In this document: one piece after another, positions 1 through 56,153 of the stretch
Position numbering within the stretch: position 1 is the first letter of the stretch
Layout of the letters: every line of letters starts with the position of its first letter
Assembly (NCBI GenBank): GCA_937890735.1
Contig: CALACZ010000099.1
Span: 1-56,153 of the forward strand
Source: an uncultured Bacillota bacterium
Lineage (GTDB): Bacteria; Bacillota; Clostridia; Oscillospirales; Oscillospiraceae
Reading direction: 5' to 3'
Length of the DNA stretch: 56,153 nucleotides
Made by a program: the position numbers and the translations under genes
Notes under the pieces: model-generated
Seen by the model: only the letters and a program-made list of their open reading frames with translations
Told to the model about the DNA's origin: nothing
Databases searched by the model: none

Positions 1-214
1 TCGCCGTTTTGATCATCCGCTCCAGATAGCGGATGCGGCTGTCGTTGCGGTTTTTTTCGCGCTTGGCGGACTTATACTCAAAATTTTCGCTCAGGTCGCC
101 AAATTCCCGCGCGGTCTTGACGTCCTCAATGAGCTGCGGACGCAGCGTGATGCGGCGGTAGTCCAGCTCCTCCTGCATTTTCTGAATATCGACCGCCGTC
201 AATTCGTCGTGCAT
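1..214 (-). CDS. greA: GreA/GreB-family transcription elongation factor (5' part; runs off the window edge)
   Basis: Manual translation MHDELTAVDIQKMQEELDYRRITLRPQLIEDVKTAREFGDLSENFEYKSAKREK...RIRYLE contains the GDLSENxEY Gre signature; ATG at 214 with a GGAAGG RBS. Confidence 0.88.
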   Translation of the reverse strand, partial: MHDELTAVDIQKMQEELDYRRITLRPQLIEDVKTAREFGDLSENFEYKSAKREKNRNDSRIRYLERMIKTA

Positions 215-342
215 GGTGTATCCTTCCCTTACCTTGTGTTTCTGCCGTTATTGTACTCTTTTTTTCGCGGATCGCAAAACGAAATTTGCATTTTTCCGCC
301 GGTGTGATAAGATAAAGCTATTATGAGACAGGAGCGTCTGCC

Positions 343-1014
343 ATGAAGATCATCGCCCGTATCCATACGGATTTCCCGACCAAATTCGGCGTGCCGCGCC
401 AGAGCGGTCTTGCCGGCGCGCTGGAGGCGACCGTCGTATTTGAGCCGCCGTACCGCAATCCCGACGCGCTGCGCGGGCTGGACGGCTTTTCGCACATCTG
501 GCTTCTGTGGCAGTTTGACCGCGCGGTGCGCGATGGCTGGTCGGCGACCGTACTGCCGCCCAAGCTCGGCGGCAAAACGCGCGTGGGCGTGTTTGCAACG
601 CGCTCGCCGTTCCGCCCGAACCCGATCGGGCTGTCCAGCGTGCAGCTGCTGGGCATCGACTGGGAGGCGAAAAACGGTCCAATTCTGCGCTTGGCAGGCG
701 CAGACCTCGTGGACGGCACGCCGATCTACGACATAAAGCCGTACCTTCCCTACGCCGACAGCCACCCCGACGCCGTGGACGCCTTTGACGGCAAACGCGA
801 CGCCGAACCGCTGACGGTCATCTTTCCGCCGGAGCTGGAAGAAAAAATTCCAAGCGAGAAGCGCGCCGGGCTGCGTCAGGCGCTCGCCTGCGGACCGATC
901 CCCGGCTACCAGCACGACCCCACCCGCCGCTACGGCTTTAATTTTGCAGGGTTCGATGTCAGGTTTCATATTGACGGACGGACGCTGACCGTTTGCGAGG
1001 TCGTGACGCTATAG
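343..1014 (+). CDS. trmO: tRNA m6t6A37 methyltransferase TrmO/TsaA
   Basis: KFGVPRQ, GLDGFSHIWLLWQF, GVFATRSPFRPNPIGLS, DLVDGTPIYDIKPYLPYAD motifs; AGGAG RBS. Confidence 0.93.
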   Translation: MKIIARIHTDFPTKFGVPRQSGLAGALEATVVFEPPYRNPDALRGLDGFSHIWLLWQFDRAVRDGWSATVLPPKLGGKTRVGVFATRSPFRPNPIGLSSVQLLGIDWEAKNGPILRLAGADLVDGTPIYDIKPYLPYADSHPDAVDAFDGKRDAEPLTVIFPPELEEKIPSEKRAGLRQALACGPIPGYQHDPTRRYGFNFAGFDVRFHIDGRTLTVCEVVTL

Positions 1015-1027
1015 CGCAGCATTCTTA

Positions 1028-1336
1028 GTCGTAACGTAGGGGCGGGGCTCGCCCCGCCCGCGCGGTAAAACGTTACAGATACGGACGCACCGATGCAAAT
1101 CTGCAAAATCTACCCCGGTTGCGTAGGGGAGGGGTTCTACCCCTCCCGGCGGTACAACGTCGCAAATTGAGATACTCCAATGCGGAACGGGACGTGTTGC
1201 GTGGTCGCCGTTTGTTGTGCGATTTTGCCGATGCGCCGTGCGCGGGAGGGGCAGAGCCCCTCCCCTACGGCTCGATTGGTCATGCCGTCAAAACCTGCGG
1301 CAGCGGGCGGGGCAAGCCCCGCCCCTACGTTACGAC
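1028..1336. repeat. Nested cluster of four GTAG-type REP palindromes (REPIN/BIME-like)
   Basis: GTAGGGGCGGGGCTCGCCCCGCCCG (1036-1060) and GTAGGGGAGGGGTTCTACCCCTCCCG (1123-1148) face inverted copies ending CCCCTAC (1243-1268 and 1303-1328). The outer pair extends to a ~34-bp inverted repeat (1028-1062 / 1303-1336). Lies between convergent genes. Confidence 0.85.
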
Positions 1337-1356
1337 GAAACGCGGCGCACCTCACC

Positions 1357-2094
1357 TTAATAATCCACCTTCACCAGACACAGCCCCTGGGGCGGGACGG
1401 TGTAGCCCGCCCTTGTGCGGTCGCGGGCTTCCAGAATTTCAGGCATTTCCTCTGCCGGGCGCTTGCCGAAGCCGACCTCCAGCAGCGTGCCCACCAGAAT
1501 GCGCACCATGTTCTGCAAAAAGCCTGTGCCGTGAAAATTGAGGTAGAGATAATCGCGCTTCTGCACGATCTCGATGCGATCCACCAGTCGGACGGTGGAT
1601 TTTTTCATTTTCGGGTTGCCGCAGAAGCTCTTAAAATCATGCTCGCCCACGAGCAGCGCCGCCGCGCGCTGCATGGCGGCAACGTCGGGTACGCGGTCAA
1701 GTGTCAGGACATATTTGCGGTCAAACACCGGCTTGAGCGCGCCGGTGTAGCAGGTGTAGCAATACGTTTTGCCCACCGCCTTGTAGCGCGCGTGGAAGCG
1801 CCCGGAGGCGGCGCGCACCTCGCGCACACAAATATCATCCGGCAGGTAGCGGTTCATGTAGTCGCGGATGTCCTCCGGCGCAAGCTCCGTGTCCAGCACG
1901 GCATTCGCCGTCATCGCCTTTGCGTGCACGCCCGCGTCCGTCCGCCCCGCGCCGATCACGTCAATCGGCTCGCCCGTCATGCGCGTGAGCACATCCTCGA
2001 GCTTGCCCTGAATGGTGGGCTTGTCCGGCTGGTGCTCCCAGCCGAAGTAGCGCGAGCCGTCGTAGGCGATGGTCAGCTTGTAATTCTGTTTCAT
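1357..2094 (-). CDS. truA: tRNA pseudouridine(38-40) synthase TruA
   Basis: IAYDGSRYFGW, GAGRTDAGVHA (catalytic Asp), GEHDFKSF, GFLQNMVRILVG. Start moved to MKQNY at 2094 (ATGA overlap with the upstream gene). Confidence 0.95.
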   Translation of the reverse strand: MKQNYKLTIAYDGSRYFGWEHQPDKPTIQGKLEDVLTRMTGEPIDVIGAGRTDAGVHAKAMTANAVLDTELAPEDIRDYMNRYLPDDICVREVRAASGRFHARYKAVGKTYCYTCYTGALKPVFDRKYVLTLDRVPDVAAMQRAAALLVGEHDFKSFCGNPKMKKSTVRLVDRIEIVQKRDYLYLNFHGTGFLQNMVRILVGTLLEVGFGKRPAEEMPEILEARDRTRAGYTVPPQGLCLVKVDY

Positions 2095-2486
2095 TGTTCG
2101 CCGTACTCCATCGTGAATCGGCACACCGGGTAATTGGAGCAGCCCCAGAAGCGCTGCCCCTTGCGCGCGCCCTTCTGCGCCGTGCGCAGGACCATCTGCG
2201 CCCCGCAGCGTGCGCAGCGCGGTATTTTTTCCTGCGACGCGCGGCGGATCATCCGCGCCGAGGCGCGCTGCGCGTCTGTGTTCAGCTCGGCATAGCGGAT
2301 GGCGGTGCAGTGCACGCGCCGGGCGATCTCCACCGCCAGCAGGTCATACATCTGCCGGAGCTGCCCTTCGTCTACACCCGCGGCGAGCTTGCGGCGCACA
2401 TAGACGTCCGGCGCAGCGCCGACTTTTTTTGTAAACGCCTCCAAAAAGCGTTCGCGGTCCGATTTCGGCTTTCGTTTGGGATACAT
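2091..2486 (-). CDS. Small protein with C-terminal topoisomerase-type C4 zinc ribbon
   Basis: PRCARCGAQMVLRTAQKG...FWGCSNYPVCRFT matches the topoisomerase C4 Zn-finger pattern; start MYPKRK after a purine-rich RBS. Confidence 0.75.
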   Translation of the reverse strand: MYPKRKPKSDRERFLEAFTKKVGAAPDVYVRRKLAAGVDEGQLRQMYDLLAVEIARRVHCTAIRYAELNTDAQRASARMIRRASQEKIPRCARCGAQMVLRTAQKGARKGQRFWGCSNYPVCRFTMEYGEQ

Positions 2487-2546
2487 TCCGCCGCCCCCTT
2501 TCTTGTTGATACCAGTATAGCACATCCGCGGCGCAAAAATCCACTG

Positions 2547-2576
2547 TTGCCTTTTTTCGACATCGTGCGGTATAAT
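2547..2576 (+). promoter_or_regulatory. sigma-A-type promoter for the L,D-transpeptidase gene
   Basis: TTGCCT-N18-TATAAT. Confidence 0.5.
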
Positions 2577-2612
2577 AGAAAGTGAAAATTCGTTCCTCGA
2601 TGGGGAGTGCCT

Positions 2613-3569
2613 ATGAAGAAGATCATTTCTCTGCTGACTGTTTGTCTTTTACTTACAGCGCTGTGCCTGCCCGCAGCGGCACAGAGCGCGCGAGGGTATA
2701 CGCTGCCCGCCACGCTCACTGTCAGCACAGCTTCGCCGCAGGAGCCTACGGCGTCCGCCGTGCTGCGCTTCCCTGACCTGCCGGACGGCACGGCGCGGCT
2801 GTGTACGCTGCGCTGGTATCGGGACGGCGTGCCCATCTCGCAGCCGCAGATGCTGCTGGCGCAGAAGGGCGCATACGCCGTGTGCCGCATCACGGTCTGC
2901 TTTTCCGAGACCATGCCCGCCTCCAGCGAGATCACGGCGGAGCTGACCTCCGGCGACGACTGCTGGACGTACACGAGCACCCTCGAGATCGAAAATTACG
3001 ACGCGGCGCACTACGCGCGGCTGAAAACGCTGGCGCAGCCGTACCGCATTTCCATCGGGCACAAGCAGAACACGGTCGTCGTGTGGGCGCAGGCGGAGGA
3101 CGGTACATATTCTCTGGTGCAGAATGTGTTCCTCTGCTCCACCGGCTACGCAACGCCCTACGGCACATATTACACGGGCGAAAAAATTCGCTGGCACGCG
3201 CTCTACGGCTCGGCAAAATCCAACTGGAATTATGTGTACGGGCAGTACATCACCCGCATCACGCACGACATTCTCTTTCACTCCGTGCCGTATTACACGC
3301 CGAATCCCGACGATCTGGAGGCGGATGAATATAACCTTCTCGGTACGCGCGCGTCCATGGGCTGCATCCGCCTGACGGTGGAGGCCGCCAAGTGGATCTA
3401 CGATAACATCCCCATCGGCACGCCCGTGGAGCTGGTGGACGATCTGGAGCTGCCCACGCAGCTCCCCGCCGCGCCGCAGATCGACCTGAGTGACGCCAGA
3501 AGCGGCTGGGACCCGACCGACCCATTGCCGGAAAATTCCTGGAAAGCCGCGCGCCAAAATGAATTTTGA
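2613..3569 (+). CDS. Secreted L,D-transpeptidase (YkuD domain)
   Basis: Signal peptide MKKIISLL...AAA; CSTGYATPYGTY, ILFHSVPY...LGTRASMGCIRL (catalytic His/Cys), AKWIYDNIPIGTPV. Confidence 0.9.
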   Translation: MKKIISLLTVCLLLTALCLPAAAQSARGYTLPATLTVSTASPQEPTASAVLRFPDLPDGTARLCTLRWYRDGVPISQPQMLLAQKGAYAVCRITVCFSETMPASSEITAELTSGDDCWTYTSTLEIENYDAAHYARLKTLAQPYRISIGHKQNTVVVWAQAEDGTYSLVQNVFLCSTGYATPYGTYYTGEKIRWHALYGSAKSNWNYVYGQYITRITHDILFHSVPYYTPNPDDLEADEYNLLGTRASMGCIRLTVEAAKWIYDNIPIGTPVELVDDLELPTQLPAAPQIDLSDARSGWDPTDPLPENSWKAARQNEF

Positions 3570-3576
3570 CGCGCTT

Positions 3577-3766
3577 TCAAACGAAACCCGCTTCGCTGGG
3601 CTTTCGTTTGAGAGGGCTTGCACTGCGCTACGCGCATAATTTGTGCGCGTAGCGCACAAATTCCACACTCCGCTCCGTGAGCAGTATTTTTGCCGACGTA
3701 CACGCCGCCGGCAAAAATGACCCGAATTTTATTTTGCGCCTGCGGGCGCAAAACTCTGCGAGGCTT
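3577..3766 (+). repeat. Dispersed multi-hairpin intergenic repeat, copy 1 (~190 bp)
   Basis: TCAAACGAAA...TTTCGTTTGA, AATTTGTGCGC/GCGCACAAATT, TTTTGCCG-ACGTACACGCCGC-CGGCAAAA, TTTTGCGCC/GGCGCAAAA-CTCTGCGAGGCT; homologous to 24351-24536 and to the reverse complement of 36413-36668. Confidence 0.88.
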
Positions 3767-3779
3767 ATAGAAATTGTAT

Positions 3780-3812
3780 GACCCGTCCGGCTGTACGTCG
3801 GACGGGTCTTTT
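3780..3812 (+). terminator. Intrinsic terminator between convergent genes
   Basis: GACCCGTCCG-loop-CGGACGGGTC followed by TTTT. Confidence 0.7.
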
Positions 3813-3818
3813 AACATT

Positions 3819-5030
3819 TTAGAACACTGTTACCAAGAACTGCGTCACCAGCACCACCGCGATGAGGGCGATGGGGTACGTCGCCGCGTAGGCGGAGGCA
3901 ACGTTGCTCGTGCCCGCCACATGGATAAGCGTGCCGAGCGCCGGGGTGGACGTCATGCCTCCCGTGATCGAGCCGAGGATGTTCAGCAGGTTCAGCTTCA
4001 GCACATACCGCGCAACAATGTAGCCGAGGATCATCGGCAGCAGCGTCATCACGATGCCGTAGACGAAGTAGATCGGCTTAAAGTAGCGCACAAAGCTCAT
4101 GCCGCCGGACACGCCCGCGCCGATCAGGAACACCATCAGCCCCAGCTCGCGGAACGTTTCGAGCACCTTTTTGCTCGGCATCAGGTCGGCACGGCCAACG
4201 TGACCGAAGTGCCCGAAGATAAGTGAGATGAGCAGCGTGCCGCCCGTGGTCGTGAGCGAGAAGAAGCCGAAAAGCTTGACCGAGCCCACCAGAATGCCCA
4301 GCACCGCAGCGAGAGCAAACGGCGTAAAGCCAAAATCGTCAAACTCCAGGAGCTTGCCCTTGTACTTCTCCACATCGCCCGTTTCCACATGGGTGATCTT
4401 GCGCACCTCTTCTTTCATATCAGCATGGACGATGCGCGGCATGAGCTGCACGAACAGCACCACGCCGATCACGCCGAACAGGTACGCGATGCCGTAGCCG
4501 ACCGTGACGGCGTCCTGATAGTTCGCCGCGACGGCTTCCTTCGTCGCCGAGAACGCCGGGGTGGACGTCAGCGCGCCCGACAGAAGCCCGGTGATGATGG
4601 CGGTGAGCTGCTGCGGGTCATAGCCCGGCGTGCCGCTCTCCAGCCCGCGCGCGACGAGCAGGCACAGCATCGCCGCGATACCGCCGGAGAAGATAATGAC
4701 AAAGCCCAGCAGCACATAGGACTTGAAATTCTTCTTCATGTTTTTGAAGAAGTTCGGACCGGCGATAAAGCCGACGGACGTAACAAAGAACACAAGCCCC
4801 AGATTTTCCACGATCTTCAGCGCCTGCGAGGCGTAGTTGACCTCCTCGAGAACGAACTTGGAGTTAAAGTGTATCCCGAAAAACGCGCCGTAGATGAGTG
4901 CGATGACAAACACGCCAGCCGTGCCGAGGCTGATCCCCTTGATGGTGATGCGCCCCAGAATATATCCCACCGCCGCGATTGCAAAGACCGACAGCATCAG
5001 GAAGTTGGCGGCGTTCATTGAAAATGACAT
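3819..5030 (-). CDS. AspT/YidE/YbjL-family antiporter, probable succinate/dicarboxylate exporter
   Basis: Duplicated GALTSTPA / GGMTSTPALG motifs, GISLGTAGV, GYGIAYLFG, YAATYP; last gene of the fumarate-reductase cluster. Confidence 0.85.
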   Translation of the reverse strand: MSFSMNAANFLMLSVFAIAAVGYILGRITIKGISLGTAGVFVIALIYGAFFGIHFNSKFVLEEVNYASQALKIVENLGLVFFVTSVGFIAGPNFFKNMKKNFKSYVLLGFVIIFSGGIAAMLCLLVARGLESGTPGYDPQQLTAIITGLLSGALTSTPAFSATKEAVAANYQDAVTVGYGIAYLFGVIGVVLFVQLMPRIVHADMKEEVRKITHVETGDVEKYKGKLLEFDDFGFTPFALAAVLGILVGSVKLFGFFSLTTTGGTLLISLIFGHFGHVGRADLMPSKKVLETFRELGLMVFLIGAGVSGGMSFVRYFKPIYFVYGIVMTLLPMILGYIVARYVLKLNLLNILGSITGGMTSTPALGTLIHVAGTSNVASAYAATYPIALIAVVLVTQFLVTVF

Positions 5031-5059
5031 GACGTAGTTCCTCTTAAATCTCTTTCATT

Positions 5060-6676
5060 TTACTTTGCAAGAGTAGGTTCTTCCCTGCGGGTGTAATCCG
5101 GCAAAAGCTGCGGCGAGAGCTTCTCTGCCGGCTTGCCGCTCTTGGCACGCTCTGCCTCAAACGCTTCGAGATGGCTGAGCGTCAGCTTTCCGACCGTGAC
5201 GTTCTTCGCCTTTTCGGAGGCGTGCACGCCGGCGTTGCGCCCAAAGACGATGACGTCCAGCAGGCTGTTGCCCATCAGGCGGTTGCGCCCGTGGATACCG
5301 CCCACGACCTCGCCCGCGGCGAACAGGTTCTCAACGTCCGTCTGCCCGTCGGGGGTGATGTGCAGACCGCCGTTCTGATAGTGGAGCGTCGGATAGACGA
5401 GGATCGGCTCAGTGCGAATGTCGATGCCGTGCTTGCCGAACATCCGCATCATGGCGGGAATGCGCTTTTCGATCGTGCCCGCGCCGTTTTTCAGCTCAAT
5501 CATCGGCGTGTCCAGCCACACCGCATCGCCAAGAGGCGTTTTGATGCCCTTGCCGCGCGCGGAGCACTCGCGGATGATGGACGCGGCGGCAACGTCGCGC
5601 GTCTCCAGCGGGTTCATGAACACCTCGCCGTCACAGTTTACAAGCATCGCACCGACCGAGCGCACCTTTTCCGTCACCAGCGCGCCAAAGATCTGCGCCG
5701 GGAACGCCGCGCCCGTGGGATGGTACTGGAGCGTATCGGCGTACAGCAGCTTTGCGCCCGCGCGGTAGCCGAGGATGAGCCCGTCCGCCGTCGCACCGTA
5801 GTGGTTCGAGGTCGGGAAGCCCTGATAGTGCAGCCGCCCCGCACCGCCGGTGGCAAGAATGACGGTCTTGGCGCGCGCAACGTACAGCTCCTTCGTCTCC
5901 ATGTTCATGAGGATCGCGCCCGCGCAGTGCCCGTTTTCGTCCTTCATGAGCTCGATGGCGGAGGTGAAGTCCACCACGGGGATCTGACGGTTGAGCACCT
6001 CATCGCGCAGCGTGCGCATGATCTCCGCGCCGGAGTAGTCCTTTGCCGCGTGCATCCGCTTGCGGGACGTGCCGCCGCCGTGGGTGGTGATCATCGTGCC
6101 GTCGGGCGCTTTGTCAAACTCCACGCCAAGCTCGGAGAGCCATTCGATGGCTTCCGGCGCTTCGGTGACGAGCTTGTAGAGCAGATCCTTCTGTGCGGCG
6201 AAATGTCCGCCGCCGTAGGCGTCGAGGAAGTGCTGGGCGGGAGAATCGTTCGGCTTGTCCGCCGCCTGAATGCCGCCCTCCGCCATCATCGTGTTCGCGT
6301 CGCCCATGCGCAGCTTCGTCACGATCATGGTCCTGGCGCCCGCCTTGTCGGCTTCGATGGCTGCCGAGCAGCCCGCGCCGCCCGCGCCGATGATGAGCAC
6401 GTCGGTGTCATAGTCCGGGCAGGACAGGTCGATCTGCTTATTCAGAATGCGGGACGTACCCTCGAGCAGCGCCGCCAGCTCCGTGGGAACCTTTTCGCCC
6501 TTGTTCGGGCCAAAGTACAGCACGGTGAACTGGTTCTCGCGGTAGTCGGGATGATACGTTTTGAGCAGAACGTCTTTTTCCTCCGCCGTCATTCTGCGGG
6601 GATCGAGCTTGATGTTTTCCGCGCGGGCAGCTTCGACCTTACGGATGGATTCGAGCATTTTCGGATCAGTATACAT
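5060..6676 (-). CDS. frdA: Fumarate reductase/succinate dehydrogenase flavoprotein subunit (soluble, TfrA/FrdA-like)
   Basis: IIGAGGAG FAD motif, ATGGAG, QYHPTG, LVTEKVR, ETRDVAA, PTLHYQNGG, AAGEVVGGIHGRNRLMGNSL dicarboxylate-site residues. Confidence 0.88.
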   Translation of the reverse strand: MYTDPKMLESIRKVEAARAENIKLDPRRMTAEEKDVLLKTYHPDYRENQFTVLYFGPNKGEKVPTELAALLEGTSRILNKQIDLSCPDYDTDVLIIGAGGAGCSAAIEADKAGARTMIVTKLRMGDANTMMAEGGIQAADKPNDSPAQHFLDAYGGGHFAAQKDLLYKLVTEAPEAIEWLSELGVEFDKAPDGTMITTHGGGTSRKRMHAAKDYSGAEIMRTLRDEVLNRQIPVVDFTSAIELMKDENGHCAGAILMNMETKELYVARAKTVILATGGAGRLHYQGFPTSNHYGATADGLILGYRAGAKLLYADTLQYHPTGAAFPAQIFGALVTEKVRSVGAMLVNCDGEVFMNPLETRDVAAASIIRECSARGKGIKTPLGDAVWLDTPMIELKNGAGTIEKRIPAMMRMFGKHGIDIRTEPILVYPTLHYQNGGLHITPDGQTDVENLFAAGEVVGGIHGRNRLMGNSLLDVIVFGRNAGVHASEKAKNVTVGKLTLSHLEAFEAERAKSGKPAEKLSPQLLPDYTRREEPTLAK

Positions 6677-6688
6677 GACGTTCCCTCC

Positions 6689-7363
6689 TTACTTTTCGAT
6701 CTCGCGGTGATTGTAGAGCTCCTTGATCTCATCAAGGGGCTTGCCCATCAGATCCTCGATGAGCTTTTCAAACTTGCCGTCGCGGATCTCCTGCACGCGC
6801 TCGGTGAGTTGATCGCAGTGCGGGGCGAGGTATTTGCCGTTGAGGCGGCGGGCAAGCATGGCGACCTGCGGGTGTGAAATGCCAGCCGGGCAGCGCGACG
6901 AGCAGACGCCGCACATCACGCAGTCAAACGACTCCTCTGCGCACTTTTCGTATTCGCCGCGCTGGGCGTAGGCGATGTACTGCATCACGTTCAGCCCCTG
7001 CGTGCACGCCTTGGTGCAGGCATTGCAGCCGACGCAGGAATAGATCTCGGGATAAAGCTGCATCATGATGCGCTCATCCGGGCGGACCTTTTCGATGTCG
7101 TAGATCTCTTTTACCAGCGGGAAGAACGGCAGCGTCGCCACATACATATTGTTCTCCACACGCGTGGAGCACGCGAGGCACGCCTTGAGCTCCCGGTCGC
7201 CCGCGATGCGGTAGATCGTGGCGCACGCGCCGCAGAAGCCATTGCGGCAGCCGCAGCCGCGCACGAGCTGATAGCCGGAATATTCCATCGCTTCCATGAT
7301 GGTCAGGCTGGCGGGGACTTCATACTTTTTGCCGAACAGAAAAACATTTACCATATTTTCCAT
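6689..7363 (-). CDS. frdB: Fumarate reductase iron-sulfur subunit (2Fe-2S + two 4Fe-4S)
   Basis: GCRNGFCGAC...LAC (2Fe-2S) plus CVGCNACTKAC and CVMCGVCSSRCP; directly upstream of the flavoprotein gene. Confidence 0.8.
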   Translation of the reverse strand: MENMVNVFLFGKKYEVPASLTIMEAMEYSGYQLVRGCGCRNGFCGACATIYRIAGDRELKACLACSTRVENNMYVATLPFFPLVKEIYDIEKVRPDERIMMQLYPEIYSCVGCNACTKACTQGLNVMQYIAYAQRGEYEKCAEESFDCVMCGVCSSRCPAGISHPQVAMLARRLNGKYLAPHCDQLTERVQEIRDGKFEKLIEDLMGKPLDEIKELYNHREIEK

Positions 7364-7375
7364 CGCTGTTTCTCC

Positions 7376-8203
7376 TTAATATTCATTGGGCAGCTCGTCG
7401 AGCTGGTCAAAGCGGAACACCGGGCCGTCCTTGCAGACGTATTTGCTGCCGATGTTGCAGCGCCCGCACTTGCCGAGCGCGCACTTCATCTTCAGCTCCA
7501 TGGTGGTGTATACCTGCGTGCGGGCAAAGCCCAGCTCCATCAGCCCCGCAAGGGTGAACTTGATCATGATGGGAGGGCCGCACATCACAACGGTCTTATC
7601 CGTGGTAAAGCCCAGCTCCTTCACATAGTTCGGCACAAAGCCGACGTGCCCGTCCCACTCCGGCTGCTCGCGGTCGATGGTCAGGTGGACGTTGATGCCG
7701 TCCTCCCTGCACCACACGTCCAGGATCTCCTGGAAATCGACCAGGTCCTCCTTGGAGCGCGAGCCGTAGACAATGTCGATCTTGCCGTAGCGGTCACGGT
7801 AGTGGCGGCAGTAGTTGATGACGGAGTGCAGCGGCGCAAGACCGATGCCGCCGGCGATAAACAGCAGATCCTTGCCCGCGAACGCTGTGTCCACGGGGAA
7901 GCCGTTGCCGTAGGGTCCTCGCAGCGTGATCTGCTGACCCTGCTCCATCTGGTGAAGCCACTGCGTCACGCAGCCGCATTTTTTGATGGAGAACTCCACA
8001 AATTCCTCCTCCGTCGGTGAGGACGTAATGGAAAACAGCGCCTCGCCCACGCCGGGGACGGAGAGCATCGCGCACTGCCCCGGGATGTGCTCAAACGGCT
8101 TTTTGCCGTCAAGTCCCACCACGCGGAAGGTCTTGACGTCGGGCGTGTCCACGCGGATCTTCGTGACGACGCCGATGTTGGGGATCAAGGGATCGTTTTT
8201 CAT
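7376..8203 (-). CDS. flxA: FAD/NAD(P)H oxidoreductase, FlxA/AsrB-like, with C-terminal 2Fe-2S
   Basis: PGQ, FSITSSP, RGPYGNGF, IAGGIGLAP, CGPPIMIKF, MKCALGKCGRCNIG...CKDGPVF; start MKNDP at 8203. Confidence 0.85.
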   Translation of the reverse strand: MKNDPLIPNIGVVTKIRVDTPDVKTFRVVGLDGKKPFEHIPGQCAMLSVPGVGEALFSITSSPTEEEFVEFSIKKCGCVTQWLHQMEQGQQITLRGPYGNGFPVDTAFAGKDLLFIAGGIGLAPLHSVINYCRHYRDRYGKIDIVYGSRSKEDLVDFQEILDVWCREDGINVHLTIDREQPEWDGHVGFVPNYVKELGFTTDKTVVMCGPPIMIKFTLAGLMELGFARTQVYTTMELKMKCALGKCGRCNIGSKYVCKDGPVFRFDQLDELPNEY

Positions 8204-9222
8204 TTTGCTTCCTCCCCCAGTGTTCGGATGACTTTGGCGATGTTCATGTGGATGGGGCACTTCTGAAGGCAGCGCCCGCAGCCCACGCAGCTGTAAAGCC
8301 CGTCGTTATTTTCCGGGTAATACACCAGCTTGTGCATAAAGCGCTGGCGGAAGCGCTCGAGCTGTGTCGGGCGCGGCTGACCGGCGGACATCTTCGTAAA
8401 GTCGGAGTACATACAGCTGTCCCAGCAGCGGAAGCGCCTGACAGTCTTGCCATTGTCGAACTCCTGAATGTCGTAGCACTGGCAGGTCGGGCACACGAAC
8501 GTGCACGTCCCGCAGCCGAGGCAGCTTTCGGACAGCTGCTTCCATTCCGGGCGTGCAAAGAACTCCTTCGTCTTGCCCGCACCGAATTTGGACAGGTCCA
8601 AATCGTGCAGCGGCAGCTTTTGCATCACCGCGCGGGTCTGCGCCTGCTGCGCCGCCACGGCATCGTCGCCGCCTTCTGCGAGGCAGGTCAGCGCCGCTGT
8701 CAGTGCCTCGCCCTTTTCGGTGTTGGCGCGCCAGTAGAGGTTTTCCCCGTCCATCCAGCACGTCACGTCACCCGCGGGGTCTGCCGCGTCAATGCCGAAC
8801 GCGCCGCAGAAGCACGTCTCCTCCGGCTCGGTGCACGCCATGGTCACGACCGTGCCGTTTTCGCGCCGGGTCTGATAGTAGGTGTCCACAGGCTCGGCGA
8901 GGAACACGCGGTCGAGCACGTCAAAGCTGCGGCAGTCGCACGCGCGCACGCCGAACAGCACGAACGGCGCGGTCACGTCGCGTTCCTCCAGCAGTTCGAT
9001 CTGCTTGCCCGTGACCTTGAAGCCCATGAGGTTTTCCACCTGCGGGAAGAACAGGTCCTTCGCGCTGCGCACGGTGTTGAGCGCGGGCGAGAGCGTCATG
9101 CCCTCCTGCCAGACGGTGAATTTACTGACGCCGGAGGCGTCCTGCGCCGGGATGTACAGGGTCTTTTCGCCGCTGATCGCCGCGAACAGCTTCGGCAGCT
9201 TTGCGATCGGGAGCTTTTTCAT
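8200..9222 (-). CDS. flxB: 4Fe-4S protein, FlxB/AsrA-like
   Basis: FGVRACD, TCFC, CLGCGTCTFVCPTCQC, RCWDSC, RFRQRFMHK, CVGCGRCLQKCP; start MKKLP at 9222. Confidence 0.83.
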   Translation of the reverse strand: MKKLPIAKLPKLFAAISGEKTLYIPAQDASGVSKFTVWQEGMTLSPALNTVRSAKDLFFPQVENLMGFKVTGKQIELLEERDVTAPFVLFGVRACDCRSFDVLDRVFLAEPVDTYYQTRRENGTVVTMACTEPEETCFCGAFGIDAADPAGDVTCWMDGENLYWRANTEKGEALTAALTCLAEGGDDAVAAQQAQTRAVMQKLPLHDLDLSKFGAGKTKEFFARPEWKQLSESCLGCGTCTFVCPTCQCYDIQEFDNGKTVRRFRCWDSCMYSDFTKMSAGQPRPTQLERFRQRFMHKLVYYPENNDGLYSCVGCGRCLQKCPIHMNIAKVIRTLGEEAK

Positions 9223-10193
9223 GCCTTTGCACCTCCCCGTTCGTATACGACGGACGGCTCGCAGTCGTCCTTGGTAAAGTTCATCAGCGGGGGCTTCGTG
9301 TCCATATCCGCGCCCGCCTGATAAACGCCGTACAGCTCGTTGATGTCTTTTATAAACTTGCGGTTGAGCAGATGCAGCGGGATATGCTGCGGGCAGACCC
9401 GCGAGCACTCGCCGCAGTCGGTGCAGCGTGCCGCCACATGGAACGCGCGGATGATATGGAAGAAATCCTCCTCAAAGCTGTCCGCCGCCGCCTTATTGTC
9501 CGTGCCGAGGTCGTGGTTATCAAACACGCACTTTTCGCACGAGCACGCGGGGCATACATTGCGGCAGGCATTGCAGCGGATGCAGCGCGAGAGCTCGCCG
9601 CGCCAGAACGCGTAGCGCTCTTCGGGGGTCATGGCTTCGAGCTTCGCCACCTCGTCAAAGCGGGCGGAGGTAAGCTCCTCACCCTGCTCGCCGAGCAGCT
9701 CGTCAAATTCCACGATCTTTTTGGACTTGCACACCGTGCAGCGCCCGAGCAGAACGTCCTGCTTGTTCACGGTCTTTTCGCCCGTAAGCGTCGTGACGCG
9801 AAGCCGGTCGCCGTCCTCCGTGACCGCCGTGACGCCCTTGCAGCCCGCGGCGCGAATTTTGTCGATGTCGCACATCCCGTCACACTGCACGCCGACCACA
9901 TACACATGGTCGCGGAGAATGCGGTGTTCCTTCAGGAGCTGCACAAAGGAGTAGCTGTCGCACGGCTTCAGGAACACGCCGACCTTGCCGCCCTTGCGGG
10001 ACTCCTGAATGAGATATTTTGAGAGATTGGCTGCCGAGAATGCACTCCAGACGAAGTCGTTTTCGATCTCTTCGGCGGTTGTGAACACCGCCGGGGTCAG
10101 GTCGTAGAAGAACTCGCCCGCCTTCCAGCCGAGCACGCGATCGACCGTACCGCTCTGGAGCAGCGCCAATGCCTTTTCCTTTACTCCTTGCAT
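9219..10193 (-). CDS. flxC: 4Fe-4S dicluster protein, FlxC-like (FrhB/FdhB-related)
   Basis: KPCDS, RCIRCNACRNVCPACSCEKC, HVAARCTDCGECSRVCPQHIPL; start MQGVK at 10193. Confidence 0.8.
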   Translation of the reverse strand: MQGVKEKALALLQSGTVDRVLGWKAGEFFYDLTPAVFTTAEEIENDFVWSAFSAANLSKYLIQESRKGGKVGVFLKPCDSYSFVQLLKEHRILRDHVYVVGVQCDGMCDIDKIRAAGCKGVTAVTEDGDRLRVTTLTGEKTVNKQDVLLGRCTVCKSKKIVEFDELLGEQGEELTSARFDEVAKLEAMTPEERYAFWRGELSRCIRCNACRNVCPACSCEKCVFDNHDLGTDNKAAADSFEEDFFHIIRAFHVAARCTDCGECSRVCPQHIPLHLLNRKFIKDINELYGVYQAGADMDTKPPLMNFTKDDCEPSVVYERGGAKA

Positions 10194-10618
10194 CTCAGGT
10201 CCTCCAATCTGCGGTTTTCGCCGAGTTTGGTGATCGTCGCCACAAAGTCGTTCATCGTGGCGGCAAACTTTGCGCCCTCCGCGGCGGACACCCACTCCAC
10301 GCGCGTGCGCTCCTTTTCGATGCCGAGGAAGTCGAGCATCGAGAACAGCAGCGTCATGCGGCGGCGGGCATAGTAGTTGCCGGTGGTGTAGTGGCAGTCG
10401 CCGGGGTGGCAGCCGCACAGGATCACGCCGTCCGCGCCGCGCTGGAACGCGCGCAGGATGAACATCGGGTTCAGACGGCAGGAGCACGGGATGCGGATGA
10501 TCTTGACGTTTGCCGGATAGTTCAGCCGGTTCGTGCCCGACAGATCCGCGCCCGCATACGAGCACCAGTTGCAGCAAAATGCAACGATGGTGGGTTTCCA
10601 GCTTTCATTTACCTGCAT
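10181..10618 (-). CDS. mvhD: MvhD/FlxD 2Fe-2S subunit
   Basis: IVAFCCNWCSYAGAD, IRIPCSCR, GADGVILCGCHPGDCHY, WVSAAEG; start MQVNE at 10618. Confidence 0.93.
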   Translation of the reverse strand: MQVNESWKPTIVAFCCNWCSYAGADLSGTNRLNYPANVKIIRIPCSCRLNPMFILRAFQRGADGVILCGCHPGDCHYTTGNYYARRRMTLLFSMLDFLGIEKERTRVEWVSAAEGAKFAATMNDFVATITKLGENRRLEDLRCKE

Positions 10619-12600
10619 ATCGCATCCACCTCCGCCATGATCTGCTTGTTGGAGAAGCCCTTGAGATCCATCGCGCCGGACATACACGCCACCGTGCACG
10701 CGCCGCAGCCCTGGCACACCGCCGGGTTGACCTGCGCTACGCGGCGGATGAGCGTCGTGCGGTTCGGACCTCTAAATTCCTTGTCGATATAAGTAATTGC
10801 GCCGTAGGGGCACACCTTTTCGCAGTTGGAGCAGCCGTTGCACATCATCTCGTCCGGCTGCGCAACGCACGGGTTGCACGTCAGATGGTCCTTGGCGAGC
10901 AGCCCAATGACCTTGGACGCCGCCGCGCCCGCCTGCGCGACCGTTTCGGGGATGTCCTTCGGACCCTGGCACGCGCCGGAAAGGAAGATGCCCGCCGTGG
11001 GGCTTTCCACCGGGCGCAGCTTCGGGTGCGCTTCGGTAAAGAAGTCGTTCGTGTCCATGGACGCGGTGAGCATCGTGGCGAGCGGGCGCGCCGTCTCGTC
11101 CGGCTCGATCGCCGCCGCGAGCACGACCATGTCCGCGTCGATGTGGAGCTGCCGCCCACCGATGAGGTCGGACGCCTGCACCTTCAGCTTGCCGTTTTCC
11201 GGCACGACCTTGCCGACCATGCCCTTGATGTAGTGCACACCGTATTCCTCGACCGCGCGGCGGTAGAACTCGTCAAAGTTCTTGCCGGGGGTGCGCACGT
11301 CGATGTAGAACACATACACATCCGTATCAGGGTATTTTTCGCGGCAGAGCATGGCGTGCTTCGCCGTGTACATACAGCAGATCTTGGAGCAGTAGGGCTT
11401 GCCCTTCTCCGCGCCGTCGCAGCGCGAGCCGACGCACTGCACGAACACCAGCGTTTTCGGGTGCGTGCCGTCCGAGGGACGCAGCAGCGTGCCGCCGGTC
11501 GGTCCGGCAGCGTTCATCAGACGCTCAAATTCAAGGCTGGACACCACGTCCGGGCTCTGCGAATACGCAAATTCGTCGAACTTGTCGAGCTTGATGGGGT
11601 TAAAGCCGGTGGCGACCACGATCGCGCCGTACTCCTGCTCCACGAGCGTATCCTGCTGCTTATAGTCGATCGCACCCGCGGTGCACACCTTGGAGCACAC
11701 GCCGCACTTGCCGGTCTTGAGCATGGTGCAGTAATCCGCGTCGATGGTAGCGATCTTCGGCACCGCCTGCGCAAACGGGATGTAGATGGCGCGGCGGGTG
11801 TCGAGCCCGAGGTTAAAATCGTTCGGGACTTTTTTCTGCGGGCACTTCTCGGTGCAAAGACCGCAGCCGGTGCAGACGTCCTCGTTCACATACCGCGCCT
11901 TTTTACGGATGGTCACATGGAAGTTGCCCACAAAGCCCTTGACCGCCTCGACCTCGGAATAGGCGTATATTTTGATCTTTTCGTTCTGTGCCGCCTCGAC
12001 CATCTTCGGCGTGAGGATACACGCCGCACAGTCGAGCGTGGGAAATGTCTTGTCGATCTGCGTCATTTTGCCGCCGATGGTGGGCTTCTTTTCCACGATG
12101 TCCACCTCAAAGCCGGCGTCGGCGATGTCCAGCGCCGTCTGGATGCCGGCGATGCCGCCGCCGATGACGAGCGCGCGCTTCGTCACGGGGCTTTCGCCCG
12201 CCGTGAGCGGCGCGTCCAAATGCACCTTGGCGATGGCGGCTCTGCCGAGGATGACCGCCTTTTCCGTCGCCTCATCCTTATCCTTATGGATCCAGGAGCA
12301 CTGCTCGCGGATGTTGGCGATCTCCACCATGTAGCCGTTCAGCCCCGCCGACGCGCACGCCTTGCGGAACGTCTGCTCGTGCATGCGCGGGGAGCAGGAG
12401 CACACGACCACGCCCGTGAGCTTGTGCTCATGGATGGCGTTTTTGATGAGGTCCTGCCCGCTCTGCGAGCACATATACGGATAGTCGGTCGAGAAAACAA
12501 CGCCGGGCTCGTGCCCAAGAGTTTCCGCGACTTTTTTGACGTCCACCGTTGCGGCGATATTCGTACCGCAGTGGCAGACAAACACACCGATCCTCTGCAT
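10609..12600 (-). CDS. hdrA: Heterodisulfide reductase subunit A (bifurcating FAD/Fe-S)
   Basis: RIGVFVCHCGTNIA, CSCSPRMHE, ANIREQCSW, IGGGIAG, DKTFPTLDCAACILTPK, QCVGSR, YCSKICC, GACQGPKDIP. Confidence 0.96.
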   Translation of the reverse strand: MQRIGVFVCHCGTNIAATVDVKKVAETLGHEPGVVFSTDYPYMCSQSGQDLIKNAIHEHKLTGVVVCSCSPRMHEQTFRKACASAGLNGYMVEIANIREQCSWIHKDKDEATEKAVILGRAAIAKVHLDAPLTAGESPVTKRALVIGGGIAGIQTALDIADAGFEVDIVEKKPTIGGKMTQIDKTFPTLDCAACILTPKMVEAAQNEKIKIYAYSEVEAVKGFVGNFHVTIRKKARYVNEDVCTGCGLCTEKCPQKKVPNDFNLGLDTRRAIYIPFAQAVPKIATIDADYCTMLKTGKCGVCSKVCTAGAIDYKQQDTLVEQEYGAIVVATGFNPIKLDKFDEFAYSQSPDVVSSLEFERLMNAAGPTGGTLLRPSDGTHPKTLVFVQCVGSRCDGAEKGKPYCSKICCMYTAKHAMLCREKYPDTDVYVFYIDVRTPGKNFDEFYRRAVEEYGVHYIKGMVGKVVPENGKLKVQASDLIGGRQLHIDADMVVLAAAIEPDETARPLATMLTASMDTNDFFTEAHPKLRPVESPTAGIFLSGACQGPKDIPETVAQAGAAASKVIGLLAKDHLTCNPCVAQPDEMMCNGCSNCEKVCPYGAITYIDKEFRGPNRTTLIRRVAQVNPAVCQGCGACTVACMSGAMDLKGFSNKQIMAEVDAICR

Positions 12601-12612
12601 TGCTCTCCCTCC

Positions 12613-12999
12613 TTACTTTTTGTATTTTCTAAATGCGCTGGTGATCGCCTGCTGCGGAATGTCCTCGTCCAGGATCTCGGGGATGCGCTCGGGCTTGAGG
12701 TGATCCGCACCCTGCTGGCGCACGACCGCGTCGCGCACGGCTTCGATGAGCGCGGCGGGCTCGACGCTGCGCGGGCAGCGTTCCACGCACGCAAAGCAGC
12801 TCAAGCAGCGGTAAATACCGCGCGAGTTCATCAGTTCTTCGATGCGGCCCGTTTCGACCATATCCACGAACTGGTGCGGATGGTAGTCCATCTCGTCATA
12901 CGCCGGGCACGCGCCGGAGCACTTGCCGCATTTCATGCACTTTCTCGGATTGACGCCGGCGATGCGCTTTATATCCTCGATCAGATATTCCTTGTTCAT
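12613..12999 (-). CDS. hdrC: Heterodisulfide reductase subunit C
   Basis: CMKCGKCSGACP and CLSCFACVERCPR; start MNKEY at 12999; between hdrB and hdrA. Confidence 0.9.
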   Translation of the reverse strand: MNKEYLIEDIKRIAGVNPRKCMKCGKCSGACPAYDEMDYHPHQFVDMVETGRIEELMNSRGIYRCLSCFACVERCPRSVEPAALIEAVRDAVVRQQGADHLKPERIPEILDEDIPQQAITSAFRKYKK

Positions 13000-13787
13000 T
13001 CGGCATCCTCCTTCACGCCCAGCGCCTCGGCGAGCAGCTCGGTAAAGTAGTGCACCGGCAGCCCAGCCTCCGCGTTTGCGGTGAGATTGTACATACAAAG
13101 CGGGCAGGCGGTGATGAGTTCCTCCGCGCCGCACGCCTTCGCGTTTTCCATGAGCTTGTCCACCTGTTTTCTGGCAAACTCCTTGCCCTCGACCACGGTG
13201 TAGCCGCCGCAGCATTCGTTGCGCCGCGCCCACACGACGGGCTCTGCGCCGATGGCGCGGATGAAATCCTCCAGAATGGTCGGATTTTCGGGGTCGTCAA
13301 AGCCCATTTCCTTGCCCGGGCGGAGCAGCAGGCAGCCGTAATACGCGCCGATCTTACGCCCCGTGAGCGGATTTGTGACCTTTTTCGCAAGCTCGTCAAA
13401 GCCGATACGGTCGCGCAGGACCTCCAGATAGTGCAGCACCGTCGTCTCGCCCGTGTACGGCACGTCGAGCTGTAAGTAATTCTGCACGCGCGAGGCGATG
13501 GTCTCGTCGCGTTTCAGATCGCCGTTCACGCGCTTGATGACGTGATGGCACGCCGAGCAGAGCGTTACCAGCTCCTGCCCGGCGTCGCGCGCGGCGGCAA
13601 GCGCCCGCACAGACGACAGACGGGTCGCGATCTCGTCCTTCGCCATGGGATACACCGCGCCGCAGCACTGCCAGTCCGGCAGCTCGCACAGCTCAAATCC
13701 CAGCGCCTGCGCGGCTTTTCTGCCGTACAGGTCGAGCTGCTTGCCCTTGGTTTTCAGCGTGCAGCCCGGAAAATAACTGAATGTCAT
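12996..13787 (-). CDS. hdrB: Heterodisulfide reductase subunit B (two CCG domains)
   Basis: YFPGC...WQCCG...CSAC and YYGC...ECCG...ACPLC. Confidence 0.93.
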   Translation of the reverse strand: MTFSYFPGCTLKTKGKQLDLYGRKAAQALGFELCELPDWQCCGAVYPMAKDEIATRLSSVRALAAARDAGQELVTLCSACHHVIKRVNGDLKRDETIASRVQNYLQLDVPYTGETTVLHYLEVLRDRIGFDELAKKVTNPLTGRKIGAYYGCLLLRPGKEMGFDDPENPTILEDFIRAIGAEPVVWARRNECCGGYTVVEGKEFARKQVDKLMENAKACGAEELITACPLCMYNLTANAEAGLPVHYFTELLAEALGVKEDAE

Positions 13788-13797
13788 AAGCCTCACC

Positions 13798-15174
13798 TCA
13801 GACCATCTGTTCGGGATGGAACACTTCGTCGAATTTTTCCGCCGTCAGGAAGCCGAGCGCCACGCACGCTTCCTTGAGCGAGATGTTTTCTTTATATGCC
13901 TTCTTGGCGGTCTTGGCGGCGTTTTCATAGCCGATGTACGGGTTGAGCGCCGTGACCAGCATCAGGGAATTGTAGAGATTGTGGTGCATCTTTTCGCGGT
14001 TGGCGGTGATGCCCACGGCGCAGTGGTCGTTGAACGACACGATCGACTCCGCCAGCAGCCGCGCGGATTGCAGGAAATTGTAGATGCACACGGGCATGAA
14101 CACGTTCAGCTCAAAGTTGCCCTGCGACGCGGCAAGACCCACCGCCACGTCGTTGCCCATGACCTGCACGGCGACCATCGTGACCGCCTCGCACTGCGTG
14201 GGGTTGACCTTGCCGGGCATGATGGAAGAACCCGGCTCGTTTTCGGGGATGAAAATCTCGCCCAGACCGTCGCGAGGGCCGGATGCCAGCCAGCGCACGT
14301 CGTTTGCGATCTTCATCATGTCCGCCGCCAGCGCCTTGATCGCGCCGTGCGCAAAGACGAGCTCGTCTTTACTCGTGAGGGCGTGGAATTTATTCGGCGC
14401 GGTGATGAAGTCCTTGCCGGTCAGCTCAGAGACCGCCTCGGCGACCTTCACGTCAAAGCCCTTCGGCGCGTTCAGACCCGTGCCGACCGCCGTGCCGCCG
14501 AGCGCCAGCTCTTTGAGCGGCGGGAGCGCGATCTCAAGCATTTTGCGGTCCTTTTCCAGGCTGCTGCGCCAGCCGGAGATCTCCTGCGAGAACTCGATGG
14601 GCGTAGCGTCCTGCAAATGCGTGCGACCCGATTTTACGATGCCGCGGTTCTCCTCCTCCAGACGGCGGAAGGTCGCCGCGAGCTTGTCGATCGCCGGGAA
14701 GAGCTTGTCCTCGATGGCGGCGACGGCGGCGATGTGCATCGCCGTGGGGAAGGTGTCGTTCGACGACTGGGACATATTGATGTCGTCATTCGGGTGCAGG
14801 AGCTTTTTGCCCGCGATCTCATTGCCGCGGTTGGCAATGACCTCGTTGGCGTTCATGTTCGACTGCGTGCCCGAGCCGGTCTGCCACACCACCAGCGGGA
14901 AGTGGTCGTTCAGGCTGCCCGAGATGACCTCGTCACACGCCTGCGAGATCGCCGCCAGCTTTTCGTCCGTCATTTTTTCCGGGCGCAGCGCGTGGTTGGC
15001 GATCGCCGCCGCCTTTTTCAGGATGCCGAATGCGTGTGTGATCTCGCGCGGCATGACCTCGATGCCCACGCCGATGGGGAAATTCTCGTGGCTGCGCTGG
15101 GTCTGCGCCGCCCAGTAGCGATCCGCCGGGACGCGGACCTCGCCCATTGAATCATGCTCCATGCGGTATTCCAT
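13798..15174 (-). CDS. fumC: Class II fumarate hydratase
   Basis: [54 protein letters not shown]; start MEYRM at 15174 with GGAGG RBS. Confidence 0.96.
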
Positions 15175-15217
15175 AAAACTGTTCCCTCCGATAGTGTTGA
15201 TTTGTCGATCATTCAGG

Positions 15218-15251
15218 AAAAAAGTCACATCCGGCGAGTCCCCGATGTGAC
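15218..15251 (-). terminator. Terminator-like hairpin with U-tract between mdh and fumC
   Basis: Minus strand GTCACATC-N12-GATGTGAC-TTTTTT. Confidence 0.55.
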
Positions 15252-15333
15252 GCTCTTGCAGTTGGGGCGCTTTGCCCCCGAATACGTCCCGCGCCCGCGC
15301 CGCCATGCAGCGGCGCGGGCAGGACGGTATGCA

Positions 15334-16278
15334 TCAGATGTTGATCTGCGTGATGACTTCCTTGAGCTTGTTCGCGCTGTTCTGGAGCTTGGCGACCTCG
15401 TCGTCGGTGAGCTTGTTGAGGATCTTGCCGCGCACGCCGGTATTGTCGACCAGCGCCAGCGTGGACAGGCACACATCGTCCACGCCGTATTCGCCGTGCA
15501 TCAGCGTGGAGACCGTCAGCGCCGTGCCGGCGGTGTTGAGCAGGCACTTGCACAGGTGGCACACGGACATCGCAACGGCATAGAACGTTGCGCCCTTTGC
15601 CTTGATGACCTGCCCGCCCGAGGTACGGACGAACTCTTCGATCTCGGCGTACTGCTGATGCCAGTCGATGCGGTCCTTATCCGGGGAGCTCTCCTTGTAG
15701 GCATCCACATGGTTGTTGGCGATGTGCACCAGCGACCAGGGCACGAACGAGGAATCGCCGTGCTCGCCGTAAACGTGCGCGTGCACGTTCTTGGGGCTGA
15801 TGCGGAAGATCTTCGCCAGCTCGGACTGGAGACGGCTGGTGTCGAGGATCGTACCCGAGCCGATGATCTGGTTTTCGGGCAGACCCGAGATCTTGTGGAA
15901 CACATACGTCAGCACGTCCACGGGGTTTGAGACGATGACATACTTCGCATTCGGCGCAGCCTTCACGACCTGCGGCGCAATGTCCTTGATGATGTTGACG
16001 TTCGCCTGCGCGAGATCCAGACGGGACTGACCCGCCTTGCGCGGCATACCCGAGGTGATGACCACGATGTCGGAGCCGGCAGTCGCGGCATAGTCGCCGG
16101 AGCGCACGATGGCGGGAGAGCAGAACGGAGCGCCCTGATAAATATCCAGCGCCTCGCCGAATGCCTTCTGCTTGTTGATGTCCACCAGAACGATCTCGGA
16201 AGCCGTGCCCTGGATCATCAGGTCGTTCGCGATAGTCGCGCCCACACTGCCCGCGCCGATCACAGAAATCTTACTCAT
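15334..16278 (-). CDS. mdh: LDH/MDH-family dehydrogenase, probably malate dehydrogenase
   Basis: GAGSVG, SNPVD, LDTSR, GEHGDS. Substrate loop GMPRKAGQSR has Arg (MDH-type) rather than Gln, and the gene sits directly upstream of fumC. Alternative start 16290. Confidence 0.78.
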   Translation of the reverse strand: MSKISVIGAGSVGATIANDLMIQGTASEIVLVDINKQKAFGEALDIYQGAPFCSPAIVRSGDYAATAGSDIVVITSGMPRKAGQSRLDLAQANVNIIKDIAPQVVKAAPNAKYVIVSNPVDVLTYVFHKISGLPENQIIGSGTILDTSRLQSELAKIFRISPKNVHAHVYGEHGDSSFVPWSLVHIANNHVDAYKESSPDKDRIDWHQQYAEIEEFVRTSGGQVIKAKGATFYAVAMSVCHLCKCLLNTAGTALTVSTLMHGEYGVDDVCLSTLALVDNTGVRGKILNKLTDDEVAKLQNSANKLKEVITQINI

Positions 16279-16437
16279 ACCCTGTACCATCCTTTATCAT
16301 AAAAATTTGAACTTGCGATTGGAAACTTTGACGAATGCCGGGGCATTCGTCCCCCCTGTCCCTGATTATATCGAATCCGGGAGAAAAACAGAAATGCTTT
16401 TCTCCCGGATCGTATATCATTTTTCATATAGGAATGC

Positions 16438-17328
16438 TTATTTGCGATACTCGCGGATCACATACTGTACGAACCCCGCCTCAATATCAGTCATCGCGTA
16501 CTGCGGATTGTAGACCAGTGCGTCCTGATACACCACCGAATTGTCCTCGCACGGCTTCTGGATCAGACCCCAGCGCTGGAGATACTGCTCCGGCATCGGC
16601 GGCAGCCAGGTGTACACGCCCCAGATGGTCTGCAAAAGCTGGAGCTGCGCCATGCGGTCCACGGTGTAGATCGTGCGGCACGCCGAGTCCTCCGTGCGCA
16701 CGCGCGGGCGCTGCGCGTCGCCGTGGATGATCTGCGGGTATTCTGCCAGATCCTCCATGCGGATCGTCTCCCGCCGTGCCAGCGGGTGGTCGCGCGGCAG
16801 CACCAGCTCGTATTTGAACCGCCCCAGCACCTGAAAGCTGAACTCGCGTTCCGCCGTCTGCTCGTCAAAATAGTCCAGATATTCCGAGCGGAAGCGCAAA
16901 ACGCCCAGCTCCGCCTCGCCCACGGTGAGCATTTGCAGCGCCTGCCGTGCGTGGCACTCGCGGATGGTCACTTCCAGCTCCCCGGACGACGTGAGCGAGG
17001 CAAGATACTCCGCCGCCAGGTCGAACAGCCGCGCCGAGCGCGGCAGGCACACGCGCAGACGGCTGCGCACGGCATGGCGCGGTCCGAGCGCCTCGATATA
17101 TTCCATCTCGCGCAGCACGCCCCGCGCGTGCAGCAAAAATTTCGCCCCGCGCTCCGTGGGGCGCACGCCGCGGCTCGTCCGCTCAAAAATGCGGAAGCCC
17201 AGCGTCTTTTCGAGGTCATGCAGGATGCGGCTGAGATTCGGCTGCCCAATGAACAGATTTTCCGCCGCCTGCGAGATCGACCGCGTGCGCTCGATCTCCA
17301 CAACGTACTGTAAATGCTGCGTATTCAT
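16438..17328 (-). CDS. LysR-family transcriptional regulator
   Basis: N-terminal HTH SISQAAENLFIGQPNLSR...LGFRIFERTSRGVRPT; 296 aa. Confidence 0.93.
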   Translation of the reverse strand: MNTQHLQYVVEIERTRSISQAAENLFIGQPNLSRILHDLEKTLGFRIFERTSRGVRPTERGAKFLLHARGVLREMEYIEALGPRHAVRSRLRVCLPRSARLFDLAAEYLASLTSSGELEVTIRECHARQALQMLTVGEAELGVLRFRSEYLDYFDEQTAEREFSFQVLGRFKYELVLPRDHPLARRETIRMEDLAEYPQIIHGDAQRPRVRTEDSACRTIYTVDRMAQLQLLQTIWGVYTWLPPMPEQYLQRWGLIQKPCEDNSVVYQDALVYNPQYAMTDIEAGFVQYVIREYRK

Positions 17329-17487
17329 GTCCGCTTCGCTCCATTTCCGGCGTTGTGCGCCCTTTTTTCACAGTGATTATATATCATTTCGCGCATATCC
17401 GCAAGTGAAATAAAATGGATTTAGGATGCCGCACGGCAGGCGTGCAGGATGCAAAAGCAGAAAAAGTCGGGATATGCCACAAAATCC

Positions 17488-17515
17488 TTGCCATTTTGCC
17501 GCCGTTCGGTATAAT
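17488..17515 (+). promoter_or_regulatory. sigma-A-type promoter for the AraC gene
   Basis: TTGCCA-N16-TATAAT. Confidence 0.5.
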
Positions 17516-17549
17516 CAGAGCAGACGAAGCCGCAAAGGAGGGCATTGGC

Positions 17550-18440
17550 ATGGATGTGCCGGTCATGACCACGCAGCAGTTTTTCAAACCCGGGGAGCAT
17601 TTTCATATGCAGGTCTCCACGGATTTCCCGGATTTTGTGGGCGTTGCCCACCGGCATGAATATATCGAGGTCGTCTACGTCCTCTCCGGCGCGGCGACGC
17701 ACGTTGTGGAGGAAAGATCCTCCCCCGCGCGGCAGGGCGATCTGTTTCTCATCAACGTCGGCACGACGCACAAATTCTGCCCCAGCCGCCGCACGGCAGA
17801 GCCGTTTGTGGTGTACGACCTGATGTTCGCGCCGGAATTTTTTGATTTGTCCCTTGCCGGAAACCGCGCCATCGAGGCGCTGAGCGGCTCGTTCATGTTC
17901 CGCTCGCTTCTGGGCGCGCGGCGCGGCAAGGACGCGAGCTTCGGCGTCTCCGGCGATCTTTACACCACCTTCAGCGAGCTCTTTCACAAGATGTATTACG
18001 AGTACCGCAGCCAGTACAGCGGCTATATGGAGATCATCCGCGCGTACCTTTTGCAGGTCATCATCACGGCGATCCGCCTGTCGGACGCCGCCGAAAAAAA
18101 GCGCGGTACGCCGGGCAAAAAGCAGGCGGTGCAGCGCGTTGCCGCCAGCATCGAGCAGCGCTGCGGCGAGGAGCTGAGCGTGCAGGCGCTGGCGGACGAG
18201 GTGCACCTGAACCCCGACTATCTCGGTCGCATTTTCCGCGAGGTGACCGGCGAGACCATCACCGCCCGCATCCAGAAGGTGCGCATCCGCCGTGTGTGCG
18301 AGCTGCTCTCCTCCACGCAGCGCACCGTTGCGGACATCGCCCTCGCGTGCGGCTTCGGCGATGTGAAATTTTTCTATACCGTGTTCAAAAAGCACACCGG
18401 GATGCTCCCCGGCGACTACCGCCGCGCGCACCAGAAATGA
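17550..18440 (+). CDS. AraC-family regulator (cupin sensor + double HTH)
   Basis: HRHEYIEVVYVLSG cupin; LADEVHLNPDYLGRIF...IALACGFGDVKFFYTVFKKHTGMLPGDYR; AAGGAGG RBS. Confidence 0.93.
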   Translation: MDVPVMTTQQFFKPGEHFHMQVSTDFPDFVGVAHRHEYIEVVYVLSGAATHVVEERSSPARQGDLFLINVGTTHKFCPSRRTAEPFVVYDLMFAPEFFDLSLAGNRAIEALSGSFMFRSLLGARRGKDASFGVSGDLYTTFSELFHKMYYEYRSQYSGYMEIIRAYLLQVIITAIRLSDAAEKKRGTPGKKQAVQRVAASIEQRCGEELSVQALADEVHLNPDYLGRIFREVTGETITARIQKVRIRRVCELLSSTQRTVADIALACGFGDVKFFYTVFKKHTGMLPGDYRRAHQK

Positions 18441-18569
18441 CCTGCATTTGCGAACGCAGTCGGAATAGACCATATCCCGGTAGCAATTGACCAATGCGAA
18501 ATCTCCCGAAGCGGGCTAGAATGGTATTTGTAAAGATCCACAGACCATTTTCCGCAAAAGGAGGGTACT

Positions 18570-19919
18570 ATGTTCAATATTCACGAATGGAGCAAGCAGG
18601 CGAACATCGTCGCCGACATTCTCGCCCGCGCGCCGAAGATCGACAAGACGCTGCGCGTCGGCACGGAGGAATTTCAGCGCCGGCAGAAAGCCGTGTATCA
18701 GGCGCTCGCCGCGGCGGGCTATGACGGCGGCATCGTCTATTCCGACGAGCACTATCACGGCGACGTGCCGTATCTCGGCGGCAACACCAACATCTCCGTC
18801 GAGCCCGTGGCAGGCATCATCGGCAAAAACGGCTTTGCCATTCTGGCAGGTCTGGAGGGCTGCTACGTCGCCGAACAGCTCTCGCCGCGCTCCGGCTGCC
18901 GCGTCGGGCGCGTGGAAATGCTGAAGCTGGCGGACGAGGAATACCCCGTGGAGGCAGACCGCATGGAGGACGTAGTCGAGGACATCTGCGGCGGCAAGCC
19001 CAGGGCGCTGGCGCTGCTCACGCCGCGCGCGGTCATGCCGCTGAGCGTGTACGAGTGGTTCGAGGGCTACGTCGGCAAGGGCAACCTGCGCGACGCGCAG
19101 GAGCTTTACTTCAAGATCAAATACGAAAAATCCGACATTGAAATGGCGCTCACCCGGCAGGCGGCGAAGGTCTCCGACGTGATGCTTGAGGCAATGCTCG
19201 CTGTGATGAAGCCCGGGATGCTCCAGACGCAGGTCGCGCAGTGGGGCTACGCCGTCGCCAGCGAGCTGGGCGTGGAGGAGCACGGCTTTGACGTGATGGT
19301 CACGAGCGGCGAGGATAACCGCTCGCTCGTCGGCAAGGCGCTCAATCACGTCATCCGCGAGGGCGACTTCGTCCACCTGGGTGTCGGGCCTGCGATGGAC
19401 GGTCTGACCGCCTGCGAGCGGTGCAGCGTCGTGTGCACCGGTCCGAACGGGCAGCTCACCGAGCCGCAGAAATACTGGCTGGACTTTGTGGACGAGGCAT
19501 ACAAAGTCGGTCTGGACGCGTACATCCATGTTGCCGAAAATAACCTCCCCGCGCGGCTTCAGGAGCAGGCGCTGGTGGATTATTTTGAGAGCCGCCGCGA
19601 CGAGGTCAGCCGCCGCATCGGCAAGCCCATCGACCTTGCCATGCTCAAGCCCTACACCGGCACGCACAACTCCGGCTACACCGAGTGTCAGGAGTTCTAC
19701 GGCGCGATCACGCTGAACTCCGACGAGCCGCTGGGCAACCAGATCGTGATGATGCTGGATGTCGCCGCGCGCGGCTTCGGCAGCGCCTGGAACGACGTGG
19801 TCATCCCCGAATTTGACTATGTGCTCGTCGAAAAAACGCTCGGCAAGTTCGGTCGCCGCGTGGAAGTGTTCAACGACCTGCCCATCCGCCTTCAGCATCT
19901 GGTTGGCGCGGGCTATTGA
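18570..19919 (+). CDS. M24 (creatinase/aminopeptidase P) fold protein with divergent active site
   Basis: EEFQRRQ...DGGIVYS...VPYLGG N-domain; KYEKSDIEMALTRQAAKVSD, MKPGM, IREGDFV, GTHNSG, LVEKT pita-bread domain landmarks. Confidence 0.75.
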   Translation: MFNIHEWSKQANIVADILARAPKIDKTLRVGTEEFQRRQKAVYQALAAAGYDGGIVYSDEHYHGDVPYLGGNTNISVEPVAGIIGKNGFAILAGLEGCYVAEQLSPRSGCRVGRVEMLKLADEEYPVEADRMEDVVEDICGGKPRALALLTPRAVMPLSVYEWFEGYVGKGNLRDAQELYFKIKYEKSDIEMALTRQAAKVSDVMLEAMLAVMKPGMLQTQVAQWGYAVASELGVEEHGFDVMVTSGEDNRSLVGKALNHVIREGDFVHLGVGPAMDGLTACERCSVVCTGPNGQLTEPQKYWLDFVDEAYKVGLDAYIHVAENNLPARLQEQALVDYFESRRDEVSRRIGKPIDLAMLKPYTGTHNSGYTECQEFYGAITLNSDEPLGNQIVMMLDVAARGFGSAWNDVVIPEFDYVLVEKTLGKFGRRVEVFNDLPIRLQHLVGAGY

Positions 19920-19930
19920 GAGGTGTACTT

Positions 19931-20776
19931 ATGAAATTTACATACTGCAATACCGACACAAGGGCTGTATCCAAAGACATCGGCGTGCTGTTCCCCGGCT
20001 TCGGCAAGGACGAGGTGCTGGCGGTAATGAGCCCGCACGACGACGATGCGATCCTGGGCGCGGGCTATGCGATGCTCGCGGCGCAGGAAGCGGGCGCGGA
20101 GGTGTATGTGGTCATTTTCTGCCGCGGCGACGCGGGCTACAGCACCGTGGAAGAAAAGGCGGCGATTGAAGAGGTGCGCACGCGCGAAACGTTTGACTGC
20201 TATGCGCGCCTCGGCGTGCCTGCCAACCACATCCTGCGCATGAATTTCCCCGATTTTTCCGCCTATGGGCACATTGGCTGGGAAAAGGCGGACGGCAAGC
20301 CGGGCGATATGCCGCGGATGCTGCGCTTTTTGCGCGAGAAAAAGGTCACGCGCGTCATGATCCCCAACCACTATCATGAGCACATCGACCATCTGGCGAC
20401 GTACATGATGGCGAGCTTTGACGTACCGCAGGCGGGCGACGCCGCGCTGGTCGATCACGGCACGCCGCACGCCGTGCGCTCGACACTGCAATATTCCGTC
20501 TGGGCGGATTTTGACCCTGAGGACGCGATGGTGCGCGGGCGTAACAGTGCACTGCGCGCCAACCGCATTCTCGTCGCCAGCCCCGCTGTGGAGGAGCACA
20601 TCGACGACGCCATCCGTGCCTACGTCTCGCAGGAGAAGATCATTGAGGACCTAGTGGCGACCCGCCGCGAACGCCAGACCGCCGGCGGCGCGTTCGTCGA
20701 GCCCTACATCGCCTTCGACTGCCGCCCGAAGATCAATCTGAAGCCCTACATTGATTGGGTAAACAAATACCTCTGA
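19931..20776 (+). CDS. PIG-L/LmbE-family deacetylase
   Basis: SPHDDDAILG and HIDH zinc motifs, RTRE...LGV. Confidence 0.88.
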   Translation: MKFTYCNTDTRAVSKDIGVLFPGFGKDEVLAVMSPHDDDAILGAGYAMLAAQEAGAEVYVVIFCRGDAGYSTVEEKAAIEEVRTRETFDCYARLGVPANHILRMNFPDFSAYGHIGWEKADGKPGDMPRMLRFLREKKVTRVMIPNHYHEHIDHLATYMMASFDVPQAGDAALVDHGTPHAVRSTLQYSVWADFDPEDAMVRGRNSALRANRILVASPAVEEHIDDAIRAYVSQEKIIEDLVATRRERQTAGGAFVEPYIAFDCRPKINLKPYIDWVNKYL

Positions 20777-20785
20777 AAATATAGC

Positions 20786-20820
20786 AAACACCCGTTGGGA
20801 AGCTCCCAACGGGTGTTTTT
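20786..20820. terminator. Bidirectional intrinsic terminator
   Basis: AAACACCCGTTGGGA-AGC-TCCCAACGGGTGTTTTT between convergent genes. Confidence 0.85.
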
Positions 20821-20824
20821 ATAC

Positions 20825-21625
20825 TTATTGTGCCAGACGCCGGTCCTTTTCAATGATCGCGTCGATCGCCTGCTGCACCGCCGTTTCAAAGCCGAGGCGC
20901 TTGAGGGTGTGCACGCCCTCGATGGTCGTGCCGCCGGGCGAGCAGACCTGATCCATCAGCGCAATGGGGTGCTCTGCCGACTGCTGCGAAAGCTGCGCGC
21001 TGCCGAGCACGGTCTGCTCCGCGATCTGCTGCGAAAGCGCGCGCGGCAGCCCCGCCTTCACGCCCGCGGACGCGAGCGCGTCGATGTACAAAAAAACGAA
21101 TGCGCCCGACGCGCCGCCCAGCGCGCCAAACGCCGGAAAGTGCTTCTCCGGCAGGTCGTAGACCGCGCCGACCGTGCGGAACATCGCCCGCACCAGCTCC
21201 AAATGCGTCTCCTGCGCGTTTTTGCCGCCGCAGACGGCGCTTGCCGACGCGCCCACGCGCGCCGCGATATTCGGCATCACGCGCACGACCGGCACGCCGC
21301 TTGCAAGCTGCCCTTCATAATACGCCGTCGGCTTGCCCGCCGCGATGGACACGACGAGCTTATCCGCCGTCACGACCGGCGCGATCTCCGGCAGCACGTC
21401 CGGCAGCACCTGCGGCTTGACCGCCAGCACGATCACATCCGCCGCCTGCGCAGCCTCCCACGCCGACGCGCACGCGCGCAGCGGCATCTCCGCCTGCAAT
21501 GCCTGCACCTTGGCGGCGCTGGGATTGTAGCCGACCAGTTTGTTTTCCGCGAACACGTCCGCCTTTGCCATACCGCGCAGGATGGCGGACGCCATATTGC
21601 CAAGCCCGATAAATCCGTAGATCAT
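20825..21625 (-). CDS. proC: Pyrroline-5-carboxylate reductase
   Basis: GFIGLGNMA, LAVKPQ, SIAAG, VRVMPN, VCSPGGTTIEG. Confidence 0.95.
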   Translation of the reverse strand: MIYGFIGLGNMASAILRGMAKADVFAENKLVGYNPSAAKVQALQAEMPLRACASAWEAAQAADVIVLAVKPQVLPDVLPEIAPVVTADKLVVSIAAGKPTAYYEGQLASGVPVVRVMPNIAARVGASASAVCGGKNAQETHLELVRAMFRTVGAVYDLPEKHFPAFGALGGASGAFVFLYIDALASAGVKAGLPRALSQQIAEQTVLGSAQLSQQSAEHPIALMDQVCSPGGTTIEGVHTLKRLGFETAVQQAIDAIIEKDRRLAQ

Positions 21626-21636
21626 GGTATCCCTCC

Positions 21637-22881
21637 TCAGCGGACCTGCCCGCTGCCGAAAATCTCATATTTCATGCTCGTCAGCTCCCGCAGACCAAGC
21701 GGGCCGCGCGCGTGGAGCTTCTGCGTGGAGATGCCGATCTCCGCGCCGAGCCCGAACTCGCCGCCGTCGGTAAAGCGCGTGGAGGCGTTGTGATACACCG
21801 CCGCTGCGTCCACCCGGCGCATGAACTCCGCCGCCGCGTCCGCGTCATCCGTCACGATGCACTCCGAGTGCCCGGTGGAGTACTGATAGATATAGTCGAT
21901 CGCGTCGCCTATGGAATCGACCACGCGCGCGGCGATGATGTAGTCGCCGTACTCGTGTCCCCAGTCGTCCTGCGTCGCTGCCTCGCACGCGCCGTTTAAA
22001 ATCGACTGCACACGCGCGTCGCCGCGGATGACAGTGTGCTTTGCCCGCAGCCGCTCTGCGATCACCGGCAGCGCCTGCGCCGCGATGTCGCGGTGGATGA
22101 GCATACACTCCGCCGCGTTGCAGACAGACGGGCGGCTCGTCTTGGCGTTTTCGATGATGTCCGCCGCCATCTCCACGTTCGCCGCCTTGTCCACATACAC
22201 ATGGCACACACCCGCGCCCGTTTCGATGACCGGCACGGTCGCCTGCTGCACCACCGCCTGAATGAGGCGCTTGCTGCCGCGCGGGATGAGCACGTCCACA
22301 TAGCCGTTCAGGTGCATGAGCGCCTGCGCGCTTTCGTGCGTCGTGTCGGTCACGAGCTGGATGGCATCCGCCGGGATGGCAGTCTGTTCCAGCGCCGCGC
22401 GCATGACCTGCGCCAGCGCGATATTCGAGCGGATGGCCTCCTTGCCGCCGCGCAGCAGCACGGCGTTGCCCGATTTCAGGCACAGCCCCGCCGAATCCGC
22501 CGTCACATTCGGGCGCGCCTCGTAAATGACCGCGATCACGCCGATGGGCACGGCGATCTTGCGCAGCCGCAGCCCGTTCGGGCGCACCGTCTCTTCCAGC
22601 ACGCGCCCCACCGGGTCGGGGAGCTGCACGACCTGCCGCAGGCTGTCCGCGATCCCGGCAATGCGCGCCTCGTTCAGCGCCAGCCGGTCGAGCAGCGCAT
22701 CCGAAAGTCCGTTCGCGCGCCCGTTTTCCAGATCCTCCGCGTTCGCTGTCAGGATAGCAGGCGCATTTTCTTCAATCGCCGCCGCGATCATCAGCAGCGC
22801 GTCATTTTTTTCTTCCGTCATCGCGCACGCGAGCGCCCGCGCCGCCGCTTTTGCCCGTTTGCCGTACTCTTCCAGCATCAT
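21637..22881 (-). CDS. proA: Gamma-glutamyl phosphate reductase
   Basis: IYEARPNVT, LKSGNAVLLRGGKEA, RPSVCNAAE, NASTRFTDGGEFGLGAEIGISTQKLHARGP. Confidence 0.96.
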   Translation of the reverse strand: MMLEEYGKRAKAAARALACAMTEEKNDALLMIAAAIEENAPAILTANAEDLENGRANGLSDALLDRLALNEARIAGIADSLRQVVQLPDPVGRVLEETVRPNGLRLRKIAVPIGVIAVIYEARPNVTADSAGLCLKSGNAVLLRGGKEAIRSNIALAQVMRAALEQTAIPADAIQLVTDTTHESAQALMHLNGYVDVLIPRGSKRLIQAVVQQATVPVIETGAGVCHVYVDKAANVEMAADIIENAKTSRPSVCNAAECMLIHRDIAAQALPVIAERLRAKHTVIRGDARVQSILNGACEAATQDDWGHEYGDYIIAARVVDSIGDAIDYIYQYSTGHSECIVTDDADAAAEFMRRVDAAAVYHNASTRFTDGGEFGLGAEIGISTQKLHARGPLGLRELTSMKYEIFGSGQVR

Positions 22882-23663
22882 CCGTTCCTCCTTGCGCAAA
22901 AATGCGTGCCCACGCGCTCGCCGTCCATCAGGCGGTAAATATCATGCGTGTCGCGCCCGCAGATGACGTAGGTGTCAATGCCCGCCGCCGTTGCGATCTG
23001 CGCAGCGTGCACCTTGGTCATCATGCCGCCCGTGCCGAGCTTTGTCCCGTGCGACGAGGCGCAGGCGATGATGTCGTCGGTGATCTCCGGCACTTCCGCA
23101 ATGCGATACGCCGTGGGATCGACCGTCGGATCGGCAGTGTACAGTCCGTCCGTCTCCGTTAAGATCACCAGCTTGTCCGCGCCGATGAGCGTCGCCACCA
23201 CCGCCGACAGCGAGTCGTTATCGCCGTACACGATCTCCTCGACCGCCACGGCGTCATTTTCATTGATGACCGGAATCGCGCCAAATTCAAACAGCCGCGA
23301 GAACGCCGCAATAAGGTTGTCGTGCCGCTTCGGGTCGTCCACGTCCTCGCGCGTGATCAGGAGCTGCCCGACCGTGTGCCCATACTGCGAGAACATTTTG
23401 TCGTACATGAACATCAGCTCGCACTGCCCCACCGTGGCGGCAGCCTGCTTGCCTGCGGTGTCACGAGGTCGCTCCGGCAGACCGAGCTTGCCCACGCCCA
23501 CGCCGATCGCGCCGGACGTGACCAGCACAACGCGCACCCCGGCATTCGCCAGGTCCGAGAGCGTCATCACCAGCTCTTCGAGCCGGCGGATGTTCGTTTT
23601 GCCGTTTTCGTGCGTCAGGGTCGAGGTGCCGACCTTGAACACCACGGTCTGCTGCTTCTGCAT
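22878..23663 (-). CDS. proB: Glutamate 5-kinase (short form, no PUA domain)
   Basis: KVGTSTLT, VTSGAIGVG, AATVGQ, INENDAV, GDNDSLSA, GTGGMMTK. Confidence 0.95.
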   Translation of the reverse strand: MQKQQTVVFKVGTSTLTHENGKTNIRRLEELVMTLSDLANAGVRVVLVTSGAIGVGVGKLGLPERPRDTAGKQAAATVGQCELMFMYDKMFSQYGHTVGQLLITREDVDDPKRHDNLIAAFSRLFEFGAIPVINENDAVAVEEIVYGDNDSLSAVVATLIGADKLVILTETDGLYTADPTVDPTAYRIAEVPEITDDIIACASSHGTKLGTGGMMTKVHAAQIATAAGIDTYVICGRDTHDIYRLMDGERVGTHFCARRNG

Positions 23664-24006
23664 ACCAGTTTCCTCCGTTTCGGGGCAGCCCGCGCGCGGG
23701 CAGTCGCTTTGAATCCCTGATAGTATAGCACAAAACGTATCTTTTGCATAGCCGCATGGAAAAAAGTTGCACCGCGCAATAAAAACAGTTTTCCATGCTG
23801 GACAGACGGCGATTTATTCGGTATACTATAGGCAGCGCTTTTCAGTCCGCGTCCCCCATCCGCGCACCGATTGTGCAATTTGCCCAAATTTTGTATCATA
23901 TTTTTGTTTACTTCATACAGTTTTGGGCTTGCATTTTCGGCAGAAACTCTTTACAATACGGGCGTAATCAGAAATCAAAGAAAAAATTGCATGGGAGGCA
24001 ATCATT

Positions 24007-24273
24007 ATGAAACTGAAAAACATCAAGGAAGTTGACGCATTCCGCAAGGCGATCGACAGCTGCGAGCACGACGTGCTGCTCAAGTCCCCGGAGGGCGACG
24101 TGCTGAACCTGAAAAGCTCGCTGAGCCAGTATATCGCGCTCGGTAAGCTCCTCAGCGAAGCGGGCGACAATCTGGAGCTGTTCACCACCTGCCGCGAGGA
24201 CGAGGCTAGGATGCTAGAGTTCGTGACCGAGCTGGAGGATGAGCAGGAAGCTGCGGAAAAGCAGTCCAAATAA
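24007..24273 (+). CDS. Small conserved protein, HPr-like fold suspected
   Basis: 88 aa, GGGAGG RBS, followed by a strong hairpin; DVLLKSPEGDVLNLKS resembles the HPr Ser46 region. Confidence 0.7.
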   Translation: MKLKNIKEVDAFRKAIDSCEHDVLLKSPEGDVLNLKSSLSQYIALGKLLSEAGDNLELFTTCREDEARMLEFVTELEDEQEAAEKQSK

Positions 24274-24307
24274 AGTCCACAGGCGCTGCAAAGGCGGCGA
24301 CTGATGT

Positions 24308-24349
24308 TGCAAAAGCGGGAGAATCCTTTTGGATTCTCCCGCTTTTGCA
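24308..24349. terminator. Perfect 19-bp-stem hairpin, probable terminator
   Basis: TGCAAAAGCGGGAGAATCC-TTTT-GGATTCTCCCGCTTTTGCA. Confidence 0.8.
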
Positions 24350-24350
24350 T

Positions 24351-24536
24351 TCAAACGAAAACCGCTTCGCCGGGTTTTCGTTTGAGGGGGGTGCGCCCTG
24401 CTGCGCACATAATTTTTGCGCAAGCGCAAAAATTCTACACTCCGCTGTGCGTAGTGTGTTTTGTCCGACGTACACGCCGCCGGACAAAACGATTTACATT
24501 ATTTTCGCCGCTGCGGCGGCGAAACTCTGCGAGGCT
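24351..24536 (+). repeat. Dispersed multi-hairpin intergenic repeat, copy 2
   Basis: Same module order as 3577-3766 with compensatory stem changes. Confidence 0.88.
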
Positions 24537-24551
24537 ATTCCGCATTAAAAT

Positions 24552-24580
24552 TGGAGGGCTCGATCGAGCCCTCCGTTTTT
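24552..24580. terminator. Intrinsic terminator at the end of the MFS gene
   Basis: GGAGGGCTC-GATC-GAGCCCTCC flanked by A/T tracts. Confidence 0.7.
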
Positions 24581-25781
24581 ATACGGTTTTCGGTGCTTTT
24601 TTGCCGATGCCGAAGATGACGAACAGTGCACCGGCGAGCGTGACCGCCGCGCCCACGCCCAGCATTCCGTACACGCCCATGTTGTCGATGAGCAGTCCCC
24701 CGACGGCGCTGGTGATGATGTTGCCCGCGGTCGTGGTCGCGGTGATGAGCGACTGCGCCTTGTTGGCGTCCTGCGCGCCCGCCGCCTGCCCGGCGTAGAT
24801 GACCGCCGCCGGGACGAACAGCGCGAACGACACGATCTGGAACGAGTTTGAGATGAACACGCCCGTGAGCGACCGCAGCGCAAACAGCAGCCCCGCCTTG
24901 ATGACGAACGCCGCCGCCGCAAGCCGCAGCACGCGCTGGCACGTCAGCTTCTCGCAGATGCGGTCGGACAGGAACATCGCCGGGATCTCCAAAATCGCGG
25001 CATACGCGATGAACAGCCCCAGCGTCTGGCTGTCGCCGCCGACGTTGGTGACGACCTGATACTGGAAATTATCGATCTGCGAATGCCCAAAGAAAATGAG
25101 CATATTGCCGATGAGCAGGAACAAAAACGCGTGGTATTTTCCAAACAGGCTGGAGAATGTCAGCTCCGATTTTGCCACGGCGCTGCCGCGCGTTTTCGTC
25201 TGCTGGAGCAGCGACGGACCTTCCAGATGGCACAGGTACAGCACCACCAGCATCAGCGCCAGCACGATCAGCGCCGCATAGGGCAGAATGTGCTCGCCCA
25301 GACGCGTGACCATGCCGCCGATGATCGCCGACAGACCCGCCCAGCCGATCGAGCCGCAGCCGCGCGCGATGCCGAAGCGGATCGGGATCTCCGGCGTTTG
25401 CAGGTAGAAGCAGTACGCGTTCACGAGCGGCTGGAGCACAAGCTGGAACGCGAGGAAGCAGATGTAGCTCGCGGTGAGCGCGAAGCCGCGCGTTTTGAAC
25501 ACCATCAGCCCCACCACCGGCAGCGCAACCACGACCGTGACGATGGCGAGCATCTGCGTCGCCGTCAGGCGGGTGGTACGGTCGGTCAGACCGGAAACCA
25601 GCGGCTGAAGCAGCATACCCAGCGCATAGCCCGCCGCCATGATGATGCCGTATTCGGTGTTGGAATACCCGCGCGCAGTCAGAAACACCGCCGCATAGGC
25701 GATGCACACGCAGGCGAGCATCCAGTAGACGCACTGCATGGCGCAGTATTTTGCGTTTTTTCTCAATTTTGCATTTTTCAC
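24579..25781 (-). CDS. MFS transporter (about 12 TM)
   Basis: LQPLVSGLTDR, FGIARGCGSIGWA, ILEIPAM motifs; 400 aa, hydrophobic; GTG start with RBS. Confidence 0.88.
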   Translation of the reverse strand: MKNAKLRKNAKYCAMQCVYWMLACVCIAYAAVFLTARGYSNTEYGIIMAAGYALGMLLQPLVSGLTDRTTRLTATQMLAIVTVVVALPVVGLMVFKTRGFALTASYICFLAFQLVLQPLVNAYCFYLQTPEIPIRFGIARGCGSIGWAGLSAIIGGMVTRLGEHILPYAALIVLALMLVVLYLCHLEGPSLLQQTKTRGSAVAKSELTFSSLFGKYHAFLFLLIGNMLIFFGHSQIDNFQYQVVTNVGGDSQTLGLFIAYAAILEIPAMFLSDRICEKLTCQRVLRLAAAAFVIKAGLLFALRSLTGVFISNSFQIVSFALFVPAAVIYAGQAAGAQDANKAQSLITATTTAGNIITSAVGGLLIDNMGVYGMLGVGAAVTLAGALFVIFGIGKKAPKTV

Positions 25782-25827
25782 AATTCTCTCCCATGCGCAC
25801 TGGGCGCATTCCCCAAATTAGCGGAAA

Positions 25828-25855
25828 GCCCGCGCCCGGTTTACCGGGCGCGGGC
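25828..25855 (-). terminator. GC-rich hairpin after the large SLH gene
   Basis: GCCCGCGCCCGGT-TT-ACCGGGCGCGGGC. Confidence 0.6.
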
Positions 25856-25871
25856 AAAATTTTCCCGAACC

Positions 25872-28800
25872 TTACCTGTTAAAGTATCTGTACAGGAAGG
25901 TGATGATCTGCGCTCTGGTGCAGGGCGCGTCGGGGCTGAACGTCGTGCCGCTCGTGCCGGTGGTGATGCCCTCGGCATATGCCCAGGCGACCGCCTTTTC
26001 GTAGTACGCGCCCGCCGGGACGTCCGTGAACGGATGCACGCCGTCGCTGGACGCATTCGCCAGACGGTACAGGAACGTCACGAACTGACCGCGCGTGACG
26101 GTCGCATCGGGGGCAAAGCGGCCCGCGCCCGCGCCGGTGGTAACGCCTTCCTCCATTGCCCACAGAACTGCCTCATAGAAGTAGTCGCCAGAGGCAACAT
26201 CCGTGAAGTCGGTGCTGAAGGAGTCGGGTTCGGGTTCGCCGCTGGCGCGCCACAGGAACGTCATCGTCTGCCCGCGGCTGCAATCGAGGTTCGGACCGAA
26301 GCGGTCGTTGCCCACGCCGCCGGTGATGCCGTTTTCGGCAGCCCACTGCACAGCGTCGAAGAAGTAATCATCCTCGTAAACGTCGCGGAAGCCGGTCTCG
26401 TCCTCGGGCAGCTCGCCGCGCTTTTTGGCTTCATACTCCTCAGACTGCTTCTTGACCTGATCGCTGTAGCTGTGGCTCACGGGGAACAGCACGATCGAGC
26501 CGGTCAGATCCTCGTAGTTATCATTGAGGGATTTGAGCGTCCAGGCGTAGCTCTTATTCGCCTCAATGACCGTGTCGTCCGCGTCGGTCCACACAAACCT
26601 ATACGAAACATTCTCGTCGTTCACGCCGCGCACGACTGCGGCATTGACGCCAGTTTTCGTAAATTCGCCGAGCGTCGTGCCGGTCTTTGTGACCTTGTCA
26701 AACGTCGGCTCGCCGACGAACTGCGCCTTGTAGATCGTCGCAGTCACGGTCGGGATGGAGGTTGTGTCAAACGTATAGTTCGAAGCATCTCTGCCGCTCC
26801 AGCTCTCCGCCGTGATGGCTACACTCTTGTTCTCGTCCGCATTTATGCTGTCAAAGCGTGCGATGATATTTGCGTAGACCTCATCGCCGGGAACGATATT
26901 GTGGTAAACAACTTCCTCGACCTTTGCATAGGTGTCGCCATCATAGGTCTTGTCGGCGACCTTGATGCTGGAAATGGCAAACGTGCGCGGTGTGATGTCC
27001 GCCGTGGTGGTGGGCTGGGCGGTCAGCTTGTAGTTGCCCGCGTCCGCGCCCTCCAGCTCGAAGCCGCTGAACGTGACGGTCTTGCCCGTGCCGACGTTCT
27101 TATCGGCAAAGCTCGCGTTTATGTCCGAGGAATCGGCGTTCACAATGTCACCATCGACCTTGCCGTTTACCGTATACTCAGCGGGGCTGATATTATATCT
27201 AGCATTGACCGTGCCGTCGTATGCCCTGCTATTCACGGCCGCGCCGCCGATGGTGACCGGCTTCTGCGTGATCTGCGCATTCGCGACCGTGTACTTCGCA
27301 TCATCGAGGAGATAATAGTTGCCGCTATCCGCGCCAGTCAGGATCAGAGTCAGCGTCGCCGTGCGCGAACCGACATCTTTGTCGTCATAGCTGCCGCTGA
27401 CCACGCCTACGAAAACCTTGTCGCCTTCAAAAGCGCCGCCGAGCGTGATCTTGTTCGTATCAACGTCTTTGGTCAGAACCGCCGTCGTGCCGTCATACTC
27501 TTTGTCGTACATAGCGATGCCAGAAACCGCGATGGGCTGCTGGGAGACGGTATAGCTCTTTGAAACAGTGCCAAAATGGGTGTCGCTGGTGTAGGTCGCC
27601 GTCAGGGTCGCACCGCTGGTGCTTGCCTTCTTCGCCTTGACCGTTACGGTATCGGTATCCCCGCGGGAGACGATCTCCAGAATGCTGGGGTCAGACGATG
27701 TCCACGTCCAAGTGCCTTTCGCCTCACCCGGGTTCGCGGCAGTCGCCGTTGCGGTAAACTCTCTGCCGTAGGTCACATTGTTGGTCCCGCCCAAGCTATC
27801 CGAGATCGTAACCTGCGCGTCCTCTTTGTCCTTCGCGGTGACGGTGACGACATAGTCATAGTCAAAATAGTTTGTCGCGTCGAGCACCGGGATCGTGATC
27901 GTGCCCTTGTCGCCGTCTTTCCCCTCGTTGGCGCTGTAGGTCAGCACATAGCGCACATTGGTGAAGTTCACACTGGCAGAGGCAATCAGACCATTATTGG
28001 CAAATCTGGGCGTACCATATCTTGCACCATCCGGCAGATTGGGCAGACTCAGTTCTTTGCCCGACGTGTACTCGCCGCTGCGCACCATGTCGCTGGCTTC
28101 CTTCGTGCCGTTGTATACAATTTTGTTGATCTTAAACGTTTCCGTCACGTTGACAAAGGAGTAGTTGCCGCCCGCAGCCGCCTTCACGGTGACCGAACCG
28201 CCCTCCTCGCCGGCGTTCTTATTATCGCCGTAAGAAACGGTATAATCTGTGCCACGGGTCAGCGTCTTGCCGTCACCCGTAACGGTAACATCCGGGCAGA
28301 GCTGGCTGCCAGTGTAATCCTGCGCTGCGATCGCGCCAATGGCAACATCGCTGATCGACTTGGGATTGATCTTGAAGGTCCATTCCCTCTCGCCGCTATA
28401 GTTGCCGATGCCCTTCAGCTTGAATTTACCGCCGGTTGCGACGTTGATGTTCTCATAGCCGGTGTAATCGACCGTGTAGTCCGTGCCTTCCACCAGCGCA
28501 TACTGCGAGCCGTTGAGATAGTCCTTCGGCGATACAGTCGTCGTAAGCGCGCTGCCGGTGTAAGTCCGCTCCGCTGCATTCGGGAGGAGCGGCGTGATCG
28601 ATTTGGGATTGACGAACACGTTGTACTCACATTTAGGCTGGTTGCTATAGTCCTCATTGCTGAAAGTCACATAGACCTTCTTGCTGTCGCTCACGTTCGT
28701 GACCTGCGGCATGGTGGTGCTATAGGTATTGCCGTCCGTGCTGTACTGGACAGTCCAGCCGCTCGTGCCAAGCCCCGTGACGTCCAGCGCATCATGCGCC

Positions 28801-30257
28801 GTGCCGTCATATACACCGTTGTACGGCTTCAGAGCACTCTTCAGGGTCGCAATAAAGCCGAGGTCTGCATATGCCTTCTCCGTCTTGACAGTCAGCTTTT
28901 CAGACTTCGTGGATGCCTCATGCGTATCGGACGCTGCCGCGCGCACATAAATATCATATTCTCTGTTCGGTTTCAGACCCGAGAAGGTCTTGCCGGTCTG
29001 CCAGTTCTTCTCCTGAACCGCTTCGCCCTTCGGGACGCAGGCAAATTCATAGTTGCCATCAGTATACACGATTGTGATCGATTCAGCAGTCGTTGTGACA
29101 GCGCTGCTCTCAGGCTTGCCCGGAACAGTGTTGTTGAGCGCCTTGCCGATGGTCACGGGGGCACTGGTCACGCTGCCGGTGTTGTTGGAGTTCCAGACCT
29201 CGACCGAAATAGTATGACCAATGTCCGCTTCCTCAGTGGTATAAGTATTGCCGGTCGTATTGCCGGTCGCGTTGGCAATGCCTTTGTCGTCGCGCATCCA
29301 CCGATAGCCCAGCGTGCCCTTGCCCTCAACGCCGTATTCCAGCGCAGAGGTAACCGCCGTCAGCTGCTCGTTATACTTCGGCGTGCCACTAATCGTGACA
29401 GTGCCGCCCAATGCGGCTGCATTTTCGGTTGCGGGGAAAGTTTTAACCAGCCACAGCTTCTCGGCAGTGGTCGCACCCGGCGCGCCCAAAGTGATGATCG
29501 TCCAGCCATCCGTATTGGTCGTCCCGTTCAGAGAAGCGACGTCAAAGGACTCACCGTCCTTCGCCGCGAGGGTCAGGCGCACGGTGTACACCTGATTTGG
29601 CTTGGCGTTGTCGGTAGCCGGCTCACCATCAGTGCCCTTGCCTTCGAGCCAGAGGAACGAATATTGTTCCGTATCCACTGTGTACGGTGCATCGTCCGCA
29701 ACCGTCGCATTGGTCGCCAGAGGCTGACCCTTCACCGGCGCGGTGACCGTTGCAGAAATCGCAGCCGGGTCGGTGATGGGAATTGCGCACGTCGCACCCG
29801 TATCTGTAGCGCCCGCCGTTTCTGTCATATCGTTATCGCCGTTATACATCGTCAAATCTGTAACAGCGAACGCAGCCGATCCATGCGCGCCACTCTTCAC
29901 GGTAAACTCAGCGGTCACAAGCACAAGGTCAGCAGACAGTTTGACCGGGGATGCATTCGACCAAGTGCCGTTGAACCAGCCATTCGTATTGCCGGTTTTC
30001 GCATCTGTGCCCATCTGGTTGCTAAAACCCGAAATATTCGCCCACTCGATCGTATTGAGTTCCAGTTTCGTTTTGTCAAACGAAATTCTGAGTTCCAGTG
30101 AATCAACACTCACGCTATTGGGGACAGTATATGTCATTGTGACTTTGTCACCACTCTTCTGTACCTGAAGAGAGGGTTCAGCCGCAGCGACAGATACAGG
30201 GATGAACGAAAGAATCATTGCCAAAACAAGGATGATTCCTAAGATTCTCTTTTTCAT
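25872..30257 (-). CDS. 1461-aa cell-surface protein: signal peptide, N-terminal cohesin-like domain, Ig/FN3 and YDG-type repeats, three C-terminal SLH domains
   Basis: LELRISFDKTKLEL...LVTAEFTVK (cohesin-like); FSGLKPNREYDIYVRA (FN3); KEYDGTT/RAYDGTV/KTYDGDT repeats; FRDV...AVQWAAENGITGG...FGPN, FTDV...VTRGQ, FTDV...CTRAQ (SLH x3). Confidence 0.85.
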   Translation of the reverse strand: MKKRILGIILVLAMILSFIPVSVAAAEPSLQVQKSGDKVTMTYTVPNSVSVDSLELRISFDKTKLELNTIEWANISGFSNQMGTDAKTGNTNGWFNGTWSNASPVKLSADLVLVTAEFTVKSGAHGSAAFAVTDLTMYNGDNDMTETAGATDTGATCAIPITDPAAISATVTAPVKGQPLATNATVADDAPYTVDTEQYSFLWLEGKGTDGEPATDNAKPNQVYTVRLTLAAKDGESFDVASLNGTTNTDGWTIITLGAPGATTAEKLWLVKTFPATENAAALGGTVTISGTPKYNEQLTAVTSALEYGVEGKGTLGYRWMRDDKGIANATGNTTGNTYTTEEADIGHTISVEVWNSNNTGSVTSAPVTIGKALNNTVPGKPESSAVTTTAESITIVYTDGNYEFACVPKGEAVQEKNWQTGKTFSGLKPNREYDIYVRAAASDTHEASTKSEKLTVKTEKAYADLGFIATLKSALKPYNGVYDGTAHDALDVTGLGTSGWTVQYSTDGNTYSTTMPQVTNVSDSKKVYVTFSNEDYSNQPKCEYNVFVNPKSITPLLPNAAERTYTGSALTTTVSPKDYLNGSQYALVEGTDYTVDYTGYENINVATGGKFKLKGIGNYSGEREWTFKINPKSISDVAIGAIAAQDYTGSQLCPDVTVTGDGKTLTRGTDYTVSYGDNKNAGEEGGSVTVKAAAGGNYSFVNVTETFKINKIVYNGTKEASDMVRSGEYTSGKELSLPNLPDGARYGTPRFANNGLIASASVNFTNVRYVLTYSANEGKDGDKGTITIPVLDATNYFDYDYVVTVTAKDKEDAQVTISDSLGGTNNVTYGREFTATATAANPGEAKGTWTWTSSDPSILEIVSRGDTDTVTVKAKKASTSGATLTATYTSDTHFGTVSKSYTVSQQPIAVSGIAMYDKEYDGTTAVLTKDVDTNKITLGGAFEGDKVFVGVVSGSYDDKDVGSRTATLTLILTGADSGNYYLLDDAKYTVANAQITQKPVTIGGAAVNSRAYDGTVNARYNISPAEYTVNGKVDGDIVNADSSDINASFADKNVGTGKTVTFSGFELEGADAGNYKLTAQPTTTADITPRTFAISSIKVADKTYDGDTYAKVEEVVYHNIVPGDEVYANIIARFDSINADENKSVAITAESWSGRDASNYTFDTTSIPTVTATIYKAQFVGEPTFDKVTKTGTTLGEFTKTGVNAAVVRGVNDENVSYRFVWTDADDTVIEANKSYAWTLKSLNDNYEDLTGSIVLFPVSHSYSDQVKKQSEEYEAKKRGELPEDETGFRDVYEDDYFFDAVQWAAENGITGGVGNDRFGPNLDCSRGQTMTFLWRASGEPEPDSFSTDFTDVASGDYFYEAVLWAMEEGVTTGAGAGRFAPDATVTRGQFVTFLYRLANASSDGVHPFTDVPAGAYYEKAVAWAYAEGITTGTSGTTFSPDAPCTRAQIITFLYRYFNR

Positions 30258-30269
30258 TTGCTCCTCCTA

Positions 30270-31184
30270 TCACTTCATCTCATCGAAGGTGGATTCCAGA
30301 CCTGCTCGATATTTCAGAAGATTGGTTATGTCCCGAACATCGATCTTGTCGTCCTTACTCTTCGGATAAGTAACGTTGGCTGCTTTCTGGCAATCTGATA
30401 CATCCTGAGGGTCTCCGTCGGTAAGCGGAGTGCTGTTGCCAGCGCGATACTTCAAAATCTGCGTAATATCCAGCACGCTGATTTTCCCGTCGAACTTCAC
30501 ATCGCCATACAGCCACAGCTTCTGTTCGCCGAGGGCAACTTCTTCTTCCACGGTGATGGAGATGATCTTCGGAACATATTTGCCGGGTTTGAAGATCGCC
30601 AGCTTGTAGCTGCCTGCCGCGACGGTGTCAAAGCGGAACTCCTGCGCGAACTGCTTGCCGCTGGCAGTGGGTGTGCCCTTCGTGTCGCACGACGTGCCGG
30701 TGAACTCTTCCGTGCTCCACTCCGCCATGATGTCCGCGTCGGTCGTATTGCCCGGATAGAGCATATAAGTCGCGTTATCCGTGCCGTCCCAGCTCAGTGC
30801 CGTCCCGCTCACAGGCACGCCTGCGGCGGTGTAGTCGATCGTGGCGACGGTTTTTGCCTCCGTGTTGGCAACGACCACATAATATGTACCCGTGGTCAGC
30901 TGCTTGGGATAGATCGTGAAATTGCCGCTGCCGGACTTCTGGTCAATGTAGTAGATGTTGCTGTCTGTCGGCGTGGCTTTGTCCTTGAGCAGCATCACGA
31001 GCTGTTCGCCGGAGCTTACGTCATAGCTCAGCGTGAACTGGTCGAGCGTCTCGTTCGCCGTCACGGTGTAGCCGTCCTGACGCGGCGTGATCTTCGCCTC
31101 GGCTTCGTCCGCCGCCATCGCTCCGATGCACAGCAGCGCCAGCACCAGTGCGAGCAGCAGCAGTCGTCTTATGCTCTTTCTCAT
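30270..31184 (-). CDS. Secreted non-catalytic protein with C-terminal dockerin
   Basis: Signal peptide; beta-sandwich segment FRFDTVAAGSYKLAIFKPG; duplicated dockerin motif LYGDVKFDGKISVLDITQILKY / AANV...DDKIDVRDITNLLKY. Confidence 0.82.
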   Translation of the reverse strand: MRKSIRRLLLLALVLALLCIGAMAADEAEAKITPRQDGYTVTANETLDQFTLSYDVSSGEQLVMLLKDKATPTDSNIYYIDQKSGSGNFTIYPKQLTTGTYYVVVANTEAKTVATIDYTAAGVPVSGTALSWDGTDNATYMLYPGNTTDADIMAEWSTEEFTGTSCDTKGTPTASGKQFAQEFRFDTVAAGSYKLAIFKPGKYVPKIISITVEEEVALGEQKLWLYGDVKFDGKISVLDITQILKYRAGNSTPLTDGDPQDVSDCQKAANVTYPKSKDDKIDVRDITNLLKYRAGLESTFDEMK

Positions 31185-32284
31185 GCTTCTTCCTCCCCTG
31201 TATTCTGGTCGAGATAGCGCAGGAGGATCGCAGCCACCTGCGCGCGCGTGGCGGGGGCGGTCGGTGCGATGCGGTCCGCGCCCACGCCGGAGATCACTTC
31301 ATGAAACACCGCCCAATAGACCGCGGGCTTTGCCCAGGCGGCAATGGCGGCGCTGTCGGCAAACTGCGCGTCATAGACGCTTGTGAACAGCGCCTCGCCG
31401 CCCGACTGCCCGCCCGCGTAGCGGAAGAGCATCGCCATCGCCTGCTGGCGCGTGACGCTGCCGTTCGGGCTAAACCGTCCGCCGCCCACGCCGCCGGCGC
31501 AGCCTGTCTCAACTGCCCAGGAGAGTGCCGGGAGATACCACGCGTCCGTCGGGACGTCGGTGAAGCTGGCGGTGGACGCCGCTTCAGGCTTGCCCGCCAT
31601 GTTCCAGAGCATCTGGACGAACTGCGCGCGGCTGACCGCCGCGTTGGGGCGGAACGTCCCGTCCGGGAAGCCGCCCGCAAGACCCGTGCTCGCGGCGCGC
31701 TCGATGGCGCTGTAGCCCCAGAAGCTCGCCGGGACATCGGAGAACGTCGTGGCTGCCGGGGTTTCCGCCGGGGTGGTCGGCGCTGCGGTCGTGCCGGATT
31801 CATTGCTCTCGCCGGTGTTGTCCTTGCCCGCGGCAGTCTCGGTGCGGCAGGAAATTTCGTTGCAGTCGCTGTCGCCAAAGACGATGTCCGTCAGGCGGAA
31901 GTTCGCGTCGCCGCCGGACAAAACGCGGAAGGTGAACGCTGCCACCGTGCCGCCGCCCGTTACCGCCGAGGCGGACGCCGCCACGACCTTGGCGCTGTTT
32001 GCGGAGTAGCTTTCATTCGTTGCCGTCAGCATTCCGCCGAGCACGCTGCCGGTGCTCACGCCCGTGCACTCCACGCGCGCGGCGTCAAAGGCGAGCGTAC
32101 ACTCCAGCGCCGTCATGCCGGGGTTATCGGACAACTCCGCCGTGACGGTGAACGTTTTGCCCACCGCCGGAAGCTCCTCCGGCGCGCTGACGCGCAGCAG
32201 CGGCGAGGTCGCCGCGAGCGCCGCCGGGGCAAATGCCAGCAGCAGCGCAAGCGCCAAAATACCTGCTGTGATCCTCTTTTTCAT
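31181..32284 (-). CDS. Cohesin + three SLH domain anchoring protein
   Basis: Signal peptide; VGKTFTVTAELSDNPGMTALECTLAFDAARVE...GTVAAFTFRV cohesin pattern; Thr/Pro linker; FSDV...GFPDGTFRPNAAVSRAQ and two more SLH repeats. Confidence 0.85.
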   Translation of the reverse strand: MKKRITAGILALALLLAFAPAALAATSPLLRVSAPEELPAVGKTFTVTAELSDNPGMTALECTLAFDAARVECTGVSTGSVLGGMLTATNESYSANSAKVVAASASAVTGGGTVAAFTFRVLSGGDANFRLTDIVFGDSDCNEISCRTETAAGKDNTGESNESGTTAAPTTPAETPAATTFSDVPASFWGYSAIERAASTGLAGGFPDGTFRPNAAVSRAQFVQMLWNMAGKPEAASTASFTDVPTDAWYLPALSWAVETGCAGGVGGGRFSPNGSVTRQQAMAMLFRYAGGQSGGEALFTSVYDAQFADSAAIAAWAKPAVYWAVFHEVISGVGADRIAPTAPATRAQVAAILLRYLDQNTGEEEA

Positions 32285-32328
32285 GCTGCCCTCCTCTCAG
32301 ATGGGCACACCTGTGCCATGTTAGTTTT

Positions 32329-32357
32329 ATTATAACGGGTCGCATTGGAAAATGCAA
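32329..32357 (-). promoter_or_regulatory. sigma-A promoter of the cohesin/dockerin operon
   Basis: Minus strand TTGCAT-N17-TATAAT. Confidence 0.6.
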
Positions 32358-32390
32358 CCGCGATTTTCGATTTTTTCTGCGGTTTTGCGG

Positions 32391-32419
32391 TTGCAATCGG
32401 CGCGCGCAGGCGGTATACT
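32391..32419 (+). promoter_or_regulatory. sigma-A promoter of the metalloprotease gene (divergent)
   Basis: TTGCAA-N17-TATACT. Confidence 0.6.
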
Positions 32420-32467
32420 ACATTATATATCTAATATTTTCCCGCGCAAAGAGAAAGAGAGGGTATT

Positions 32468-34525
32468 ATGAAACGAGTTTCCAAAATTCTGAGCATTGCC
32501 CTGTCCGCCGTGCTGCTGCTCGGCGCGCTGAGTGGGGTCGCCGAGGCGAAGGCATACGACGAGCTCACGCCGTGGTTTTTTAACGAGCTTGACGAGGGCA
32601 ACACCTACACGATCCAGAACGTCGAAAAGCTGCTCGTGGTCAACGACCATATCTGGGATGAGAACCGCGAGGGCAGCTTTACCATCCAGACTGCCGGGAG
32701 CGCGCCGCAGGCGGCGCAGTATGCGCAGGATGAACTGCCGGTCAGCGGGCTGCAATGGAGCGAGATCCAGCCCGATCTGCCCGAGATGATCGGGCGGAAT
32801 GACGCAGCCGCGGCAGAGGGCGGTGACGCGCTCTATTCGCAGTCCGGCGCGGCGTGCGCGGTCAATGATACGCTCACGCTCAAGGGCGCGATCAACGGCG
32901 GCAAACGCGAGCGCGATCTGGACATGGTCTGCCTGTACGTCGGCAAATACTGCACCGTCTGGGGCACGACGTCCGACGTGAAAGCAATTCAGCTCGGCGG
33001 GGAACAGGCGGCGAAGATCGGCACATATTTTGACGAAAAGTACCCGACCATGAAAGCCACCTTCGGCGACGATTTTGAGGACGCCGACGGCGACGGCAAG
33101 GTCGCCATCATGTGCTACGACATCGGCGAGGACTATAAGGAGGGCGAGTCCTTCAGCGGCACATACACCGGCGGCTTCTTCGACATGAAGGACATGATCC
33201 GGCGCGACGAGGACAATGACCCCGTGATCGGCAGCGTGATTTTTGGCGAGAGCACCGCCTATCCTGACAACGGCATGGACTGCATCCGCATTGATACATA
33301 CCCCGTGATGGGCGACACGCCGGATACGCTGATGGCAAACGTCGAGAACTGTTATTCGACGCTCTTCCACGAGTTCCAGCATATGCTGAACTTCTCCTCC
33401 GGGCTGCACAATTTTGAGGCAGACAAAACGGATGATCTGTATTATATGGATACATTCCTGAACGAGGCGTTTTCCATGGCGGCGGAGCATCTGGTCTGCG
33501 GCAGCAATTCGACTGCCAGCCGCATTGATCGCTTCAACGGCAGCGACTACAAGCCCGGCTCGCCGCTCACCACATGGACCGGCTCGCTCGACAATTACGC
33601 CAACAGCTACCTCTTCGGGCAGTATCTGCGCACGCGCTATAAGCAAAGCGGACTTGCCGACGAGGCAGATGGCAGCGATTTTTATCGGACGGTATATGAT
33701 TGGTGCACCGATCCAACTAATCTGAACGGCGAACCTGTTTATGATGAAGAGGGCAATCAGATCCGCTATAACGGCAACGCGATGGACGTCGCCGCCGGTC
33801 TGCTGCAAACAAACGTCTTTTCTCTGACGGTCGATTTCTGGACGGCGGTGTGCCTGAACCAATCCTCCGACGTGTTCGGCTTTGCCGGAGAGGACTGGGC
33901 GAACGCCATCCAGATGAAAACGAGCGGCATCTCGTTCGATACGAGCAACGGCGGCATCGCCAACTCCGGCGCAAAGCTCTACGAGCTGGACGCGGACAGG
34001 ACCTACACCATCACCGCCGCCAAAAACTGCACGCTGGTCCTCATGTCGCGCATGAAGCAGGAAGCGTGCGGCGAGAATATCACCTGGGAGCTTGCGCCCA
34101 ACGGCGTACTGTACATTGAGGGCGACGGCAGCGCCATCACCTCCACCCCGTGGCGGGACCTGCCCGCAGGCACGCAGGTCACCAGCGTCAGTCTCCCCGC
34201 GGGGCTGACGTCCGTCCCCGAAAATGCCTTTGCCGGACTGGATATGCTCGACTATGTTGCCTTCGCCGGAACGGTCGCCGGGTGGCAGGCGATCGACTTC
34301 GGCAGCGGCAACGATGCGGTCACACGCGCCGCCGCAACGTTTGACAAGAATGGGCAGTTTGTGGACTACCGCTTCATCGACATCGGCAGTCTGGATGAAC
34401 CGTCCTACTACGGTGAATACAGCCGTGACGTCGATTTTTCCTTCGGCGGCGCGGACTATTTCCGCGTCATGGCGTTCAATCAGAACGGTCCGATCGACTC
34501 TGCCCGAACATTCTCTCGTCCCTAA
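32468..34525 (+). CDS. Secreted gluzincin metalloprotease (M30/hyicolysin-like) with short BspA-type LRR module
   Basis: Signal peptide; TLFHEFQHMLN...FLNEAFSMAAE (HEXXH + downstream E); CGENITWEL...GVLYIEGDG cap and VTSVSLPAGLTSVPENAF repeat. Confidence 0.75.
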   Translation: MKRVSKILSIALSAVLLLGALSGVAEAKAYDELTPWFFNELDEGNTYTIQNVEKLLVVNDHIWDENREGSFTIQTAGSAPQAAQYAQDELPVSGLQWSEIQPDLPEMIGRNDAAAAEGGDALYSQSGAACAVNDTLTLKGAINGGKRERDLDMVCLYVGKYCTVWGTTSDVKAIQLGGEQAAKIGTYFDEKYPTMKATFGDDFEDADGDGKVAIMCYDIGEDYKEGESFSGTYTGGFFDMKDMIRRDEDNDPVIGSVIFGESTAYPDNGMDCIRIDTYPVMGDTPDTLMANVENCYSTLFHEFQHMLNFSSGLHNFEADKTDDLYYMDTFLNEAFSMAAEHLVCGSNSTASRIDRFNGSDYKPGSPLTTWTGSLDNYANSYLFGQYLRTRYKQSGLADEADGSDFYRTVYDWCTDPTNLNGEPVYDEEGNQIRYNGNAMDVAAGLLQTNVFSLTVDFWTAVCLNQSSDVFGFAGEDWANAIQMKTSGISFDTSNGGIANSGAKLYELDADRTYTITAAKNCTLVLMSRMKQEACGENITWELAPNGVLYIEGDGSAITSTPWRDLPAGTQVTSVSLPAGLTSVPENAFAGLDMLDYVAFAGTVAGWQAIDFGSGNDAVTRAAATFDKNGQFVDYRFIDIGSLDEPSYYGEYSRDVDFSFGGADYFRVMAFNQNGPIDSARTFSRP

Positions 34526-34543
34526 TTTCCAAGGAGGTCTCCC

Positions 34544-35827
34544 ATGGCTGAACGCAGCATCTGTCTTGTCAACGATTCCTTCCCGCCGGTGATCGACGGC
34601 GTATCCAACGCCGTTGTGAACTACGCCTCGATCCTGCACGCGCGCGGCGACCATGTCAGCGTCGTCACGCCCGCCGTGCCGGACGCGGACGATTCGCAGT
34701 TCCCGTTTGAGGTCGTGCGCTATCCCAGCATCGACCTCACGCGCCTCGTCGGCTACCGCGCGGGCTACCCCTTCTCCGCGCAGACGCTCGACCGGCTGGA
34801 GCAGGAGCGGTTTGACCTCATCCACTGCCACTGCCCCATCACGTCCGCGATGCTCTCGCGCTCGCTGCGCGAGCAGATCGGCGCGCCGCTCGTGCTGACC
34901 TATCACACAAAATTCGACATCGACATCGCCAACGCCGTGCGCGGCAAGCTCTTGCAGGACGAAGCAAAGCGCGTGATCGTCGATAACATCTCCGCCTGCG
35001 ACGAGGTCTGGACGGTCAGCCACGGCGCGGGCAAGAATCTGGAATCGCTCGGCTATGAGGGCGCGTGGCGCGTCATGCCGAACGGCGTTGATTTCCCCAA
35101 GGGACGCGTGGACGATGCGCTCATCGCCGAGGTCACAAAGCCCTACGACCTGCCGCAGGACGTGCCGGTGTTCCTGTTCGTCGGGCGCATGATGTGGTAC
35201 AAGGGTCTGCGCATCATCCTCGACGCGCTCGCACAGCTCAAAAAAGCCGGTCAGGACTTTCGCATGATGTTCGTCGGCAGCGGCGGCGACCGCGACGAGG
35301 TCATCGCCTGCTCCCACGAGCTTGGGCTGGACGACTGCGTATTTTTTGACGCGCCGAAGTACGACCGCAACGTCATCCGCGCGTGGTACTGCCGCGCCGA
35401 TCTCTTCCTCTTCCCGTCCACGTTCGACACGAACGGGCTCGTCGTGCGCGAGGCAGCGGCGTGTGCGCTCGGCAGCGTGCTCGTGCGCGAAAGCTGCGCG
35501 GCGGAGGACGTGGAGGACGGCGTGAGCGGATTTTTCATCGACGAAAACGCCGCGTCGCTTGCCGGCAAGCTCACCGAGCTTCTGCGCGCGCCGGAGCAGA
35601 TGCGCCGCGTCGGGCAGACTGCGCAGGACCGCATTTATATCTCGTGGGAGGACTCCGTGGCGAATGCCGCCGCGCGCTACGAAACGGTCATCGCGCAGTA
35701 CCGCGACGGGAACTACCCCGCGCACACGCGCCCCAGCGACAGCGCCTACCGCGCGCTGGCAAGCTATCTTGCCGCCGTGAATCGCCTGCACGGTCACGTC
35801 GAAACGCTTCTCGACCGCTTCCTGTAA
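34544..35827 (+). CDS. GT4 glycosyltransferase (diacylglycerol glucosyltransferase-like)
   Basis: NDSFPPVIDGVS, LIHCHCP, TYHTKF, PNGVDF, FLFVGR...KG, DLFLFPSTFDTNGLVVREAAA. Confidence 0.88.
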   Translation: MAERSICLVNDSFPPVIDGVSNAVVNYASILHARGDHVSVVTPAVPDADDSQFPFEVVRYPSIDLTRLVGYRAGYPFSAQTLDRLEQERFDLIHCHCPITSAMLSRSLREQIGAPLVLTYHTKFDIDIANAVRGKLLQDEAKRVIVDNISACDEVWTVSHGAGKNLESLGYEGAWRVMPNGVDFPKGRVDDALIAEVTKPYDLPQDVPVFLFVGRMMWYKGLRIILDALAQLKKAGQDFRMMFVGSGGDRDEVIACSHELGLDDCVFFDAPKYDRNVIRAWYCRADLFLFPSTFDTNGLVVREAAACALGSVLVRESCAAEDVEDGVSGFFIDENAASLAGKLTELLRAPEQMRRVGQTAQDRIYISWEDSVANAAARYETVIAQYRDGNYPAHTRPSDSAYRALASYLAAVNRLHGHVETLLDRFL

Positions 35828-35843
35828 GATCGCAAACAGCGCC

Positions 35844-35878
35844 AAAACCGGCGGATGCAGAACATCCGCCGGTTTTTT
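35844..35878 (+). terminator. Intrinsic terminator
   Basis: AAAACCGGCGGATG-loop-CATCCGCCGGTTTTTT. Confidence 0.85.
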
Positions 35879-35939
35879 ATTTCAGGAACTTGATTTGCCT
35901 ACCAAAGTGGTGTATTATAGAGAAAAAGGAGGCGGTCAT

Positions 35940-36365
35940 ATGATCTCCACACGCGGGCGGTATGCCATCCGCATCCTGCTCGATCTGGCGGAGCACCGCA
36001 ACGGCGATTACATCCCCATGAAGGACATGGCGCAGCGGCAGGACATTTCGCTCAAATATATCGGCAAGATCATGCCGCTGTTAAAAGCCGCAGGGCTTGT
36101 GGACAGCACGCACGGCATCGGCGGCGGCTATAAGCTCACGCGCGCGCCGGAGCAGTATACGCTGTGGGAAATTTTGCAGGTCGCCGAGGGCGATATGGCG
36201 CCCGTGTCGTGCCTGCAAAGGGACGCCGACGCCTGTGCGCGCGCCGCCGAGTGCCGCACGCTGCCGGTCTGGGAAAAATACTATGATCTCACCCGCGACT
36301 ATTTTTCCTCCATCACCCTCGCCGATCTATTGGATACCCCATTGGCGGATAATTATGTGATTTAG
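35940..36365 (+). CDS. Rrf2-family regulator with three Fe-S-type cysteines (IscR-like)
   Basis: MISTRGRYAIR, QDISLKY, GLVDSTHGIGGGYKL, EG...SCLQRDADACARAAEC; AAGGAGG RBS. Confidence 0.92.
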   Translation: MISTRGRYAIRILLDLAEHRNGDYIPMKDMAQRQDISLKYIGKIMPLLKAAGLVDSTHGIGGGYKLTRAPEQYTLWEILQVAEGDMAPVSCLQRDADACARAAECRTLPVWEKYYDLTRDYFSSITLADLLDTPLADNYVI

Positions 36366-36412
36366 TGTGCAGGAACTTCCCGAAACGAGAAGCCTTTTCG
36401 GTTTCTTGAAAA

Positions 36413-36668
36413 AAGCCTCGCAGAGTTTTGCGCCCGCAGGCGCAAAATAAAATTGGAATCATTTTTGCCGGCGGCGTGTACGTCGGCAAAAATTCTGCTC
36501 GCGGAGCGGAGTTAAGTGAGGCTCCAAGAGCGCAAGCCTTGCGCGGCGCTCTTGGCTCAGCCGAACTTATGCAGAGCGAAGCGTCGAAGTGGAATTTGTG
36601 CGCTCGCGCGCAAATTCTGCGCGCAGCGCAGTGCAAGCCTGTTCAAACGAAAACCTGTTTTCGTTTGA
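36413..36668 (-). repeat. Dispersed multi-hairpin intergenic repeat, copy 3 (inverted, with 76-bp internal insert at 36513-36588)
   Basis: Reverse complement aligns with copy 1 along its length apart from the insert. Confidence 0.88.
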
Positions 36669-36802
36669 GATCGTGTCAAAATTTTTTGACACGATCTGAA
36701 TAATTTATGAAGATTTTCAGAAAGATTTGATTCTTTGTGTCGAATGTGGTAGAATGCCCAGTGTATATTTGTAAACCACTCGATTTTTAGGAGATTCTGA
36801 AT

Positions 36803-38161
36803 TTGAGTATCACATTGTTTGGCAACTCCAAAAATGCGGCGCACGTCGCCGGGCGGAAGCGAAAGTCGAAAAAGGAAAAGGTCAAAAAGCCGCTCAAAAC
36901 GCTGGCGATCTGGCTGACGGTGCTGCTGGCTCTGGAGGGTCTGTACTTCTTCTGTGCCTACACAACCAACGATTTCGTGAGCCACTGGCGCACCGTGTAC
37001 ATCAACACCGCGCTGTCGACCATGCGCCACCGCTGGCTGGCAACGGCGCTGCTGCCCAATGACGTGGTGCAGGAGGTCATCGACTACAACACCGCCATCT
37101 CGCAGCAGGCATCCGGCAAGACCTCCTCGTGGGAGAAAAAGAACGATGACGAGGTCGTATCCAAGCCCTCCGTCAAGGAGCTGGACGCCGACATCCAGCA
37201 CGTCGATGAGATGACCGAGGAGGAGCGCGAAGCGCTCTACCGCGACGCGTTCTACGAGCTCTACTGGGAGCTGGATCAGGACTCGATGGATGCCTACCTC
37301 GCCGAGCACCCGGATACGCTGGCAAACGGCTGGGACAATATCTACATCAACGAAGCGGGGCTGGACGACGAAGGCACGATGATCCGCACCGTGTTTGACG
37401 AGCAGGTGCTCGCCATCGACTCTGCCAACGGCATTCTGCTCATCCGCGTGGAGGGCGCGCAATACCGCGGCGTGCTGGCGGTCGGCAAAAATCCGGCGCA
37501 GCTGTCCATGGAGTGGTCGGTCGGCATCGGGCGCTACGGTCAGAACGTCGGCGACATCGCCGAGCGCACGGGCGGTCTGCTCGCCATGACCGGCAGCGGC
37601 TTCATCGACGAGGACGCCATGGGCAACCAGGGCGCGGGCAACGGCGGTATTCTCGCGGGCTACGCGATGTGCAACGGCGTGGAAGCGCAGGGTCGTGCGA
37701 GCCGCAACGTGGACTGGCACAGCTTTGTGCGTCTGGAGCTGCACGAGGACAATCTCATGTACATCCGCAGCATCGACGACCCCGTGAGCGAGGACTGCAC
37801 CGACGCGGTGGAGTTTGAGCCCGCCATGATCGTGGACGGTGAGAGCCTCGTCTCCAACTGGTGGGTCGAGCTGAACCCGCGTACCGCCATCGGGCAGTCC
37901 GATAAGTATGAAGTCCTGATGCTCGCCATCGAAGGGCGCAACCCCGCCGCCGGCATTCTCGGCACGGACATCAACGTCTGCGCGGAGATCCTACAGCTGC
38001 ACAACTGCCAGCAGGCGATCGCGCTGGACGGCGGCGCGAGCACCATCATGTGGTACGACGGCGAGTACATCACCCGCTGCGCGAACCTCTCCCTCTCCAA
38101 GGGGCGCACGCTGCCGAACGCATTTGTCTACCACTACGCCGATTATGAAGGTCTGAAATAA
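36803..38161 (+). CDS. Membrane-anchored phosphodiester glycosidase (NAGPA/DUF2233) family protein
   Basis: Basic N-terminus + TM helix; AMTGSGF, NPRTAIGQ, IEGR, ALDGGAST; TTG start after AGGAG. Confidence 0.85.
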   Translation: MSITLFGNSKNAAHVAGRKRKSKKEKVKKPLKTLAIWLTVLLALEGLYFFCAYTTNDFVSHWRTVYINTALSTMRHRWLATALLPNDVVQEVIDYNTAISQQASGKTSSWEKKNDDEVVSKPSVKELDADIQHVDEMTEEEREALYRDAFYELYWELDQDSMDAYLAEHPDTLANGWDNIYINEAGLDDEGTMIRTVFDEQVLAIDSANGILLIRVEGAQYRGVLAVGKNPAQLSMEWSVGIGRYGQNVGDIAERTGGLLAMTGSGFIDEDAMGNQGAGNGGILAGYAMCNGVEAQGRASRNVDWHSFVRLELHEDNLMYIRSIDDPVSEDCTDAVEFEPAMIVDGESLVSNWWVELNPRTAIGQSDKYEVLMLAIEGRNPAAGILGTDINVCAEILQLHNCQQAIALDGGASTIMWYDGEYITRCANLSLSKGRTLPNAFVYHYADYEGLK

Positions 38162-38164
38162 CAG

Positions 38165-38197
38165 CATCCGCCCCGCATTTGCGGGGCGGATGTTTTT
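38165..38197 (+). terminator. Intrinsic terminator
   Basis: CATCCGCCCCGC-ATTT-GCGGGGCGGATG-TTTTT. Confidence 0.85.
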
Positions 38198-38250
38198 CGT
38201 AACGCCGAGTGGCGGGACTCGCTTCCCTACGCAGACCTGCGGATCTACAG

Positions 38251-38279
38251 AAAAACCCGCCCCAGAGGGGCGGGTTTTT
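38251..38279. terminator. Terminator for rsgA (bidirectional geometry)
   Basis: AAAAACCCGCCCC-AGA-GGGGCGGGTTTTT. Confidence 0.8.
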
Positions 38280-39154
38280 CAGGTCTCCCACGGTTTATGA
38301 TCTTTCACAATATCATACAGCCTCAAATAGCTCTCATAGCGGCTCTTGCCGATCGCGTTTTGCTCCACAGCGGCGCGGACGGCGCAGCCGGGTTCTTTGC
38401 GGTGGGCGCAGTCCGGGAACTGACACTGTCCCAAATATGGCAGAAACTCCACGAATGTCTGCGCCAGCTCCTCCTTCGGGATGGCGTCCATGCGGTCGGT
38501 ATCAAACGACGAAAAACCCGGCGTGTCGGCGATATACGTCCCGCCCGGCAGGCTGAACAGCTCGATATGCCGCGTGGTATGCCGCCCGCGCCCGAGCTTC
38601 TGCGACACCTCGCCCACCGGCAGCGCCAGCTCCGGCGCAAGCGCGTTCAGGACGCTGCTCTTGCCCACGCCGGAATTGCCGGTAAACACGGCGAATTTCC
38701 CCGCGATCTGCGCGCGCAGTTCTTCAATGCCCTCGCCGGTCGCGACGCTCGTCACGAGCGTGGGGATGCCCGCCTTGCGGTAAATATCCGCCAAGGGCGC
38801 GGCGGGCGCGAGATCGTCCTTGTTGACACACACGAGGCACGGCACATCCTGCCGCGCGGCGATGGTCAAAATGCGGTCAATGAGAAACGGCTCTGTCTGC
38901 GGGATGGCGCACGATGCCAGCACGACCAGCACGTCCACATTCGCCACCGCCGGTCGGATGAGCGCGTTGCGCCGGGGCAGGATGGCGTCCACCGTCCCCT
39001 TCCCCTGCTCGCGCACGATGCGCACGCGGTCGCCCACGAGCGGCGACGTCCCCTCCTTGCGAAAACGCCCCCGCGCGCGGCATTCGACCACGCCGTTTTC
39101 CGTCTGAACGTAGTAAAACCCGCTCAGTGCCTTGATGATCCGTCCTTCTTCCAT
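38279..39154 (-). CDS. rsgA: Ribosome small subunit-dependent GTPase A
   Basis: NKDDL, GNSGVGKSS, GRHTTRH, DTPGF, CQFPDCAHRKEPGCAV. Confidence 0.96.
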   Translation of the reverse strand: MEEGRIIKALSGFYYVQTENGVVECRARGRFRKEGTSPLVGDRVRIVREQGKGTVDAILPRRNALIRPAVANVDVLVVLASCAIPQTEPFLIDRILTIAARQDVPCLVCVNKDDLAPAAPLADIYRKAGIPTLVTSVATGEGIEELRAQIAGKFAVFTGNSGVGKSSVLNALAPELALPVGEVSQKLGRGRHTTRHIELFSLPGGTYIADTPGFSSFDTDRMDAIPKEELAQTFVEFLPYLGQCQFPDCAHRKEPGCAVRAAVEQNAIGKSRYESYLRLYDIVKDHKPWET

Positions 39155-39157
39155 GCT

Positions 39158-41401
39158 TCACCCAAACCGAATGCTCTTGTTCAGCGCCAGCCGCCCGTCG
39201 ATGTACACCTGCACCTGCTGCGTGCCAACGCCCTCCACGGCGATGCGGATGATGCCGTTCGGCACTTCGCTCATATCCACCGTAAACGGATCGAGCGCCA
39301 TCTCGCCGTCGAGATACACCTCCACGCTGTGCTTTTCATCATCGTCAGGGCCTTCGACCTCGATGACCTGACTGTACACCGTGCTGCCCGGTTCTACGAT
39401 CACGCAGATCATATCGGACAGGACGGACGCCGTCGAATCGTCGAGGGTGTTGACGACCTTGCAGTAGTAATAATATGTCCCGGCGGTGTCCTCCGTCACG
39501 CTGATCTGCGCGTTGTCGCCGCTGCGCACCAGCAGCTCGCCGTCATCGGTGCTGCCGGTCCTGGAGCGATACCACGCATAGGTCAGCGTGCCGTCGTCCG
39601 CCGCGCTCGCCTCCACAAACAGGCTGAACGCCTCACCTGCGAACGCCGTCTGGTCGCCGCTCTGGCGCGTGATCTCCGGCTCGGCAGCGTCCTCAGGTCC
39701 GCGCGAGACTTGCAGATTGATGACCGTCCCGGCTTTCACCTGCTCGTCGGCAGCGATGCTCTGGAACGTGACCGTGCCCTCCGGCGCGTCGTCGTCCACG
39801 GTCAGAACGCTCCCGCGTCCAAGACCCGATTCGTCAATGAGCGCCAACGCCTGATCAATATCCAGACCCACCAGCGGCGGTACGGTCGCCAGCGCCGCGG
39901 CGCTGCCCTGACTGACCGCCAGCGTGACCGTCTGCCCCTCCGTGAGCGCCGCGCCCGAGGCGGGCATGGTCTCGATGACGTAGCCGTCGGTGTACACATC
40001 GCTCAGCTGATACGTCACATTTACGACCACGCTGATCGGCAGCGCGCTCAGCTCCGCCTGCGCCTCCTGAAGCGATTTGTTCACAAGGTTCGGCATAAGA
40101 TTGCTCTCCGCGCCCGAGGACACGGTCAGCTCGATCTTTGTGCCCACCTTGGCAGAGCGCCCCGCGTCCGGCGTCTGATCCATCACATAGCCGTAGGCGT
40201 ACTGGTCGCTGGACTTCCACGCCTTGACCTCGATGGTGAAATTCGGGTATTCGCTCGCGTCGATCTCATCATACACCCGCCCCACAAGCCGCGGCACGGT
40301 GTCCTCCGCCGTGCGGGCAAAGAGATCGGACAGGAAAAACTGATACAGGAACACGCCGATGGCGATAAACGCCAGCACGATGCACACCGTGCCCGCGACC
40401 ACCGCCGTGCGCGTGCGCTTTTTTTCGCGCCGTGTCTGCTCCGGCGGCAGCCCCGTGCGTCCGCCCGCACGCGCAACGGCGCGTTCGGCGGCGGAGCGCT
40501 CCAGAATTTTGTCCGACAACCGCTGCGCGTCCGACTCCGCCGCGTGGCTGACCACCGGCTCGCCGGGACTCCAGTTGGGGTTCTTGCGGAACTCCTCCAT
40601 ATCCGCCAGCATGGCGGTCGCGCTGGGATAGCGCGCGTCGAGGTCCGCCTCCATCGCGCGCATCACGATCTTTTCCAGCCCCGCCGGAACGCCGGGGCAG
40701 AGCGTATGCAGCGCCACAGGCGTGGCGTTGATGTGCTGGATGGCGACCGACACCGGCGTGTCGCCGTCAAATGGCGGGCGACCCGCCAGCATCTCATACA
40801 TCACAACGCCCAGAGAATACAGGTCCGACCGCGCATCGACGTGCGCGCCCTTCGCCTGCTCCGGGGAGATATAATGCACCGACCCCAGCGCCTCCCGCGT
40901 GAGCGTATTCTGCGCGGACGAGATCTGCGCGATGCCGAAATCGGCGACCTTCACGCTGCCGTCCTTGAGGATCATGATGTTGTGGGGCTTAATGTCGCGG
41001 TGAATAATACCGCGGCTGTGCGCGTGCTCGAGCGCCTTGGCGATCTGCGTGGCAAAATGCAGCGCCTCGCGCCAGCTGAGCTGCCCCTTCTGCTCCATAT
41101 ACTGCTTGAGCGTGATGCCCTCGATGAGCTCCATGACGATGTAGTCGATGTTGTCCGAGTGCGACACGTCGTACACGCTCACGATATTCGGATGCGACAG
41201 CATCGCCACCGCCTGTGACTCCGCGTGGAAGCGGCGGCGGAACTCCTCGTCCTGAAACAGCTCTTCCTTCAGGATTTTGATGGCGACGAGGCGGTTGAGG
41301 CGGTTGCATCGCGCCTTGTATACCATCGCCATGCCGCCCGAGCCGATCAGCTCCAGGATCTCATAGCGATTATCCAACAGCGTTCCTATGTAACGATCCA
41401 T
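39158..41401 (-). CDS. pknB: Stk1/PrkC-family PASTA Ser/Thr kinase
   Basis: IGSGGMAMVY, VAIK, HRDIKPHN, DFG; TM helix; three PASTA repeats plus an Ig-like domain. Confidence 0.95.
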   Translation of the reverse strand: MDRYIGTLLDNRYEILELIGSGGMAMVYKARCNRLNRLVAIKILKEELFQDEEFRRRFHAESQAVAMLSHPNIVSVYDVSHSDNIDYIVMELIEGITLKQYMEQKGQLSWREALHFATQIAKALEHAHSRGIIHRDIKPHNIMILKDGSVKVADFGIAQISSAQNTLTREALGSVHYISPEQAKGAHVDARSDLYSLGVVMYEMLAGRPPFDGDTPVSVAIQHINATPVALHTLCPGVPAGLEKIVMRAMEADLDARYPSATAMLADMEEFRKNPNWSPGEPVVSHAAESDAQRLSDKILERSAAERAVARAGGRTGLPPEQTRREKKRTRTAVVAGTVCIVLAFIAIGVFLYQFFLSDLFARTAEDTVPRLVGRVYDEIDASEYPNFTIEVKAWKSSDQYAYGYVMDQTPDAGRSAKVGTKIELTVSSGAESNLMPNLVNKSLQEAQAELSALPISVVVNVTYQLSDVYTDGYVIETMPASGAALTEGQTVTLAVSQGSAAALATVPPLVGLDIDQALALIDESGLGRGSVLTVDDDAPEGTVTFQSIAADEQVKAGTVINLQVSRGPEDAAEPEITRQSGDQTAFAGEAFSLFVEASAADDGTLTYAWYRSRTGSTDDGELLVRSGDNAQISVTEDTAGTYYYYCKVVNTLDDSTASVLSDMICVIVEPGSTVYSQVIEVEGPDDDEKHSVEVYLDGEMALDPFTVDMSEVPNGIIRIAVEGVGTQQVQVYIDGRLALNKSIRFG

Positions 41402-41426
41402 AAGATGCTCCTTTTCCTTCCGATGC

Positions 41427-42158
41427 TCACATCGACGCCAGCACGAGCGTCACGTTGTCGGGCGCGCCGCGGTGCTTGGCGATCTGCATAAGGCGCTCGC
41501 AGCAGTCGCTTCTGCGCTGCCCGTGCGCCACCTCAAAGAGCATCTCCTGATCTGCCATCTCGTTGGAGAGCCCGTCGGAGCACAGCAGCAGGCACTCGTC
41601 CTTCCGCAGCTCCTGCGCGAATACATCGCCCTCTACCTCCGGCTCAGTGCCCACGGCGCGGGTGATGAGATTTTTTCCCGGGAAATTTTTCGCCTGCTCC
41701 GGCGTCAGCTCCCCGCGCAGTACCATCATCTGCACCAGCGAATGGTCCTGCGTGATCTGCTGCACGCCATTTATCGAAAAATGATAGGCGCGGCTGTCGC
41801 CGACGTTGATGAGGTAGGCGGTATTTTTGACGATCAGCGCCGCCACCAGCGTCGTGCCCATGCCGGCGTAGTTCTCGCTGGACTGCGCTTTTTCATACAC
41901 CGCGCGGTTCGCGCGCGCCAGCGCCTCGCGCAGCAGGCAGAAGATACGCTCCTGCCCGCTCACGCCCTTGTGGCTGGCGCGGACATGGTCGGAAAACGCC
42001 TTCACGGCAAGCTCGCTCGCCACATTTCCGGCGCGCGCGCCGCCCATGCCGTCGCACACGACGAGCAGCGCCCGGTCATAGCCGAGGCTGAGCGTTTCAA
42101 ACGCGTCCTGATTCTGCGGGCGCAGGTTGCCGGGGTCCGTCAGTGCCCAGATCTGCAT
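41427..42158 (-). CDS. stp: PP2C-type Ser/Thr phosphatase Stp1/PrpC
   Basis: RPQNQD, VCDGMGG, GMGTT, NVGDSRAY, CSDGL, GAPDNVT. Confidence 0.94.
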   Translation of the reverse strand: MQIWALTDPGNLRPQNQDAFETLSLGYDRALLVVCDGMGGARAGNVASELAVKAFSDHVRASHKGVSGQERIFCLLREALARANRAVYEKAQSSENYAGMGTTLVAALIVKNTAYLINVGDSRAYHFSINGVQQITQDHSLVQMMVLRGELTPEQAKNFPGKNLITRAVGTEPEVEGDVFAQELRKDECLLLCSDGLSNEMADQEMLFEVAHGQRRSDCCERLMQIAKHRGAPDNVTLVLASM

Positions 42159-43198
42159 ATACCATCCTCCTTGCCGCCTTCGTACTTTCTGCGGAGCTGC
42201 CCGCACGAGGCGTCAATATCGCTGCCGAGCGTGCGGCGGACTGTCGCCGTGACGCCGTGCTGCTGCAAAATTTCCTGAAAGCGCGCGATCACCGCGTGCG
42301 TAGACGTGCGCAGCCCCGTCTCCTCCACGCAGTTGAGCGGGATGAGATTGACGTGCGCAGCCATGCCCTGTAGTTTTTTCGCCAAAAGCTGTGCCTGCGC
42401 CTCGGAGTCACTCACGCCATCGATCATCGTGTATTCAAACGACACCCGCCGCCCGGTCTTTTCAAAATAGTCCCGGCACGCCGCCAGCAGCGTGTCCACG
42501 CCCCAGCGGCGGTTGACGGGCATGATCCGACTTCTTGATTCGTCGTCCGGCGAGTGGAGCGAGACCGACAGCGTGAGCTGTAGCTTCCGCTCCGCCAGCT
42601 TTCCGATCTTATCGACCAGCCCGCAGGTGGAAAGGCTGATGTGCCGCATCCCGATATTGAGCCCGTCCGGGCTGTTCACCAGCTCCAAAAACTGCATCAC
42701 CGCGTCAAAATTGTCCAGCGGTTCGCCGATGCCCATCAGTACGATATTCGAGATCGGCAGCCCCGATTCCTTCTGCGAAAAAATGACCTGATCCAGCAGC
42801 TCCGACGGCGCGAGCCGCCGCACGAGCCCGCCCAGCGTGGACGCGCAGAATTTGCAGCCCATCGGGCAGCCGACCTCGGACGAGATGCAGATGGTGTTGC
42901 CGTGGTGATACTGCATCACCACCGACTCCACGCAGTTGCCGTCCCCCAGCCGCCAGAGGTATTTGATCGTGCCGTCCTTCTGCGAGCGCTGCGCGCGCGC
43001 AAGGCGCGGGACGGTGATGGTGTAAAGCCCGTCCAGCTTTTCGCGCAGCGGCTTTGACAGATTCGTCATCTCGCTGAACGACTCTGCGCCCCGGTGCAGC
43101 CAGGTGAACACCTGCTTTGCCCGGAACGCCGGTTCGCCCAGCGCCCGAAATTCCGCCTGCATCTGCGCGAGCGTCATGGATTTGAGGTCTGTTTTCAT
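42140..43198 (-). CDS. rlmN: 23S rRNA m2A2503 radical SAM methyltransferase
   Basis: GCPMGCKFCAS, MGIGEPL, ISLSTCG, DIDASCGQL. Confidence 0.96.
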   Translation of the reverse strand: MKTDLKSMTLAQMQAEFRALGEPAFRAKQVFTWLHRGAESFSEMTNLSKPLREKLDGLYTITVPRLARAQRSQKDGTIKYLWRLGDGNCVESVVMQYHHGNTICISSEVGCPMGCKFCASTLGGLVRRLAPSELLDQVIFSQKESGLPISNIVLMGIGEPLDNFDAVMQFLELVNSPDGLNIGMRHISLSTCGLVDKIGKLAERKLQLTLSVSLHSPDDESRSRIMPVNRRWGVDTLLAACRDYFEKTGRRVSFEYTMIDGVSDSEAQAQLLAKKLQGMAAHVNLIPLNCVEETGLRTSTHAVIARFQEILQQHGVTATVRRTLGSDIDASCGQLRRKYEGGKEDGICRSGH

Positions 43199-44505
43199 GC
43201 CTGTTTCCTCATTTTACAGATAAAAAAGCCGTCGCAGTCGTGCTGCCCCGGCAGCAGCGTCACAAAGCGCGTATCGGTGACCCGCAGCCCATCCGGCAGT
43301 GCCAAAACCTCCACGCAGAACTCCGGGTGCGCCTGCAAAAACGCCTGCGCCACATCCTCATTTTCGCGCCGCAGCACCGTGCAGGTGCTGTAGAGCAGCA
43401 CGCCGCCGGGTTTGACATACGCCGAAACGTTCTCCAGGATCGCCCGCTGTACCTGCGGCAGACGCTCCAGCGGCGCAAGGTCCTTATAGCGGATGTCCGG
43501 CTTTTTGCGGATCACACCCAGCCCGGAGCACGGCACGTCCGCCAGCACAATATCCATCCGCTCCACAAATTCCTCGCACCGCGCCGCCGCGTCCTGTACG
43601 CGCGCGGTGATGTTTTCAATGCCGAGCCGCTGCGCGCCCTTTTCGATGAGCGCGATCTTATGCGGGTGAATATCACACGAGATGGCCTCGCCGCGATTTT
43701 CCATCCGCGCCGCCATGGCAAAGCTCTTGCCGCCCGGCGCGGCGCACACATCCAGCACGCGCATTCCCGGCCGTGCCCCGGCGCACCGCGCCGCCAGCGC
43801 CGCCGCCGCGTCCTGCACATACACGCGCCCCTCGCAAAATGCCGCGAGCTTTGTCAGGTCGCCCGCGCCCTCCGCCAGCATACAGTCCGGCAGCCACGGA
43901 TGCGGCGTGAGCCGCACGCCCGCCGCCGTCAGCTCATCCCAGACGCTCTGCGGCTGCGTTTTGAGCGGGTTATATTGCAGCGTCATCGGCGCGGGCGCAT
44001 TGTCCGCCGCTAAAAACGCCTCCAGCGTCCCCTCCGGCAGGTTTTCACGCAAAAGCGCGACCAGCGCCGCGGGATGACTGTATCTTGTCTCCAAGTCATC
44101 GGGCTGCTTCAGGCTGCCCTTTTGCCGCGAGAGCGAGCGCAGCACACCGTTGACCAGCCCCGCCGCGCGGCGGTTTCCGTATGTTTTGCACTGCTCCACC
44201 GCTTCATTGACGGCGGCGGAATCGGGCACGCGCTCCAAAAGCAGCACCTGATACGCCCCCAGCAGCAGAATATCCGCCACCACGGGCTGCAAGTCCTTGA
44301 ATTTGCCGCTGAGTACCTGCGACAGCGCATATTCCAGCAGCGCCCGGTTTTGCAGCACGCCATAGCAGAGCTGGCTCGCCAGCGCGGCGTCGCGCCGGTC
44401 AAGACCATCGCGCGCGATGTACTGCTTGAGCACGCCGTCCGACCACGCGCCCTGACGGCGCGTGGCGATGAGCGCGCTGAGCGCCGTGGTCCGCGCCGTC
44501 GCCAT
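43195..44505 (-). CDS. rsmB: 16S rRNA m5C967 methyltransferase
   Basis: NusB-like N-domain; DVCAAPGGK, DVPCSGLG, YSTCT. Confidence 0.95.
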   Translation of the reverse strand: MATARTTALSALIATRRQGAWSDGVLKQYIARDGLDRRDAALASQLCYGVLQNRALLEYALSQVLSGKFKDLQPVVADILLLGAYQVLLLERVPDSAAVNEAVEQCKTYGNRRAAGLVNGVLRSLSRQKGSLKQPDDLETRYSHPAALVALLRENLPEGTLEAFLAADNAPAPMTLQYNPLKTQPQSVWDELTAAGVRLTPHPWLPDCMLAEGAGDLTKLAAFCEGRVYVQDAAAALAARCAGARPGMRVLDVCAAPGGKSFAMAARMENRGEAISCDIHPHKIALIEKGAQRLGIENITARVQDAAARCEEFVERMDIVLADVPCSGLGVIRKKPDIRYKDLAPLERLPQVQRAILENVSAYVKPGGVLLYSTCTVLRRENEDVAQAFLQAHPEFCVEVLALPDGLRVTDTRFVTLLPGQHDCDGFFICKMRKQA

Positions 44506-45426
44506 TTACAGCTCCAGCGGATGCCCGCGGAAATAATCCGCCGCCGCCATCCGCTTGCCGCCCTGCGCCTGAAGCTGCGTCACGCGCAGAACGCCGCCCC
44601 CGCCGCACGCGACGAGCAGCCCCTTTTTATCCAGCCCCAGCACCGTGCCGGGCGCTTTGTCGGTCGTCTGTTCCGTTTTTTCTGCGCGGAAAATTTTGAA
44701 CGCCGTGCCTGCCAGCTCCGCCGTCGCCACGGGCCACGGGATGAGCCCGCGTATCTGGTCGATGACCCACTGCGCCGGCTGCGCCCAGTCAATGGGCGAC
44801 ATGGACTTATCCAGCATCGGCGCATACGTCGCCTTTGTGGCGTCCTGCGGTGTGCGCCCAGCCGTCCCGGCTTCGATGGCGCGCACGGTGTCGCACGCGA
44901 GACCTGCCGCAATGTCCGCCAGCCGCGCCATCAGCTCCTCCGACGTTTCCATCGGGTCGATGGGCGTTTTGCGAATTTCGATCACGTCGCCCTCGTCCAT
45001 TCCGGCGGTCAGATACATCGCGCTCACGCCCGTCTCGGCGCAGTGATTGAGGATCGACCACTGCACGGGACCCGCCCCGCGCAGCTCCGGCAGGATGCTC
45101 GCGTGCATATTGATGCAGCCGTATTTCGGGATGTCCAGCACGCGCTGCGGCAGAATTTTGCCGTAGGCGACCACCACGATCAGCTCCGGCGCGAGCGCGC
45201 GAAGCTGCTCCACCGCCGCGTCGTCGCGGAATGTCTCCGGCTGCACCACCGGCAGGTCGTGCGCCAGTGCAAATTCCTTCACCGGCGACTGCGTCAGCTT
45301 CATCCCCCGGTTTTTCGGCATATCCGGCTTGGTATACACCGCCGCGATCTCGCACGCGCCGCTCGTATACAGCCGCTCGAGGCACACGCGGGCGATGTCC
45401 GGCGTGCCCATGTAAACAATTCTCAT
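44506..45426 (-). CDS. fmt: Methionyl-tRNA formyltransferase
   Basis: YMGTPD, VVAYGKILP, INMHASILP...RGAGP, GMDEG. Confidence 0.96.
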   Translation of the reverse strand: MRIVYMGTPDIARVCLERLYTSGACEIAAVYTKPDMPKNRGMKLTQSPVKEFALAHDLPVVQPETFRDDAAVEQLRALAPELIVVVAYGKILPQRVLDIPKYGCINMHASILPELRGAGPVQWSILNHCAETGVSAMYLTAGMDEGDVIEIRKTPIDPMETSEELMARLADIAAGLACDTVRAIEAGTAGRTPQDATKATYAPMLDKSMSPIDWAQPAQWVIDQIRGLIPWPVATAELAGTAFKIFRAEKTEQTTDKAPGTVLGLDKKGLLVACGGGGVLRVTQLQAQGGKRMAAADYFRGHPLEL

Positions 45427-45944
45427 TTCTTATCTTCCTCGATCTCGACTTCGTAATCGTCCGATTCCGCCGCCAGCTTTTCCAGCTCCTCCGGCGTGAG
45501 CATCCGTTCGGCGATCTCCGTGTACATATGCCCGTCCAGATGGTCGATCTCGTGGCAGAAGCAGCGCGCGACGAGCTCCTCGCCGTCGTATTCATACCAG
45601 TCGCCATTGCGATCCTGCGCGCGCACCGTCACATACATCGGACGCGTGACCACGCCGTACTCTCCCGGCAGGCTCAGGCAGCCCTCCACGCCGGTCTGCA
45701 TCTCTTCGCTCATCGAAACGATCTCGGGGTTCACCAGCTCCACGATCTCGTCGCCCACGTCCACCACCACGAGCCGGCGCAGAACGCCCACCTGCGGCGC
45801 GGCAAGCCCCACGCCGTTGGCGTTCTGCATCGTCTCCTTCATATCGTCGATAAGCTGTGCCAGACGGTCGTCAAACTTTACGACCGGGCGGCATTTTTTT
45901 GTTAAAATGGGGTCACCCACGGTGACAATGTTCCGCAGAGCCAT
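45423..45944 (-). CDS. def: Peptide deformylase
   Basis: GVGLAAPQVG, EGCLS, HEIDHLDG. Confidence 0.96.
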   Translation of the reverse strand: MALRNIVTVGDPILTKKCRPVVKFDDRLAQLIDDMKETMQNANGVGLAAPQVGVLRRLVVVDVGDEIVELVNPEIVSMSEEMQTGVEGCLSLPGEYGVVTRPMYVTVRAQDRNGDWYEYDGEELVARCFCHEIDHLDGHMYTEIAERMLTPEELEKLAAESDDYEVEIEEDKK

Positions 45945-45957
45945 CTGTATGTTCCTC

Positions 45958-48402
<2,445 letters not shown>

Positions 48403-48474
48403 TCTGTACTCCCCCCGGAATGCTTTCAAGGCGTAGGCAGCGATCTGCCTGCGCCTTGCCGTGCCGCTGCCTCT

Positions 48475-48681
48475 TCAGCGGAGATATTTTTCCTTCAGCG
48501 TCGCCGTGAGCTCTCCGTCGGCAACCTCGCGGATGGCAATGGTCACGGGCTTGTCCTCCAGCGGCTCATGGGTCATTTCCGCCTCGATGGACAGCTGCCG
48601 CGCGCGGCGCGCGACGACGTTGACGAGCAGATACCGGCTGCTGACATGGGTGAGCAGCGTAGACATAGCGGGATACAGCAT
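48475..48681 (-). CDS. rpoZ: RNA polymerase omega subunit
   Basis: SRYLLVNVVARRARQL...KPVTIAIRE. Confidence 0.93.
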   Translation of the reverse strand: MLYPAMSTLLTHVSSRYLLVNVVARRARQLSIEAEMTHEPLEDKPVTIAIREVADGELTATLKEKYLR

Positions 48682-49277
48682 TAAAATTCCTCCTTGAGTA
48701 AATGGATGCGCTCCACTGTTTTACATTTTTCCGCGACCATGATCGCGCGCAGCTCACGGACGGCCTGCTCCACATCGTCGTTGAGGACGATATAGTCATA
48801 GTCCTCCGCCTGGCTGCATTCCCAGACCGCGCGCTTGAGGCGCTCTTCCATCGCCTCCGGCGACACGTCGCCCCGGGCGATGAGCCGCTGGCGCACGGCA
48901 TCCATCGACGACGCCGCCACGAACACGAGCACCGCGTCCGGCACGCGCGCCTTGATCTTTTTTGCGCCGATGACCTCCACGTCCATCACGACGTCAAAGC
49001 CGTTTTTCATCGCCTCCCGGATGGGGGCGAGCGGCGTTCCGTAGTAGTTGCCGACATACTCGGCATATTCCAGCAGCTCGTCCTGCGCGATCATCTCTTC
49101 AAAGCGCTCGCGGGTGACAAAATAGTAGCTGCTGCCGTCCACCTCGCCGGGACGGCTCTGCCGCGACGTCGCCGAAACGGAGTAGCGCACATGGTCAGAC
49201 GCCGCGATGACGCGGTTGAGGATGGTATTTTTCCCGACGCCGGACGGACCGGACAGCACGAACAGTTTTCCCTTCAT
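48681..49277 (-). CDS. gmk: Guanylate kinase
   Basis: [16 protein letters not shown]...PGEVDG, NYYGT. Confidence 0.96.
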
Positions 49278-49543
49278 GACAGCTCCTCCTGTTCGTCTGC
49301 GGTAATAAACTCCGCGTCCATGCGCTCCGAGAGCACCTTCGGCGCAATGGCGGACAGGATCACATGGTCGGTGTCCATCAAAAGCACCGTTTTTGTGCGT
49401 CTGCCATAGGATGCGTCGATGAGCATCCCGCGCTCACGCGCCTCCTGCACCACACGCTTGATGGGCGCGGATTCCGGGCTGACGAGCGCCAGCACCCGCG
49501 CGGCAGATACAGCGCTCCCAAAGCCTATACTCAGCAGTTTCAT
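49274..49543 (-). CDS. remA: DUF370 / RemA-family protein
   Basis: IGFG...PESAPIKR...[10 protein letters not shown]...HVILSA; conserved position between yicC and gmk. Confidence 0.9.
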
Positions 49544-49555
49544 TCCGTCCTCCGC

Positions 49556-50434
49556 TCACTCGATGTTCTGGGTCTGCTCGCGGATCTTTTCCAGCTCCGC
49601 CTTCATATCCACCACGATGTTGGAAAGCTCCAGATCGTTGCACTTCGAGCCGATGGTGTTCGTCTCGCGGTTGAGCTCCTGAAGCAGGAAGTCCAGCTTG
49701 CGCCCGATCGCGCCGCCTTTTGTGAGCATATCGCCGAGCTGCGCCAGATGGCTGCGCAGGCGGACGGTCTCCTCGTCCACCGCGATGCGGTCGGCATAAA
49801 TTGCCGCCTCCTGCAAAATGCGCCCTTCGTCGATCGCCGTGTTCTGCAGAACCTCCTGCATCTTCTGGCGCAGGCGCTCGCGGTATTCCGCAACGGTCTC
49901 GGGGCTGCGCGCCTCTACCAGCGCGACGCGCTCCAGAATCGTCGCCGCGCGCGAACGCAGATCGGCTTCCAGCGCCGCGCCCTCGGTCTCGCGCATGGCG
50001 TTGTAGCGCGCAATGGCTTCCTCGGCGACGCTCAGAATATCCTGCGTGAGCTTCTGCTCGTCCTCCTCCGTTTTTTCCACGGAGAACACGTCCGGCAGGC
50101 GCGCCAGCGACATCACGGTCACGTCGTCACGCACGCCGTACTCCGATTCGATCTGCCGCAGCGCGGCAAGATAGCTCTCGAGCACCGGGCGGTTGACGGC
50201 GACCTGCACATCCGCTGCCTGAACGGCGTTCACGCCGATATAGACATCCACTTTTCCGCGGCTGACCGCCGCCTTGACGCGATTTTTCACGCTGTCCTCG
50301 GCAAAGCTGAACATCCGCGGCAGCTTGACCGTGCAGTCCAGATAGCGATTATTCACCGAGCGCAGCTCCACCGTGATCTCGCGCCCGTCGATCGTCTCGA
50401 CCGCCCGGCCGTAGCCGGTCATACTTCTGATCAA
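49556..50434 (-). CDS. yicC: YicC/YloC-family endoribonuclease
   Basis: SMTGYG, ELRSVNNRYLD, EETVRL, GRKLDFLLQELNRETNTIGSK, EKIREQ; probable TTG start at 50434. Confidence 0.93.
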   Translation of the reverse strand: MIRSMTGYGRAVETIDGREITVELRSVNNRYLDCTVKLPRMFSFAEDSVKNRVKAAVSRGKVDVYIGVNAVQAADVQVAVNRPVLESYLAALRQIESEYGVRDDVTVMSLARLPDVFSVEKTEEDEQKLTQDILSVAEEAIARYNAMRETEGAALEADLRSRAATILERVALVEARSPETVAEYRERLRQKMQEVLQNTAIDEGRILQEAAIYADRIAVDEETVRLRSHLAQLGDMLTKGGAIGRKLDFLLQELNRETNTIGSKCNDLELSNIVVDMKAELEKIREQTQNIE

Positions 50435-50459
50435 AGTCCTCTCCTCCGTATTCTCTCCG

Positions 50460-51716
50460 TCATTCTTCCTTTTCCGTGATGGACACCACCACGGAGTATT
50501 CGCCCACAACGCCGGCGTCGGCATAGCCGTCCACATAGATCTCCACCGGCACATTGACCTTGCCGACCTGCGTAAAGTCCGCCATATCGGCAACCACGCG
50601 CAGATTGTTCGTGGAGATCTTTTCGATCTCCGATGCGCTTGCGCGCACCGTGACCTGAATGAGCTGCGTGACGCTGCTGTAATCCAGCCGGTCATCGGTA
50701 TTGATAAACGTAATATTTGTCGCGCGCACGACCGCCGTCTCGCGGTTTTTGATGCGCACGCTCACCGTCGCCTCTTCCTCGCCGCTCACGTTCTTCACGC
50801 CGTCCGGCAACAGGATGCTCATCGGGAAGTCCTTGCTGTTTGGCGTGGTGGAAAGGTCGATGTTACCCAGCACGATCTTGTTCACAGAGTCCAGGATCGT
50901 CGCGTCGCCCGAGAGCGTGACGGTCTCCGGGGAGATGGTGTATGTCACGTCAGCTTCCGTTGCGCCGCCGCCGCTGATAAACGTCACGTCCAGCGGCACT
51001 TCCTTGTACATCACCACGCTCGCCGTCAGCTCCAGCGTATCGGTGTCGGTGGTGAGGTTCGTCATATCCACGGCGTTGCCGTCCGCGTCCACCAGCGTGT
51101 AGGACACATCCTGCACGAACGAGCGGTTGAGATTCGTCCGCGAGACGGTAACGAGCGCCGATTCGATCTTCGAGACCTCACTCTCAGGTCCCTTCACCGT
51201 GACGGTGTCAAAGTCGAACGACGTGCTCTCCAGCATATACCCGTCCGCGACCTCCAGCCCCGAGAAGTCGCCCTTGACCGGGATCTGGCGCGTGACAAGG
51301 CGCTCAACGCTGAACGTGATGCGCGCGGGGCGGCGGTCGGAAATGGTGATCTCCGACTCGGACACGCCGCTCGGCATACTGATGTCGTAGCTGAGCGTAT
51401 ATTCCTTGGCGCTGCGCACATTCGTCACATCCACCACGGCGGACAGCTCACTGCGCGCCTGCAAGAGCTTTTTCAGCTCCGTATTTTTGCCCGAAAACTG
51501 GACAGAAACGGTCGCGTCGCGCCCGTCGGCAATGATGAGGTTCTGATCCTCCTGCAGGACCTCCTCGCCCGAAAAAACGACCGGGATATCAGAGATGAGC
51601 GTTTCGCCGTCGGGATTGACGACCGTGACCACATAGATCCACAGGCAAACCGCCACCACAAGAGAGATGATAAGCGTGATGATCTTACTGTCTGTGATGA
51701 TCTTACTGTCCTTCAT
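50460..51716 (-). CDS. cdaR: CdaR/YbbR-domain regulator of diadenylate cyclase
   Basis: N-terminal TM ISLVVAVCLWIYV followed by repeated beta domains (VTVKGP, PETVTLSG); directly downstream of cdaA. Confidence 0.85.
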   Translation of the reverse strand: MKDSKIITDSKIITLIISLVVAVCLWIYVVTVVNPDGETLISDIPVVFSGEEVLQEDQNLIIADGRDATVSVQFSGKNTELKKLLQARSELSAVVDVTNVRSAKEYTLSYDISMPSGVSESEITISDRRPARITFSVERLVTRQIPVKGDFSGLEVADGYMLESTSFDFDTVTVKGPESEVSKIESALVTVSRTNLNRSFVQDVSYTLVDADGNAVDMTNLTTDTDTLELTASVVMYKEVPLDVTFISGGGATEADVTYTISPETVTLSGDATILDSVNKIVLGNIDLSTTPNSKDFPMSILLPDGVKNVSGEEEATVSVRIKNRETAVVRATNITFINTDDRLDYSSVTQLIQVTVRASASEIEKISTNNLRVVADMADFTQVGKVNVPVEIYVDGYADAGVVGEYSVVVSITEKEE

Positions 51717-52578
51717 GCTTGCCGATCCTCCTGCTCAGTTCTTTTTTCAGCCGCGTCAGCAGGCTCTGATCGCGCTCGTCCTCCTTCGGCAACAGCTCAT
51801 TTTGCAGCAGCTTTTCCAGCGTCTGCGGCGCAAGATGGCGTTTGAGCATTCCACCGATGGCAACGGAGATCGTACCCGTTTCCTCCGAGACGATGACCAC
51901 GACCGCGTCGGACACCTCGCTCGTGCCCACGCCCGCGCGGTGGCGCGTGCCGAGATCGGCAGACAGATGCGTATTTTCCGACAGCGGCATCACACAGCCC
52001 GCCGCCGCGACGCGCCCGCCGCGGATGATCGTCGCGCCGTCATGCAGCGCCGCATTGGGGAAAAAGAGGTTTCGCAGAAGCTGCTCCGACACGCGCGCGT
52101 CCACGATCGTGCCGGTTTTAAAATATTCTTCCAGCGACACATTGCGCTCAAACGCGATCAGCACGCCGATCTTCTGCCGCGACATCACATCGCACGCGGC
52201 GACGGTCGCGCTGATGGCCGCCGCTTCCGTGCTGACGGTGAGAGGCTTGCCGAACACCTGCAAACTCGTGCGGCTGCCGATGCGCTCCAGCGCGCGGCGC
52301 AGCTCCGGCTGAAATACGATGACCAGCGCGATCAGACCGATCTCGAGGATCTTGCTCAAGATCCAGTGCAGCGCGTACATGTGCAGCACTTCCGTCAGCC
52401 ATGTGAGAATGAGCAGTGCGAGGATGCTGCGCAAGGCGCGCGCGGCATTTGTGCTTTGCAGCAGGCGCAGCAGCTTGTAGATCAAAAACGTAACGACCAG
52501 AATATCCAGAATATCCGTGACCGAGATCTGTGGGATGCTGTAAAACAGGCTTTGAAAGAAATTCTCAACAGCAGACAT
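51703..52578 (-). CDS. cdaA: Diadenylate cyclase CdaA/DacA
   Basis: Three TM helices, FQPELRRALE, LHDGA, LGTRHRA, VSEETG. Confidence 0.95.
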   Translation of the reverse strand: MSAVENFFQSLFYSIPQISVTDILDILVVTFLIYKLLRLLQSTNAARALRSILALLILTWLTEVLHMYALHWILSKILEIGLIALVIVFQPELRRALERIGSRTSLQVFGKPLTVSTEAAAISATVAACDVMSRQKIGVLIAFERNVSLEEYFKTGTIVDARVSEQLLRNLFFPNAALHDGATIIRGGRVAAAGCVMPLSENTHLSADLGTRHRAGVGTSEVSDAVVVIVSEETGTISVAIGGMLKRHLAPQTLEKLLQNELLPKEDERDQSLLTRLKKELSRRIGKHEGQ

Positions 52579-52695
52579 AGCAACACTCCTGAACCATCCG
52601 CCGAAACCGATAGGAATAGGTATACTTATAATTATTGCTCATTATACCGCAATTCCCTTCGCCGCGCAAGTATCGCCGGAGAATTTCTGGTGCGG

Positions 52696-53796
52696 TCAGA
52701 AATTTTTCAGAATTGCCGCCGCCCGCTCGACCTCCCGCCCGGTATTAAAGGCGCTGAAGCTGAAACGCACCGTGCCGCTTTGCAGCGTCCCGGCGCTCTC
52801 ATGCGCCAGTGGCGCGCAGTGCAGCCCTGCGCGCACGGCAATGTCATGCTCCGCCAGCCGCTGCGCCGCGCGCTCGCAGTCCTCGCCATGAAAATTCACT
52901 GACAAAACACCCGTCTGCGGCGCGCCCTCAAAAATTTCCGCGCCGGGAAGCTCGCGCAGCGCCTGCGAAAGCCGGCGGCGCAGCTGCACCTCGTGCTCCA
53001 AAATCGCCCGCACGCCGCGCCGGCGGATAAAGTCCAGCCCCGCCGCGAGGGCATGAATGCCCGCCACATTCTGCGTACCTGCCTCCGCCGCGTCCGGCAG
53101 AAAGTCCGGCATCTGCGCCAGCTCCGATAAGCTCCCCGTTCCGCCCTCGAGCAGGCTCTGCGGCATCTGCCCGCACAGCAGAATGCCCGTTCCCTGCGGA
53201 CCGTACAGCCCCTTATGCCCCGGCATGGCGATAAACGCCGCGCCAAGCGCCCGCAAATGCACCGGCAGCACGCCCGCCGACTGCGACGCGTCCAGAACAA
53301 ACGGCACGCCGCGCTCCCGGCAGAGCGCCGCGATCTTTTCCACCGGCAGGATATAGCCGAACACATTCGAGACGTGCGTACAGATGACCGCGCGAGTGTT
53401 TTCCGTAATGGCGCGGTCAAACGCGCGCAGCGTATCCTCCGGGTCAAAGAGCCTCCGCCCCGCGATGTTTGCGCGCACGCCGAGCTTATACAGCGGGCGC
53501 GTGACGGCGTTGTGCTCAAAACCGGAGATGACTGCCTCGTCGCCCGCCCGCAGGAGTGTTTTGACAGCGATGTTCAGCCCGTGCGTGGCGTTCATCGTAA
53601 ACACCACCCGCTCCGGCTCGGCGTCAAACAGCTCCCCCGCCGCCTCGCGGCAGGCATACACCGCCTCCGCCGCGCACATGGCGGCGCGGTGACCGCCCCG
53701 CCCGGGGCTTGCAAACGCACGCATGGCGACCAGTGCCCGCGTATACACCGCCGGGGGCTTCGGCATGGAGGTCGCGGCGGCGTCAAAATAGATCAC
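52696..53796 (-). CDS. Class V PLP enzyme, cysteine desulfurase/selenocysteine lyase family
   Basis: YFDAAATS, NATHGLN, EHNAV, DASQSAG, PGHKGLYGPQG, RAGLHCAP. Confidence 0.9.
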   Translation of the reverse strand: MIYFDAAATSMPKPPAVYTRALVAMRAFASPGRGGHRAAMCAAEAVYACREAAGELFDAEPERVVFTMNATHGLNIAVKTLLRAGDEAVISGFEHNAVTRPLYKLGVRANIAGRRLFDPEDTLRAFDRAITENTRAVICTHVSNVFGYILPVEKIAALCRERGVPFVLDASQSAGVLPVHLRALGAAFIAMPGHKGLYGPQGTGILLCGQMPQSLLEGGTGSLSELAQMPDFLPDAAEAGTQNVAGIHALAAGLDFIRRRGVRAILEHEVQLRRRLSQALRELPGAEIFEGAPQTGVLSVNFHGEDCERAAQRLAEHDIAVRAGLHCAPLAHESAGTLQSGTVRFSFSAFNTGREVERAAAILKNF

Positions 53797-54047
53797 ACCG
53801 CCACCTCCTCCACCGCGCCGCTGGCGTACACCCGGTACATATGCACGAACGCCGCGTGCGCCGTGCGCAGCAGCCCCAGCGCGCGCAGCCCCGCCTGCGG
53901 CGCAACGCGCAGCACATACCCGCAGCCCTGCATCGAAAGCTGCCGCGGCGCGCGCCCGATCGCGGCGGCAACGCCGCCGGTATGCAGAACGTTCCTCGCG
54001 TGCTGGGCGGGTGTCACCGCGCGGAACGTAAAATAGTATTCAAACAT
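53793..54047 (-). CDS. DUF3343-like small protein (putative Se/S carrier)
   Basis: FTF...PRQLSMQGCG motif; GGAGG RBS; overlaps the desulfurase start. Confidence 0.7.
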   Translation of the reverse strand: MFEYYFTFRAVTPAQHARNVLHTGGVAAAIGRAPRQLSMQGCGYVLRVAPQAGLRALGLLRTAHAAFVHMYRVYASGAVEEVAV

Positions 54048-54173
54048 AGAGCTTCCCTCCCGTATGGCTTCACCGCGCAATTCGGCAAGCAGATCCGCGG
54101 TGATACCTCATCTTATGCCCGGCGGCAAAAATCGGTCACATCCGCCAGAATCTGCATTTTTTCGCAAAACCCA

Positions 54174-54201
54174 TTGACACCGCCCGCCGGACGTGTATAA
54201 T
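54174..54201 (+). promoter_or_regulatory. sigma-A promoter upstream of the riboswitch
   Basis: TTGACA-N16-TATAAT. Confidence 0.8.
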
Positions 54202-54210
54202 GATAGCGTT

Positions 54211-54371
54211 ATGATAGAGGTCGCGAAGAACATCAGTACGCTCGCACGCCCGGCGGCACCGGGGAGCGGAAAGGGGACTTCGCCGAAGGAACGACCGTCC
54301 TGCCGGGGCGCCGCTCCTGGGACGGCAGAGAACATCTGCCGGACTGTCACAGATCTGTGGAGCGCTGTCAT
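54211..54371 (+). ncRNA. Lysine riboswitch (L-box) aptamer
   Basis: AGAGGTCGCG...ATCAGTA...AAAGGG...CGCCGAA...TGGG...GAACA...ACTGTC...GGAGCGCT conserved blocks; P1 ATGATAG/CTGTCAT; lies upstream of an NhaC-family transporter. Confidence 0.9.
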
Positions 54372-54392
54372 GTACGAAACATAGCTTTTTAT

Positions 54393-54427
54393 GTTGCGTC
54401 ATGCCGCTGTCATGACGCAACTTTTTT
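54393..54427 (+). terminator. Riboswitch expression-platform terminator
   Basis: GTTGCGTCATG-loop-CATGACGCAAC-TTTTTT. Confidence 0.85.
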
Positions 54428-54449
54428 ATTTCAAAAGGGAGAGAAAAAC

Positions 54450-56153
54450 ATGGAACAGAAAAAGCGGAACAATGCGCTCGTCACGGCGATCGTGATCGCG
54501 CTCATGCTCGCGCTGATGGTCTACGCCGCCGTCAGCACCCACGGCGTCACCCGTCTACAGGACTGCCCCGAGTGCGAAGGCACGGGCGTTGTGACCGTCG
54601 CCGACTACGACACCGGCGCGGAGGAGGAGCACGTCTGCGCCACCTGCGGCGGCACGGGCACGGTCGAAGCCGTCAGCCACGTCTACAGCACCTTCTGGGC
54701 GCTCATGCCGCCCATCATCGCCATCGCGCTGGCGCTGCTGACCAAGGAGGTCTATTCGTCGCTGTTCATCGGCATTCTCATCGGCGGTCTGCTGTACTCC
54801 AACTTTAACCTCGTCGGCACGTTCGAGCACGTCTTTGTGGACGGCATGATCGGCACATCCCTCGCCGATACCTGGAACGTCGGTATCCTGATCTTCCTGG
54901 TCATTCTCGGCGCGATGGTCGTGATGATGAACCGTGCGGGCGGCTCGGCGGCGTTTGGTCGCTGGTCTGTCAAGCACGTCAAGACCAAGGTCGGCGCGCA
55001 GCTCGCCACCATCGCCCTCGGCGTTCTGATCTTCATCGACGACTATTTCAACTGCCTGACCGTCGGCTCGGTCATGCGCCCGGTCACGGACAAGCACGGC
55101 ATCTCCCGCACCAAGCTCGCCTACCTCATCGACGCCACGGCGGCGCCCGTCTGCATCATTGCGCCGATCTCCTCCTGGGCGGCGGCAGTCACCGGCTTTG
55201 TGGACGGCGCGAACGGTCTGGAGCTGTTCATCCGCGCCATTCCGTATAACTTCTACGCGCTGTTGACGATCGTCATGATGCTCACGCTGACGTTCGCAAA
55301 GTTCGATTACGGTCCGATGCGGATGTATGAAATGAGCGAGCATCTCAACGAGAACCACGAAAACCGCATCAAGGCGAGCATCACCGGCGCGGAAAAGCAG
55401 CCCAACGAAGAGGGCAGCCCCAAGGGCCGCGTCATCCATCTGGTGTTCCCGATCCTCGCGCTCATCATCTGCTGCATCATCGGCATGATCTACACCGGCG
55501 GCTTCTTTGACGGCGTGTCGTTCGTGGACGCGTTCTCCGGCTCGGACGCCTCGGTCGGTCTGGTCTACGGCTCGGTCATCGCCATGATCCTCACCATCCT
55601 CTTCTTCCTCGCCACACGCGTGATGAAATTCACCGAGTGCATGGATGCCATCCCCGAAGGCTTCAAGTCCATGGTCCCCGCCATTCTGATCCTGACGTTC
55701 GCGTGGACGCTCAAGGCGATGACCGACTCGCTCGGCGCGCAGCAGTACGTCGCGGCGCTCGTGCGCGGCTCTGCCGGCAGCTTCATGTCGCTGCTGCCCG
55801 CGATCATCTTCCTCATCGGCTGCGGTCTGAGCTTTGCCACCGGCACGTCCTGGGGCACGTTCGGCATCCTTATCCCCATCGTTGTCAATGTCTTTGACGG
55901 CAACCTGTCGAACGAGCTGATGATCGTCTCCATCTCCGCCTGCATGGCGGGCGCGGTCTGCGGCGACCACTGCTCCCCCATCTCCGACACCACCATCATG
56001 GCGTCGGCGGGTGCGCAGTGCGTGCACATCGACCACGTCGCTACGCAGCTGCCTTACGCGCTGACCGCCGCCGCGGTGTCGTTCGTAACGTACATCCTCG
56101 CCGGCTTCATCCGCAATTGGCTCATCTGCCTGCCCATCGGCATCCTCCTCATG
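54450..56153 (+). CDS. NhaC-family transporter, probable lysine transporter (LysW-type); 3' end beyond the window
   Basis: Manual translation: WALMPPIIAIALALLTKEVYSSL, IFIDDYFN, DATAAPVC, ATGTSWGTFGI, GAVCGDHCSPISDTTIMAS; under lysine riboswitch control. Confidence 0.9.
   Translation, partial: MEQKKRNNALVTAIVIALMLALMVYAAVSTHGVTRLQDCPECEGTGVVTVADYDTGAEEEHVCATCGGTGTVEAVSHVYSTFWALMPPIIAIALALLTKEVYSSLFIGILIGGLLYSNFNLVGTFEHVFVDGMIGTSLADTWNVGILIFLVILGAMVVMMNRAGGSAAFGRWSVKHVKTKVGAQLATIALGVLIFIDDYFNCLTVGSVMRPVTDKHGISRTKLAYLIDATAAPVCIIAPISSWAAAVTGFVDGANGLELFIRAIPYNFYALLTIVMMLTLTFAKFDYGPMRMYEMSEHLNENHENRIKASITGAEKQPNEEGSPKGRVIHLVFPILALIICCIIGMIYTGGFFDGVSFVDAFSGSDASVGLVYGSVIAMILTILFFLATRVMKFTECMDAIPEGFKSMVPAILILTFAWTLKAMTDSLGAQQYVAALVRGSAGSFMSLLPAIIFLIGCGLSFATGTSWGTFGILIPIVVNVFDGNLSNELMIVSISACMAGAVCGDHCSPISDTTIMASAGAQCVHIDHVATQLPYALTAAAVSFVTYILAGFIRNWLICLPIGILLM

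Follow-up and report, generated by a model that had tools for sequence, protein, structure and literature searches.

The window, that is, the whole 56,153-nucleotide stretch analysed here, carries at 3819-17328 on the minus strand a series of genes for a LysR regulator, malate dehydrogenase (MDH), fumarase, HdrB, HdrC, HdrA, FlxD, FlxC, FlxB, FlxA, FrdB, FrdA and a permease (Table 1). Genes were called from ORF coordinates together with Pfam and NCBIfam profile matches. All twelve genes named in the original prediction were present in the same orientation on the minus strand, and the ORF coordinates bore out the tight packing it described, with four overlaps of 4-13 nt, a further one of 4 nt between hdrB and hdrC, and otherwise gaps of 1-29 nt. 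The exception is the mdh-fumC gap, which may measure 160 nt if fumC starts at 15174; the fumC ORF is open up to 15306. The cluster had been given as 3819-16278, of which the upper end is an ATG four codons inside the mdh ORF (which reaches 16290), and the LysR gene described as its own regulator lies directly upstream and co-oriented, though outside that interval. As predicted, no Pfam match to a membrane anchor, cytochrome or hydrogenase large subunit was found within the cluster. Unrelated genes border the operon: TrmO and a YkuD transpeptidase at one end, and AraC, an M24 peptidase, PIG-L and proCAB at the other. The MAG that carries it is of Oscillospiraceae type, represents a mesophilic gut host and has a G+C content of about 60%.

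Table 1. Features of the operon and its upstream region in the window.
Feature	Position	Strand	Basis
AspT/YidE/YbjL (AAEx) family permease, 403 aa	3819..5030	-	Asp-Al_Ex E 6.2e-55
FrdA-like flavoprotein	5060..6676	-	FAD_binding_2 at residues 92-472
FrdB-like iron-sulfur subunit	6689..7363	-	2Fe-2S domain + 4Fe-4S dicluster domain
FlxA, NAD(P)H-binding FAD/2Fe-2S input subunit	7376..8203	-	FAD_binding_6, NAD_binding_1, DHODB_Fe-S_bind
FlxB, AsrA/HydB-like Fe-S protein	8200..9222	-	Fer4_22 E 2.6e-30
FlxC Fe-S protein	9219..10193	-	Fer4_8, Fer4_9
FlxD / MvhD-like 2Fe-2S electron-transfer subunit	10181..10618	-	HdrA2 and VhuD model matches
HdrA flavoprotein	10609..12600	-	NF040770 HdrA2, Pyr_redox_2, Fer4
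HdrC-like 2x[4Fe-4S] subunit	12613..12999	-	TIGR03290 spans residues 20-96 only
HdrB-like subunit	12996..13796	-	PF02754 x2
Class II fumarate hydratase FumC (malate -> fumarate)	13798..15174	-	TIGR00979, Lyase_1, FumaraseC_C
LDH-family 2-hydroxyacid dehydrogenase, probably malate dehydrogenase (oxaloacetate -> malate)	15334..16290	-	Ldh_1_N, Ldh_1_C
lysR-mdh intergenic repeats	16330..16420		Repeat search and sequence inspection
LysR-family regulator, upstream of operon, co-oriented	16438..17328	-	PF00126 E 3.3e-18, PF03466 E 3.6e-11

Between lysR and mdh, we found a 26-nt inverted repeat (arms 16365-16390 and 16395-16420) and a perfect 10-bp palindrome at 16330-16351, which are candidates for a lysR terminator and/or operator. 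LysR orthologues with 58-59% identity stood directly upstream of mdh in two of five more distant related records tested. The MDH-like protein exceeded the NCBIfam cut-off for L-LDH (323 bits against 303.55) and fell below that for the MDH subfamily (270.6 against 283). At the site that discriminates LDH from MDH, six residues ahead of the conserved Arg of the RLDL motif, it carries an Arg, which we take to be a malate dehydrogenase marker. The enzyme is thus probably a malate dehydrogenase, at odds with the NCBIfam call, and its initial 'mdh-like' label holds despite that score. FumC was assigned by TIGR00979 (fumC_II, 713 bits against a cut-off of 664.75), with the match beginning at ORF residue 47. 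The permease matched TIGR01625 at 128 bits (cut-off 71.95), scored far under the cut-offs of the full-length AspT/YidE equivalogs and lacks the central cytoplasmic domains. It is a candidate succinate exporter, with succinate as its putative substrate, and was located downstream of the operon in 40 of 65 loci and missing there in 25.

FrdA has a conserved N-terminal extension of about 90 residues and lacks a Succ_DH_flav_C domain. Its best NCBIfam match was TfrA, whose 345 bits were far under the cut-off of 718, and the Sdh/Frd models (286 bits) and NadB models (273-278 bits) likewise scored below their cut-offs. In an alignment to E. coli FrdA, residues H319, R339, H432 and R466 fall on its catalytic His/Arg positions, and all four were invariant across 25 sequences. 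In the same alignment, Asn128 stands in place of the covalent-FAD histidine, which we take to be a signature of soluble enzymes working in the reductase direction; by this signature the FAD of FrdA would be non-covalently bound. The structure model of FrdA was mediocre (mean pLDDT 67.7). The database annotates the protein just as 'FAD-dependent oxidoreductase', and it is the sole full-length FAD_binding_2 protein of the source genome. FrdB contains one 2Fe-2S motif and two CxxCxxCxxxC motifs (two 4Fe-4S), with no 3Fe-4S-type motif, and its cysteines were conserved in 49 sequences. FrdA and FrdB can be regarded as one enzyme because a natural FrdB-FrdA fusion, P0125, matches FrdB at 39% identity along 221 residues and then FrdA at 55%.

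Such an enzyme might act on a different substrate, either as an L-aspartate oxidase for NAD synthesis or as a urocanate/acrylate-type enoate reductase, in keeping with the nearly equal scores of the NadB and Sdh/Frd models, the missing Sdh/Frd C-terminal domain and the unspecific annotation. We consider this very unlikely, since NadA was found in none of the 11 genomes of the genus, FrdA has its own FrdB-type Fe-S partner with a natural fusion of the two, the fumarate reductase catalytic residues are invariant, and FumC was encoded in the operon in 43 of 48 loci. MDH was present in 35 of 44.

HdrB contains two complete CCG motifs, corresponding to two non-cubane 4Fe-4S sites, and its ten motif cysteines were invariant in 43 sequences. 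Its best NCBIfam match was the SdhE subunit of methylmenaquinol:fumarate reductase (MFR; 142 bits), followed by HdrB (129 bits), both under cut-off. SdhE of this reductase is a CCG protein that works with an SdhB-type subunit. The C-terminal tail of HdrC is conserved and could not be aligned to HdrC models; P115, Q116, Q117, A118, R124 and K125 were invariant in 22 sequences. HdrA is full-length, with inserted and C-terminal ferredoxin domains and 79-99% identity across loci, and matched NF040770 (HdrA2) over residues 3-661 at 792.8 bits, under the cut-off of 1100; it is a candidate carrier of the bifurcating FAD. FlxD scored 175.5 bits with the MvhD-like C-terminal portion of HdrA2 and 136.4 bits with VhuD, whose cut-off is 215. 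The position of FlxC was kept in 62 of 62 loci, FlxB scored 137-162 bits with the ShyB, HydB and AsrA models, each under cut-off, and FlxA was HydG/AsrB/PyrK-like by NCBIfam.

We then profiled the cluster across related genomes, as the original prediction had proposed. Among 80 related loci, all 54 with enough upstream DNA retained the nine-gene core hdrBCA-flxDCBA-frdBA in the same order and spacing, and the arrangement is therefore not due to chance. Of 399 genomes sampled from the class, 99 (55 of 217 genera) had an FrdA orthologue (E<=1e-100, 63-78% identity). The quinone-free reading also gained support: the cluster lacks an anchor gene, and a search of 11 genomes of the genus found MenA in none. 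The description of the cluster as self-contained was overstated, because PEPCK, for oxaloacetate supply, is encoded elsewhere; an ATP-type PEPCK was present in 9 of the 11 genomes, with a fragment at a contig end in the source genome. Methylmalonyl-CoA mutase was not found in the searched sequence data.

To examine the predicted contacts between HdrBC and FrdB, we modelled HdrB, HdrC and FrdB as a complex. FrdB scored an ipSAE of 0.84 (0.84, 0.84 and 0.83 in three runs), whereas the best of three controls scored 0.00; in the calibration, which is rough for a three-chain job, 116 of 157 solved complexes attained this mark, as did 2 of 215 mismatched pairs. The three runs shared at least 96% of their contacts and partner pLDDT was at least 83, with the model built on shallow alignments (61-95% identity). 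The predicted interface places FrdB Y108-N114, including C110 and C113, on the N-terminal CCG site of HdrB (C12, W42, Q43 and C44), together with the HdrC tail (103-127). Positions conserved at 90% or more were modestly enriched at the interface in HdrB (69% vs 46%) and FrdB (78% vs 64%) and not enriched in HdrC (42% vs 56%). A sequence search found no solved structure containing an FrdB-like chain and HdrB together, and the score is thus unlikely to reflect memory of a known complex.

Because the model puts FrdB directly on HdrB, electrons may pass straight from one to the other, and a thiol carrier is probably unneeded. No carrier for HdrB had been seen in the window, and none is evident beyond it: DsrC was found in none of the 11 genomes of the genus, and the only CCG domains of the source genome are those of the operon HdrB. 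In Desulfovibrio vulgaris, FlxABCD-HdrABC is reported, by Ramos et al. in 2015, to have NADH as proposed donor, HdrA as proposed bifurcation site and DsrC as proposed acceptor. The seven subunit types match those found here by domain content, in the order flxABCD-hdrABC rather than hdrBCA-flxDCBA; in place of DsrC, the in-operon FrdAB is the likely high-potential acceptor. That classical scheme would also suit a two-enzyme system, modelled on the methanogen thiol:fumarate reductase, in which Flx-Hdr reduces a disulfide (and ferredoxin) with NADH and FrdAB re-oxidises the thiol while reducing fumarate. The two intact CCG motifs of HdrB would fit such a true disulfide reductase, and TfrA is the best match of FrdA. 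We regard this system as improbable, given how far the TfrA score lies under its cut-off, the lack of a CCG domain for thiol oxidation in FrdB, the restriction of CCG domains in the source genome to HdrB, the negative search for DsrC in 11 genomes of the genus and the predicted position of FrdB on the N-terminal CCG site.

Taken together, the locus probably encodes an NADH-dependent, ferredoxin-reducing (bifurcating) soluble fumarate reductase within a quinone-independent pathway in the cytoplasm that leads from oxaloacetate to exported succinate. What the genes are, how well they are conserved, which catalytic residues they keep and that alternative partners are missing was observed, and the docking of FrdB on HdrB/HdrC was modelled; from these we infer the direction of reaction, NADH rather than NADPH as donor, and bifurcation to ferredoxin. 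MDH would convert oxaloacetate to malate and FumC malate to fumarate, which soluble FrdAB, physically wired to HdrABC-FlxABCD, would reduce to succinate for export by the AspT-type permease. NADH would be oxidised at FlxA, with electrons passing through the Fe-S clusters of FlxB and FlxC and the 2Fe-2S cluster of FlxD to the FAD of HdrA, where every pair would be split. The high-potential electron would travel through HdrC, the non-cubane clusters of HdrB and the clusters of FrdB to the non-covalent FAD of FrdA and on to fumarate, with HdrB serving as a wire onto FrdB and no thiol/disulfide intermediate needed. The low-potential electron would reach ferredoxin through the ferredoxin domains of HdrA, giving the net reaction 2 NADH + fumarate + oxidised Fd -> 2 NAD+ + succinate + reduced Fd. 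With potentials of -320 mV for NADH, +30 mV for fumarate and about -420 to -500 mV for ferredoxin, the coupled reaction is exergonic.

Reduced ferredoxin may be drained by the host's own hydrogenase, a single [FeFe] enzyme in the source genome, and, in roughly half of the genus, also by Rnf. The search for Rnf gave no hit in the source genome (79% complete) and was positive in only 5 of the 10 further genomes from the genus; an energy-conserving sink is therefore not assured. The negative result would suit a plain NADH:fumarate reductase, in which Hdr/Flx merely wires NADH to FrdAB and leaves ferredoxin unreduced; electron flow from NADH to fumarate is strongly exergonic alone, and the gene content and docking model fit equally well. 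We nevertheless find this unlikely, as seven subunits, among them a full-length HdrA with both ferredoxin domains, would make a costly wire, and HdrA is, to our knowledge, the bifurcating subunit in all characterised Hdr. In addition, the suppression of succinate formation by H2 in Pseudoclostridium thermosuccinogenes, as discussed in PMC7282089, fits ferredoxin coupling.

The complex could also run in reverse, consuming succinate by oxidising it to fumarate together with reduced ferredoxin and making NADH (confurcation). Flavin-based bifurcation can in principle run either way, MDH and FumC are reversible, and AspT-family carriers may be exchangers. In complex II enzymes, efficient succinate oxidation needs covalent FAD, and the Asn in FrdA and the unfavourable textbook potentials make this direction highly doubtful. 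PEPCK is present in the genus, and the homologous operon described in PMC7282089 comes from a succinate producer; both argue against succinate consumption.

When compared with known systems, the fumarate reductase described here resembles E. coli FrdABCD/SdhABCD in its flavoprotein fold and catalytic His/Arg, and FrdB shares with the complex II Fe-S subunit a 2Fe-2S and two further clusters. It differs from membrane-bound complex II in having no anchor or quinone, no covalent-FAD histidine, no Succ_DH_flav_C domain, and a second FrdB cluster motif of the 4Fe-4S rather than the 3Fe-4S type. In type E SdhABE/MFR, the CCG protein SdhE, the best family match of HdrB, partners the Fe-S subunit. Methanogen TfrB joins FrdB-like Fe-S and HdrB-like CCG parts, the same two modules predicted to be docked here; unlike in TfrAB, FrdB has no fused CCG domain, and FrdA lacks the C-terminal domain and carries the 90-residue N-terminal extension. 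In tubeworm symbionts, tfrAB is interleaved with flxABCD-hdrABC, and tfrAB-flxABCD-hdrABC-korABCD clusters occur (PMC6315080), whereas kor genes are absent from the present operon.

The Flx-Hdr-Frd clusters that the original prediction attributed to succinate-producing clostridia have a counterpart in PMC7282089, where the 'succinate operon' of P. thermosuccinogenes comprises a fumarate hydratase gene, seven genes for Flx-Hdr, two for fumarate reductase and one for a putative succinate transporter. According to the same paper, which cites Koendjbiharie & van Kranenburg 2019 (Preprints 10.20944/preprints201912.0288.v1), this operon was up about 4-fold at 1% CO2, and its proposed role is to couple NADH oxidation to the reduction of fumarate and ferredoxin. 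The concept was thus already published in 2019-2020 as a hypothesis, and we found no biochemical assay of this enzyme type in the literature. Compared by published description, the two operons are alike in gene series, order and proposed function, and the present one is a further case of the proposed 'succinate operon'. It differs in the additional LDH-family MDH and LysR upstream, in a transporter assignable to the AspT/YidE family, and in its mesophilic gut host.

Genes were called by ORF listing and identified with Pfam and NCBIfam scans. The original prediction had named a dehydrogenase, a fumarase, the Hdr and Flx subunits, FrdAB and a transporter together with a LysR regulator, and this gene list was borne out, with every gene on the minus strand. 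By ORF coordinates, adjacent genes of the cluster overlap by 4–13 nt or are separated by gaps of 1–29 nt, and the Pfam scan found no membrane anchor, cytochrome or hydrogenase large subunit within the cluster. The domain content comprises the full FlxABCD–HdrABC subunit set (FlxA, FlxB, FlxC, FlxD, HdrA, HdrB and HdrC), and FumC scored above the cut-off of the class II fumarate hydratase equivalog TIGR00979. On one side the unrelated flanking genes are TrmO and YkuD; the other flank encodes AraC, an M24 peptidase, PIG-L and proCAB. The genome, of which the window is contig C99, comprises 2.06 Mb in 224 contigs and is 79% complete.

Genes of the probable fumarate reductase operon and its upstream regulator in the window
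Gene product	Position (nt)	Strand	Remarks
LysR regulator	16438-17328	-	
LDH/MDH-family dehydrogenase	15334-16290	-	
Class II fumarase FumC	13798-15174	-	ORF open to 15306; TIGR00979 713.3 bits (cut-off 664.75)
HdrB	12996-13796	-	two CCG domains
HdrC	12613-12999	-	
HdrA	10609-12600	-	
FlxD	10181-10618	-	MvhD-like
FlxC	9219-10193	-	Fe-S
FlxB	8200-9222	-	Fe-S
FlxA	7376-8203	-	FAD/NAD/2Fe-2S
FrdB	6689-7363	-	
FrdA	5060-6676	-	
AspT/YidE-type permease	3819-5030	-	

The operon probably encodes an NADH-dependent, ferredoxin-reducing fumarate reductase route that leads from oxaloacetate to exported succinate. In this scheme, oxaloacetate would be supplied by PEPCK and converted to fumarate by MDH and FumC. 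Electrons from NADH would enter at FlxA and reach the HdrA FAD by way of FlxB, FlxC and FlxD, where the pair would be split at the flavin: one electron would travel via HdrC, HdrB and FrdB to the FAD of FrdA and on to fumarate, and the other through the ferredoxin domains of HdrA to ferredoxin. Succinate would leave through the AspT-family permease, and reduced ferredoxin could be consumed by an [FeFe] hydrogenase in the window organism, with Rnf as an alternative sink in roughly half of the genus. Given the potentials of NADH (-320 mV), fumarate (+30 mV) and ferredoxin (about -420 to -500 mV), downhill electron transfer from NADH to fumarate would pay for uphill ferredoxin reduction. We infer bifurcation, NADH (not NADPH) as the donor, the direction of operation and the transported substrate.

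In FrdA, Pfam placed an FAD_binding_2 domain at residues 92-472 and gave no match to Succ_DH_flav_C (PF02910). The domain follows a conserved N-terminal extension of ~90 residues that is kept in full-length relatives down to 42-55% identity. The best NCBIfam family was TfrA (NF004900) with 345 bits against a cut-off of 718; the Sdh/Frd model TIGR01812 gave 286 bits (cut-off 567) and the NadB models 273-278 bits (TIGR00551, 272.7 against a cut-off of 452.75). Since all of these scores fall under the cut-offs, FrdA is, as judged by family models, a clade of its own. A HMMER alignment to E. coli FrdA (1kf6_A) paired H319, R339, H432 and R466 with the catalytic residues, which we take to be His232, Arg287, His355 and Arg390, and all four are invariant in 25 sequences. 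The fold and the catalytic His/Arg/His/Arg set are thus common to FrdA and complex II SdhA/FrdA, but the covalent-FAD histidine, the Succ_DH_flav_C domain and a membrane anchor gene are absent from FrdA and its cluster. Action of FrdAB on another substrate, which the low family scores would allow and to which the invariant catalytic residues are set in opposition, seems highly improbable. We read FrdA as a fumarate reductase subunit; in the same alignment, Asn128 occupies the position of the covalent-FAD histidine, presumably His44 of E. coli FrdA. Non-covalent FAD is typical of soluble enzymes working reductively. Reverse operation by confurcation, in which the same subunits would run from succinate and ferredoxin towards NADH, we accordingly hold to be very unlikely, and the reductive direction is retained here. 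An AlphaFold2 model of FrdA from a 25-row alignment had a mean pLDDT of 67.7 and a pTM of 0.75; block means in the N-terminal extension were 56-88, too weak for interpretation.

FrdB contains one 2Fe-2S motif and two CxxCxxCxxxC motifs and, on the basis of these motifs, would carry two 4Fe-4S clusters, unlike the 4Fe-4S and 3Fe-4S pair of complex II. It is not TfrB-like with a fused CCG domain, as its match was limited to positions 19-94 of the 488-position TfrB model. The pair therefore differs from TfrAB in both subunits, FrdA being far under the TfrA cut-off and FrdB being without the fused domain, and the methanogen-type Tfr scheme was rejected because FrdB has no CCG domain. Among the relatives from the FrdA homologue search, protein P0125 is a natural fusion of 727 residues, in which an N-terminal FrdB-like segment (39% identity over 221 residues) is joined to an FrdA-like one (55%). 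By the Rosetta-stone argument, this fusion indicates that FrdA and FrdB form one enzyme. P0125 further shows that a junction between the FrdB C-terminus and the FrdA N-terminal extension is possible.

We then modelled how FrdB could be connected to the Hdr subunits. Both CCG motifs of HdrB are complete, with cysteines invariant in 43 sequences, and its best NCBIfam family was the SdhE subunit of methylmenaquinol:fumarate reductase (142 bits; methanogen HdrB, 129 bits). HdrA and FlxD jointly cover the HdrA2 model end to end. A Flx/Hdr module that merely conducts electrons from NADH to fumarate as a non-bifurcating wire could be built from the same subunits, and with HdrA2-type coverage in place we consider it unlikely; bifurcation at HdrA is the reading we follow. 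Using alignments from the window and related loci (43 rows for HdrB, 22 for HdrC and 49 for FrdB), the predicted HdrB + HdrC + FrdB complex scored 0.84 by ipSAE with FrdB as the scored partner (runs 0.84, 0.84 and 0.83), against 0.00 for the best of 3 controls. Among calibration cases, a score this high occurred in 116 of 157 solved complexes and in 2 of 215 mismatched pairs, a rough guide here given the custom alignments and three chains. The runs shared at least 96% of contacts, and FrdB pLDDT was at least 83.

In the model, HdrB contacts comprise C12, K15, T16, D41-C44, A57-S61 and Y107-L108, which form the N-terminal CCG site, and FrdB contributes residues 96-114 (with two cysteines of the first 4Fe-4S motif, C110 and C113), 125-137 and P159. 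HdrC contributes residues 103-127, a C-terminal tail that is conserved yet left unaligned by HdrC family models. Positions conserved at 90% or more were modestly enriched at the interface in HdrB (69% vs 46%) and FrdB (78% vs 64%), and not enriched in HdrC (42% vs 56%). Pairing of HdrB with HdrC is textbook knowledge. By sequence search, PDB relatives of HdrB were confined to Hdr complexes of methanogens (5 distinct sequences) and those of FrdB were weak (best RnfC at 1e-7, SdhB near 1e-3), so that the FrdB–HdrB result is unlikely to be a memory of a solved complex. As a prediction, the model supports binding of FrdB to HdrB/HdrC. There is about an even chance that HdrB serves as a wire rather than a disulfide reductase, with FrdB seated over the N-terminal CCG cluster and held by the lineage-specific HdrC tail, and that FrdAB–HdrABC–FlxABCD forms a thiol-free, soluble NADH-bifurcating supercomplex acting on fumarate and ferredoxin.

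The genome encodes one full-length FAD_binding_2 protein, FrdA, and one CCG protein, HdrB. DsrC, NadA, RnfC, RnfA/E and methylmalonyl-CoA mutase were not found in this 79% complete genome; on the last of these, with the same completeness applying, a succinate-to-propionate route was rejected. Its ATP-type PEPCK is represented by a C-terminal fragment at a contig end, and its single [FeFe] hydrogenase has 501 residues with ferredoxin-like domains. At the hydrogenase locus (contig C118, 4733-9355), genes for an ECF-transporter S component, a RACo-type corrinoid activation protein with 2Fe-2S and ASKHA domains, and a DUF3786 protein precede on the same strand. Because of the incompleteness, key searches were repeated on 11 genomes of the genus, the window genome included. 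DsrC (PF04358) was found in 0/11, which leaves HdrB without any known disulfide carrier as acceptor in the genus; the cluster thus has the subunit types of FlxABCD–HdrABC but not the DsrC acceptor. A thiol-mediated, Tfr-like scheme, to which the complete CCG motifs and the TfrA-leaning FrdA score could be credited, is improbable in the face of this result, and direct transfer from HdrB to FrdB remains the preferred path. NadA was likewise found in 0/11 genomes, leaving no quinolinate synthase to give an L-aspartate oxidase a purpose, and on this ground that candidate was rejected; the NadB score is also below cut-off. MenA was found in 0/11, and the genus thus has no menaquinone prenyltransferase. 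PEPCK was present in 9/11 genomes, including 3/3 high-quality ones, as a PEP-carboxylating enzyme to supply oxaloacetate, and Rnf in 5/11.

The dehydrogenase has Arg at the MDH/LDH discriminating site, which precedes the RLDL-motif Arg by six residues. We take this site to be LDH residue 102, with Arg in MDH and Gln in LDH, a rule that reportedly goes back to Wilks et al. in 1988. The protein scored 323.3 bits against the L-LDH model TIGR01771 (cut-off 303.55) and 270.6 against the MDH subfamily NF004863 (cut-off 283); it is a probable MDH, although NCBIfam would call it L-LDH. Its closest solved relative, 1y6j, was deposited as 'L-lactate dehydrogenase'; because it also has Arg at the discriminating site, that name may be wrong. 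The permease scored 128.2 bits against the duplicated-domain model TIGR01625 (cut-off 71.95) and 110-129 bits against the AspT, YidE and YbjL equivalogs (cut-offs 449-645). At 403 aa, against about 560 for full-length members, it has no central domains. SucE of Corynebacterium, a succinate exporter, belongs to the AspT family.

Close relatives of FrdA number in the thousands; the best 120 clusters are 82-97% identical and nearly all 530-540 residues long, and where a name is given, it is 'FAD-dependent oxidoreductase', in MAGs of Acutalibacteraceae, Faecousia and other Clostridia. A scan with one genome per species gave at least 577 FrdA relatives among 598 candidate stretches. We placed the 13 window proteins by tblastn on the best 80 of these loci, from Oscillospiraceae, Faecousia, Avoscillospira, Ruminococcus, Christensenellales and others, each count being confined to loci whose DNA extended far enough on the side concerned. 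From hdrB to frdB, the full set of eight genes that precede frdA kept the same order and strand in 54/54 loci; FumC was found in 43/48, MDH in 35/44 and the permease in 40/65. The downstream permeases fell into two classes, 82-97% and 46-61% identical to the window protein (e.g. related loci L009, L010 and L016-L023). With two such classes and the permease missing in 25/65 loci, export appears by sequence to be the least conserved part of the system. LysR lay outside the flank taken for this mapping and was sought separately in 5 records, 2 of which had an orthologue directly upstream and co-oriented (58-59% identity).

FrdA orthologues occurred in 22/301 genomes and 13/134 genera of the family (E<=1e-120), and in 99/399 sampled genomes and 55/217 genera of the class (E<=1e-100; 2 genomes not scored), including 85/350 high-quality genomes. 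As the class-wide orthologues are 63-78% identical, these searches describe a system that is patchy yet widespread and unusually conserved. Taken as a whole, the operon is genuine and conserved, with a coherent function. Some orthologue matches (e.g. in genomes G105, G146 and G678) contain one or two in-frame stops, TGA or TAA, which may reflect extension of the match past the gene end or assembly error. Small shares of the operon's sequence words occurred in two metatranscriptome runs from a single study (X1, 0.10; X3, 0.05) and in X2, a probable DNA run. At a likeness of at least 90%, X1 contigs covered 28/30 operon bins and X3 contigs 22/30, all contigs being short. X1 contigs numbered 5 at 99% or more, 46 at 95-99% and 72 at 90-95%; since most are 90-95% alike, they come from relatives, and because RNA libraries may also contain DNA, X1 and X3 were rejected as evidence for transcription of this copy and for the operon structure.

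The gene arrangement has already been published. According to PMC7282089, P. thermosuccinogenes has a 'succinate operon' made up of a fumarate hydratase, a seven-gene Flx-Hdr set, a fumarate reductase of two genes and a candidate succinate transporter, upregulated about 4-fold at 1% CO2; by this description, the same gene types are present in the window cluster. With reference to a 2019 Preprints.org paper, its authors take fumarate reduction to be tied to that of ferredoxin. Genetic tools, CRISPRi among them, are available for this species (PMC9044749). For tubeworm symbionts, PMC6315080 suggests that TfrAB and KorABCD form a complex with FlxABCD–HdrABC. A literature search, with preprint supplements outside its scope, found no biochemical test of a bifurcating fumarate reductase, yielding PMC7282089 and otherwise unrelated genomics papers. 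Because the idea has been in print since 2019-2020, the window is another well-conserved example rather than a discovery. Our additions are the probable in-operon MDH, the LysR regulator, the transporter family, the distribution figures, the natural FrdB–FrdA fusion, searches that exclude DsrC, NadA and MenA for the genus, and a specific docking model in which HdrB would serve as a wire.

If HdrB does act as a wire, about one-quarter of sampled Clostridia genomes, many from gut and rumen, would reduce fumarate in this energy-relevant way, and HdrB-type CCG clusters would hand electrons to a protein partner rather than reduce a disulfide. Should the mechanism hold, many quinone-free Clostridia of gut and rumen would couple the reduction of fumarate to that of ferredoxin, with reduced ferredoxin going into H2 production or into energy conservation by Rnf, and the modelling of community succinate and H2 fluxes would change. 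Fumarate would then join the short list of high-potential acceptors for flavin-based bifurcation.

We also inspected the non-coding sequence around lysR. In the lysR–mdh spacer, the arms of a 26-nt inverted repeat lie at 16365-16390 and 16395-16420 (81% complementary), a perfect 10-bp palindrome occupies 16330-16351, and a 25-nt copy of the inverted-repeat stretch lies just upstream of lysR at 17365-17389 (76% identity). The spacer repeats may be a shared operator, for lysR autoregulation and operon control, or a terminator. A promoter and terminator scan was uninformative, as it gave about as many sites as expected from shuffled sequence (6 promoter-like sites vs 3.7; 14 terminator-like sites vs 14.1). 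Elsewhere in the window, a minus-strand ORF of 1461 residues (25872-30257) with three YDG domains and C-terminal SLH domains is probably a large S-layer-anchored surface protein.
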